The notes below the pieces were generated by a model that was not told the DNA's origin, did not search any database, and worked only from the letters and a program-made list of their open reading frames with translations. The translations under genes and the position numbers were made by a program. From contig JBDUAQ010000001.1 of the NCBI GenBank assembly GCA_040004575.1, positions 9,486-73,485 of the forward strand: 64,000 bases of DNA, given 5' to 3'. The stretch comes from a bacterium (lineage in GTDB: Bacteria; Acidobacteriota; Blastocatellia; Pyrinomonadales; Pyrinomonadaceae). Shown here piece after piece: positions 1 to 64,000 of the stretch (position 1 is its first letter; each line of letters starts with the position of its first letter).

Positions 1-13
1 GGCCGACACGCGC

Positions 14-1177
14 GTGCCCAATGCCGAGAAACTCGTGGGCGAGTCAAAGCTGCCGGTCGCGGTAATAGCTACACCTGACGGTACGCCTGTCACCAAAGTC
101 GAGAACAATAATGGCAAGCTAAAAGTGGAGGCCGTAGAGAAGGTCCTCGATACGGAAGTTAAGACTCGAGGGACAGCCGTCGATGAGCAATTGAACGAAG
201 CCAAAGCGAAGGCTGCGGCGGGCCAAAAGGATGACGCGATCAAGCTCTTTCAAGCGGTGCTCGAACAGAAGTGCATGTTTCCAGGTAAGGCGAAAGCTGC
301 CGCGAAGGAACTCAAGAAGCTGGGCGTAAACGATGTTGCGAACCTGAGCGACGGCCCTGAGTTTAAGTCACCTGTTCTTGACGCGCGTCGGAGCGCCTTG
401 ATCGAACGGACCATGCAACGCGGCCTCATCGCCGAGAACGGTGCGAAGTATCTCGTGGCTGAGAAACTTTACCAGCGTGCGCGCGCGATGGATCCGGCTG
501 ACCCGACACCGCTGCGTTACCTCGGTGAACTCTATCGTCACGACCTCGGTGATTGGGACCAGGCGAAGACCACCTTCAATGCGATATTGAACATGCCCGC
601 CGATCCGCTCTCGCGCGCGGTCGCGCTACACGGCCTCGGCAAGATAACGATCCACGAAGGCGAGTTTAAAAAAGGACTCCACTTGATGGAGCAGTCGGTT
701 GCCGAGTATCCGCTGGCGCTTGCCTACCGCAATCTCGCGGTCTACTGGAATTCCGAAGGCGATCTGGCGCAGGGCAATGAGTACACACAGAAGGCGCTCG
801 CACTCGACCCGAAAGACCCATACAACCTGGTGTTCGCCGCCGTCTTCATGGCCGCTTCGGGTCACAAGGATGAGGCTTTGAAAGTTGCCCGAGCGAATAT
901 GAATCTGCTGCCGGCTTCCTACAACCTGGCGGCTATCTACGCGCAGAACGGTCAGCGCGACAAGGCCCTGGCATTTCTCAAGCGTCACTTCTATCAATAC
1001 GAGCGTTACCAGTCAGTACGCTCCAAGGAGATGATGGAAGCGCGCGTGGATGCCGTGTTTGATTCGCTGCGCAAGGATTCCGGTTTCATCGCGCTCACGC
1101 GCTACGCCGACGGGCGGCTGATGATGCCGATGAAACCGATTGGGACGCCGACAACCGAAGCGACTCCGAATCGATAA
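14..1177 (+). CDS. TPR repeat-containing protein (frame is open to the left window edge, possibly 5'-truncated)
   Basis: 387-aa ORF. Repeated TPR-like helical pairs, e.g. AYRNLAVYWNSEGDLAQGNEYTQKALALDP and NLAAIYAQNGQRDKALAFLKRH. No stop codon between nt 2 and 14. Confidence 0.7.
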   Translation: MPNAEKLVGESKLPVAVIATPDGTPVTKVENNNGKLKVEAVEKVLDTEVKTRGTAVDEQLNEAKAKAAAGQKDDAIKLFQAVLEQKCMFPGKAKAAAKELKKLGVNDVANLSDGPEFKSPVLDARRSALIERTMQRGLIAENGAKYLVAEKLYQRARAMDPADPTPLRYLGELYRHDLGDWDQAKTTFNAILNMPADPLSRAVALHGLGKITIHEGEFKKGLHLMEQSVAEYPLALAYRNLAVYWNSEGDLAQGNEYTQKALALDPKDPYNLVFAAVFMAASGHKDEALKVARANMNLLPASYNLAAIYAQNGQRDKALAFLKRHFYQYERYQSVRSKEMMEARVDAVFDSLRKDSGFIALTRYADGRLMMPMKPIGTPTTEATPNR

Positions 1178-1308
1178 TCTTGAACTCATCAACCTTGGTA
1201 AAGAGGCGGGCTACGGCTCGCCTCTTTACCTGTTCGAGACTCAAAAACAAACGCATATCGATACTTCAAGAAACAGCGATAGGTAGTCACAGCAAGAATA
1301 ACAACTTC

Positions 1309-1462
1309 ATGAGAATCGCAGTTATCGGATGGGGATCGATCTGGGACCCCAGAGAATTGCCGAAAGAGGGTATCTGAAGGAGGAGGGCCGAGTTTGCCCG
1401 TAGAGTTTTCTCGCGTGTCCCGAGACCTCGAATATCTTGCTTCCGGTGTGAACCGAAGTTAA
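1309..1462 (+). pseudogene. Decayed, frameshifted remnant of a small GWGSLIW-motif (ChaC/GGCT-like) gene
   Basis: MRIAVIGWGSIWDPRELPKEG ends at a TGA at 1375-1377. The next frame continues EGGGPSLPVEFSRVSRD and stops at 1460-1462. Two consecutive family-like motifs sit in the right order but in different frames, and the rest of the gene is missing. Confidence 0.3.
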
Positions 1463-1680
1463 GAAAGTTCTGCTGGCTACTGGAGAGTTGATTCTAAAAC
1501 CCGATCATCATCAGGAGCCGACATCCGCCGGCTGCCTGGCGCTACTACGAAATACTCACCCAAATCCGCAACGAGTTGCAAAAACGTCGGTAACCTGAAG
1601 ATATTTAGAGTTACGTCCTTAACTTTACATCCGGCATAGTCAAATGTAAGGTTCGCGCACGAGCTTTACACAGGTTACAG

Positions 1681-2283
1681 ATGGGCGTAGCAAAACTATC
1701 AGATCAGAACACAATCGTTCCCGCCGAGAGCAAGTATGCGCGCATCGAGCGCGAGCGGCGTTATCTCTTGCAGGATTTGCCGGAGGGGTTGTCCCGCGCC
1801 AGTCCGCACGTGCAAATAACCGACAACTACATAACGGGCACGCGTCTGCGGCTAAGGAAGGTGCGCGATCCGCAAACAAACAAGTGGACCGTAAAGTTGA
1901 CGCAGAAGTTTGCTCCCGACCCCGAAGACCTCTCGCGCACCGTTGTCACAAATATCTATCTCAACGCGTTGGAAACGGAAATGCTCGCCGTCTCAGATGC
2001 CAACGAGATTCGCAAGAATCGTTACGCGTTTGAATTCGAGGGGCGGCAGTTTTCCGTCGACATGTTTCTTGGTGACTTGTTTGGCCTGGTGTTGGCCGAG
2101 GTTAGTTTTGAAACCGACGACGAACTGAATGACTATCCCAAGCCGCCGTTTGCGATCGCCGACGTGACCAATAACGAACTGTTCACCGGCGGCAAGCTCT
2201 GCCAAATAGCGTTTGCGGATATTCGAGAGGCGATCAGGCTATCGGGCCCCGGTGCACTAGCGGGCTCGAGTTCTGCGAGTTAA
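1681..2283 (+). CDS. CYTH domain protein (triphosphate tunnel metalloenzyme family)
   Basis: 200 aa. N-terminal ExExK-like acidic/basic strand (YARIERERRYLL), then ITDNYITGTRLRLRKV and a size typical of the CYTH fold. Confidence 0.7.
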   Translation: MGVAKLSDQNTIVPAESKYARIERERRYLLQDLPEGLSRASPHVQITDNYITGTRLRLRKVRDPQTNKWTVKLTQKFAPDPEDLSRTVVTNIYLNALETEMLAVSDANEIRKNRYAFEFEGRQFSVDMFLGDLFGLVLAEVSFETDDELNDYPKPPFAIADVTNNELFTGGKLCQIAFADIREAIRLSGPGALAGSSSAS

Positions 2284-2290
2284 GACTGAG

Positions 2291-3466
2291 ATGATTATGA
2301 GTTCACCCAAGCAATTACTGACGTCCATCGCCTTGATCGCGTTCCTGGTCTTTACCGGTTGCCGGAGGACACCGACAACGAATGAACAAACCGCCGCAGC
2401 TCCAGCCGATGGGCAGGAGCGCCTGCATCCGGACAGCGGGATCACAGCACCGGTTGAAACCAGGTTCTTCGAAGGCTCGATTGGCAACGCGCTTGATTTG
2501 CAAATGAAGCTCGTGCGGGAAGGGGAAAAACTAACCGGTTCCTATTTTTATCAGAAGGTCGGAACCAAAATTGACTTGCGTGGCAGCTTAGATAAAGACG
2601 GGAACGTGACTCTCCAGGAATTGGATGCGAGCGGCAAGCAAACCGGGGTGTTTAAGGGACTTTGGAAACAGACTGCCGAGGGAACGATTGAGATCACCGG
2701 AGACTGGACGAAGCCGAACAGCGAAAAGAAGACGACGTTTAAGCTGCATCAACAGCCGATTGAATTCAGTAACGGCGCCGAAATCATCTCGAAGCAAATC
2801 AAAGAGAAAAACAAAAAGCTGAAGTATGAAGTTGCTGCGGCGTATCCGCAGTTGACGGGATCAGTAGATCCCAATTACGAAAAGTTTAATCAAACGATTC
2901 GTAGCTTGATTAACCGGAAGGTGAGCGACTTCAAGAAGGGGATGACGCCCACCGCTGAAGACGAGCCAACGCCGGACGAAACTCCAGCGGAATCTTTGGG
3001 TAGCGATATCACTATCGGTTACACGGTGGCGCTGGCAAAGGACGATCTGATCGCCATTGAGTTTACGGTAAGCGATTATGAGGCAGGGGCGGCGCACCCG
3101 AATTCCTACACAGAAGTGGTGAACTTCGATTTGAAGAACGGGAAGTTACTAAAACTTGCCGACCTCTTCCAGCCCGGCGCGAAATACTTGCAGACCCTCT
3201 CGACGTATTGCATTCAAGCGTTAAAGAAGCAGGCGAAGGAACAAGGCGCTGACGCAATGCTGGATGACGACTGGGTTAAGAAAGGCGCCGGAGCCGAATT
3301 GACGAACTACGATAACTGGACCATCACGAAGAAAGGGTTGGGAATTACTTTTGATCCTTATCAGGTAGCCGCCTACGCTGCCGGCCCTCAGACTGTTACG
3401 GTGCCGTATTCAACATTGAAAGATATTATTAAGCCGGATGGTCCGGTAGGGCAGTTTGCGAAGTAG
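2291..3466 (+). CDS. Lipoprotein, DUF4163/DUF3298 (RsiV/PdaC-like) domain protein
   Basis: 391 aa. Signal peptide with lipobox (LVFTGC). The C-terminal half resembles DUF3298 (YPQLTGSVDPNYEKFNQTIRSLINRKVSDF ... DYEAGAAHPNSYTEVVNFDLKNGK). Confidence 0.6.
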   Translation: MIMSSPKQLLTSIALIAFLVFTGCRRTPTTNEQTAAAPADGQERLHPDSGITAPVETRFFEGSIGNALDLQMKLVREGEKLTGSYFYQKVGTKIDLRGSLDKDGNVTLQELDASGKQTGVFKGLWKQTAEGTIEITGDWTKPNSEKKTTFKLHQQPIEFSNGAEIISKQIKEKNKKLKYEVAAAYPQLTGSVDPNYEKFNQTIRSLINRKVSDFKKGMTPTAEDEPTPDETPAESLGSDITIGYTVALAKDDLIAIEFTVSDYEAGAAHPNSYTEVVNFDLKNGKLLKLADLFQPGAKYLQTLSTYCIQALKKQAKEQGADAMLDDDWVKKGAGAELTNYDNWTITKKGLGITFDPYQVAAYAAGPQTVTVPYSTLKDIIKPDGPVGQFAK

Positions 3467-3497
3467 CAGCACCTGATTCGTTGAGACGTAGTTCACC

Positions 3498-3716
3498 ATG
3501 AACCGTTGGCTTGGACTATTCGTGGTTGCAGGCGGTATCTGCCTGATTATGATTGGACTCTTGATCTACTCGGGGGGATTCAACTGGTTTGGGAAGTTGC
3601 CGGGCGACATTCATCATGAGGGCGAGCGCGTGCAGGTTTACATTCCAATTGTCTCGATGCTGTTGGTGTCGCTGGCGTTGAGCTTGATTTTTTATTTGCT
3701 GCGACGGTTTTTCTGA
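3498..3716 (+). CDS. DUF2905 family small membrane protein
   Basis: 72 aa with two TM segments and the signature GKLPGDIHHEGERVQVYIPIVSMLL. Confidence 0.8.
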   Translation: MNRWLGLFVVAGGICLIMIGLLIYSGGFNWFGKLPGDIHHEGERVQVYIPIVSMLLVSLALSLIFYLLRRFF

Positions 3717-3722
3717 GAAGTA

Positions 3723-3744
3723 GGACAGGCATTCCTGCCTGTCC
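3723..3744. terminator. Hairpin GGACAGGCA-ttcc-TGCCTGTCC between convergent genes; one of two identical copies
   Basis: 9-bp stem with a 4-nt loop, 7 nt after the DUF2905 stop. A T-run lies at 3755-3759. The same 26 nt recur at 33281-33306. Confidence 0.45.
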
Positions 3745-3802
3745 TCCTGGGAGTTTTTCCAACGCTAAGACAGAAGAGATTTTCCATTTCTCATTTTTCA
3801 TT

Positions 3803-5062
3803 TTAAGACACATCCGCGTCTGAGTAGTCTGCTGCATGGGTTCGCGCGAAATAGATCGCCAGCAGCAAAGCAACAAGCATGATTGCTGAGGCGACCCAGA
3901 ACGTAACAAACAACGAGTGGTCGCTCATGAAGTGTGGTTCACCATCCGCGCCACGGTAAGCAATGGCGCTGTGAATCAACACCGCAGCCAGTGCTGGGCC
4001 AACGGCTCGTGCCAAACTCGCCACTGACTGCGTGACGCCGAGCACGCTTCCTTGTTCACCCGCACCCACACTTTTCGAAGCCAGGCTTGTCAGCGAAGGC
4101 GCAGACAAAGAGTTGCCGATTGAGAACAGACCGCCGCCAACCAGTAGTGCCGCCAGTCCACCTGCTTCCGGTCCGACGAAGGGAACAGCAAAGAGACTGC
4201 CGGCAAACAGGAAAGCACCGAGTATCACCAGCGACAACTCCCCGAAGCGCTTCACCAATCGCCCAATTAATCCCCCCTGCACGATGACCGCGAGGATGCC
4301 GACGTAAGCGAAGAGGTAACCAGTGTGTTGCGCGTCGTAGCCGAAGCGAAACATCGTGTAAAGCGAAAAGGCGGTCGTCATTATTGAGAAGGCGACGATG
4401 AACATGAAGTAGATGATGAGCACATACCCAAGCCGCGGGTTGCGGAGCGATTGGATCAACTGGGCCAGACCCCGCCCGCCGGCAGCCGAGACGCGAGCTG
4501 GGTGATCGGGTGTGACAGTCTCCGGCAAAGTGAAGTAAAGCAGCAACGCGTTTGCGAAGCACAGACCGGCGGCAAACAGGAAAGGCACCGCAATGCCCCA
4601 GTGGCTCAGTATGCCGCCGATGGCCGGACCAAAAACAAAACCCAAACCAAAGGCCGCGCCAATCAAGCCCATTCCTTTCGCGCGGTCTTCCTTCGTGGTG
4701 ATGTCGGCAATGTAAGCCTGCGCGGTCGAGATGTTTCCCCCGGTGATTCCGTCAAGGATGCGGCCGACGAAAAGCATCCAGAGCGTAGTGGCGAAGCCAA
4801 GTATCAGGAACCCAATGCCGGTGCCGATGATCGAAACGAGTAAGACGGGCCGGCGTCCATGCTTGTCTGAGAGTCGACCCAGGATGGGCGCGAAGATCAA
4901 CTGCATGACGGAATAGGACGCGAAGAGCAGTCCAACGGTGCGCGGAGTGGCATTGAATCGTGAGCCCTCGGCGTAGAACGGCAACACCGGAATAACGATA
5001 CCGAACCCGACCAGATCGATGAATACGGTCGTGAAGATGACGACCAACGGAGAGCGTTTCAT
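3803..5062 (-). CDS. MFS transporter (drug:H+ antiporter / Tet-like family)
   Basis: 419 aa with about 12 TM segments. MFS motif A-like GRLSDKHGRRPVLL after TM2. Confidence 0.85.
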   Translation of the reverse strand: MKRSPLVVIFTTVFIDLVGFGIVIPVLPFYAEGSRFNATPRTVGLLFASYSVMQLIFAPILGRLSDKHGRRPVLLVSIIGTGIGFLILGFATTLWMLFVGRILDGITGGNISTAQAYIADITTKEDRAKGMGLIGAAFGLGFVFGPAIGGILSHWGIAVPFLFAAGLCFANALLLYFTLPETVTPDHPARVSAAGGRGLAQLIQSLRNPRLGYVLIIYFMFIVAFSIMTTAFSLYTMFRFGYDAQHTGYLFAYVGILAVIVQGGLIGRLVKRFGELSLVILGAFLFAGSLFAVPFVGPEAGGLAALLVGGGLFSIGNSLSAPSLTSLASKSVGAGEQGSVLGVTQSVASLARAVGPALAAVLIHSAIAYRGADGEPHFMSDHSLFVTFWVASAIMLVALLLAIYFARTHAADYSDADVS

Positions 5063-5164
5063 GGGCTAGTAAATAGGAAATTCAGATTTGTGTTGGTAAG
5101 AAGTTTGCATGAGCGCAATGAATCGAGAAGTCATAGTCGCGATTAACTATTTACGATTTACTAT

Positions 5165-5626
5165 TCACCATTTACCGTTCTTCCACCTTCTGCGACCACT
5201 CGAAAGGCTGCGATCAATTGAGGCCATGCCGCCGCCGGAGATCATGAGCGCCAGCGACATAGCGAATAATGCCATCGCATACTCGTACCCGCCTTTTTGG
5301 ATCGAGAAGCCGGCCGGCCAGAGAACAGAACTGATTGCTGTGGCCATAGTGCAGGCAATGAGAAACGCGCCAACGCGAGTGAGCAGCCCGAGAAAAACCA
5401 ATATGCTTCCCAGGAGCTCCGAAAATGCCGCGGCACCCCACCAGAGCCAAGCTGGGCGCATAAAACCAAACGGCGCCGGACCGGAATTGACGAACTTGTT
5501 CAACCCCGGCCCGCCGAAGCTGCCAAAAACCTTCTCGGCACCGTGGAAAAAGAACACCGTCGCCAAAGCCAATCTTATTGGAATCGTAGCCCATGATGAG
5601 GACGTTGAAATTATTTTTCTAAACAT
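5165..5626 (-). CDS. DoxX family membrane protein
   Basis: ATIPIRLALATVFFFHGAEKVFGSFGG is typical of DoxX. I prefer the ATG at 5626 (AAAGGA upstream) over the TTG at 5686, which lies inside a repeat element. Confidence 0.75.
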   Translation of the reverse strand: MFRKIISTSSSWATIPIRLALATVFFFHGAEKVFGSFGGPGLNKFVNSGPAPFGFMRPAWLWWGAAAFSELLGSILVFLGLLTRVGAFLIACTMATAISSVLWPAGFSIQKGGYEYAMALFAMSLALMISGGGMASIDRSLSSGRRRWKNGKW

Positions 5627-5677
5627 AAAAGAAAATCCTTTCACTCCGCGGGAGCCTGAGACAGCGTCCCAGATATT

Positions 5678-5752
5678 AAAGGGCAAAGCGCAAAGAGCAA
5701 AGGGGCAGAGCCGGTTACTTGATCGTTTGCTCTTAGCCCTTCGCCCTTTGCG
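5678..5752. repeat. Imperfect palindromic element of the GGCGAAGGG/CCCTTCGCC family
   Basis: AAAGGGCAAAGCGCAAAGAGCAAAGGGG ... TGCTCTTAGCCCTTCGCCCTTTGCG lies directly downstream of the thioredoxin gene. A related hairpin lies at 6286-6320. Confidence 0.4.
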
Positions 5753-5754
5753 TT

Positions 5755-6210
5755 CTACGAGACGTGGACCATGAGTCGGGCGGCGATGGCTGGCTTTGGT
5801 TGCGCGCCAACGAGCCGGTCAACAAGTTTGCCGTTCTTGAATATGAGCATCGTGGGAATACTCTGAATCTGGAATTGCGTCGCGGTTGCCGGGTTTTCAT
5901 CGACGTTCAATTTCGCGATGCGATAACGGCCATTTGATTCGGCGGCGAGTTGTTCCATGATTGGCCCCACCATGCGACAAGGTCCGCACCAGGGCGCCCA
6001 GGCGTCGAGCAGGACCGGCCGTTCGCTGCCGTCGATCACGTCACGCTGAAAAGTGCTGTCAGTCACTATCAGCGGTTTTGTTTCCGTCTCCGCGGCTCTG
6101 CTCAGGTCCAGCGGGGTGCCACACTTGCCGCACTTGGCGACTTGTTCAGCCGCCTGGCGCGGGTCGACGCGGTTCTTCGTTCCACACTTGTTGCAAGCTA
6201 CGACAGGCAT
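5755..6210 (-). CDS. trxC: Thioredoxin, Trx2 type with N-terminal zinc-finger extension
   Basis: 151 aa. Two N-terminal CxxC pairs (CNKCG ... CGKCG) and active site WAPWCGPCR. GAGGAA Shine-Dalgarno 7 nt before the ATG. Confidence 0.85.
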   Translation of the reverse strand: MPVVACNKCGTKNRVDPRQAAEQVAKCGKCGTPLDLSRAAETETKPLIVTDSTFQRDVIDGSERPVLLDAWAPWCGPCRMVGPIMEQLAAESNGRYRIAKLNVDENPATATQFQIQSIPTMLIFKNGKLVDRLVGAQPKPAIAARLMVHVS

Positions 6211-6285
6211 TTCTTTGTTCCTCAGCGTTACAAAAATTCAAAGCGATTATTCCTGCAAGAGTGTAAAGGGTAATAGGGTAAGAGG

Positions 6286-6320
6286 GGAAAAGGCGAAGGG
6301 TTTTTCCCTGCGCCCTTTCC
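6286..6320. repeat. Hairpin GGAAAAGGCGAAGGG-ttttt-CCCTGCGCCCTTTCC in the trxC/M61 divergent region
   Basis: 15-nt arms with 13/15 complementary. Shares the GGCGAAGGG core with the element at 5678-5752, in opposite orientation. Confidence 0.45.
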
Positions 6321-6366
6321 ATGCGTTTAGACTGGCCGAAGTTCTTCGTAGTAACATGGCTGCGCA

Positions 6367-8298
6367 ATGAAACCACAAATCGGACGGCAATACTTTACGA
6401 CTGGCTCATGTCTGCTGGGCCTGGCACTGATAATTTTAGGGACGACACTTTCAGGCGCTGCTCAAGCCAAGCAGCAGCAGCCGGACATCGCCTACACTGT
6501 TTCAATGCCCAAGCCGCACACTCACATGCTCGACGTCGAGGTCAGAATCAAACATGGCCCCGGCGAACCAGCCGCTAAAGAAGAGTTGCTGGTGCTACCG
6601 GTGTGGACGCCCGGCTCCTACCTGATACGCGAATTTGAACGCCACGTGCAGGACTTCGAGGCGACCGACTCCGCGGGCCAGACTGTTAGTTGGGGGAAAG
6701 TGAACAAGAATACCTGGCGGATTGTGACCAACGGCGCGCGTGAATGGAAGGCGAGTTATCGCGTTTATGCGAACGAGCTTTCGGTGCGGACGAGTGAAGT
6801 TAATTCTGATCACGCGTTTTGGAACAACGCCACCCTGCTGATGTATCCCGAGGGGTTTGTGCAGGCGCCTTCAACTCTGCACGTGATCGCGCCCGAGCCC
6901 TGGAAGGTTGCGACCGGGCTGCCACCGGTGCCGGGGGTAAAGAATACGTTTCGCGCTGCGAACTTTGATACCCTCTACGACTCTCCGGTTGAAGTCAGCA
7001 ACTTCAAGACGCTCTCGTTTGCAGTTAAAGGAGTGCCGCACCGGATCGTGATCGACGGCGAAGGAAATTACGATCCTGAGAAGATGCGCGCGGATGTGAA
7101 GAAGATCGTCGAGACGGAGGTGGAGTTGATGGGCGGCGAGATTCCTTACCACGACTACACGTTCATCCTTCATTTGCGATCGAATACGGGCGGTGGACTG
7201 GAACATTTGAACTCGACAGCGCTCGGCTATCCGCGTTTTGGTTTTGGACCTGAACCCAAAGAATCCAGCGGGGGAGTGAATTCAGCCGGACCGAACGCGC
7301 CCAGGCCGCGAACGTACCGCGGATTCCTCTCGTTAGTTGCGCACGAGTTTTTTCACCTCTGGAACGTCAAGCGAATTCGTCCCGATGCGCTCGGGCCTTT
7401 TGATTACACGAAAGAAAACTACACCCGATCGCTGTGGGTTGCGGAAGGAATAACGGACTACTATGCGCAACTCGTCTTGCGCCGGGCTGGTTTTATTTCC
7501 GATAAGGAGTTCTTGAGGGATCGCGCCAGGGCCTTCCAAAATTTGCAGAACACGCCGGGTCGTTTGGTGATGAGCGCCGAAGATGCGAGCTTCGATACCT
7601 GGATCAAGTATTACCGGCAAGACGAAAATTCGGTTAACTCGCAAGTGGATTATTACGACAAAGGCGCAATTCTCGGTTTTCTTTTGGATCTGGAGATTCG
7701 CAGGCAGAGCCACGCAGCCAAGTCTCTCGACGATGTAATGCGTTACCTGTATGCGGAGTTTTACAAGCGCGACCGCAACTATACACCCGAAGATTTTCAG
7801 AAGGCTTGCGAGTTGCTGGCCGGCTCGAGTCTGGAACAGTTTTTTGCCAGGCATGTTCGCGGTCGCGAAGAGCTTGATTACGACGCACTACTGGCCGCGG
7901 CTGGTCTACGGTTGGACACGACGGCGGCAGCCGACGGAAGCAAGGCCGTTGAGAAAGCGTATCTCGGCGCGGAGTTGGCGCAGGAAGGCGAACGGCTGCT
8001 GGTCAGGCGCGTCTATGCCGGCTCTCCGGCGTATGAACAGGGCTTGAATACCGGCGATCAGATTGTTGCTTTGAACAACATGCGCGCGAACAAGGATTTC
8101 TTCGACGCGCGTTTGGCCGAGAAACACCCGGGCGATTTGCTGAACCTATCAATCTTCCGCTCGGACGATCTGAGTTTGTTGTTAATCAAACTCGGTGGGC
8201 GAGTGGACGCGACCTATCGTATCCTGCCCGTGGATAAACCATCTGATGAGCAGAAGCGTATTTACCAATCATGGCTGGGCTCACCGTGGGGGAACTAA
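6367..8298 (+). CDS. M61 family glycyl aminopeptidase with C-terminal PDZ domain
   Basis: 643 aa with a signal peptide. Zinc motif HEFFHLWNVKRIRP, and a PDZ-like segment GAELAQEGERLLVRRVYAGSPAYEQGLNTGDQIVALNN. Confidence 0.85.
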   Translation: MKPQIGRQYFTTGSCLLGLALIILGTTLSGAAQAKQQQPDIAYTVSMPKPHTHMLDVEVRIKHGPGEPAAKEELLVLPVWTPGSYLIREFERHVQDFEATDSAGQTVSWGKVNKNTWRIVTNGAREWKASYRVYANELSVRTSEVNSDHAFWNNATLLMYPEGFVQAPSTLHVIAPEPWKVATGLPPVPGVKNTFRAANFDTLYDSPVEVSNFKTLSFAVKGVPHRIVIDGEGNYDPEKMRADVKKIVETEVELMGGEIPYHDYTFILHLRSNTGGGLEHLNSTALGYPRFGFGPEPKESSGGVNSAGPNAPRPRTYRGFLSLVAHEFFHLWNVKRIRPDALGPFDYTKENYTRSLWVAEGITDYYAQLVLRRAGFISDKEFLRDRARAFQNLQNTPGRLVMSAEDASFDTWIKYYRQDENSVNSQVDYYDKGAILGFLLDLEIRRQSHAAKSLDDVMRYLYAEFYKRDRNYTPEDFQKACELLAGSSLEQFFARHVRGREELDYDALLAAAGLRLDTTAAADGSKAVEKAYLGAELAQEGERLLVRRVYAGSPAYEQGLNTGDQIVALNNMRANKDFFDARLAEKHPGDLLNLSIFRSDDLSLLLIKLGGRVDATYRILPVDKPSDEQKRIYQSWLGSPWGN

Positions 8299-8440
8299 TT
8301 ACGGAAGACAGCAGGTCTTATTTTACCCCTGTACAGTTAACACACAGAGAGCAAGATTAGGACACGACCTTGGGAACCCTGCAGTCGGTTTGCAAAAAAC
8401 GTACAATGAAATCGGAAGACTTGCGAAGGTACATTTCGGA

Positions 8441-9220
8441 ATGCCTGATAACTATCAGTACATCAAATTCAAGATCGAGGATCGCGCGGCTCGCATAACG
8501 TTTGCGCGGCCGCCCCTCAACATCTTCAACATCGCAATGATGGGGGAGATCAACGACGCGCTGACAGAGTGTGCTCACGAGAGAACCTTAGCGGCGATCG
8601 TGTTTGACGCTGCCCCGGATTCGAACGCCTTTAGCGCCGGCGTCGCGGTTGAAGAGCACGTCGAAGAAACAATCTTTCAAATGCTCGAATCCTTCCATGC
8701 GATCTTTCGCAACCTCGAGCAAATCGCCCGGCCAACCATTGCCATAGTTGATGGAGCGGCGCTCGGGGGCGGCTGCGAACTGGTGGCCGCTTGCGATATT
8801 GTCATTGCCAGCGAGCGCGCTCGCTTTGGCCAGCCTGAAATCAAGCTGGGTGTATTTCCACCCGTGGCCGCGATCCTGCTACCGCTGGTCATTGGCGATA
8901 AGCGCGCGCGCGAGTTGATCCTGACGGGCGAGCTGATTGAGGCCGGCGAGGCGGCGCGCTTGGGTTTGGTGAATTACCTGTTACCGGGCAACGAGCTTGA
9001 GAAAAAAACATCTGAACTACTTGCGCGGTTTCAAAATCTTTCGTCGAACGCGCTCGCGTTTACTAAGCAGGCTATCGATCTCGGTCGCGGCCGTTCATTG
9101 GATTCTGCATTGAAGGAAGTGGAAGGTTTATATCTCAATGAACTGATGAAAACCCACGATGCAAGCGAAGGCGTCAAGGCTTTCACGGAAAAACGTAAGC
9201 CTGAATGGCGCCACCGCTGA
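8441..9220 (+). CDS. Enoyl-CoA hydratase/isomerase (crotonase) family protein
   Basis: The internal ATG at 8441 gives 259 aa starting MPDNYQYIKFKIEDRAARITFARPPLN. Crotonase oxyanion region FSAGVAVEEH ... GAALGGGCELVAACD. The longer ORF from 8195 would overlap the M61 gene. Confidence 0.85.
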   Translation: MPDNYQYIKFKIEDRAARITFARPPLNIFNIAMMGEINDALTECAHERTLAAIVFDAAPDSNAFSAGVAVEEHVEETIFQMLESFHAIFRNLEQIARPTIAIVDGAALGGGCELVAACDIVIASERARFGQPEIKLGVFPPVAAILLPLVIGDKRARELILTGELIEAGEAARLGLVNYLLPGNELEKKTSELLARFQNLSSNALAFTKQAIDLGRGRSLDSALKEVEGLYLNELMKTHDASEGVKAFTEKRKPEWRHR

Positions 9221-9232
9221 CCGGAAAGATCA

Positions 9233-10240
9233 GTGTCACAACCAGGGCAATTCATCATAGAGATTCCGAAAATGATCCAGAGTTACCAGCGAGCAAAACA
9301 GGAACTGGGACCACAGCAGACGAGACACACGCGCTCGTTAGTGAGTACTGCGATCATCTTAGCGACGTGCGCGCTTCTCATGACGAACGACAGCTTTGGT
9401 GTTATTAGTCAGAAGCATCAGAAGCGACGGAAGCCGGGCGCGCAAAGTAATGTCCTGCTCACGAGCCATTCGCGAGATTCGTTGACTCCCGAGGCGCGCG
9501 AGATGATTGAGCTGGCAAGTGGGGTTATTTGCAAAGAACGGATAAGGGATCCAAAAGGCAGCGTTCCCATAGACGACATGCAGGCGCGACCTTCGCTGCC
9601 GGTGCGCAGTCCCGAAGCTGTAGCCGGCGCCCAGCGTGCGCAACGCTTGTTACCGATTGCCAAGAGCCTGGTAGTAGTCTCGCTCAAACGACTGGCGCGG
9701 AATTACGGTTTCGGCGATCCGAGCAGTTATAACGCCAGACTGCAGCGTGCGATCGCTCACGTGGAAGCGGTAAGGAATATTCGGCCCGACGTGGATTCGC
9801 GCGACAATGCGTCAGTATTTCTAAAAACCCCGCATACCATAGTTTTCGGCACCATATTCCTTGCCGGACTGCCCTCGGACGAAGGAATCATCAGCGTCCT
9901 GTCCCACGAGTTGGTCCACATTGCTGATGGATCAGAAGACAGCCTGAGCCTGCTTTTCCGAGGTATCGGGAATCGCGCCTCGAAGCTGACGGGAATGCAG
10001 ATTCACGAACAAAGGGCGGAAGAGTTGACCTGCGATCTGGTGGGGACGTTGGCAGCGCGTTCTTATGTCTCCAGCTCACCAAGCTATGAACCTTTACCCC
10101 GAAGAATATCGCGTTCTCTGGAGCACAATTGTGTTAGCCAGGACGAGGGCGACGACGATCACCTGTCACCACGAAACACGATCCGCGCGTTGCTGGCCCT
10201 TGACCCCGCACTCGCGCGGCAACTCGTCTACGGCCGGTAA
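9233..10240 (+). CDS. Hypothetical membrane-anchored protein with HExxH motif (possible zinc metallopeptidase)
   Basis: 335-aa ORF with one N-terminal TM (LVSTAIILATCALLMT) and SHELVHIADG. I did not recognise a family. The start is uncertain (GTG 9233 or ATG 9272). Confidence 0.45.
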   Translation: MSQPGQFIIEIPKMIQSYQRAKQELGPQQTRHTRSLVSTAIILATCALLMTNDSFGVISQKHQKRRKPGAQSNVLLTSHSRDSLTPEAREMIELASGVICKERIRDPKGSVPIDDMQARPSLPVRSPEAVAGAQRAQRLLPIAKSLVVVSLKRLARNYGFGDPSSYNARLQRAIAHVEAVRNIRPDVDSRDNASVFLKTPHTIVFGTIFLAGLPSDEGIISVLSHELVHIADGSEDSLSLLFRGIGNRASKLTGMQIHEQRAEELTCDLVGTLAARSYVSSSPSYEPLPRRISRSLEHNCVSQDEGDDDHLSPRNTIRALLALDPALARQLVYGR

Positions 10241-10269
10241 CAGACTCCGTTACCGGAAGAGATCTGGCC

Positions 10270-10357
10270 GCGGATTACGCGGATTACCCGAATCTGCAAA
10301 GATCCTCCTGCATTGATATTTCGTTTTGGATCTGATCCGCGTCTATCTGCGTAAATC
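10270..10357. repeat. GCGGATTACGCGGATTAC-type intergenic repeat with a partial inverted partner
   Basis: Tandem GCGGATTAC x2 at 10270-10287, and an ATCCGCGT-containing partner at 10329-10357. Confidence 0.35.
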
Positions 10358-10458
10358 GGCGGCATATCAGTTCTTGCATTCGCCCGACTCCATTGACATT
10401 TCACGTTGACGCGTTTCATCATCGCTGCCCAGCAAGCAATCACGAGGCATAATCAGAC

Positions 10459-11748
10459 TTGACCGAAACTCTCGCGACGAAACGATTTTCCAAATGGAGG
10501 ACATGGCGCAAAGACACAGAAGCTTCCGCCACCCCTGGTTTGTTCGAACGTAGAGATAAGCAAACGTCTCCGCTAATAATTACAATTTTGGCGACGCTGA
10601 TTTCCGCCGGCGCCTCCTGCACTGCAATCACCCAACGCGGTGAGGTTCGCCCACTGGTGTTGCGTGACGTTCCCGCCCAACGACTCGCCTACCGGTTTGA
10701 GCCTGACGTAGCAGCGCCACCTGAGGCTAAGAGTGAAGACGCTGACGATAAGATCGAAGCGATTCAAGCTGATTTCAACACGCGCCGGCAAAATGATGCG
10801 CTCGTGCGGACCGTGCGTTCACCAGACGGCCAGCGGGCCCTCGTGCTGTATGGAACTGCCGACGAACCCAGCCAGGAGTTTCATATCGATCTGTATTCAG
10901 CCGACGGCAAGTTTTTGCGAAACCTGACGCCGCCCGATCTCGCCTGCGTTTTTCCGGAGACGGTGTCCTGGTCGCCGGACGGAAACTTCATCACCTTCAT
11001 TGCGCACAAAGCTGTGAAGCCGACACCAACGCCAACTCCGCCCGGCGCGCCCGAAGTGCCGGAACCCGGGGAAGCTACTCCGCTGCCTTCCGTAGCGCCG
11101 GCTTTTGCTCCGGTAGCTCTTTTCAGTACCGAGCAGATCTACGTCTGCAATCGCGACGGTTATGATCTCAAGCCGCTGACTTCGCGCGAAGGCCTGATCT
11201 ATTTCTATGCTGTGTGGGCACCGGATAATCACGCGTTGGTAGCGATGGCCTGCAAGGAGAGCGAATGGGACGCGCGCGAGCGGGAGTTTAAGTTACCCGT
11301 GGGACGACCGCGTTTGCTTACGCTTACGCTTGACGGCAAGGAACGTTTGCTTGATGACGAGTTAACCGAGGCGTTGCCAGTCTGGTGTCCCGACTCATCG
11401 AAAGTGGCCGCCGTCTTCGAAGCCGACGTGATGATCTATGATGCCGCGACGACCAAGCCGACGCAGGCGCGAATCAGGCTACGCGATACGCTGGTCGCTG
11501 CCTCGCGGATCTACGAGGAGAGGAATTCGGGCGGGAAAAAGAAGGACGATGGCGCTGGTAGTGGGAACAGTCCCGATCCGTCTGCCATACCTGCGTCCTT
11601 CAATCCGGCCATTCGGCTGGAGTGGACCAGTCCTGAAAAACTCTTCTTTGAAACTGCGTACGTTAAACTCTACCGAGATGGGCCAATCACCACTTTCCAA
11701 CGCTGGCATCTCGTGGCCCTCAGTCCACAGGCAGCCGTGCTGAAATAG
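10459..11748 (+). CDS. Hypothetical exported protein with PD40/TolB-like beta-propeller repeats
   Basis: 429 aa, TTG start, N-terminal TM/signal. Motifs RSPDGQRALVLYG and SWSPDGNFITFIA resemble WD40-like PD40 repeats. Confidence 0.45.
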   Translation: MTETLATKRFSKWRTWRKDTEASATPGLFERRDKQTSPLIITILATLISAGASCTAITQRGEVRPLVLRDVPAQRLAYRFEPDVAAPPEAKSEDADDKIEAIQADFNTRRQNDALVRTVRSPDGQRALVLYGTADEPSQEFHIDLYSADGKFLRNLTPPDLACVFPETVSWSPDGNFITFIAHKAVKPTPTPTPPGAPEVPEPGEATPLPSVAPAFAPVALFSTEQIYVCNRDGYDLKPLTSREGLIYFYAVWAPDNHALVAMACKESEWDAREREFKLPVGRPRLLTLTLDGKERLLDDELTEALPVWCPDSSKVAAVFEADVMIYDAATTKPTQARIRLRDTLVAASRIYEERNSGGKKKDDGAGSGNSPDPSAIPASFNPAIRLEWTSPEKLFFETAYVKLYRDGPITTFQRWHLVALSPQAAVLK

Positions 11749-11792
11749 CCGATTCGTCAGTAACAGGCAAAGCGGACCAATGCAGGCAAGGA

Positions 11793-11826
11793 AATGGCCC
11801 GGCAGCTTAGCTGCTGCCGGGCCATT
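11793..11826. terminator. Bidirectional stem-loop between convergent genes
   Basis: AATGGCCCGGCAGC-ttagct-GCTGCCGGGCCATT. Perfect 14-bp stem. Confidence 0.6.
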
Positions 11827-11858
11827 CTCCGCTTATCTCCTAAGGCGTATCAGTTGTT

Positions 11859-14800
11859 CTAGAAGAGAAACTTGAGTTGATAGCGAATTACACGTCCTCC
11901 GCCATCCGCGAACTCGGGGTGGAGAAAGCGTCCGGCAGTGGAAGTAATTACGCTTGCCGCGACGCCCGTGTTCCCCGGCGAAAACGGACTAACGCTTCCT
12001 TGTCCGTATTGTGGATGGTTGAAGATGTTGTAGAACTCCGTTCGGAATTCTATGTGTGTGCTCTCGCCTAATTTCACTCGTTTTAGGATATTCATGTTCC
12101 AGTTATTCGTACCCCGGGTACGCAGCGTGTTACGGCCCAAATTCCCGAGGCCAGTACCCGCTAAAACACCAATATACTGAGCGGCTGAAGGAGCGATGCA
12201 GGCACCACCAGCTTCAGGGTTAGTATAAAAGACCGCGCCAACCGTGACAGCGCATGGATTGACAGTCGCAGTAGCAACTGCCGGAACCGCCCGCACGCCA
12301 ACCTGACCAGTGGGATTGAAAATCGGACGGTCCAAATTTCCGCCGACCGCATCTGCATCCTGCCCGTTAACAACTGTCAAGGGTACGCCACTCTCCCAAG
12401 TGGTCACACCAGAAAGTTGCCATCCGCCTAACAACCTTCCGAGCGCACCACGTTGTTCCTTCATGAATGGTAGCTCGTACACATAAGTGATCGAAGCACG
12501 ATGCGTCCGATCAAAGAACGAGACCGACCGGTCTGCGGCTTGACCACCCAAAGTCGAGGGAAATGCCGCCTGCTGGGGGAGATTTGTTGCTCCAACACCG
12601 AATACCTCGCTCGCATTATCAATCAGTTTCGAGTACGTATACGCTCCGGTCGCCGTAAACCCCTTCGAGAATCGGCGGGTCAGCAGTAGTTGGCCGGAGT
12701 GATAGATCGAAGATCCGCCATTGGTTCGAATCAAGCGCGAGCCTTGCAAGTTATCCAGTCGACCGGAGATCAAACATCCCGCAGCTCCAATCGTACACGT
12801 TTGAGAGCCGGTGAAAGCCGCCGGAGTGATGCGCTGAATTCCGGGCAAGAACGCGTTTGCGATGCGCGGCACTGATGGATTCAAGTCCTCATTGAGGAAC
12901 AGTCTGGTTCCTTTTGTGCCAACATATGAAGCGTCGAGAACCAAGTCCCATGGCAATGCCCGCTGAATTCCGAAGGACCATTTTTGGTAGTATGGATTTA
13001 CCAGGTTCTTGATAACCAGCGTCTGCGAGTCGAGCGGGCTCAGTGGTCGGGCCGCCGTTGGCAGCGCGCCGGTTACATTCACCAGCCCGCGCGGCGTGGT
13101 GGTGTTGACGGTAGAAACTACGTTAGTGGCGACTACGTTGGGCGAAGATGTCGCAGCGTTAGAGGCTATGTTATTGAAGAAGGAATCGTAGCCGATTTGA
13201 TAACCAGCTCTGATCACCGATTGTCTGTCGCCGAAAAAGCGGCCGAGGAAACCGTTTTTGAATGACGGAGAATACGCCAGGCCGACCGTTGGCCCGAAAT
13301 TATTATTGTCGTGGTCAGCCTGATTCGGTTGGTTATATGGACCGGCAAAGGTAACCGGGTCGATATTGAAGAGGCCCGTGAATACCGACGTTCTAAGGGT
13401 GTTAATCGGTTGACCGAAATTCTCATAGCGCAGGCCGAGTGTTAGGGTCAAGGAGTCAGATGCCTTCCAGCGATCCTGGAAGAAATAAGCTTGCCTCGTC
13501 AGAAACGGATAGTACTTTGGACTACCGAAGTCGATGCGTGCACCGCCGCCGGATCCTCCGAAGTTGTCGACAAAGTTTGCAAAACCGGTGAATCCGCCAC
13601 CGCTGGCAAACGTGAGTAGCCCACGCTCGACGATGGGCGCAAACTGTCTCGATCGCTGCTTGAGGATATCCAATCCAAAACGGAAGGTGTGATTACCTCG
13701 CAGGTAAGTCATCGTATCTTGCACGAGATAGTTGTTGGCGACTCTGCCTTGCGGGAGGTTGGTCTGGATTCCAATGTCGCTTAGCTGGGAGATTGAGAAA
13801 ACTGGCAGAGTCTTACCGAGCGCATTCGAAGGATCGACTGGAAAGAACAGGTCGATCCGATTGTAGGCTACTCGCAGTTCATTAGTGACGTTACTTGAGA
13901 AAACATGCGTCTCGGCCAGTTGGACGTTTTGATACTTGTCCGTCTCGTGCGTTTCGAAACCTGGAAATGCCGCCGTTGCCAGGAGAGAATCGGAATCCCT
14001 CAGGTAGCGTCCAGATAACTGATCCTTATCGCTGATCTTGTGATCTATCCGGATCTGAATCTGGCGATCCTTGTAAAAAACGGGCAACGAGAAGAACCCC
14101 GTCCCAAACTCAACGTTCGGGCGTCCAGAACCGAGTGCGATGTTGAATAGACTGGCCGTACTTCTTACGGAGCTAATCGCGTTAAGATACAAGTCAACCC
14201 TCGGATTAGCACCTACCGGGAACAAGCTCCGCAGGGTTGCCTCGCCAGCTGCGGATGGAACCGTGCGACTAAACGAACCGCTGGAGAGTTGACGTTCCTC
14301 TTGATAGGCCGCGAAGAAAAACGTCCGGTTGTGTCCATTGTATCCCCAGGGTGAGCCTCCCTCGCCGAAATGTGGAAGCAGAACCGGTCCGCCGACGGTA
14401 CCGGAAAAGTATTGATCGGTACCCGCTGGTGGGTGCCCATTACGCGCTAAGACTGATGCGGTATTCAAAGCTTGCGTGTTCGTCAGGGCGTCGTCTCGTG
14501 TCGAGTCCAGAAGGTAAGAAAGAGTACCGTGGAAGGCGTTACCACCCGGCTTAGTGATGACGTTGACTACAGCGCCTCCAGCTCGTCCAAACTCCGCATC
14601 GTAGTTTGAGGTTTGTACTGAAACCTCTTGAATGGCATCGGGGTTTGTGATCTGAAAAGCCTGGCCGGCAACCGAGATATCATTGTTCTCAGTGCCGTCA
14701 ATGAGAAAATTGTTGGAGCGGCCGCGAGAACCATTCACAGAAAACGTACCGACGCCAAACCCGTAACGGTTAGATGACACGCCCGGAAGCGTCAGAGCCA

Positions 14801-15263
14801 GCGCAACAGGATTTCGGCCGGCGACGGGCAACTCAGTGATGCGCCTCTCATCGATATTTCCTCCGCGCACAGGGGCTTCTGTTTGTAACAAAACGCCAGA
14901 CTCGGCTGTAACATCGACAGTCACCTGCTGACCCGCCGGGGCCATGGTTGCGCCAACTTCAGAAGTCTGATTTGCCCTTACCTCTAAGTTGGTCTTGGTG
15001 ACTTCGCCGAAACCAGCCGCTGAAATCTTAACGGAATAGTTGCCAAGATCTACGGCGTCAAAGCGGTACACGCCCTCGCTATTGGCCGTCGTGGAACGCT
15101 CCACGCCTTTCTTTGAGTCGATCAACGTAACAGTCGCACCAGAGATCACAGCGCCGTTTGCGTCTATAATCGTACCAGTGACGGTGCCGCGACTTGTCTG
15201 TGCGAAAGCTACAAGTGCACAGAAAGCCAACATTGTAATTATAGCCATGAGCCGGGTCTTCAT
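11859..15263 (-). CDS. TonB-dependent receptor with N-terminal carboxypeptidase-regulatory-like domain
   Basis: 1134 aa. Signal peptide, then GTVTGTIIDANGAVISGATVTL (CarboxypepD_reg-like), plug-like VNGSRGRSNNFLIDGTENND, and a C-terminal beta-barrel ending in F. GAGGAG Shine-Dalgarno. Confidence 0.85.
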   Translation of the reverse strand: MKTRLMAIITMLAFCALVAFAQTSRGTVTGTIIDANGAVISGATVTLIDSKKGVERSTTANSEGVYRFDAVDLGNYSVKISAAGFGEVTKTNLEVRANQTSEVGATMAPAGQQVTVDVTAESGVLLQTEAPVRGGNIDERRITELPVAGRNPVALALTLPGVSSNRYGFGVGTFSVNGSRGRSNNFLIDGTENNDISVAGQAFQITNPDAIQEVSVQTSNYDAEFGRAGGAVVNVITKPGGNAFHGTLSYLLDSTRDDALTNTQALNTASVLARNGHPPAGTDQYFSGTVGGPVLLPHFGEGGSPWGYNGHNRTFFFAAYQEERQLSSGSFSRTVPSAAGEATLRSLFPVGANPRVDLYLNAISSVRSTASLFNIALGSGRPNVEFGTGFFSLPVFYKDRQIQIRIDHKISDKDQLSGRYLRDSDSLLATAAFPGFETHETDKYQNVQLAETHVFSSNVTNELRVAYNRIDLFFPVDPSNALGKTLPVFSISQLSDIGIQTNLPQGRVANNYLVQDTMTYLRGNHTFRFGLDILKQRSRQFAPIVERGLLTFASGGGFTGFANFVDNFGGSGGGARIDFGSPKYYPFLTRQAYFFQDRWKASDSLTLTLGLRYENFGQPINTLRTSVFTGLFNIDPVTFAGPYNQPNQADHDNNNFGPTVGLAYSPSFKNGFLGRFFGDRQSVIRAGYQIGYDSFFNNIASNAATSSPNVVATNVVSTVNTTTPRGLVNVTGALPTAARPLSPLDSQTLVIKNLVNPYYQKWSFGIQRALPWDLVLDASYVGTKGTRLFLNEDLNPSVPRIANAFLPGIQRITPAAFTGSQTCTIGAAGCLISGRLDNLQGSRLIRTNGGSSIYHSGQLLLTRRFSKGFTATGAYTYSKLIDNASEVFGVGATNLPQQAAFPSTLGGQAADRSVSFFDRTHRASITYVYELPFMKEQRGALGRLLGGWQLSGVTTWESGVPLTVVNGQDADAVGGNLDRPIFNPTGQVGVRAVPAVATATVNPCAVTVGAVFYTNPEAGGACIAPSAAQYIGVLAGTGLGNLGRNTLRTRGTNNWNMNILKRVKLGESTHIEFRTEFYNIFNHPQYGQGSVSPFSPGNTGVAASVITSTAGRFLHPEFADGGGRVIRYQLKFLF

Positions 15264-15807
15264 TTTTACTTCTCCTCTATTAGGTCCCTGCGAAAGGGAA
15301 AGGGTGGATGGTTTGCGAAATCACACTTGCCTTATCACGTGCGGAAACTCTCGCTTCAAGCTTGACAGGCAAGCCCTATTCCGCTTGGTAGGATGTTTTT
15401 TGATGAACGCTTAGACAAATTTATCTGAACAATCAAACGTTGCCGTTTTTTCTATCCTTTTGCAAAGCTCGCCAGCAGCTCGTCCTCGGAATCGCGCGAG
15501 TTAACGAGTGAAGAAGTTGCGGAATTTGGATTTCGGATGCAAATCTATGGACGGAGAACGTGTCCGATGCAGGCGAATGGTGGCGGTCTGAAGTGATTGA
15601 CTCCACTCAGCTGAGTAGTCGAATTGATAGCCGAGGATAGGAGCTGGGTTCCTCTTGCTTCACTGGTAGTCTGCTCTCGCAGGGATCTAGGAGAAGCGGT
15701 CAACCTTAATCTATAATCTGGATCATCCAGACCCTTTGCCCAGGAGAACTCGCTTTTCCCGGTGTATTCAAAGTCATCAAGTTAATCCAGTAAGGAGTAG
15801 TGAACAC

Positions 15808-18018
15808 ATGAAGAAAACACTTGCGACCTGTCTCCTGGTTGCGTTTTTGCTCCCCGTGGCGCCGGCACAGACTCCTCAAAAAACTCAGAAACCGACTGAG
15901 GAAAGTCCCGAGGATGTCGTGCGAATTACGACTTCACTGGTGCAAACGGACGTCGTAGTCACGGACAAAAACGATCAGATTGTGCCGGATCTGAAACTCG
16001 AAGATTTTGAACTATACGACAATGGCAAAAAGCAGGAACTTAAGTTTATGGAGTTTGTTGGTGTCAACACCGGTAAGCGTGTTGAAGGGACACCGCCGCC
16101 ATTGCCGAAGGGAGTCATCGCAGACTCGACATCGAACGGGGTTTCCGCAAAGGATCTGAAACGGGTGATTGCGTTTGTGGTAGACGACCTGACCATTCCC
16201 AGCGAGGACATGGCGCGGGTGCGCGACCTGCTGCAGGACTTCGTCAATAGTCAGATGCGCGACGGCGATCTGGTAGCAATCATGCGCGTGGTCGGTGGCA
16301 ACGGCTTGTTAGAACAATACACTGCGGACAAGCAACTGCTGCGACGCGCGATCCAGAGTCTTACTCCCCAAGTGCATCCCTTCTCCATCAACGCTCCGGG
16401 TTTCACTCCAGCGGACGCCAAACCTAATGCGTCCGGCGGCAGCACCGCGGGTACAAACGACGCTGGCGTTGCCAGCGGCTTGGACGCAGAAACTCAGACT
16501 GACGATGTGAACAAAGGATTTCGCACTTTGATGGGACTAGCGACGACCAATGCCATCATCACCAGCATGAGGGCGTTGCCCGGAAGGAAGAGTGTCGTTC
16601 TCTTTTCAGGAGGTCTGCCACTTTATGAATCGAACGAGCAAGGCGTGGTAATTGATCGCAGTACGCAGGAAAGTCTTCCGGTAGATCAGATACGCCCTAT
16701 CTTCGGCAACGTGGCTAACTTGATAAACCAGATTACGGACAATGCCAGCCGTTCAGGAGTAGTAGTTCACACGATGGATGTGCGCGGGTTACAACCGCGG
16801 CCGGGAGTGCGAGGGTTCCAGGACACGGAGGCCAAGAGCGGTCTCGGCATGAGCGCGGGTGGGCAATCCGTTGCTGGCGGCGGCGAGAGTCCAACTTTCG
16901 GCCGGACTCCTGATATGTCGCTCATCTCGGGTCCCGACTCGTTTGCCGGGGCACAGGGGCTGCGGACGCTGTCCAACGCCACCGGGGGCCTGGCCTCGAT
17001 GAATACGAACAACTTTCGTGCTGGCCTGGAAAGGGTCTTATCTCGCAGCGAGGGCTATTACCTGTTAGGTTATTCCCCTTCTGAAAAATTCGACGCGAAG
17101 TTCCACAAGATTTCCGTGAAGACAAGACGCGACGGTGCGCACGTCTTCGCGCGCTCGGGATACATCGCTCGTGAAGATCAACCCGACTCCTCAACTGAGG
17201 CTACCAAGGAAGACAAGGTGCTAAAGGCAGCTCTGTCACCCCTCACAAGAACCGAAGTCGGCGTTTCAACCTTGATCCAGCATAAGTTCCTGGCCAACGA
17301 CAAGGCCGAACTGGACATTCATCTCTCCATAGATCCGAGGACTCTACACTTCACTCAGTCGCCAGATGGCAGGTATCGAGACTCATTTGATGTGGCGGGC
17401 TTTGTTTTTGATCAAACAGGGAAGGCGCGCGGAGGCTTTAGCGAAACGGTCAATGCTAACCTTTCACCTGAGGAATACAAACGCGCACTCGCATCCGGCT
17501 TGAGCGACTCCGCGCATACTGAACTGCCGGCCGGGTATTTCCAGCTGCGAGTGGTCGTCCGTGAAAACGAAACGGGCCGCGTCGGCACAACGTCCAGATA
17601 CCTGGAGGTGCCAAATCTTTCCCGGAAGCAACTGACTATGAGCAGTCTGTTTCTTTTCGCCGTGGATCCCAAGCTAACGGGCAATGAGGGTGTGATCCCG
17701 CTGCAAGCCCTGCGTCAGATCTCGCGCAAGCAGGATCTGCGTTATGCAGCCATCGTCTACAATCCGAAGCTCAGCGGTGGTCAACCGCAGTTGCGCACGC
17801 AGTTAATCATTACAAATGGGGACAAAGTGCTTTTCCAGGAGCCCGAGCAAGCTTTGAATAGTCCGTTGAGCGGCATCCAGGTGGTAAAGGTCGGGCAGGT
17901 GGCGTTGTCGAAAGTAACGCCCGGGCACTATGTGCTAACACTGGTTACAACCGATACGCTGGGCGACAAAAAGCTACGGACCGTCTCACGGAGCATCGAT
18001 TTCACAGTGGTGGATTGA
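15808..18018 (+). CDS. VWA domain-containing protein (Acidobacterial VWFA-related family)
   Basis: The ATG at 15808 is preceded by AAGGAG. Signal peptide MKKTLATCLLVAFLL. FAVVDDLTIPSEDM ... VVLFSGG resembles a VWA fold. C-terminus of the GYYLLGYSP ... KISVKTRRDGAHVFARSGY type. Confidence 0.75.
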   Translation: MKKTLATCLLVAFLLPVAPAQTPQKTQKPTEESPEDVVRITTSLVQTDVVVTDKNDQIVPDLKLEDFELYDNGKKQELKFMEFVGVNTGKRVEGTPPPLPKGVIADSTSNGVSAKDLKRVIAFVVDDLTIPSEDMARVRDLLQDFVNSQMRDGDLVAIMRVVGGNGLLEQYTADKQLLRRAIQSLTPQVHPFSINAPGFTPADAKPNASGGSTAGTNDAGVASGLDAETQTDDVNKGFRTLMGLATTNAIITSMRALPGRKSVVLFSGGLPLYESNEQGVVIDRSTQESLPVDQIRPIFGNVANLINQITDNASRSGVVVHTMDVRGLQPRPGVRGFQDTEAKSGLGMSAGGQSVAGGGESPTFGRTPDMSLISGPDSFAGAQGLRTLSNATGGLASMNTNNFRAGLERVLSRSEGYYLLGYSPSEKFDAKFHKISVKTRRDGAHVFARSGYIAREDQPDSSTEATKEDKVLKAALSPLTRTEVGVSTLIQHKFLANDKAELDIHLSIDPRTLHFTQSPDGRYRDSFDVAGFVFDQTGKARGGFSETVNANLSPEEYKRALASGLSDSAHTELPAGYFQLRVVVRENETGRVGTTSRYLEVPNLSRKQLTMSSLFLFAVDPKLTGNEGVIPLQALRQISRKQDLRYAAIVYNPKLSGGQPQLRTQLIITNGDKVLFQEPEQALNSPLSGIQVVKVGQVALSKVTPGHYVLTLVTTDTLGDKKLRTVSRSIDFTVVD

Positions 18019-18211
18019 TAGCGCCCGTTCTGGGCCTCAAAGCGAGTCCCAGTCAGCGAGGTTTTATGAATGCACGCGTGCATGTTCCTCCGAGCTGTAA
18101 GCGTCAAGTAATTCTCTCTGAGACAAGAAAGGTTCGGGAAAGTGTTAATAGCCCACGGATCTTGTTTCTGAATTTGCTTTCCGGCCTGAGGTCGCGAGGG
18201 GCCATTCGGCT

Positions 18212-18562
18212 ATGAAGCGGTTTGCCACCCTGTTCTTTGTGCTCGGACTCGCGACTCCACTACCCACACACATCACCAGGAATGGCGAATTAACAAGCGA
18301 GGCTTAACAAGCGCGCGACGCTTTACCTTCGTTTGCTGGCGGAACAAACAGGCGGCCGCTTCGAGTATATGGATAGCGTGAAGCAACTCTCCAGGTCATT
18401 CACTACATCGCCTCGGAACTGCGTCAGGAATACGCGCTTGGCTATTATCCGAAGAATCGAACGACGGATGGAATGGCGCGAGAACTCAAGGTGGCCGTCG
18501 ACGTACCCCAAGTCGTCATTCGCACGCGCAAGAGCTACATATACCGGCCACTCAGCCGCTAA
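18212..18562 (+). pseudogene. Internally deleted, frameshifted remnant of a second VWA-family gene
   Basis: A signal-peptide stub (MKRFATLFFVLGLATPLP) stops at 18305-18307. This is followed by LLAEQTGGRFEYMDSVKQL in one frame and QVIHYIASELRQEYALGYYPKNRTTDGMARELKVAVDVPQVVIRTRKSYIYRPLSR* in the next. That matches the conserved C-terminus of the intact neighbour. Confidence 0.55.
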
Positions 18563-18581
18563 CAAGTCATCATTAAAAAAG

Positions 18582-18639
18582 GGGGAGAGTTGCAAGCAAC
18601 TCTCCCCGTCAGGATCAGACCGCGTAGCGCGGGTCTGAT
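18582..18639. terminator. Two tandem stem-loops between convergent genes
   Basis: GGGGAGAGTTGC/GCAACTCTCCCC at 18582-18607, and ATCAGACCGCG/CGCGGGTCTGAT (one bulge) at 18614-18639. They lie directly 3' of the TBDR stop at 18643. Confidence 0.55.
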
Positions 18640-18642
18640 AAG

Positions 18643-21600
18643 TTAAAAGACGATACGGATACCGAGCTGCATGCGCCGGTAGCCATGGGTTATCTCTCCA
18701 AAGTTTTGGAAAGTTTGACCAGCATTTGAGCCGGCATCTTCAATGACGTTGTCGGGCAGGCTGGTACCAGCGGCAACACCATAACCCGCATTGGGATGGT
18801 TGAAAAGATTGTACACGTCCATCCGCAATTGTAAGTTGACCTTCTCACCGATCTTGGTGTTCTTGAAGAGGCCGGCGTTAACCTGGTTCAGTCTTGGACC
18901 AAGCGCGGTGTTGCGGGCGACGGTGCCAAACGGATTGTTAAATAATGCCGCCGCACCGGGGCCGTTGAATATGTAGCGCACGTCGTTGAAATTAACCGGC
19001 ACCAGTTGACCAGTGGTGTTCAGAATGTTCAACGAATACAACTGCGTTGAGACTGCAGTAGGCGAACATGGTTGAACGCAGGCTGGGAATGCCGCGCCGA
19101 AAACGTAACTGGCGTCAACCGCAGTTACGCCGACGCTGCCCACTGGTGCCCCCGGATTTGCCTGGAACGGACGAACTGCGTCAAAGCCGGCGAAGCTTTG
19201 CAGGAAGCTGTTATCCTGATAGCCGCGGAGGCCAAACGCTTCGTTGAAGAACTGCTCCGGCGTATAGCGACGGCCGCTGGCTGCGATCCAGGTGCCATTG
19301 ATTTGCCATCCACCCAGCACCTTACCCGCAAATCCCTGCTGCGATTTGAATAGCGGCAGGTCCCAGATGATGTTGGACGACAACGCATTCCTGCGGTCAA
19401 AGCCCGAGTAGCTGCGCTCGGCCTTTCCGTTTTGGAGCGGATTGGCCGCCGTGAACGACTCACCAAACGAGAAAATCTCGCTGGCGTTGTCCAGACCTTT
19501 GCTAAACGTGTACGAGACCCCGTAGGTCAACTGGTTAGCAAACCGGCCATTCACGCGCGTCTGCAGCGAATTGTAAGAGGAATTCGCAGTGTTATCGCGC
19601 GATCGGATATTGCCAAAGCCCTTAATAATGCGGCCTCGACATGCGGCTGTATTGTTGACGCCTACAGCGGTTGGGCAATCAGCCGCACCCAGCGGAGTTA
19701 ACCCGGTAACAAATTGTGGGAACGCCGGGAAGGTAAACGAAGTGGCTCCATTTCCGGCACTCGTAAAGCCGAAAGCGATTCCACCGTTCGCGGGAGTAGA
19801 AGGATCACCCAGGAAGGGGTTGCGGTTATTGGTCTGGAACAGGCCAATGCCTTTGTTGCCGACATAGCGTACCTCGGCGACGGTGTTCCGGTTGATCTGG
19901 CGCTGAATTCCAAACGACCACTGTTTTGAATAGGGCGAATGGAAGTTATCACCAACCCTCGTCTGGTTTAAGAGTCTCGGATCGAAGGTGTTTTTTTGCA
20001 GGAAGGCGCCCAGGCCCGTTCGCACCACATCACCCGATGGATTACTTGGCAGTTGGAAAAGCGCCGGTCCGGGACAGCCTCCGGTTGCGGTACCGCAACT
20101 GTTGTTAGCGATTGTGTTGTTGAACACCACCGGCGCCGAGGTCGAGACGTTTAGCAGGATGTTGTAGAACGCCGGATCGTAGGCGTACGAGAAACCACCA
20201 CGAATTACGCTGGCGTCATTCCCGCCGAACAACAACTTCGCAAATTTGCCATCGCCGAAACGCGGCGTCCAGGCAAAGCCAAGACGAGGCGCCCAGTTGT
20301 TCTTGTCGAGCGGAACGGCTGGCGCGACGCGAGCATCGAGCGGCAAGCTTTGCAGCCAGAGCGCCTGAGCGGGATCGCTTTCGCGGGCGGTACTGATCTG
20401 GTTCAGGAGATTGATCGGCTGGCCAGTGTATTCGTAGCGTATGCCGAGGTTGAGCGTCAGGTTATCCTTGACTTTCCAGTCGTCCTGGAAGAAGAAGAAC
20501 TTATCATTCTCCGGGTAATCGAGCGTTGACTTGCCACCCACGAGAATCACACGTAGCGGGTCGTTCGCCACCAGTTGCGTGGCGTTGCTAAAGGTGAACG
20601 CTCCGTTGATGTTCGGCAGGAAAGGCACAGAACTCGTCAAGTGCCTAAGATCAGCACCGACTATGAACGAGTGGCGGCCTTCGATTAACGACAGCGTGTC
20701 GTTGAACTGCAAGACCTGAACGCTCCGACCCTGCGGCAAGTTGGTTGCCGGGCCGATTGTCCTTAAAGACGTGGCGCCACTGCCTCGAATCGAAGACAGA
20801 GTGATGTTGGTGAAGGTCTTGTCGATGCCTGTGGTCGGATCCAGGATACAACCGGTAAGTGTATCGCTGCATCCGCCGCCAAATAGAACGGCAAGCTTCG
20901 ATTTTGTGGCGCGGAACTCATTGGTCACATGCGACGAGATCTGGCGAGTGTAGGCTCCGCTCAGGTTTCTTGAGTTAAATGGAATATCGCCCAGGAACTC
21001 ATTGCTGAAAAGCGAAAACGTTTCCGGAGATTTTTGGTAAAGATAACGCACGTAAAAGCTGTCTTTCTTGGTAACGTTCATGTCGCCGCGAATACTAAAC
21101 TCCGGTTGGTTGAAAGGGGCGGCATAAGAGAACAACGGGCGAGCAGCAAGAACCGTGAAATCGTTACCGAGATTGCCGCAATTCGCCGCAGTGGAAAAAG
21201 CTACATTGGCGACCTTGGGCAAACATATCTTCTCAACCGCTGTGTCACCACGTGGCTGTACCGACAAACCGGGCAGCGTCACGCCAAAAGCGCTTTGAGT
21301 GACGAAGGCCTTAATCGCGGGGTTGCCAGGATATTGCGCCAACAAACCAGCGAACTCAGACGGTAGCGGAGCCAGAGAGCCCCCGGTAATCGTGGAGTTC
21401 GAAGCCTGTCTGGTTTCCTGGAAGGTAACGAAAAAGAAGGCTTTATTCTTCTTGATCGGACCGCCAAAGGTGCCGCCAAAGACGTTGCTGATGAATTTGT
21501 CTTTTCCGTGGCCGGACGAAGCTGGAGCCCGGTTCGGATCGCGTCGCTCCAGATTGGTCTCGGCGTCTAAGGCGGAGTTCCGCAGAAACTCGAAACCGCT

Positions 21601-22389
21601 CCCGTGGAACGCATTCCCTCCGGACTTGAGCACGATGTTTACAACCGCGCCCTGATTGCGACCGTACTGGGCGGAGAAGTTGTTGGTGACGACCTGATAC
21701 TCCTGCACTGCGTCCTGATTGTCCACAAAGAAGCTGGGACCACCAATTGACAGGTCGTTGTTGTCAGTGCCGTCAATCGTGAAATTATTTGACCGAGCAC
21801 GGTTGCCGTTCACTGACAGCGTGGTGCCGTTGTTATTGACGTTGCCGAAACCAGGCACGACGCCAGGAGCCAGCAGAGCCAGCGTGTCGATTCCGCTGCC
21901 GGCGGCATTCGAGGGCAGGTCCTGCACCTTACGGGTCTCGAAACTTGCTGAAATCTGCGAGGTGTCGGTTTGTATTGTCTGTTCCGTGTCGCTGCTGATC
22001 GTCACACTTGCAGTCGGTGCGCCCACGACCAACTCGACCTTAAGGTCGGTAACTTCGCCTAGCTTTACGTTCACGCCGGTCACAATCTTTGTACTAAAAC
22101 CGGCAGTGGGCGCCACTGTGACAGTGTACTTACCTGGGAGAAGATTCGTGACGGAGAAAAGTCCGGCGTCGCTTGCGGTGGTACCGCTCGCCACGCCAGT
22201 CGCTTCGTTTTGGACCGTTATGGTGGCTCCGACTACATCCTGACCGTTCGGGTCAACCACCGAGCCTTTCAAAGTGCCAGTGGTGGCCTGGGCCATCACT
22301 GGCTCGCTAAAGAGAAAAACCATCATGACTAGCGATAGCGCAAACGCCCCAATGAGCGCCAACGACTTTGCTATAGGTGAACTCCTCAT
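18643..22389 (-). CDS. TonB-dependent receptor with N-terminal carboxypeptidase-regulatory-like domain
   Basis: 1248 aa. Signal peptide, then GTLKGSVVDPNGQDVVGATITV, VNGNRARSNNFTIDGTDNND, and a terminal F. Paralog of the gene at 11859-15263. Confidence 0.85.
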   Translation of the reverse strand: MRSSPIAKSLALIGAFALSLVMMVFLFSEPVMAQATTGTLKGSVVDPNGQDVVGATITVQNEATGVASGTTASDAGLFSVTNLLPGKYTVTVAPTAGFSTKIVTGVNVKLGEVTDLKVELVVGAPTASVTISSDTEQTIQTDTSQISASFETRKVQDLPSNAAGSGIDTLALLAPGVVPGFGNVNNNGTTLSVNGNRARSNNFTIDGTDNNDLSIGGPSFFVDNQDAVQEYQVVTNNFSAQYGRNQGAVVNIVLKSGGNAFHGSGFEFLRNSALDAETNLERRDPNRAPASSGHGKDKFISNVFGGTFGGPIKKNKAFFFVTFQETRQASNSTITGGSLAPLPSEFAGLLAQYPGNPAIKAFVTQSAFGVTLPGLSVQPRGDTAVEKICLPKVANVAFSTAANCGNLGNDFTVLAARPLFSYAAPFNQPEFSIRGDMNVTKKDSFYVRYLYQKSPETFSLFSNEFLGDIPFNSRNLSGAYTRQISSHVTNEFRATKSKLAVLFGGGCSDTLTGCILDPTTGIDKTFTNITLSSIRGSGATSLRTIGPATNLPQGRSVQVLQFNDTLSLIEGRHSFIVGADLRHLTSSVPFLPNINGAFTFSNATQLVANDPLRVILVGGKSTLDYPENDKFFFFQDDWKVKDNLTLNLGIRYEYTGQPINLLNQISTARESDPAQALWLQSLPLDARVAPAVPLDKNNWAPRLGFAWTPRFGDGKFAKLLFGGNDASVIRGGFSYAYDPAFYNILLNVSTSAPVVFNNTIANNSCGTATGGCPGPALFQLPSNPSGDVVRTGLGAFLQKNTFDPRLLNQTRVGDNFHSPYSKQWSFGIQRQINRNTVAEVRYVGNKGIGLFQTNNRNPFLGDPSTPANGGIAFGFTSAGNGATSFTFPAFPQFVTGLTPLGAADCPTAVGVNNTAACRGRIIKGFGNIRSRDNTANSSYNSLQTRVNGRFANQLTYGVSYTFSKGLDNASEIFSFGESFTAANPLQNGKAERSYSGFDRRNALSSNIIWDLPLFKSQQGFAGKVLGGWQINGTWIAASGRRYTPEQFFNEAFGLRGYQDNSFLQSFAGFDAVRPFQANPGAPVGSVGVTAVDASYVFGAAFPACVQPCSPTAVSTQLYSLNILNTTGQLVPVNFNDVRYIFNGPGAAALFNNPFGTVARNTALGPRLNQVNAGLFKNTKIGEKVNLQLRMDVYNLFNHPNAGYGVAAGTSLPDNVIEDAGSNAGQTFQNFGEITHGYRRMQLGIRIVF

Positions 22390-22468
22390 TCTTGTGCCTC
22401 CTAATTTAGTTTTCAGTACTGGCCAATAAGGGGGGAACTACAAGACCTCGTCAGCCGGTAGATGTGAA

Positions 22469-23479
22469 TTAGTGCAGCATAGCGATCAGTTTTCGAACCT
22501 GATCCGCATTGGCTGCGTTGGGAACCTCGCGCAAGTAGTTCTCAAATGAACGTAGAGCCAATTCTCGATCACCCTTGTTCATGTAGAGCTGGCCCAGATA
22601 AAAGAGGGCCATCGAATAAGAGCTGCCTCCGAGTGAATAAGAGGCTTTTAGATCCTTCTCTGCATTGTCAAGATTCCCAACTGCCATTTGCGCCTCACCG
22701 GAATAGAGCCTTCCGGCTGCAGATTCGGGATTCAAACTGACTGCCCGTTCCAGCACCTCGGCAGCTTCAGCAAACCTCTGCTGCTCAACCAGTACAATTC
22801 CCAGATTCAGTCGCGGGTTGAAAGCCTTCTCGTCCAAAAGAATCGCTTGGCGCAACTCTTCGGCGGCCTCTTCCAGTTTCCCTTGTGCCAGAAGTTGCGC
22901 GCCCAAATCGTTGCGCGCCATCACGAAGCCGGGATAAATGCTTATAGCTTTGCGCAAGTGTGCGATAGCTTGTTCAGTCTTGTTTTCCTGCGCGGCTTTA
23001 CTTGCAAGCTCAAACTCTTTTCTCGCGCTCTTTGGTACATCCACGAGTTCGCCAACCGAGATGCTTGGCGATGCGGAACGCCTGCTTGATGAGTGCGGAT
23101 CCGCGAGAGTAATCGTAATAATAGACGGGGCGCCGCGGAATACCTGAACGTTCTGGTTAACTACCTGAAAATCCGTGCCGAGGGTTTCAGCCTGAACCTC
23201 GTAATTGCCGGGCAACAGATCCAGGAATTCAAACCAGCCCTGACTGTCAGTGAAGGCCATCCCCTGTGGCCCGCTGACCGTTAGCAGCGTGACCTTGAGA
23301 CTCTGCGAAACAAAACGACCGCCCGGCATCACTACCCGTCCGCGAACACTGCCCTTGCTGGTCTTGTCTGCGGCGATCCGCCCGGTCTCTATGCGCGGTC
23401 CGCCATCCGGTGTGTCCGAGGTCTGGCCCGCAGCTTGTGGGACACAACCAATCAGAACAAGCAATAGTAGATTCTTCAT
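22469..23479 (-). CDS. Secreted carboxypeptidase-regulatory-like domain plus TPR repeat protein
   Basis: 336 aa. Signal peptide, then GSVRGRVVMPGG ... LLPGNYEVQAE (CarboxypepD_reg-like). TPR repeats follow (AIAHLRKAISIYPGFVMARNDLG ...). Same strand as the TBDR and immediately upstream of it. Confidence 0.75.
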   Translation of the reverse strand: MKNLLLLVLIGCVPQAAGQTSDTPDGGPRIETGRIAADKTSKGSVRGRVVMPGGRFVSQSLKVTLLTVSGPQGMAFTDSQGWFEFLDLLPGNYEVQAETLGTDFQVVNQNVQVFRGAPSIITITLADPHSSSRRSASPSISVGELVDVPKSARKEFELASKAAQENKTEQAIAHLRKAISIYPGFVMARNDLGAQLLAQGKLEEAAEELRQAILLDEKAFNPRLNLGIVLVEQQRFAEAAEVLERAVSLNPESAAGRLYSGEAQMAVGNLDNAEKDLKASYSLGGSSYSMALFYLGQLYMNKGDRELALRSFENYLREVPNAANADQVRKLIAMLH

Positions 23480-23561
23480 CTAACAACTTAGAACGCAGTC
23501 AACGGAACTTAGGAATTTTGGATGATCTGTGCGAACGCAGAAAAAGTAGACACCGCTAGAA

Positions 23562-23577
23562 AGCAAGGTATGTGCCA
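23562..23577 (-). promoter_or_regulatory. Sigma-54 (-24/-12) promoter candidate for the 23479-18643 operon
   Basis: The minus strand reads TGGCAC-ATACC-TTGCT, an exact fit to TGGCAC-N5-TTGCW. It is intergenic, correctly oriented, and about 85-100 nt upstream of the ATG at 23479. Confidence 0.6.
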
Positions 23578-23709
23578 TCAGGGAGCAGATTTCCAGAGTG
23601 TTTAATTTCTAGAACTTAGCCCGGAATATTAACGAACTCCCGAAGCCGCTCTCTATAATTTTGGATGGTTCTCCGAATATGTGAATGGCGAGGGTCAGGA
23701 CGGCTGGTT

Positions 23710-23723
23710 CCTGGAATTCCAGG
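23710..23723. promoter_or_regulatory. Perfect 14-bp palindrome CCTGGAATTCCAGG, a candidate activator (UAS) site
   Basis: Lies about 135 nt upstream of the -24 element, a typical distance for enhancer-binding-protein sites. Confidence 0.3.
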
Positions 23724-23879
23724 TTCTAGGTTGTCAGTTGGCGGTAGAGAGAAGTAAGACGGAAGCTGAAGCGCTGCCATGGGTCTCCAGCAAAGACTGC
23801 GTCTCAAAGAGTTTTGTGCCGGGGAATCCGCAGGTACAAAGTTGAAACAAACGACCTGTTGCCAAGAACCTTGCTTTGA

Positions 23880-24539
23880 TTAGGACTCCGTTTCATTCGC
23901 TTGCTCTTTCTTCACGACTTCAAACTCAAAGTGCAGTTCCTTGCCGCGGCAGATGTTTGATAGATAGAACTCCCAAAATTTTCGCGTAAAGCGAAAGGCG
24001 GGCCAGCGTTGGTCGAGATTGGTTACCCACTCCAGACCGAGCACGCGCCAGAGATTTGCAAGACTGACGTAGGTGCGCACCTGTCGCAGCTCTACAGTGG
24101 TGTAAAACGGAAAAGGAGTAAGGTCGGGCATGAAGCAGGTGAAGGAGTAGCTGTTGAAATGATTACGGTGTGTCGGGTCGGTGGGCCAATCAGGGTTCGA
24201 ATAGTGAGGCGTTACAATTTTTATCAAACCCGCTGGTTTGGTTATGCGATGAAGCTCGCTCACGAATGACATGACGTCGGGAACGTGCTCGATCACATGG
24301 CGACAAATAATAAGGTCAAATTCATTCTCGGGAAACGGATAGGGGAGCACGCCGAGATCGTGAATTACGTCTGCATCGGCGCGTGGATTCGAATCGATGC
24401 CGATGGCGCCGGGATATTTGTTTTGTCCGCAGCCGACGTCAAGGATCCTCCGCGCGGAGGTGGGCGCAGACTGTGATGAAAATGTTGTCCGTGGTTCGGG
24501 GGCGATCATGCGGATGACCGAAATTAGTTTTGCTGACAA
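23880..24539 (-). CDS. Class I SAM-dependent methyltransferase
   Basis: 219 aa with SAM motif I ILDVGCGQNKYPG and post-I/II motifs. The start overlaps the upstream gene by 16 nt; an alternative ATG lies at 24509. Confidence 0.75.
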   Translation of the reverse strand: MSAKLISVIRMIAPEPRTTFSSQSAPTSARRILDVGCGQNKYPGAIGIDSNPRADADVIHDLGVLPYPFPENEFDLIICRHVIEHVPDVMSFVSELHRITKPAGLIKIVTPHYSNPDWPTDPTHRNHFNSYSFTCFMPDLTPFPFYTTVELRQVRTYVSLANLWRVLGLEWVTNLDQRWPAFRFTRKFWEFYLSNICRGKELHFEFEVVKKEQANETES

Positions 24540-25870
24540 AGAAACTGCCCAAATGACTTCATGTCGAAAGGATAAACCGGCAAGCCAAGTTTTGCCGTCA
24601 ACTCGTCAAGTTTCATCCCGTCGAGCATGATGTCTTCATCGCTCTTGAGTGTGCTTCTGGGAATGATCACAAATTTACCGCTAATGCGTTCGCGTGCCGA
24701 AACCAGGTCGCCTCCCGTAAGCAAACCCGCTACTGAAACATCGCCGCCGAAATAGTTGTTTTCAACTCCCGCTACAGTGAGTTGAGTACCAAAGCGCACG
24801 TTCAACTTTTCGACAAGAGGTTTGAAAACTGGAGCGAAGAGCATCCCGGTCAAAATCGTCCCTGACAATTTCGCATCCGGCGACACGCGTCGCCGCTCCA
24901 GCCGTTTCAGCAGAGCCGCGAATTCGTTCGTGAAGGAGCGCACCATTCCTATTCCGTCTTCGATCTGCGGGTACGCGCCATAGTGTGAACGCGCCGGCAC
25001 AGCGCGTCCGGCGCGCAAGTAGATTTCGTCACCCAGGTACGCAAACGTTGTCCCCAGTTTCTCGCGGAAGGCAGACTGAACAACTGCCACCTCAGCGATA
25101 ATTTGCCGGCAGAAGTCAGGCGTCACGGCAGTTAGGCGCGGGTCAGTGTTGTAGCGCGTCAGGCCCAGCGGTACGATCGCTACGCTGGTAATGCGCGGAT
25201 ACTCAGCAGCAAGATCGGCAATTGTCTGGTGGAGAAACTCGCCGTCGTTGATTCCCGGACAAAGCACCACCTGCGCATGGATTTCAATGCCCGCATCGAG
25301 CAACCGCTTAAGTTTTGGCGCAATGTCAGCGCGCTCTTTGTCGATTCCCAAGAGGTAAGCGCGCACGTCAAGATCGGTGGCATGCACAGAAACGTATTGC
25401 GGCGAGAGACGCTGCTCGATGATTCGCCGCATCTCGTCTTCGCTAATCGAAGTGAGCGTGGTGTAGTTGCCATAGAGAAACGAGAGCCGGACATCTTCGT
25501 CTTTGATGAAGAGTGACGGGCGGGCGTCTGCGGGATTGCCGTTACAAAAACAAAAAATGCATTCGTTGGCACACTGCCGCGGAACGATCTGCTCGAAGCT
25601 CAGCCCGAAATCCTCGCCCTCGCCGCGTTCGATTTGCAATTCCCAGTCTTCGCCGCTGCTCTTGCGAACTTCCAGCACGAGTTCTGTTTCGCCTGCTGTT
25701 TGAAAGCGAAAGTCGAGATAATCGCGTACAGTACGGCCATTTACTTTGATAATTCGGTCGCCTGACTCGAGTTCCAATTCGGAACCAAGGCTCGCCGGCG
25801 AGACTTCGGCAATTTCGACACCGCGACGGCGAATACTGGTAACCGCTGGAGCCACTGCGAATTCGTACAT
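24524..25870 (-). CDS. DUF512 family protein (PDZ plus radical-SAM-like domain)
   Basis: PDZ-like N-terminus (GVEIAEVSPASLGSELELESGDRIIKVNG), Cys cluster CANECIFCFC, and a DUF512-like C-terminus. I prefer the ATG at 25870 over the longer ORF from 25966. Confidence 0.75.
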   Translation of the reverse strand: MYEFAVAPAVTSIRRRGVEIAEVSPASLGSELELESGDRIIKVNGRTVRDYLDFRFQTAGETELVLEVRKSSGEDWELQIERGEGEDFGLSFEQIVPRQCANECIFCFCNGNPADARPSLFIKDEDVRLSFLYGNYTTLTSISEDEMRRIIEQRLSPQYVSVHATDLDVRAYLLGIDKERADIAPKLKRLLDAGIEIHAQVVLCPGINDGEFLHQTIADLAAEYPRITSVAIVPLGLTRYNTDPRLTAVTPDFCRQIIAEVAVVQSAFREKLGTTFAYLGDEIYLRAGRAVPARSHYGAYPQIEDGIGMVRSFTNEFAALLKRLERRRVSPDAKLSGTILTGMLFAPVFKPLVEKLNVRFGTQLTVAGVENNYFGGDVSVAGLLTGGDLVSARERISGKFVIIPRSTLKSDEDIMLDGMKLDELTAKLGLPVYPFDMKSFGQFLCQQN

Positions 25871-26089
25871 AGCTGAATAATGTCCGACAAAACCTGGTTT
25901 GTCGAGCAGGGCTTGTTGTTCGTCTGTTGTGGGTCCTTCGTCATCCCTCGCCCTTTGGCAAATCAAAATCCCTCAATTTTGTTGACAATCCACGCTCTCT
26001 TTGTTAGTTATGCAGCGCGTTTTAAATCCATCCAATATTTTTCGGTGTATCCGGCTTTTTCCAACCCTGATTCCCTGAGTTGAGATCTG

Positions 26090-26548
26090 ATGAATAACAA
26101 ACTAAAGCCAGCACTTCTAGGCGGCCTGATCGTGGGCTTCTTGTCCGCCATCCATTCGCTCATTCCGTTCATCGGCTTCTGCTGCTGTATTTGGAGCATT
26201 ATCGGTGGCGTACTTGCATCCTTCCTCTACATAAAGGGATCAAGCGTGCCGGTGAAGCTTGGAGACGGTGCGATCGTTGGCGCTTTGGCCGGGGTTGTGG
26301 GCGGGATAATCTACGTCGTAATTTATCTACCCTTCTCCCTATTGTATGGCATGGCCGTGATGCAGGAGCAACTGAACCGGAGCGGCCTACAAATACCGTT
26401 TTCGGGTACGATCCTGGTCATTATTGCAAGCATTGTGGGTGCCATAATCCTGGTAGTGCTGTCAACTTTAGGAGGGCTCATCGGTACGGCGATCTTCGAG
26501 AAGCGTAAAGACGGTGCGGCGCCGCCACCACCGCAGAATTTTGCTTAA
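26090..26548 (+). CDS. Hypothetical integral membrane protein (about 4 TM, Pro-rich tail)
   Basis: 152 aa of Gly/Ile/Val-rich TM helices. I did not recognise a family. Confidence 0.5.
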   Translation: MNNKLKPALLGGLIVGFLSAIHSLIPFIGFCCCIWSIIGGVLASFLYIKGSSVPVKLGDGAIVGALAGVVGGIIYVVIYLPFSLLYGMAVMQEQLNRSGLQIPFSGTILVIIASIVGAIILVVLSTLGGLIGTAIFEKRKDGAAPPPPQNFA

Positions 26549-26638
26549 GGCCGAACTCTATTACTCCGGCGTGCTGGACTCTGTTACGAATGAATCCCAG
26601 CAGGCTTTGAGGAATCCAGCGATCCGAGAAGAAGCTAA

Positions 26639-26976
26639 GTGTCTCAGTGGAGTACTCGGTCCGCAACAGGTGCGACGACGTCGGACGTTCAAAATTATTT
26701 GATCCCTGCGATCCTGTCTACCGTGTTCTGTTGTTTACCGTTAGGCGTGGTTCGATCATTTTCGCGACGCAGGTAAATAGCAAAGTGGCGAGTGGCGATA
26801 TCGCAGGCGCAATGGAGGCCTCCAGGAAGGCCAAGATGTTCATGTTCATTGCGGTCGGCGCAGGACTACTAACATGGATCTGCGCCATGTTATATGGATT
26901 CTTTTCTTTGGAATGGCAGTGGCGAGCAACATGTAGGGCCGGACTCTGGGATTCTTCTCTTCCAACCGTGCCTTGA
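26639..26976 (+). pseudogene. CD225/dispanin (IFITM-like) family gene interrupted by an apparent 1-nt frameshift
   Basis: Frame A (GTG 26639) gives ...NYLIPAILSTVFCCLPLGVV and then runs to a TAA at 26774-26776. Frame B continues SIIFATQVNSKVASGDIAGAMEASRKAKMFMFIAVGAGLL to 26976. Joined at about 26752-26754, they form a canonical CD225 core. Confidence 0.6.
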
Positions 26977-27014
26977 TAACCTGGCTCTTTATATAACTTT
27001 CGGAGCAAGAATAA

Positions 27015-27401
27015 ATGAGTAGATATTGCACAAAATGCGGCGCTGTAAACGACGACACTGCACAATCCTGCGTCAGCTGTCAGGCACCTTTAGGTCCGGT
27101 TAGTGGTTATCAGCCGATGCAGTCGGTAAATCAGGGTGGTCCCGGATCGATGACCGACCTGAAAGCGATGGGTGCCGACAAAAAACTCGTAGCGGGCATT
27201 TGCGGCATTCTGCTAGGCGGTTTTGGGGTCCACAAGTTTATCCTCGGTTACACGAACGAAGGAATTATTCAAATCGTTATTACCGTATTAACCTGCGGCC
27301 TTGGCGGGATCATCGGCATCGTGGAAGGCATTATCTACCTGACCAAGTCTGACGAAGACTTTGTGAGGACCTACATTCAAAACAAGAAAGGCTGGTTCTA
27401 A
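27015..27401 (+). CDS. Zinc-ribbon plus TM2 domain-containing protein
   Basis: 128 aa. N-terminal CTKCG ... CVSCQ zinc ribbon. TM2 signature KLVAGICGILLGGFGVHKFILGYTNEGIIQIVITVLTCGLGGIIGIVEGIIYL. Confidence 0.8.
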   Translation: MSRYCTKCGAVNDDTAQSCVSCQAPLGPVSGYQPMQSVNQGGPGSMTDLKAMGADKKLVAGICGILLGGFGVHKFILGYTNEGIIQIVITVLTCGLGGIIGIVEGIIYLTKSDEDFVRTYIQNKKGWF

Positions 27402-27519
27402 TACCCGCTTTTGCTTGATCCCGCATGCGGCATGATATTTTTTTGACTTCCGCAATCGCCTGCTCGCCAGGCGCTCGCGCATTTCCTGGTAGACATTCCC
27501 ATGTTAGTTTAGCTGTCTC

Positions 27520-27927
27520 ATGATGTTCAATGAGATAGTGAATCGACGCTTAACCGCGCTCTCGATTTGGCTGTCAATAGCGGTCGGATCAACCTATCTC
27601 TTCATTTTCGAACCCGGTAAGACTGGGTTCTTTCCGGCTTGTCCCTTTCGCGCGCTTACGGGATTTAACTGTCCGGGTTGCGGCAGCACGCGCGGGCTTC
27701 ATCGCTTGCTGCACGGTGACGTCATCGCGGCTTTTGAGTTTAATCCGCTCATGGTCGTGTCGCTTCCGTTCTTGCTTTATGCACTGGTGCGTTACACGGC
27801 CGCGGCTGTAAGCGGTCGTCCGCTTCAGAAGTATCACGTGAACGCGAAATACATCTGGATGTTGTTTGCGGTGATCATGTCGTTTTGGGTTTTCCGCAAC
27901 ACACGGTTTTATCCATTCCCCTTGTGA
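27520..27927 (+). CDS. DUF2752 domain-containing membrane protein
   Basis: 135 aa with the signature CPFRALTGFNCPGCGSTRGLHRLLHGD. Confidence 0.8.
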   Translation: MMFNEIVNRRLTALSIWLSIAVGSTYLFIFEPGKTGFFPACPFRALTGFNCPGCGSTRGLHRLLHGDVIAAFEFNPLMVVSLPFLLYALVRYTAAAVSGRPLQKYHVNAKYIWMLFAVIMSFWVFRNTRFYPFPL

Positions 27928-28005
27928 ACACCCGAGTCCACAACTTGAACAACCTAAGAAAGAGGGGCGACGGCCGCCCCTAAACACGGGAGGATTACTA
28001 TCATC

Positions 28006-36552: not shown

Positions 36553-37737
36553 ATGCCCACTCACGATCCAATGAATGATTCAATCGAGCAGGCATTCGGC
36601 GATCTCAATCAATGGTGTCGCGAGCGCGACTTTTCCGGTTACGATCCATTCGATGCATTGAACAGCCCCGTTTTCCAGTCAACTCCTCTCAATCGTTCTC
36701 GAACAGCGCGACTAATCTGGATCCAGGCTTTCAAACGTTTCCCTCTGAACCTTCGCCCGCTGGCGCGCATCCCGCCGCAGAAGAATGCAAAAGGGCTCGC
36801 TCTTTTTGCGCTCGCGGCACTCGCAAACTATCGTCGCGTGAAAACCATCGAGCTTGAAACAGACGCGCGCGAGCTGCTTGACGAGTTATCGCAAACGCGA
36901 ATTCAAGGCTTCAGCGGCGCCGCCTGGGGTTACAACTTCGCGTGGCAAAGCCGCAACTTCTTTGCCCCGCAAGGAACGCCGATGATAGTACCGACGGCCT
37001 TTGCCGCGCGTGCCTTCATAGAAGCACACCAGGCATTCCGTGATGATAACTATCTGCGAATGGCGCGCAGCAGTTGCGACTTCATTCTCAACGACCTGCA
37101 GCGAACGCTTGAAACCGACGACGAAGTTTGTTTCAGTTACTCGCCGTCGGACAGCACCCAAATTTTCAACGCGAGTTTGCTGGCTGCCGAAACCTTAGCG
37201 AGCGTGGGGGCACTGACGGGAGAAAGAGAGCTTTGTAATTTGGCAGTCCGCGCCGCTCGTTTCGTTGTTCACAGGCAGCATGAAGATGGTTCGTGGGCAT
37301 ATGGCGTCGAGCCGGGCCAGGAGTGGGTAGATAATTTCCATACCGCCTACATGCTGCTCTCGCTCGCGAGGATTGCGAAGGCTTGCGTTGAAGCAAGCGA
37401 AGAGATCAAGCCGGCATTGCAGCGCGGTTATGCGTTCTGGCGCGAATGCTTCTTTCTTGCGGACGGATGGCCGAAATACTACCATGACAGCCTTTACCCA
37501 GCGGATGCGCACGCAGCCGCCACGGCAATCATTACCCTTCTGGAATTATCGCATTTGGATAGCGGCGCGCTGCCGTTAGCGGAAACGATTGCCGGCTGGA
37601 CTATTCGCAATCTGCACGACGACCGCGGATTTTTTTACTATCAACGCCGGCGGTTTTATACCGTCCACACGCCGTACATGCGTTGGACGCAAGGCTGGAT
37701 GCTTTACGCGCTGGCGCGTTTGCTGGAAGCGAAGTAG
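36553..37737 (+). CDS. Hypothetical protein, possibly an (alpha/alpha)-toroid fold
   Basis: The ATG at 36553 gives 394 aa. Helix-rich with motifs AWGYNFAWQSR, HEDGSWAYG and NFHTAYMLLSL. No family recognised. The 25 codons upstream are repeat-encoded. Confidence 0.5.
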   Translation: MPTHDPMNDSIEQAFGDLNQWCRERDFSGYDPFDALNSPVFQSTPLNRSRTARLIWIQAFKRFPLNLRPLARIPPQKNAKGLALFALAALANYRRVKTIELETDARELLDELSQTRIQGFSGAAWGYNFAWQSRNFFAPQGTPMIVPTAFAARAFIEAHQAFRDDNYLRMARSSCDFILNDLQRTLETDDEVCFSYSPSDSTQIFNASLLAAETLASVGALTGERELCNLAVRAARFVVHRQHEDGSWAYGVEPGQEWVDNFHTAYMLLSLARIAKACVEASEEIKPALQRGYAFWRECFFLADGWPKYYHDSLYPADAHAAATAIITLLELSHLDSGALPLAETIAGWTIRNLHDDRGFFYYQRRRFYTVHTPYMRWTQGWMLYALARLLEAK

Positions 37738-37754
37738 AACGGTGTGGGTCGATG

Positions 37755-37894
37755 AAGTCAGAACCGGGAGCGGGTAGCGACCGGGTTTGTCTTCGGATCC
37801 AAGGGGTTCGGTAGTGCAACCGCGACCTGGTCGCTACCACCACCCCACGCGGGCTGCCCGCGCGGGGACCCCGGTCCGCTCCCGGTTCTGACTT
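37755..37894. repeat. Nested palindromic element with perfect 19-bp terminal inverted repeats
   Basis: AAGTCAGAACCGGGAGCGG (37755-37773) pairs with CCGCTCCCGGTTCTGACTT (37876-37894). Internal sub-hairpins are GGTAGCGACCGG/CCTGGTCGCTACC and CCCCACGCGGG/CCCGCGCGGGG. Confidence 0.8.
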
Positions 37895-37926
37895 TGTTGG
37901 TCGCTGGTGGATGCAGGGTTATCAAG

Positions 37927-38421
37927 ATGCCGATTGGTTCCGATGTTTCATTAGGTAAAGACGTAAAGATTTTCCAGCCGGAGCTGGTTAACCTTTACGG
38001 TTGCACCATCGGCGCCGAAACGAAGATCGGGGCGTTTGTTGAAATCCAAAAGAACGCATCAGTCGGCGCGCGTTGCAAGATTTCATCGCACACCTTTATT
38101 TGCGAAGGTGTGACGATTGAAGATGAAGTCTTTGTTGGCCACGGCGTAATGTTCACTAACGATCCCTATCCGCGTGCGGTCAACGATGACGGCAGCCTGC
38201 AAACTGACGACGATTGGACCGTGGTTGCCACACGTGTGAAAAGGCGAGCGTCAATCGGAAGCAATGCGACGATTATGGCGGGCGTGACGATTGGCGAATC
38301 TGCCCTGGTTGGAGCAGGGGCGGTGGTGACGAGCGATGTGGGTGATTATGCGATTGTCGCCGGCGTGCCGGCGAGAGTGATTGGTGACATAAGAAAGCGG
38401 CGCGACCCAAACCCAGAGTAG
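37927..38421 (+). CDS. Left-handed beta-helix sugar N-acetyltransferase (WbpD/WlbB-like)
   Basis: The ATG at 37927 gives 164 aa. Hexapeptide repeats (IGAETKIGAFVEIQKNASVGARCKISSHTFI ... IGSNATIMAGVTIGESALVGAGAVV). Confidence 0.75.
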   Translation: MPIGSDVSLGKDVKIFQPELVNLYGCTIGAETKIGAFVEIQKNASVGARCKISSHTFICEGVTIEDEVFVGHGVMFTNDPYPRAVNDDGSLQTDDDWTVVATRVKRRASIGSNATIMAGVTIGESALVGAGAVVTSDVGDYAIVAGVPARVIGDIRKRRDPNPE

Positions 38422-38454
38422 CGCGTTCCTGGTTTGCGTATCTTCTTTGTGCAA

Positions 38455-38530
38455 TCTCCGTGTCCTCTGTGACTCTGTGGTGGACGATCCACGAAACCCT
38501 CACCACAGAGGACACAGAGGATGCACAGAG
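38455..38530. repeat. Palindromic element, CCACCACAGAG family (copy 2 of 3)
   Basis: CTCCGTGTCCTCTGTGACTCTGTGGTGG - 18 nt - CACCACAGAGGACACAGAGGATGCACAGAG. Confidence 0.7.
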
Positions 38531-38596
38531 AAAGTCAAGCCGCACGAATCCGATTACCCGATCGCAAACGCTGTTCGTTTCTGATAGAGATTACGC

Positions 38597-39607
38597 ATGA
38601 TAAAAGTTGGAGTTATCGGCTACGGCTACTGGGGTCCTAACCTGGTGCGCAACTTCATGGAGGCACCAGGCTCCACCGTTGTCTACGTTTGCGATCTGCG
38701 TACAGAAAGATTGGGAACGCTCAAGGTGCGTTATCCAACGATTAAGACTGTCGACAACTGCGGCGAGTTGTTTGCGGACCCGGCAATCGATGCGATCATC
38801 ATTGCCACGCCCGTCTCATCGCATTTTGACTTGGGTATGGCAGCACTCAAAGCCGACAAGCATGTGCTGATTGAGAAACCGCTCGCCGCAAACTCCGAAC
38901 AGGCGATGCAGTTGATTGAAGAGGCGCGCGCGCGCAAACGCGTTTTGATGGTGGATCACACCTTCGTTTACACCGGCGCGGTGCGAAAGATTCGCGAGCT
39001 CATCACGTCCAACGCCCTCGGCGACATTTACTACTACGACGCGGTGCGCGTTAATCTGGGACTCTTTCAACACGACGTGAATGTGATTTGGGATCTGGCG
39101 ATTCACGATCTTTCGATCATGGACTATGTGCTGCCGAACAAGGCGACCGCTGTTTCGGCCACCGGCATCAGCCACATTCCGGGTCAACCTGAAAACGTGG
39201 CTTACATCACCCTCTTCTTCGCGAATCCGCAGATTGCGCATGTTCATGTCAACTGGCTGACGCCCGTCAAGGTCAGGCACACGCTTATTGGCGGCAGCGA
39301 GAAGATGATCCTCTACGACGATTTGGAGCCGAGCGAGAAGGTGAAAATATATGATAAGGGTGTAACACTTTCGCAAAGCCCGGAGGCAGTTTACGAAATG
39401 CTCGTAAGTTATCGTTCCGGCGATATGTGGGCGCCGCGACTCGATGGGACGGAAGCGTTACAAACTGAAGCACAGCATTTCATTGATTGTATTGAAAACG
39501 GCAAGCAGCCTGTAACTGACGGCGAGGCGGGTTTGAGACTGGTGAAGATCGTAGAGGCTGCGGAAAAATCCTTGCAGGCTCGCGGTCAACTGGTCGACAT
39601 CAATTAA
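38597..39607 (+). CDS. Gfo/Idh/MocA family oxidoreductase (WbpB/WlbA-like)
   Basis: 336 aa. N-terminal Rossmann IKVGVIGYGYWGPNLVRN, and the EKPLA motif (VLIEKPLAANSEQA). Confidence 0.8.
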   Translation: MIKVGVIGYGYWGPNLVRNFMEAPGSTVVYVCDLRTERLGTLKVRYPTIKTVDNCGELFADPAIDAIIIATPVSSHFDLGMAALKADKHVLIEKPLAANSEQAMQLIEEARARKRVLMVDHTFVYTGAVRKIRELITSNALGDIYYYDAVRVNLGLFQHDVNVIWDLAIHDLSIMDYVLPNKATAVSATGISHIPGQPENVAYITLFFANPQIAHVHVNWLTPVKVRHTLIGGSEKMILYDDLEPSEKVKIYDKGVTLSQSPEAVYEMLVSYRSGDMWAPRLDGTEALQTEAQHFIDCIENGKQPVTDGEAGLRLVKIVEAAEKSLQARGQLVDIN

Positions 39608-39611
39608 CTGT

Positions 39612-39782
39612 TTGGAGTGCGGCGACGTGAGCACCCCAGCGCGGCTGCCGCGCCGGGGACCCCGCCTGTCGCCGCTTTCCTTGGTCGCGGCTTGACGCGA
39701 CCATCGTGAGTTGAGTTCAAGTGGCGAAATGTGGCGTCAAGCCGCCACGGACAAAAAGCGGCGACAGGTCGCCGCACTCCAA
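39612..39782. repeat. Nested palindromic element with perfect 15-bp termini TTGGAGTGCGGCGAC / GTCGCCGCACTCCAA
   Basis: A second inner pair is CCTGTCGCCGCTTT (39664-39677) with AAAGCGGCGACAGG (39755-39768), and further sub-hairpins are present. It ends 4 nt before the aminotransferase ATG. Confidence 0.8.
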
Positions 39783-39786
39783 AAAT

Positions 39787-40905
39787 ATGATTCCTTTAGT
39801 AGATCTAAAAGCGCAATACCAGAGCATCAAGAGTGAAATTGATGCCGCCATCGCAGAAGTACTGGAAAGTTGCCAATTCATTTTGGGCCCAAAGGTTGAA
39901 GCCTTTGAAACGGATTTCGCGGCGTACTGTCAATCGCGTTTCGCGTTCGGCGTAAACTCCGGCACCAGCGCGTTGCATCTGGCCTTGCTGGCGGCCGGCG
40001 TCGGTCCCGGTGACGAGGTAATTACCGTTAGTTATACCTTTGTCGCTACCGTTGCTGGAATCCTGTACACCGGAGCAACGCCGGTTTTCGTCGACATCGA
40101 TCCGCTTACCTGCAATATCGATCCGGCAAAGACTGAAGCGGCGATCACTCGAAAGACGAAAGTGATCGTGCCGGTGCATCTCTACGGAACCTGCGCCGAC
40201 ATGGATCCAATCCTTGACATTGCGCGCCGGCACAAGCTGATTGTGATTGAAGATGCAGCCCAGGCCGTCGCCGCCGAATACGAGGGACGGCGTGCCGGCA
40301 GCATGGGCGACCTTGCTTGCTTTAGTTTTTATCCAGGAAAAAATCTCGGCGCTTACGGTGAAGCCGGCGCAGTAGTTACCAGCAATGAAAAATACGTCGA
40401 CGTCATTAAGCAATTGCGCGATCAGGGACAAAGCGCCAAATATTTCCACGAGCGAGTTGGTTACAACTATCGCATGGAGGCAATTCAGGGAGCGGTGCTT
40501 GGCGTTAAACTCAAGCATCTCGACGATTGGACTACCGCACGTCGTCAGCACGCCAAAGCGTATTCAGAAGCGTTGGCAGATTCAGGCGTGCGTTTACTTG
40601 CGGAACCGGCCGCTTGCAAGTCTGTCTATCACATCTTCCCGCTGTTTACGGCGCAGCGCGATGAGCTGCGCGAACATCTCGAGACCAATGGGATCAGCAG
40701 TGGCATTCATTATCCGATTCCAGTCCATATGCAACGCGGCTTTAGCAATCTCGGATACAAGGAAGGCGACTTGCCACAAACCGAACAAGTTTGTCGCGAG
40801 GTCTTATCATTGCCAATGTACCCTGAGCTCAAGGATGAAACCGTAATGCAGATCGCGGCTTCGGTGCGACAGTTTTGCCGGCAAGCGGTGGCGGTTCACC
40901 CTTAG
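39787..40905 (+). CDS. DegT/DnrJ/EryC1/StrS family PLP-dependent sugar aminotransferase (WbpE/WlbC-like)
   Basis: The ATG at 39787 gives MIPLVDLKAQYQSIKSEIDAAI ... FILGPKVEAFE ... SFYPGKNLGAYGEAG (PLP-Lys region). 372 aa. Confidence 0.85.
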   Translation: MIPLVDLKAQYQSIKSEIDAAIAEVLESCQFILGPKVEAFETDFAAYCQSRFAFGVNSGTSALHLALLAAGVGPGDEVITVSYTFVATVAGILYTGATPVFVDIDPLTCNIDPAKTEAAITRKTKVIVPVHLYGTCADMDPILDIARRHKLIVIEDAAQAVAAEYEGRRAGSMGDLACFSFYPGKNLGAYGEAGAVVTSNEKYVDVIKQLRDQGQSAKYFHERVGYNYRMEAIQGAVLGVKLKHLDDWTTARRQHAKAYSEALADSGVRLLAEPAACKSVYHIFPLFTAQRDELREHLETNGISSGIHYPIPVHMQRGFSNLGYKEGDLPQTEQVCREVLSLPMYPELKDETVMQIAASVRQFCRQAVAVHP

Positions 40906-40915
40906 ATCTGTGATC

Positions 40916-41029
40916 GAGAAGAAACATTTCTCTGTGCCGCCTTTGTGCTCTCTGTGCCTCAGTGGTGGCTGTTCTCCATGATGATCCACCACAGAGACAC
41001 GGAGATCACAGAGATTTCACGGAGGCGGA
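40916..41029. repeat. Palindromic element, CCACCACAGAG family (copy 3 of 3)
   Basis: ...TCTCTGTGCCTCAGTGGTGG - 18 nt - CCACCACAGAGACACGGAGATCACAGAG... Confidence 0.65.
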
Positions 41030-41064
41030 AATTGTTCCCCTGGCTCACTGCCGGCTGTTGCTAA

Positions 41065-42090
41065 ATGCGAATCTGGATCGATCTGGCAAACTCACCGCAC
41101 GTGCCGTTCTTCCGCTCGCTCGCAAGTCAGTTTATTCAACGTAATCATGAAGTAGTCGTCACGGCGCGGGACTTCGCCGAAACAGTTCCACTTGCAGAAG
41201 CAGCCGGGTTTGCGCCCCAGGTTATCGGCGAACACGGCGGCGGAAAACTTTCAGGCAAAGCGGGAAACCTGGTGCAGCGCGCGCTTGCACTCGGACGTTG
41301 GGCGCGCGGACGAAACCTCGACCTTGCCGTCAGCCACAACTCGTATTCTCAAATCCTGGCGGGGCGCGCGCTGTCGTTGCGGACAGTCACGCTGATGGAT
41401 TACGAACATCAGCCGGCAAACCACCTAGCGTTTCGCATGGCTTCACGCATCATTGTTCCGCGTGCGTTTCCCGAAGCAGCGCTGACGCGTTTTGGCGCGT
41501 CACCTGAGAGAGTACGGCGATATGACGGTATCAAGGAAGACGTTTACCTCGCCGACTTTCAAAGTGATCCCGAATTTCAAAACCAACTCGGCAAACTTGG
41601 AATCAGCGCGAGCGACGTGTTGGTGACCGTGCGCCCCCCCGCAGTGAAAGCGCTTTATCATCGTTTTGAAAATGAACTGTTTGACCAATTGCTCAATCGT
41701 TTGTTAGCAACGCCCGCGGTGAAAGTTTTGCTATTGCCGCGCAACGATTCACAACGGACGACCTACAGCGCTCGCGGCGAGGCAGATGCAAACCTGATCG
41801 TGCCGCCGCGTCCAATTGATGGCAGCAATTTGATTGCACATAGCGACTTGGTTGTCAGCGCCGGCGGCACGATGAATCGAGAAGCCGCCGCTCTCGGCAT
41901 TCCGGCGGCGTCGATCTATTTAGGAGAATGGGCGGCGATAGATGAGCAGTTGGTGAATGAAGGCAGGCTGCGAAGAGTCTCAACGGCCGCAGACGTTCAC
42001 GATATGCTCATACAGAAAAAGGGCGCCGCGAATGCGCCCCGGGCAGTACATGTTGCCGCGAGCGTGGCTGATCTGATCCTCGAAGCGTGA
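41065..42090 (+). CDS. DUF354 domain-containing protein (GT-B / UDP-GlcNAc 2-epimerase-like fold)
   Basis: 341 aa. The N-terminus MRIWIDLANSPHVPFFRSL is the characteristic DUF354 start. C-terminal GGTMNREAAALGIP. Confidence 0.7.
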   Translation: MRIWIDLANSPHVPFFRSLASQFIQRNHEVVVTARDFAETVPLAEAAGFAPQVIGEHGGGKLSGKAGNLVQRALALGRWARGRNLDLAVSHNSYSQILAGRALSLRTVTLMDYEHQPANHLAFRMASRIIVPRAFPEAALTRFGASPERVRRYDGIKEDVYLADFQSDPEFQNQLGKLGISASDVLVTVRPPAVKALYHRFENELFDQLLNRLLATPAVKVLLLPRNDSQRTTYSARGEADANLIVPPRPIDGSNLIAHSDLVVSAGGTMNREAAALGIPAASIYLGEWAAIDEQLVNEGRLRRVSTAADVHDMLIQKKGAANAPRAVHVAASVADLILEA

Positions 42091-42130
42091 AGTTTTGCTA
42101 TCCTATGCCTTTCGGCTTAAGAAGGAATCT

Positions 42131-42186
42131 GGACAGGATGAACAAGATTTACACGATTAGCTATTTGCATCCTGTCAATCCTGTCG
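42131..42186. repeat. Small inverted repeat GACAGGATG ... CATCCTGTC (CCTGTC reiterated)
   Basis: 9-bp arms at 42132-42140 and 42168-42176, with a second CCTGTC at 42180-42185. Confidence 0.4.
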
Positions 42187-42215
42187 TCTAGTTATCCCGG
42201 GTGTTGCGAAGATAA

Positions 42216-43772
42216 GTGAGAGTTGAGCAAATCAAAAATCCGCTAGTTGAAGCAAGCATTGTGCGCGCTCCGTCGCGTGCGCCGCATTGGGTCATACCGA
42301 CAATCAAGACTGCCTTGCTTGTGGCTGATGGTTTAATAGCCACGGCCTCATTTATCGTCGCCTACTACGTTCGGGAAGGTGGTCCGATATTTCAACCGTC
42401 ACGCGTTGCCAGTTTCGCGTGGAGCGCAAGATTTGCTCCTTACGGCGCGTTGGTCCTCTTTGTGATTCTCATACGCGTGCTTGCTTTGCGCTATTACGAT
42501 CTCTATCGGCTGCGCGGCGAGTTCTCTTTCTTTGACGACGGCATACGAGTCTTCAAGTCAACGGCCATCGGATCATTGCTTATAGTAGCGGCAGCGTTTT
42601 TATATCGCGGCGGTTTCAACTATCGCGCCTTCTCATATGCCCGCAGTGTTTTCGTACTAGACTTTCTAATCGCGCTGGCTAGTTTCTATTCGGTTCGATT
42701 GCTGTTGCGCAGTGCACAGATTTTTTTCCGCTTGCGTGGCATCAATCTGATTCCAACTCTGGTGGTTGGTCGCGGCCCCGAAGCCGCTTTCTGCATTAAG
42801 GAAATGCGCGAACGTCCCTCGCTCGGATACCGGGTGATAGGCGCCGTCGACAGCGGCGCTCTCGGCGCGGAAGTCCCGGGGCTTTACGAAGGCGTGCCCG
42901 TCGTAAGCGATCTCGCGGGACTGCCGGAAGCCATCCGCGAGTCGGGCGCCAACGAGGTAATCATCGCTGACTCTCACGTTGATGGCGACGCGCTCTTCGA
43001 CGTAATGATGCGTTGCGGCCGTCGACGCGGCATTGAGTTTCGTATCGCCCCCAGCCTCTTTAATTGTTTGCCGAGTAAAACTGAAGTCGATCAAATTGGC
43101 GCCTTGCCAATGATCAGGCTTTTTCGCGAGCCGCTCTCCGACTTTGCTCGTGGCACTAAGAGGATTTCCGATATCGTCATAGGTGTTGTCACGCTCGCAT
43201 TGTTTTCTCCTTTCTGGCTTTTGATCGCGCTGCTTATCAAGTTTGACTCGAAAGGTCCGGTTTTTTATGCCCAGGAGCGCGTGGGCATGGACGGCCGGAT
43301 TTTTGTAGTTTACAAATTCCGCACCATGCGCGTTGATGCCGACAGCGAGATTCATCGCGAGTATCAGCGAAAGTTTATCGCCGGGCACGCCGAAGCAAAC
43401 GTAGGCGACGCGCAGAAGCCCGCATATAAACTGCGTGACGATCCGCGCATCACGAGCGTGGGACGCATGCTGCGTCGTTTAAGCCTTGATGAAGTGCCGC
43501 AACTGTTTAATGTGTTGCGTGGTGACATGAGCATCGTTGGCCCACGTCCACCGATTCCTTATGAAGTCGAGGCTTACGAATTGCGGCATCGGAAGCGTCT
43601 CGATATGAAACCGGGCCTGACTGGACTGTGGCAGGTGTCTGGGAGAAACCGTCTGCCTTTCGAAGAGATGGTGAAGTTAGATCTGTTCTACATTGAGAAC
43701 TGGTCGCTGCTGTTTGATCTGAGGATTATTCTGCGCACGGTGCTGGTGATGCTGCGAGGGGATGGGTACTAG
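42216..43772 (+). CDS. Polyprenyl glycosylphosphotransferase (WbaP/EpsB-like priming sugar transferase)
   Basis: 518 aa. Four to five N-terminal TM helices, a central Rossmann-like region, and a C-terminal bacterial sugar transferase domain (KRISDIVIG ... GPVFYAQERVG ... YKFRTM ... DEVPQLFNVLRGDMSIVGPRP). Confidence 0.85.
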   Translation: MRVEQIKNPLVEASIVRAPSRAPHWVIPTIKTALLVADGLIATASFIVAYYVREGGPIFQPSRVASFAWSARFAPYGALVLFVILIRVLALRYYDLYRLRGEFSFFDDGIRVFKSTAIGSLLIVAAAFLYRGGFNYRAFSYARSVFVLDFLIALASFYSVRLLLRSAQIFFRLRGINLIPTLVVGRGPEAAFCIKEMRERPSLGYRVIGAVDSGALGAEVPGLYEGVPVVSDLAGLPEAIRESGANEVIIADSHVDGDALFDVMMRCGRRRGIEFRIAPSLFNCLPSKTEVDQIGALPMIRLFREPLSDFARGTKRISDIVIGVVTLALFSPFWLLIALLIKFDSKGPVFYAQERVGMDGRIFVVYKFRTMRVDADSEIHREYQRKFIAGHAEANVGDAQKPAYKLRDDPRITSVGRMLRRLSLDEVPQLFNVLRGDMSIVGPRPPIPYEVEAYELRHRKRLDMKPGLTGLWQVSGRNRLPFEEMVKLDLFYIENWSLLFDLRIILRTVLVMLRGDGY

Positions 43773-43872
43773 GCCAGAAGCACTCTAGTAGCAGGCTATG
43801 AAAGAAATCGTGCAAAGAATATCCTGTAGTTGATGTTATGGGGGATTGATTTATTTGCAACGTGCGGGGAAA

Positions 43873-44046
43873 ATGATCCCAACCATGAAAAGAGAAAAGG
43901 AGATTAAGAAACTCAAGTCAGAACGCCCACGGCGAGCCGTCGTGTCAGAGAAGGAAGCCCTGAAACGGATGAAAGACTTCGCGAAACGGAAGGAGCTTTT
44001 CATTGGCACTGCTCGAACGGGCAAGGGTCGAAGTGTACGTCCCTGA
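43873..44046 (+). CDS. Small highly basic hypothetical protein (57 aa)
   Basis: MIPTMKREKEIKKLKSERPRRAVVSEKEALKRMKDFAKRKELFIGTARTGKGRSVRP. The start is uncertain (TTG 43846, ATG 43873 or ATG 43885). Its 3' end overlaps the next ORF by 44 nt. Confidence 0.3.
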   Translation: MIPTMKREKEIKKLKSERPRRAVVSEKEALKRMKDFAKRKELFIGTARTGKGRSVRP

Positions 44047-44335
44047 CCTGCCCACACCTCACTATCGCAATTTGCTTCTGTCTTTCGAAGCGGAGTTCAC
44101 TTATGCTTTCGGTGGTTGCACAATTGTGCGAGGCCTCGATGGCAGCTATCTTTCTGAAGCCGGAGTTACGACTCCAGATCGCATCAACCTGATATACACA
44201 GATCTGCCGCTTGCACTATCGACCAATTTCAAGAGCACCGCTCGCTACGTAAACGAACTAAAGCAAGCTGCCTCCGAAGCACTACCTGAAGAGACGGTGC
44301 TGGTGACAGTAGAGCAGGTTTATCACTCGGTTTAA
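44003..44335 (+). CDS. Hypothetical protein (110 aa)
   Basis: TTG start preceded by GGAAGGAG at 43988-43995, with 7-nt spacing. I did not recognise a family. Confidence 0.45.
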   Translation: MALLERARVEVYVPDLPTPHYRNLLLSFEAEFTYAFGGCTIVRGLDGSYLSEAGVTTPDRINLIYTDLPLALSTNFKSTARYVNELKQAASEALPEETVLVTVEQVYHSV

Positions 44336-44371
44336 GAGGGCTGTTGTGCCAATCTAGTTTGAAGAAGGAAC

Positions 44372-45853
44372 GTGACTGAAGAAAATGAAGTGAAGAGTAA
44401 AGCGGCGAAGGCACTTGATTCGGCGATCGTAGCTTTTCTTTTTCTATTCGCCGCCGCGGCGCCAAACTCAATTGCCGCCACCCAAAGCGCATGGTTGATC
44501 GGGCTGACCTTGTGGCTCGCGCGTTTCGCATTCCAGCCGCGGCCTAAAGTTCACCGAACGCCGCTTGACTATTTCGTCCTCGGCTTCTTTATCCTTACCG
44601 GTCTTTCATCTTTCCTCTCCTACGAGCCGATGGTCTCGATCGGAAAGCTGCGGGCCGCAAGTCTCTTCACCATTATTTATCTGTTTGTCGAAAACGTGCC
44701 TTCACTGCGAGTTGCCCGTTGGCTCGCGGTTACGCTCATCTGCGCGTGCATGGTCAATGTTTTCTACACCGCCGGTGAGCGCCTGCTGGGGCGGGCCGTA
44801 GAAGTTCATGGCGTCTCGGAGAATAGTCCTCTCTACCAGGCCGGCATTCGCGACGGCGATACGCTGCTCGAGGTTGACGGACAGAAGCTGCGAGAGCCGC
44901 AAGAGTTGGTTAATGCACTCCTAAAACCGGACAAGAGTCCGGTCAAAGTTCTCACTTACCGTCATGAGTTGCAACCGGTCTTCAAGATTCCGCGAGGAAG
45001 CCTTTTGCCTGGTAACACTGTGCTGGAACAATTGGGCGTTGGGAGCTGGTCGCGAGGACGCGATTGGCGGGCGACTGGTTTCTATGGCCAGTTCGTAACT
45101 TACGCCGAAGTACTGCAGTTGATCATTGCGCTTGCGATGGGAATTTTTGTGAGCTTGCCGGTAAAGCGGAGTTGGGCCGGCGCCTTGTTGCTGATTGCGC
45201 TTGCCGGATTCGGCGGCGCGTTAATGTTAACTGTGACTCGCGCGTCGTGGCTGGGTTGCCTGGTATCTACTCTGATCGTTCTCCTCCTCGGTGTTCGGCG
45301 ACGCACGCTGATTCTCATGGGCGTGTTGGCGGTACCGCTGATACTGGCGGGCCTTTTCATCCTACAGCAAAAACGTAACGTTGCTTTTATCGATCAAACA
45401 GATCAATCGACCACCTGGCGCGAAACCGTGTGGCGAGAAGGTGTCAACTTATTGGTGAGCAAACCTCGCCATTTGCTGGTTGGGGTTGGCATGGACTCGA
45501 TAAAGGGGCACTGGCGCGCGTGGGGTATGTTTGACAACGGCCGCATACCCTGGGGCCACATGCATTCCAACCTGTTGCAAATCGCGCTGGAACGCGGCGT
45601 GCCCGCTCTAGTGCTCTGGCTGGCATTCCTCTTCTTTTACGCGCGAACTCTTTGGCGTTCACTGCGCAAGGGTCGGCAACTCGAGTGGATGGAACGCGGA
45701 ATTCTATTGGGAGCGTTAGGCGGACTGGTTGGGTTCTTTACGTCCGGACTGGTGCACTACAACTGGGGCGACTCGGAGGTGGTGATGGTCTTGTACATGA
45801 TTATGGGGTTAGCGTTGGCAATTCATCGCCATTCCGGATTTGCAAATCGATGA
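44372..45853 (+). CDS. O-antigen ligase/polymerase-like (Wzy_C) membrane protein with an embedded PDZ domain
   Basis: 493 aa, polytopic. Wzy_C-like TVTRASWLGCLVSTLIVLLLG. PDZ-like insert at about nt 44790-44990 (VEVHGVSENSPLYQAGIRDGDTLLEVDGQKL ... VKVLTYR). GTG start with GAAGGA Shine-Dalgarno. Confidence 0.7.
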   Translation: MTEENEVKSKAAKALDSAIVAFLFLFAAAAPNSIAATQSAWLIGLTLWLARFAFQPRPKVHRTPLDYFVLGFFILTGLSSFLSYEPMVSIGKLRAASLFTIIYLFVENVPSLRVARWLAVTLICACMVNVFYTAGERLLGRAVEVHGVSENSPLYQAGIRDGDTLLEVDGQKLREPQELVNALLKPDKSPVKVLTYRHELQPVFKIPRGSLLPGNTVLEQLGVGSWSRGRDWRATGFYGQFVTYAEVLQLIIALAMGIFVSLPVKRSWAGALLLIALAGFGGALMLTVTRASWLGCLVSTLIVLLLGVRRRTLILMGVLAVPLILAGLFILQQKRNVAFIDQTDQSTTWRETVWREGVNLLVSKPRHLLVGVGMDSIKGHWRAWGMFDNGRIPWGHMHSNLLQIALERGVPALVLWLAFLFFYARTLWRSLRKGRQLEWMERGILLGALGGLVGFFTSGLVHYNWGDSEVVMVLYMIMGLALAIHRHSGFANR

Positions 45854-45988
45854 AGCATGGCGCTTCGGCCCAGGATCTAGGTGTCTCTCAAAATCTCCCG
45901 CAACCCATCGATATCTAGCCGGACTTCTCTGAAAGCCACAGGCTGTCGTGCCTGCCACCGAGGACCCGTAGCAAAACTTGCTAACGGA

Positions 45989-46022
45989 AAAGCTTGAGTC
46001 GGGCGAACCCGACTCAAGCTTT
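45989..46022. terminator. Perfect 15-bp stem / 4-nt loop hairpin
   Basis: AAAGCTTGAGTCGGG-cgaa-CCCGACTCAAGCTTT. U-tracts are short on both strands, so the strand assignment is open. Confidence 0.5.
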
Positions 46023-46464
46023 GCCTGCTAGATGACTGGCGATCGGAAAAACGTGAGGCGCGACTCCGACGATTGGCCAAAGTAATCTCGACGTATCAAA
46101 CTTGATTAGGCGGAAGCGCCAAACCACAAGTTGAACTCGCCGGTAGAGCGTGCGACTTAGTCCGACGGGTGTATGTAACCCCTCAGAACATTTGCTTGAC
46201 TAACGGAGAACGTTAGCCCATTCGAGCTGCAGTTTGTCGAATTGTTTGGAACGATTTCCATCATGCTCACACCTTCTGCAACGGCTGTTACTTACCCGAG
46301 TCTAAAGACCTCCAGGTTCCTTTTGGCATATTGCTTGCCAACTATCATCGCGCGAGCGCTTTATTAGCGTTTTTCTCGCCAAATTGAACGATCTTTGAGG
46401 AGAAGGGACGCATATTGACTGATCTGTCCGTCGCGATGACCTAGCGGCCTTAGGAAACCAATGT

Positions 46465-46677
46465 TTACAGAATCACGCCAAGGATTCCCAAAAGGACACT
46501 GATGGGTAAACCGGTGATGTCGCCGGGCTTGCCAGTGATGTCGCCAGGCTTGCCAGTGATGTCGCCAGGCTTGGTAGTGATGCTGCCGGCCTTGCCAGTG
46601 ATATCGCCTGCCAGCGCGACCGATGACATTGCCAAGGTTAAGAGCACAGCGCAAAGGATTGATTGGATGCGTTTCAT
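46465..46677 (-). CDS. Small exported/membrane protein built of five GDITGKP-type heptad repeats
   Basis: 70 aa: MKRIQSILCAVLLTLAMSSVALA | GDITGKA GSITTKP GDITGKP GDITGKP GDITGLP | ISVLLGILGVIL. AGGAGA Shine-Dalgarno 6 nt before the ATG. Sec-type signal peptide with an ALA cleavage motif. Confidence 0.6.
   Translation of the reverse strand: MKRIQSILCAVLLTLAMSSVALAGDITGKAGSITTKPGDITGKPGDITGKPGDITGLPISVLLGILGVIL
46511..46615. repeat. Tandem 21-bp repeat x5 (coding repeat of the heptad peptide)
   Basis: Units begin at 46511, 46532, 46553, 46574 and 46595. Units 2 and 3 are identical (CCAGTGATGTCGCCAGGCTTG), and unit 1 differs from them at 2 positions. Confidence 0.9.
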
Positions 46678-46795
46678 TTTAATTCTCCTGGTTACGGGCG
46701 ATTAACTGAAATGGTTCGCTAGAATGGGGGTCTGCCACTTTCGGATGTCAACTCTCGTTCTAGCACCAATTATCAACTTGTTCGTCCCTCCCTAT

Positions 46796-46811
46796 TTCAA
46801 GGCTTGTGCCA
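46796..46811 (-). promoter_or_regulatory. Sigma-54-like promoter candidate upstream of the heptad-repeat peptide gene
   Basis: The minus strand reads TGGCAC-AAGCC-TTGAA. The -24 box and spacing are perfect; the -12 box has A instead of the conserved C. It lies about 120 nt upstream of the ATG at 46677. Confidence 0.4.
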
Positions 46812-47171
46812 CGAGAGCATCGGGTCTTGTAGAACCTGTTAAGTAACTGAAGCATCGCAAGTTACGCGGTCGTTCTGGTCGAGAAGAGACCCTAGACCCA
46901 TAACACGGAAAACTGGATAGCAGGTATGCAGACAAGGCGCAAACCAAACTGCAAATGCACGAAAGCCCCGCAAAAGTCCAGATTCTATAAGGCACGGGTT
47001 GCTGTTACCGCAGTATGCAGGTGTATACCTGATAGCCAACCCTCTTTTGAATCCCTGGCGAATCTGAAAATCTCTGCGGTAAATCACCCTGATTAGCTAA
47101 TCGTTGCCGCCACCTTAAAGTTCTTGAATAAAAAGAACAGTCCCAAGCCACGCTAAACAAACTAGATCGCA

Positions 47172-49610
47172 ATGCGACTGATACAAGCGAACTCACTTCC
47201 GCACATCGAAAACTCGCGAGCGACACTCAGCGAGCAAGTGCTGCAGTGTTGTAACACCGCCCGTGAAAAGCTTGAGGTAGGCGACTATGATGCGGGGTGC
47301 GCGGCGCTTCATCCCTGGTGGACGGTCGGAGAATGGCCCAAGCAAACTGGCCTCAGCCAAGTGGCCGCTGCGGAACTACTACTCAGCGCTGGAACTTTAA
47401 ACGGGTGGGTCGCCAGCACGAGGCAAACTGCCGGCGGACAAAAATCCGCTGAACGACTGTTGAGCGGAGCAATTGCCTTGTTCGATCACTCAGGCGCGAC
47501 GATTCGTTCCGCCGAAGGTCGTGTCGAACTTGGTTTCTGCTATTACCGCCAGGGATTGTTCGACCTTGCACGTAAGACGCTACGCTCGTCGCTGAATGAT
47601 CTCACCGCCGAGGAGATTGAACTGAAGGCGATAGCCGCGATCCGTCTCGCCTCAGTCGAGCGTCATGCCAGTCGACTACATGATGCCCTTAGCCTGCTGA
47701 ATGAATTGGCACGCAGTAGTGATTCGCTAAGTCCTTGGACCAAGGGACGATTTCATCTTGAGTTTGCAACCACATTGAAGAATCTCGGTATTGCCGAGGG
47801 CCGCGATGGATATTACGACCGAGCCCTGGGCCACTATCAGGATGCCCTCGAACATTTTGAGAAAATCGGTAACCGTCGTTATACGGCGATCGTTGAAAAC
47901 AATCACGGCCATTTGCTTTCAGCCTTGAATAGATTTGAGGAAGCACAACGCCACTTGGGGCGGGCACGCAAGCTTTTCGATGAACTCGGCGATAGCGTAA
48001 GACGGGCGCAGGTCGATGAAACTTTGGCGCAACTCTATTTGGGTTCCAAGCAATATGAAATGGCATTGCGGTCTGTTTGTCGTGCCGTTGAGACTATGGA
48101 AACAACCGGGGAAGAAGCCTTGCTCGCCGAAGCCTTAACTACGCACGGGCTCGTGCTCTGCAGGTTGGGCCGGCGCCATGAAGCAAAGCCTATTCTGGAA
48201 AGGGCCACACGGGTAGCGGAGCGTTGCGGGGACCACGATGGGGCCGGGAAGCCGCTATTGATTTTGATCGAGGAGATGTGCGAGCACTTAGGGGAAGACG
48301 AGCGCCATGAGCTTGGTGCGCATGCCAGCCAGTTGCTTGCAAACTCCCAGCAAGCCCCCACCCTTATGCGATTGAGAAACTGCCTCGAGCGGATTGCTGC
48401 GGCGCAGGCCGAGCAAGAAGAACTACGCGAGCGAGCTAGTCACGCGGAGAAGATGGCCGCGTTGGGGGAACTGTCCTTTGGTGTGGCCCACAACGTCAAC
48501 AACACGCTGACCGGGATTTTGGGTCGCGCGCAGTTGTTGTTACGAACAAAGGACGCGGAAAAAATCAGCTCTGGCATTGAAATGATCATCAAGGGCGCGG
48601 AGGACGGTGCGCACATTATCCGCCGCATTCAGGACTTCGCCCGCAGGCAGCCGAGCCGCAAGTTCCAGGCGGTTTCCGTGGCGGGGTTGATGAAAGATGT
48701 TTGCGAAATGAGCCGGCCGCGCTGGGAAGGACGCGGCGGTCTTCCGCCAATTCGTCTGGCGCTGGTCACTGACTGCACCGCCTCAGTAATGGGTGATGCG
48801 GTAGAGCTGCGAGAAGTGCTGGTGAATATGATTTACAACGCAATCGATGCGATGCCGACAGGCGGCGAGATTCGCCTGAGTTCGCATGAAACGAACGGGC
48901 GCGTTGTCTTGACCGTCGCCGACAATGGCATTGGCATGACGCCGGAAGTTAAGTCGCGACTGTTTGATCCTTTCTTCACTACCAAAGGCAAGGGCGGCAC
49001 CGGGATGGGAATGGCGGTGAGCTTTGGCATCATTCGAAGACACGTCGGTTCTATTGAAGTCGAAAGCGAACCAGGCCGTGGCACTACTTTCCGCATCTCG
49101 CTCCCTATCGCCGAAAATGCCGGCCTCGACCCAGAGACCGAGTCGACGCGACTCGAAGCTTTAGCTGGAGTGGAGAGGATACGAGTGCTTGTCGTTGATG
49201 ATGAAACGGCAGTTCGAGAAGTGCTTCGCGAGGCGCTGGAAGCGGAAGGCTGTGAAGTACTCGTAGCCGAGAGTGGCGAGATGGCCCTGAGAATTTATGA
49301 TGCCCGGGCCGGTAGACTCGACGTAGTTTTCACTGATATTGGCATGCCAGATATGAGCGGCTGGGAACTCGCGAGCGAAATCCGTAAACGATCAGAAACG
49401 ATACCGTTAGCGATTGTAAGTGGCTGGGCAGACGCGATCAGTTGCGACGCCCGGCAGGCAATCAAAGCCGATTGGGTAGTTTCCAAGCCTTTTGATATTT
49501 CTACAATCGCCGGGATTGCGAATGAAGTCGCGACCCGAAGAAACGGCGTGACGAATATCAGACGTGAAATGGCTAACAAGGACGTACGTGCGCTCCTGGG
49601 TATTACTTAA
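47172..49610 (+). CDS. Soluble hybrid sensor histidine kinase/response regulator with N-terminal TPR array
   Basis: 812 aa with no TM segment. TPR-like repeats over about 400 aa, H-box ELSFGVAHNVNNTLTGILG, N/G boxes (NMIYNAIDAM, DNGIGM, GTGMGMAV), and a C-terminal receiver RVLVVDDE ... DVVFTDIGMPDMSG. Confidence 0.85.
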   Translation: MRLIQANSLPHIENSRATLSEQVLQCCNTAREKLEVGDYDAGCAALHPWWTVGEWPKQTGLSQVAAAELLLSAGTLNGWVASTRQTAGGQKSAERLLSGAIALFDHSGATIRSAEGRVELGFCYYRQGLFDLARKTLRSSLNDLTAEEIELKAIAAIRLASVERHASRLHDALSLLNELARSSDSLSPWTKGRFHLEFATTLKNLGIAEGRDGYYDRALGHYQDALEHFEKIGNRRYTAIVENNHGHLLSALNRFEEAQRHLGRARKLFDELGDSVRRAQVDETLAQLYLGSKQYEMALRSVCRAVETMETTGEEALLAEALTTHGLVLCRLGRRHEAKPILERATRVAERCGDHDGAGKPLLILIEEMCEHLGEDERHELGAHASQLLANSQQAPTLMRLRNCLERIAAAQAEQEELRERASHAEKMAALGELSFGVAHNVNNTLTGILGRAQLLLRTKDAEKISSGIEMIIKGAEDGAHIIRRIQDFARRQPSRKFQAVSVAGLMKDVCEMSRPRWEGRGGLPPIRLALVTDCTASVMGDAVELREVLVNMIYNAIDAMPTGGEIRLSSHETNGRVVLTVADNGIGMTPEVKSRLFDPFFTTKGKGGTGMGMAVSFGIIRRHVGSIEVESEPGRGTTFRISLPIAENAGLDPETESTRLEALAGVERIRVLVVDDETAVREVLREALEAEGCEVLVAESGEMALRIYDARAGRLDVVFTDIGMPDMSGWELASEIRKRSETIPLAIVSGWADAISCDARQAIKADWVVSKPFDISTIAGIANEVATRRNGVTNIRREMANKDVRALLGIT

Positions 49611-49612
49611 CC

Positions 49613-52600
49613 TTAGGCGCTCGCGCTTAGTTGATAACGCTCGAGCTTGAGATAGAGGCCGCGCCTGGTGAGTCCGAGTTCGCGAGCAGCGCGCGAAATA
49701 TTACCGCTGTGCTTACGCAGGGCGTCAGCGATCATACGGCGCTCCACGTCAGCAAGGGCGTCAGCCAGGGTGATGTTTTGCAAGGAACTGACCGGCATTG
49801 AAGCCAATGTCGAGGCTGGCGAGCTGGGTGTTGCCGGCGCAGAAGTGCGCTTTAATTCCGGAGAAAGGTGGTCCGGAGTTATCACCGTTGCATCTTCGGC
49901 GCGAGCCACTACTCGTTGAATCTCATTACAGAGTTGCCGCACGTTACCCGGCCAGTCGCTCACCATTAACAAGTCAACCGCCGGCGGGGTGATTTGAATA
50001 TCCCGGCGGCCGAACTTTGCCGAGTAGTGGTTAATGTAGTAGTTAACGATCGTCGGAATCTCCGACCGCCGCTCACGCAACGGAGGCACGCGCAGACGGA
50101 TCACGTTGAGGCGATAATAAAGATCTTCTCTAAACTTACCCTGCGCGACCATCTCTTCCAGATCAGTGTTTGTAGCCGCAATGATTCGCACGTCGACCTT
50201 CATTGGGCGCTGTTCCCCGAGCGGTTGAATCTCACCTTCCTGCAGGAAGCGCAGCAGCTTTGGTTGCAGATCAAGCGGCAGGTCTCCAATTTCGTCGAGA
50301 AATAGCGTGCCGCCCGCGGCAGTGCGAATCACTCCGGCGGAATCTGTCACCGCGCCCGTAAACGCTCCGCGGCGGTAACCGAACAGGTACCCTTCAGAAA
50401 GCTCTTTGGGAACCGCAGTGCAGTTAAACGGAACGAAAACTTTCGAACGACGAGTCGAGAGCGCGTGTATAGCGCGCGCTACTAACTCCTTGCCGGTTCC
50501 AGATTCTCCCGTGACGAGGACAGTCACGTCCGAAGATCTAATCTTATGAACTTCTTCGACGAGTTTTGTCATCGCCGGGCTGGAGTGAATAAAGCCGGGC
50601 ATGAGACTGGTGCCGGCGAGTTCAGCTGGTTGCTGAACTCGCGAGCCTTTCTGAGAACCGGTTCGCAGGGCGCAGACGTCCATACCAAGTTCTGCCACGC
50701 GCATTAGCGGTGCGAGCGAAAGTCCGCCCGGCAGATTGGCCCGGCTGCTGGGCGAGATATAGAGCGTCGCTGGCGGAGCATGAGATGAGCGAAGCTGGAG
50801 AATAGCCGCGTCGTGCTTTTTTGCGTAAGCAGCTTGTGATTCGTCATCGATCAACTGATCCATCTGTTCGGCAATCTTTGCGCTTTCAGCCGGTGTGCAA
50901 CCATGGGCGATGACTACACGTCTTCGATTGTGTTCGCCCAGTTCGGTAATGACCACGGATTTTGCATTCGTTTCCTGCCGCATGATTGCCGCGAGCTCTC
51001 GCAACAAAAGTTCGCGGGAGGTTACCGCTTCGGCGAGCCGGAGGGTAAGCAACTGAGGCAGGGCTGACTGCTCCTCGTTTCTTTCGGGCGCCGTACGATC
51101 GAGGTTCGCCAGAGCGGCCTCGGCTCGCTTCTGCTCAAGCTTAGCTCCCAGCTCGCGAAACGCGTTGACGGCGCGCGAGAGATGTTCCGTGGCCCGGCTT
51201 GGCTGGCGGGAAGCGTAGGCGCGTCCCAATTCGCTATGAGCGCGCGCGGCGCGATAACGATCGCCGAGCATGTCAAAAATTGAAACGCTGCTGCCGAAGT
51301 GTTGGGCTGCCGAGGGGAAGTCAGACTGCATTGCTGCCAGCATGCCCATGAGTCTTTGCGACTCGCCGGCAAAACTCAGGTCCGTAGTCGAGTCGGTTGT
51401 TTCCTCCGCTACCTTGTCTAACTGCGCTGCGCATTTTTCCGGCTCGCCGGTTTGCAGATGCGCTTCCGCCAAAATCAAGCGCGACTCGCATATTGCCTGA
51501 CGATCACCGATGACTTTGGCGGCCGCAAGCGCCTCTGCTCCTTTTGACAAAGCCTTTGCGTGGTCTTCCATGGCGAGATAGCAGCGTGCCAGGGTTCTGA
51601 GCGCCTGACCCGCATACCATTTATTGCCATCCTCAGTGGCGAGCCCGACAGCGCGTTCGAGATAGTCCTTGGCTTCATCAAGCTCTCCGCGCAACATCAG
51701 TAATTCGCCGAGCGAGTCCAGAATCATCGGCACTTTTTCGGCGCGTTCGTCCGCTTCGGTTGCCAACGACAGGGCGCGCTCCAGGGCTTCCTGAGCGCGA
51801 CCCCATTGGCCCATCAAAATCAGATTAATGCCGAGGTTGTTGTACCCATTTGCGGCATTGCCTTTATGGTCGGTGCGTTCGTAGTAGGAGATCGCCTTCT
51901 CAAGATAGCGGATCCCTTCCTGCGGACGTTTTAGAAACCAGCAGGCGCCCGCCATGTTGGCGTAGATTTTTCCCAGGGTGTAACTCGCCGGATGATCGCC
52001 AATGAGTTTAAGGGCCTGCTGTAGATTCTCGAGGCTGGCTTCGTAATCGCCTTCCTGCAGATCGGCCAACGCAATCCCAAAATATGCTTCGGCCAGGCCA
52101 CGCCATTCACCAGTTTGCCGGAAATGATCCAACGCCCGCTGGGCGTAGTCGCGAGCAATCGGATATTCAGTGATGCTGCGATATACGCGCGCCAGAGCTG
52201 CATAGATCGGGCCATTGTTCTGTTCCGCGTCAGTCTCCGAAAACTCTCGCAACGCGCCCTTAAGAATCGAAATAGCCTTGGGATGATCGCCGTCGTAGTT
52301 GTAGGCAAGCCCAATCTGGACCTTGAGCGATTGAATGGCCTGTAGGTCAAGTTTTGCACGTGATTCGGGCGATTCGTACATCGCCACCGCAGCCAGTGAT
52401 TCGCGATACTGACCTTGCATTTCGAGCGCCGTGGACAGAGCACATCGTGCAAGAGCGAGAATGGAAGGATTGTTTTTTGCCGCCGCGATCAATAGCGCTA
52501 TTCGAGACTTGGCTTCCGCAGAGAGACCCTGGTCGAGAAGGGAGCGAACTTCGTCCAACTCTTGCAGTAGGTTTTGTTGCGAAGGACGAGCTCGGGAGTT

Positions 52601-52699
52601 CAGACGCACGCGTGCGTCTGCGAGATCGACCACGCCCTTGCCGCTTGAGGATTCATTTGGCGGCGGGCTATCAGCCTTGGAGCCTGCGTTCTTAGTCAT
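49613..52699 (-). CDS. Sigma-54-dependent transcriptional activator (bEBP) with a long N-terminal TPR array and no receiver domain
   Basis: 1028 aa. About 600 aa of TPR repeats, a GAF-like linker, AAA+ Walker [13 protein letters not shown], the sigma-54 contact motif GAFTGA, and a C-terminal Fis-type [25 protein letters not shown]. Confidence 0.85.
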
Positions 52700-52868
52700 G
52701 TAGTTCTTTAGAAACGCCTAATTGCATTCGTATTTCATTGCACACTTCGATTTGTAGCAAGCGGTAGGTTGGGGTGCGTCAGCTTCTCCCACGAAGCTGC
52801 GCGGCAATGCAATAACGAACAGTCTAGAATTTAACACATGCCAACACAGGCGTCCACAATGCTTTCTG

Positions 52869-54125
52869 TCAGTTTGGCTTAGGAAAAACCAATATTGCAT
52901 CGCTAACAGGACGCTCGCCTGTTTGGTCTGAGGGTTTGTTTACAACCTTGTTGTGAATGACCATTGTGGTTGAGCCGCCTCCGTCCAGGTTCATTGCCTC
53001 AACAGCCCCAAACTCCAGCAGAAGATCGGCAAGCATCGGCAAAGACATGCCAATACTTTCACCGGGTTGACGTCCGTCGATGGTGACGAGCAGAAGTTTT
53101 CCGGACGCCAACTTTGCAATGGCTGTCCTGGGATGACCGTCGTTCACGAAAGCGGGAGTGATTTGTTCCTGGAGGTTTGTGATCGCGACCTTCCCAGCTT
53201 TAATAAGTTGCGGTCCGGCGCCGAGGATTGTGGAGGCGCCTTGCCATTTCTTGTCGTCACCGGGTTCGATGGAATTTAGGTGCCAGGAAAAATTTATCCT
53301 GGAGCCTGGATGGATGTGTTGTTTTACCCAGTCGCGCGATTTCCCGACAGCAGAGATTACGTATCCATCGGCGGGAATTTGGCTGCTGCCTCTTAGATCA
53401 CGAATCGTCGCAACTTTGCCTCTTCGTACGATCACCTCGATCACTTCCGGCCCAGTCAATGTGGTGCGATGAAACTCGGGCGTAAAGAGAACCATTTCGC
53501 CGGCTGACACCGGTCGGTTCAGACCTTTCACATCACGTTCAAGTGAGTTGACCGAGATTTGGCCCTGAAATTTCAGATGACCAAAAACTACTTCAGTCGT
53601 GGCGCCCTTGTTGATTAGTCCAAACTCCTCGCGATCGTTATGAGGTTCGCTGATCAACTTGCCATCAAGGAGCAGTAATCCGACACACTCCCCGCGATAG
53701 GTTCCATTTACCAGAAAGTAGCCGCCGTTTGTCGCCGCCGCCGCGCCATACCTCGCTGCCAGAGAACTGACTGTTTCCAAACCAACACCCTCATCGAGCG
53801 CGTGCACAACTCTCAGCGTTGCGCGTGTCAGGTCAATCCTAAGAGCGTTTATGAACCAGGGGCCAGTTCGCTCGTCTTTTGTTAACTGGCCGGCGGACGT
53901 TTGACCATATTCAATTCCGGGTTCAACCTCCTGGAACTTCAGTGATTCCGTGAATCGGACGCTGGATGTTTGCCCTTGCGCTATCCTCGCCGGTGATTGC
54001 CACCCGCCCGACGTCGATAGCAAGATTAGGAGCAGCCAGGCTAGTCTCTGGAAATAGCTCGGAGTCGGAGAATTGGGGGATTGTGATCGCTGAACGGTTC
54101 TCAATTGAAGGCCTCCTCCGAACAA
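52869..54125 (-). CDS. Phosphodiester glycosidase family protein (NAGPA/DUF2233-like), exported
   Basis: 418 aa with an N-terminal TM/signal. C-terminal signature PRTAIAKLASGKLLLVTIDGRQPGESIGMSLPMLADLLLEFGAVEAMNLDGGGSTTM. TTG start. Confidence 0.75.
   Translation of the reverse strand: MFGGGLQLRTVQRSQSPNSPTPSYFQRLAWLLLILLSTSGGWQSPARIAQGQTSSVRFTESLKFQEVEPGIEYGQTSAGQLTKDERTGPWFINALRIDLTRATLRVVHALDEGVGLETVSSLAARYGAAAATNGGYFLVNGTYRGECVGLLLLDGKLISEPHNDREEFGLINKGATTEVVFGHLKFQGQISVNSLERDVKGLNRPVSAGEMVLFTPEFHRTTLTGPEVIEVIVRRGKVATIRDLRGSSQIPADGYVISAVGKSRDWVKQHIHPGSRINFSWHLNSIEPGDDKKWQGASTILGAGPQLIKAGKVAITNLQEQITPAFVNDGHPRTAIAKLASGKLLLVTIDGRQPGESIGMSLPMLADLLLEFGAVEAMNLDGGGSTTMVIHNKVVNKPSDQTGERPVSDAILVFPKPN

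Positions 54126-64000: not shown

Follow-up and report, generated by a model that had tools for sequence, protein, structure and literature searches.

A repeat-bearing small peptide gene in Pyrinomonadaceae whose core changes in step with candidate pocket residues of the adjacent TPR kinase points to a peptide signal and its receptor

Introduction

Peptide signals that are read by cytoplasmic TPR receptors are regarded as a speciality of the Bacillota. In yeast, pro-pheromones of the alpha-factor type carry a signal peptide followed by tandem identical short peptides with spacers, and their copy number varies between alleles. Acidobacteria are among the most abundant soil bacteria, and to our knowledge cell-cell signalling in them is essentially unknown. 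The closest described systems are those of the RRNPP type, which are recognised by a Sec-secreted pro-peptide of 10-100 aa, a receptor of 250-500 aa with peptide-recognising TPRs, and genes that are direct neighbours (PMC10075063). The known ones are confined to Bacillota and the mobile elements of that phylum (PMC10075063, PMC9765709). In Phr pro-peptides the pheromone unit is known to occur in tandem duplicates (PMC5199041, PMC11343458), and the parallel between such tandem units and fungal mating pheromones has been noted (PMC5199041).

Here we describe a locus from a Pyrinomonadaceae genome. The window, which is the whole stretch of DNA that was analysed, is 64,000 nucleotides long, and all positions refer to it. 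It holds a small gene, ORF1, with a repeated core that changes in step with candidate pocket residues of the neighbouring kinase, and this pattern points to a peptide signal paired with its receptor, a kind of pair so far known only from Gram-positive bacteria. A literature search found no description of this peptide/kinase system.

Results

ORF1 (46465..46677, minus strand) encodes a putative pro-peptide of 70 aa and is a genuine and conserved coding gene, with 35 database homologs, 71 distinct genes in the loci, and a frame that fits the pattern of synonymous sites. The product consists of a predicted signal peptide, MKRIQSILCAVLLTLAMSSVALA (46609-46677), five repeat units, GDITGKA, GSITTKP, GDITGKP, GDITGKP and GDITGLP (46504-46608; four with the core GDITG and one with GSITT), and a hydrophobic tail, ISVLLGILGVIL (46468-46503), with the stop codon directly after it, all on the minus strand. 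The Shine-Dalgarno sequence AGGAGA of the original prediction was borne out, as it stands 6 nt ahead of the ATG and shows no variation across 49 homologous leaders. The signal peptide that had been claimed is also apparent: a KR n-region is followed by a hydrophobic segment (Kyte-Doolittle 2.11, residues 3-27), and A-L-A precedes the first unit. This Sec-type layout, judged from sequence features and a predicted signal peptide, is common to the family, and throughout the family the predicted cleavage site directly abuts the first repeat unit. At the DNA level, the near-identical 21-bp units that had been noticed form a tandem array of 4.5 copies (46514-46608), in which units 3 and 4 differ by 1 nt. 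ORF1 had been thought to belong to no family on file, and this is the case: Pfam and NCBIfam have no family match, and 71 homologous genes were recovered. The scan of these two collections gave matches at the level of the signal peptide only, including PhrK at E = 0.06, well below the PhrK cutoff. Some large proteins were matched by the ORF1 profile, and these were set aside as unrelated heptad-repeat proteins.

The 71 distinct homologs are found in Pyrinomonadaceae/Blastocatellia, and they all combine a signal peptide, a single 5-residue core in 2-8 copies and a hydrophobic tail; most complete ones are 51-114 aa long. There are 22 modal core variants among the 71 genes, which differ between genomes (GDITG, GNISG, GNITT and others), and in some of them position 4 has no hydroxyl (GDLDG, GNIHG). 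Within one gene the copies of the core are identical, yet they are written in different synonymous DNA versions: identical cores are encoded by more than one version in 67 of the 71 genes, with 1043 synonymous codon differences. The minus-strand frame is indeed the conserved one, as 359 of the codon differences from unit to unit within genes are synonymous and 36 are non-synonymous, and a single gene with two core types accounts for all 36. The units are held identical within each ORF1 gene by selection, and the cores diversify between genomes. A variation in repeat number had been foreseen, and near-identical alleles (P0034, P0029, P0022 and P0011) do carry 2, 3, 4 or 5 GDITS units, with further close pairs differing by 7 against 6, 5 against 4 and 6 against 4. 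The heptad had to be given up as a structural period, since the spacing of the units runs from 6 to 42 aa and is mixed in half of the genes with at least 3 units. No common cleavage motif was found in the spacers between units (KP, AP, TAA, RD and others), which counts against a signalling model. The extreme C-terminus is not conserved in the family and the hydrophobic tail itself is; a conserved tail of this kind has no role in a model of pro-peptide and receptor, and it counts against such a model.

The gene divergent from ORF1 encodes a soluble hybrid histidine kinase of 812 aa (47172..49610, plus strand). Its Pfam/NCBIfam domains are a TPR sensor (aa 1-405; 47172-48386, plus strand) with matches to TPR_12, TPR_2 and other TPRs, followed by HisKA, HATPase and REC, and an AlphaFold2 model of the TPR domain has 19 helices and a pLDDT of 92.8. 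The kinase has no transmembrane segment and no membrane sensor, in that no stretch of 19 residues reaches a Kyte-Doolittle value of 1.6 (the maximum is 1.14). The same TPR sensor is also fused to winged-helix, REC-HTH and sigma-54 AAA+ outputs, and its winged-helix-fused paralog flanks peptide genes in other loci. A check of synteny had been proposed, and here the link to the TPR kinase proved decisive: the ORF1 gene is invariably linked to the kinase where the flank suffices, and the kinase is its divergent direct neighbour in every such locus. Next to the kinase in most loci lies the gene of an enhancer-binding protein (49613..52699, minus strand) made of TPRs, a sigma-54 AAA+ domain (GAFTGA at 778) and HTH_8, which likewise has no transmembrane segment and is presumed to be the activator of the two promoters P1 and P2 that are described below. 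It has TPRs in the place of a receiver domain, and this counts against the signalling model as regards a feedback of the kinase on P1.

In type-A loci, to which the window belongs, ORF1 adjoins genes for Wzy_C+PDZ, a polyprenyl glycosylphosphotransferase, an aminotransferase, an oxidoreductase and an acetyltransferase. Wzy_C/PDZ is missing beside ORF1 in L006, L018, L021, L024 and L026, and the place of Wzy_C is taken by a winged-helix TPR gene in L084 and L086-L088, with the kinase retained. Neither a peptide importer nor a processing protease was found in the window, which also counts against the signalling model.

Sigma-54-dependent promoters have GG at -24 and GC at -12 in the exact spacing GG-N10-GC, and go together with a GAFTGA-loop activator. 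The promoter elements upstream of ORF1 are conserved. P1 is a putative sigma-54-type -24/-12 element (TGGCACAAGCCTTGAA; 46796..46811, minus strand). Its GGCA(C/T)-N5-TTGA occurs in all of the 49 distinct leaders, where the N5 varies while the flanking GGCA(C/T) and TTGA stay fixed. The spacing is GG-N10-GA, so that the -12 element reads TTGA and not the canonical TTGC, and this counts against the signalling model. No sigma-70-like promoter was found upstream of ORF1, and rpoN is absent from the window. About 200 bp upstream of P1 lies a candidate upstream activator site, the palindrome TAxC-N-GTATACACCTGCATAC-N3-GGTAACA (47001..47037, minus strand), which is conserved in 19 loci and has its sole occurrence in the window here, and a second conserved box, GTATAC/GCATAC (46910..46931, minus strand), is a candidate activator half-site. 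Between the upstream site and P1, conserved columns hold an IHF-like TTCA-N5-TTAA (46839..46851, minus strand), the match to the IHF consensus being judged by eye only. The 5'UTR has a hairpin closed by GCTAGAA/TTCTAGC (46718..46764, minus strand), and an equivalent one, with differing stem sequences, appears in the MFE folds of nearly every homolog; its thermodynamic stability is unremarkable (mean z -0.47), and on a MAFFT alignment RNAalifold finds nothing.

The gap that holds ORF1 had been described as AT-richer than its surroundings, which is correct only in a mild form (GC 0.48-0.54 against 0.54-0.58 in the flanks). ORF1 is not the only convincing ORF in it, as had been stated, because a second conserved small ORF, ORF2 (46157..46264, minus strand), is found by its motif in 58 of 64 loci. 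Nor is the stretch of about 440 nt after ORF1 simply untranslated; it holds ORF2, a near-invariant block (46371..46441) and a palindrome resembling a sigma-54 promoter (46324..46340). ORF2 encodes a peptide of 35 aa (MMEIVPNNSTNCSSNGLTFSVSQANVLRGYIHPSD) with a conserved C-terminus, NVLxGYIxPSD, and no signal peptide; it was recovered as a protein family and gave no match in the Pfam/NCBIfam scan. The block is non-coding, includes TCAAAGATCGTTCAATTTGGCGAGAAAA on the ORF1 strand and TTGAA direct repeats at an 11-bp pitch, and is present in its strict pattern in 46 of 66 loci. The palindrome, P2 (TGGCATATTGCTTGC, plus strand), has its pattern in 63 of 66 loci and is on the plus strand a canonical GG-N10-GC site, TGGCAT-N5-TTGC, directed into ORF1 (antisense) and toward the kinase gene. 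Its TTGC is complete in 62 of 62 sites read, where the search pattern fixed TGC only and not the full TTGC, and only 49 of the 62 retain the first G of the GG when read on the ORF1 strand. We rejected P2 as a promoter of ORF2 on the ORF1 strand, since the invariant GG and TTGC sit on the opposite strand.

The perfect 15-bp hairpin of the original prediction is present between ORF2 and the convergent Wzy_C gene (45989..46022; dG about -31 kcal/mol) and is probably a bidirectional terminator; in type-A loci a hairpin is found at the same place with a changed sequence. The RNA function that had been suggested for this stretch found no support, as there is no Rfam match and no consensus fold: Rfam gives nothing at the gathering threshold on the whole window and nothing in the gap at E <= 1, and RNAalifold on the 3' block returns the promoter palindrome only. 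The stretch is explained by ORF2, a block conserved at the DNA level, a putative sigma-54 promoter on the opposite strand and a probable terminator in common with the convergent gene.

Whole-kinase identities were at an early stage read as a lack of covariation between receptor and peptide, and this was reversed once the kinase was split into its TPR and catalytic halves. The distance between cores correlates with that between TPR domains (r = 0.62; partial r 0.65 when the kinase domain is controlled for, p <= 0.0005). Stretches located between the repeat array and the DNA that encodes the TPRs show a far weaker correlation (0.09 for the signal peptide, 0.25 for the leader and 0.34 for the upstream-site region). 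Correlations with the other neighbours are weak (TPR of the enhancer-binding protein 0.14, Wzy_C 0.16, PDZ region 0.21), and the partial r is -0.04 for Wzy_C and 0.04 for the PDZ region, that is, no covariation. Covariation of the core with the TPR of the enhancer-binding protein was tested and is absent. ORF2 does not covary with the TPR domain of the kinase either; it tracks the kinase-half phylogeny. The kinase gene is a mosaic according to the bootstrapped NJ trees of its halves: T/V-ending cores cluster at 96% in the TPR-half tree, and the same group gets 0% in the kinase-half tree, which backs a different clade at 100%.

The covariation extends to single residues. Core position 4 and kinase residue 161 follow a pairing that holds in 42 of 44 loci, S going with T/I at 161 (21 of 21) and T with S161 (21 of 23), and core position 2 pairs with residue 204 in all 39 of 39 loci, D with N204 (16 of 16) and N with D/E204 (23 of 23). 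Of the roughly 530 kinase columns that vary, none stands out as far as columns 161 and 204 (z = 19.3 and 12.7), and on the TPR tree the switches coincide about 7 times for 161 and position 4 and about 5 times for 204 and position 2. Eight kinase columns are exclusive to one core class, and 8 of 8 lie inside the TPR domain. In the window the candidate specificity residues, chosen by core covariation, are S161 (47652-47654, plus strand) and N204 (47781-47783, plus strand), and further candidates are L196, T238, I240, R277, R278 and R95. Placed from helix numbering only, residues 161 and 204 would sit in the concave TPR groove. The core covaries with the TPR domain at the residue level and with nothing else that was tested.

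Predictions were also made beforehand for four unseen loci, while another, P0082, ran into a contig edge in the look-up. Position 2 was non-acidic as predicted in 4 of 4, position 4 was right in 2 of 2 firm calls and position 5 in 3 of 4; the misses were position 5 in L088, where the prediction had been firm, and a T at position 2 where N had been predicted. These misses count against the signalling model, and so do two further observations: on the TPR tree one step accounts for the whole of the large split between G/S and T/V at core position 5, and the winged-helix TPR paralog does not obey the 161/204 rule.

Discussion

We favour, with moderate confidence, the explanation that ORF1 is a multi-copy signalling pro-peptide, with GDITG as its core here and the TPR domain of the kinase next to it as the specific receptor, the two forming an RRNPP-like loop. 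A signalling peptide was among the functions listed in the original prediction, and it is the one that the evidence favours, through the covariation with the TPR kinase. Transcription of ORF1 would be driven by P1, with the upstream palindrome and the adjacent TPR enhancer-binding protein. Sec would export the product, signal peptidase would cleave between ALA and G, exactly at the first unit, and cutting of the chain outside the cytoplasm would release the units. The small peptides would then re-enter the cell and bind on the inner, concave side of the TPR superhelix, near residues 161 and 204, and the binding may alter the output of the kinase or the phosphorelay. Possibly the adjacent exopolysaccharide genes are under the control of the system. 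The host is a diderm, so the released peptide would have to cross the outer membrane twice, and this counts against the model.

Neither an importer nor two crossings of the outer membrane would be needed if the kinase reads the units inside the cell on the unexported precursor, either as a multivalent scaffold of 2-8 units or as a means to monitor export. Such recognition fits a fully cytoplasmic kinase and explains the same covariation of core and TPR domain as well as the selection for several identical units, but the N-terminus has all features of a cleaved Sec signal peptide, and a predicted cleavage site that abuts the first unit family-wide implies rapid export. The unit number, moreover, varies freely from 2 to 8 between close alleles, which is a poor fit to a scaffold of defined stoichiometry, and we regard recognition inside the cell as unlikely.

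More doubtful is the possibility that ORF1 is simply an envelope or effector peptide under sigma-54 control, made as an output of the kinase and activator pathway, and that its match with the TPR domain comes from co-inheritance or from exchange as a DNA block. The conserved sigma-54-type promoter elements upstream of ORF1 would suit an output peptide and the hydrophobic tail suggests membrane association, while the mosaic kinase gene and a TPR-coding half within about 0.5-1.7 kb of ORF1 would suit a DNA block. The signal, however, sits in single residues and not in blocks, with reciprocal swaps (D/N with N/D, S/T with T/S) about 5-7 independent times, a pattern that linkage does not predict; the intervening sequences also follow the core much less closely than does the TPR domain, and ORF2, on the other side, tracks the phylogeny of the kinase half.

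Initially we favoured glycosylation, with ORF1 as an acceptor or a polysaccharide anchor on which the Wzy_C-type enzyme acts while the PDZ insert grips the hydrophobic C-terminus. Type-A loci, and only these, do put ORF1 beside Wzy_C+PDZ glycan genes, most cores have S/T, and AP-rich spacers occur. The idea was dropped on synteny and missing covariation, as Wzy_C is missing or replaced in the loci named above while the kinase stays, and neither Wzy_C nor the PDZ region covaries with the core. Cores that lack the hydroxyl at position 4, an extreme C-terminus that is not conserved and a strong probable terminator between the ORF1 side and the Wzy_C gene also speak against it, and we now consider it improbable. 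The matrix or surface peptide and the substrate for modification that had been listed as functions find no support either, on the same two grounds, namely no covariation with Wzy_C/PDZ and the lack of this neighbour in several loci. A precursor of a modified ribosomal natural product or a bacteriocin with repeated cores is very improbable, for ORF1 is small, with repeated cores, a well-conserved N-terminal region and a hypervariable mature part, but modifying enzyme, dedicated transporter and immunity gene are absent from all locus types, the N-terminus resembles a Sec signal peptide and not a leader, and the covarying partner is a sensor domain.

If the reading of ORF1 as a pro-peptide with a TPR-kinase receptor is true, the signalling logic of RRNPP systems reaches a diderm phylum and gains a kinase output module. 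The pairings would further amount to a natural code of specificity that is cleaner than most: residue 161 is T/I or S according to whether position 4 is S or T, and residue 204 is N or D/E according to whether position 2 is D or N. The large number of pherotypes would imply that uncultured soil Pyrinomonadaceae discriminate between kin or strains.

The locus shares with the XrtA/PEP-CTERM systems with PrsK/PrsR/PrsT a histidine kinase, a sigma-54 activator and TPR proteins beside an exopolysaccharide cluster, as well as small secreted proteins with hydrophobic C-termini, the secretion of ORF1 being predicted. Proteins of the window match XrtA-associated amidotransferase, glycosyltransferase and response regulator models, all below cutoff, and the activator here differs by having TPRs where a receiver domain would be. 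We rejected membership of the PEP-CTERM/exosortase group, since the tail ISVLLGILGVIL has neither a PEP motif nor a C-terminal basic cluster and the family models stay below their cutoffs; no exosortase was found among the window ORFs scanned, and ORF1 has no NCBIfam domain match. The likeness to AgrC/AgrD, ComP/ComX and ComD/CSP is that a peptide would be read by a histidine kinase, and that a hypervariable peptide covaries with the sensor half while the catalytic half is conserved, which makes the kinase gene a mosaic, as at pherotype loci. Their sensors, however, are polytopic domains embedded in the membrane, and the peptide is read from the outside, whereas here the sensor is a soluble TPR domain with no membrane segment. 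The yeast alpha-factor type has the same layout as ORF1 and the same variation of copy number from allele to allele, but ORF1 has no Kex2-type dibasic spacers, its host is a bacterium and the receptor belongs to an unrelated class.

Closest are the RRNPP systems. At 70 aa, ORF1 lies within the size range of their pro-peptides, and a small gene with a predicted Sec-type product adjoins a candidate receptor with a cytoplasmic TPR superhelix, the two genes being divergent and adjacent. The TPRs are evident from domain matches and the model, and the covariation suggests that they recognise the peptide. The signal would be about 5 residues long with several units per pro-peptide, as in Rap-Phr, and peptide and receptor diversify jointly into specificity types. 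The differences are also considerable: the candidate receptor is a TPR-HisKA-HATPase-REC kinase of 812 aa and not a TPR protein of 250-500 aa with an HTH or phosphatase-type N-domain, the host is a diderm of the Acidobacteriota, the ORF1 family has up to 8 units and a hydrophobic tail, and the locus has putative sigma-54-type promoters, an adjacent TPR enhancer-binding protein and a second co-located small peptide gene, ORF2. No homology of the kinase to Rap, Rgg, NprR, PlcR, PrgX or AimR was found, the Pfam/NCBIfam matches being generic TPR and kinase ones. In Foldseek searches with the TPR model the best E-values belong to the TPRs of LGN/Pins, and against the PDB the Rap-Phr complexes are among the best TM-scores (0.60/0.67) at 10-17% identity, a resemblance at the level of the fold only, which by query-normalised score is level with APC/C subunits. 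Taken as a whole, and more tentatively than the pairing of peptide and receptor itself, we suggest that this may be the first peptide-pheromone system of Acidobacteriota and the first re-imported peptide of RRNPP style in a diderm, with a new TPR-hybrid-kinase receptor, dependence on sigma-54, and a multi-copy signal in more than 20 pherotypes that would be read by the pocket residues 161, 204, 196, 240 and 277/278.

The repeat gene and its family

ORF1, the repeat pro-peptide gene at 46465-46677 on the minus strand, is present as the original prediction described it. The ATG lies 6 nt downstream of the Shine-Dalgarno sequence AGGAGA, and the product has a signal-peptide-like N-terminus of 23 residues (MKRIQSILCAVLLTLAMSSVALA; basic n-region, hydrophobic core, A-L-A), five 7-residue units (GDITGKA, GSITTKP, GDITGKP twice and GDITGLP, in that order) and a hydrophobic tail of 12 residues. 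At 46514-46608, Tandem Repeats Finder delimits 4.5 copies of a 21-bp unit. ORF1 has no match in Pfam or NCBIfam and the literature search was likewise negative, which agrees with the claim that no described family carries the GDITGKP repeat.

The search for homologs elsewhere revealed a genuine protein family, of which 71 distinct genes were compared. A search of 5.8 billion proteins gave 35 small homologs, the named ones from Pyrinomonadaceae, and loci L011-L083 were added by scanning species-representative genomes and metagenome contigs. When 1.84 billion cluster representatives were searched with a profile, many further small members emerged; the large repeat proteins that the profile also matched there are unrelated to the family. 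Locus L005 (ERZ25039511 contig_34539) was left out of the statistics, being a frameshift-riddled long-read contig on which every gene, including the ORF1 homolog P0028, is split or garbled. The architecture is constant in the 71 genes: the product starts with a signal peptide, repeats one five-residue core (GDITG in the window) 2-8 times and ends in a hydrophobic or amphipathic tail with a median of 18 aa. There are 22 modal cores, for instance GNISG, GNITT, GDITG, GDITS, GQISG, GDMTG, GTIST, GDIYG, GDLDG and GNIHG. Repeat number differs, as had been suspected, between alleles that are otherwise identical, with 2, 3, 4 or 5 units in the GDITS alleles and 7 vs 6, 6 vs 4 and 5 vs 4 in other pairs. 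Of the 240 intervals between units, 136 measure 7 aa and the others 6-42 aa, and half of the genes with at least three units show mixed spacings, which favours independent beads on a string over a structural heptad.

Within one gene the unit copies are alike in protein yet unlike in DNA. The same core is encoded by more than one DNA version in 67 of the 71 genes, with 1043 synonymous codon differences in total, and the between-unit differences at codon positions 3, 1 and 2 number 374, 40 and 16 (first 19 loci). Since the changes between units are mostly synonymous or at codon position 3, the ORF1 frame is the frame under selection, and because identical cores come from differing DNA versions, unit identity is upheld by selection and not by repeat homogenisation alone.

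Covariation of the core and the kinase

We cut 34 full-length homologs of the neighbouring soluble TPR hybrid histidine kinase (47172-49610, +) in two, separating the TPR half from the catalytic one. Core distance follows TPR distance (r = 0.62; partial Mantel r = 0.65, p = 0.0002), but the distance of the kinase half only weakly (r = 0.16), and along the kinase the signal peaks at residues 81-240 and is gone beyond residue 400. In bootstrapped NJ trees the TPR half joins all T/V-ending cores across two catalytic-half clades with 96% (78% with L076), a group at 0% in the catalytic-half tree, which in turn backs at 100% another clade that has 0% in the TPR-half tree.

At the residue level, S at core position 4 occurs with T or I at kinase residue 161 in 21/21 loci and T with S in 21/23, while D at core position 2 occurs with N at residue 204 in 16/16 loci and N with D or E in 23/23. 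The former is a size-compensating swap and the latter a reciprocal acid/amide swap. Of about 530 variable kinase columns, 161 and 204 stand out most (z = 19.3 and 12.7 vs next-best 11.1 and 7.3), and parsimony on a TPR tree built without the tested columns gives about 7 coinciding changes for position 4 with 161 and about 5 for position 2 with 204, the most of any column. A change of core position 5 from G/S to T/V accompanies L196 to S/T, I240 to A, R95 to A and R277-R278 to G/S-C, and all eight class-exclusive columns fall within the TPR domain.

In an AlphaFold2 model of kinase residues 1-410 (pLDDT 92.8, 19 helices), residues 161, 196/204, 238/240 and 277/278 fall on the odd-numbered helices of successive repeats, helices that presumably line the concave groove; the invariant N243 and N244 share a helix with 238 and 240. 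The best Foldseek E-values are to peptide-binding LGN/Pins TPRs, and the TM-scores against Rap-Phr peptide complexes are 0.60/0.67. Rap-Phr is level with APC/C subunits (0.63) when TM is normalised to the query, and highest when normalised to target length.

The receptor residues of five kinase homologs that were still unpaired also served to fix core predictions beforehand; four of these loci were testable and the fifth lay at a contig edge. The cores found were GTIST (L084), GTITG (L086) and GTISG (L087, L088). The call "not acidic" at position 2 was right in all four, with N predicted and T found; position 4 was right in both firm calls, and position 5 in three of four, L088 being wrong. 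The pairing rules generalise imperfectly, yet clearly better than chance.

The covariation is best explained if the ORF1 peptide and the kinase TPR domain are a cognate peptide-receptor pair. Recognition of the ORF1 precursor inside the cell would account for the covariation equally well, and we consider it rather improbable. As the TPR-coding DNA sits near ORF1, the two could also be merely linked without binding, and a linkage control was therefore run. Sequences between the repeats and the TPR-coding DNA, or equally near on the other side, track the core far less than the TPR does: signal peptide r = 0.09 as protein and 0.22 as DNA, leader 0.25, upstream-site region 0.34, 3' block 0.19 and C-terminal tail 0.22. 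The small downstream ORF2 follows the catalytic-half phylogeny. The other neighbouring proteins are without signal: the correlation with the core is r = 0.14 (partial r = -0.06) for the TPR of the enhancer-binding protein, 0.16 (-0.04) for Wzy_C as a whole and 0.21 (0.04) for its PDZ region, whereas for the kinase TPR r stays at 0.53-0.67 in these subsets. Linkage without binding is made less likely by this gradient and by the reciprocal swaps of single residues, which recur.

Gene neighbourhood

The window and most relatives have a common gene order: SRP54, NAGPA, enhancer-binding protein, kinase, ORF1 and ORF2, Wzy_C+PDZ, and polyprenyl glycosylphosphotransferase with sugar-modifying enzymes. 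The kinase is divergent from ORF1, and ORF1 and ORF2 are convergent with the next gene. Instead of the Wzy_C side, L006/L007 and L026 have a winged-helix (Trans_reg_C) + TPR regulator, and L018 (6518-9475) and L021 (6536-9499) an unannotated minus-strand protein of about 985 aa without Pfam matches, downstream of ORF1/ORF2; L024 also lacks Wzy_C and has different downstream ORFs. The kinase adjoins ORF1 throughout and is its sole invariant partner in the loci compared, while other neighbours come and go.

That ORF1 encodes a modified natural product or bacteriocin is a rival reading, and the locus types compared have no processing genes for it. A glycosylation substrate is argued against by the synteny and by the absent covariation.

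The winged-helix regulator (L006 10638-13163; L026 8230-10785; 5' ends of L086 and L087) flanks the peptide genes where the Wzy_C neighbour is missing, and L084 and L086-L088 hold it together with ORF2, ORF1, kinase and enhancer-binding protein. Its TPR is 52-54% identical to that of the kinase. Because its equivalents of residues 161 and 204 break the peptide rule, it may read another ligand, perhaps ORF2. Database relatives of the kinase sensor domain are fused to REC+HTH_8 or sigma-54 AAA+ modules, or stand alone.

The Wzy_C (O-antigen ligase-like) membrane protein (44372-45853, +) carries an inserted PDZ domain (about residues 142-195), an uncommon pairing that is conserved in loci of the window's type. 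In the exopolysaccharide cluster at 33312-43772 an amidotransferase and a sugar transferase score just under XrtA/PEP-CTERM-associated model cutoffs, as does the enhancer-binding protein; no exosortase or PEP-CTERM protein was seen, and the cluster's 419-aa ORF at 36478-37737 has no family match. Farther off are an M61 glycyl aminopeptidase that ends in a PDZ domain (6367-8298, +), 38 kb from the peptide gene whose every unit starts with Gly, two very large proteins with CarboxypepD_reg and a TonB-dependent-receptor-like outer-membrane beta-barrel (11859-15263 and 18643-22389, both -), and a TPR/CarboxypepD_reg protein (22469-23479).

Predicted regulatory elements and ORF2

Upstream of ORF1, all 49 distinct leaders have GGCA(C/T)-N5-TTGA, with variable N5 bases, at a fixed distance from the ATG. 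This element, P1 (46796-46811, -), appears to mark a sigma-54 -24/-12 promoter whose GG-N10 spacing is exact and whose -12 element has an unusual, invariant A; no sigma-70-like promoter was found 5' of ORF1. Also conserved upstream are a 16-bp palindrome with TTACC/GGTAA arms (GTATACACCTGCATAC, 47001-47037), a second GTATAC-type box (46910-46931) and an IHF-like element (46839-46851). The enhancer-binding protein (49613-52699, -; 1028 aa) has N-terminal TPRs, a sigma-54 AAA+ domain with GAFTGA and HTH_8, and no receiver domain; like the kinase it lacks a membrane segment. A leader hairpin (46718-46764, -) of ordinary thermodynamic stability recurs in single-sequence folds of homologs. Its stem sequences differ, with closing stems by clade of GCTAG/CTAGC, AGTTCA/TGAACT, TCGGG/CCCGA and GCTTGAC/GTCAAAGC, which suggests compensatory change.

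The stretch of about 440 nt downstream of ORF1, originally taken as untranslated, holds a near-invariant block, a second promoter-like element, ORF2 and a hairpin. The non-coding block (46371-46441; includes TCAAAGATCGTTCAATTTGGCGAGAAAA) shows stronger conservation than the coding sequence on either side. With TTGAAC-N5-TTTGAAG (TTGAA direct repeats at 11-bp pitch) and TTGAC about 31 nt on, it resembles a site for a binding protein, which may be the winged-helix TPR regulator known from other loci.

The conserved palindrome P2 (46324-46340, +; TGGCATATTGCTTGC) has a canonical sigma-54 promoter sequence. Because the full TTGC is present on the plus strand in 62/62 sites read (the search pattern had fixed only TGC), while the leading G of GG survives in just 49/62 on the ORF1 strand, P2 most probably directs transcription into ORF1 from the antisense side, in the direction of the kinase gene, and that gene (start 47172, same strand) may have P2 as its promoter. 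Such transcription would yield RNA antisense to ORF1, and the convergent layout of P1 and P2 is reminiscent of the prgQ/prgX promoters on plasmid pCF10. A short GC hairpin with a T-run lies about 25-45 nt 3' of P2.

ORF2 (46157-46264, -; MMEIVPNNSTNCSSNGLTFSVSQANVLRGYIHPSD) varies at codon position 3 and has a conserved C-terminus, NVLxGYIxPSD, or GFIPPxE in one divergent clade. It occurs in 58/64 loci, was also recovered as a protein family, and has neither a signal peptide nor a match to known families. Some homologs run on into a hydrophobic segment (YSVAITFGLVGLGG), and ORF2 might bind a TPR through its free acidic C-terminus. The perfect 15-bp hairpin (45989-46022; dG about -31 kcal/mol on either strand), present as first described, separates ORF2 from the convergent Wzy_C gene and is most plausibly a terminator that the two share. 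An RNA function of the stretch found no backing, with no Rfam match in the window or gap and no consensus fold in the leader or 3' block; these negative searches and the codon pattern of ORF1 also argue against a non-coding repeat or RNA.

Comparison with known signalling systems

If ORF1 and the kinase are a cognate pair, the pro-peptide would be exported via Sec and processed outside the cell, and the released peptide would be re-imported and bind the cytoplasmic TPR receptor; every step past translation is one that we infer. We found no description of the ORF1 family, or of peptide signalling in Acidobacteria or Blastocatellia, in the literature searched. The template is RRNPP signalling, of which multi-unit pro-peptides are a documented variation (PMC10075063, PMC5199041, PMC11343458), and surveys assign RRNPP systems to Bacillota and their mobile elements (PMC10075063, PMC9765709). 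ORF1 and the kinase share three of the five RRNPP signature features outright, namely the small pro-peptide, the TPR receptor and their adjacency, and by its sequence features ORF1 would fit Sec export as well. The kinase differs, however, in receptor size and architecture, and family-level homology is lacking. For these two reasons the pair is not a member of RRNPP, but by analogy it would work like such a system.
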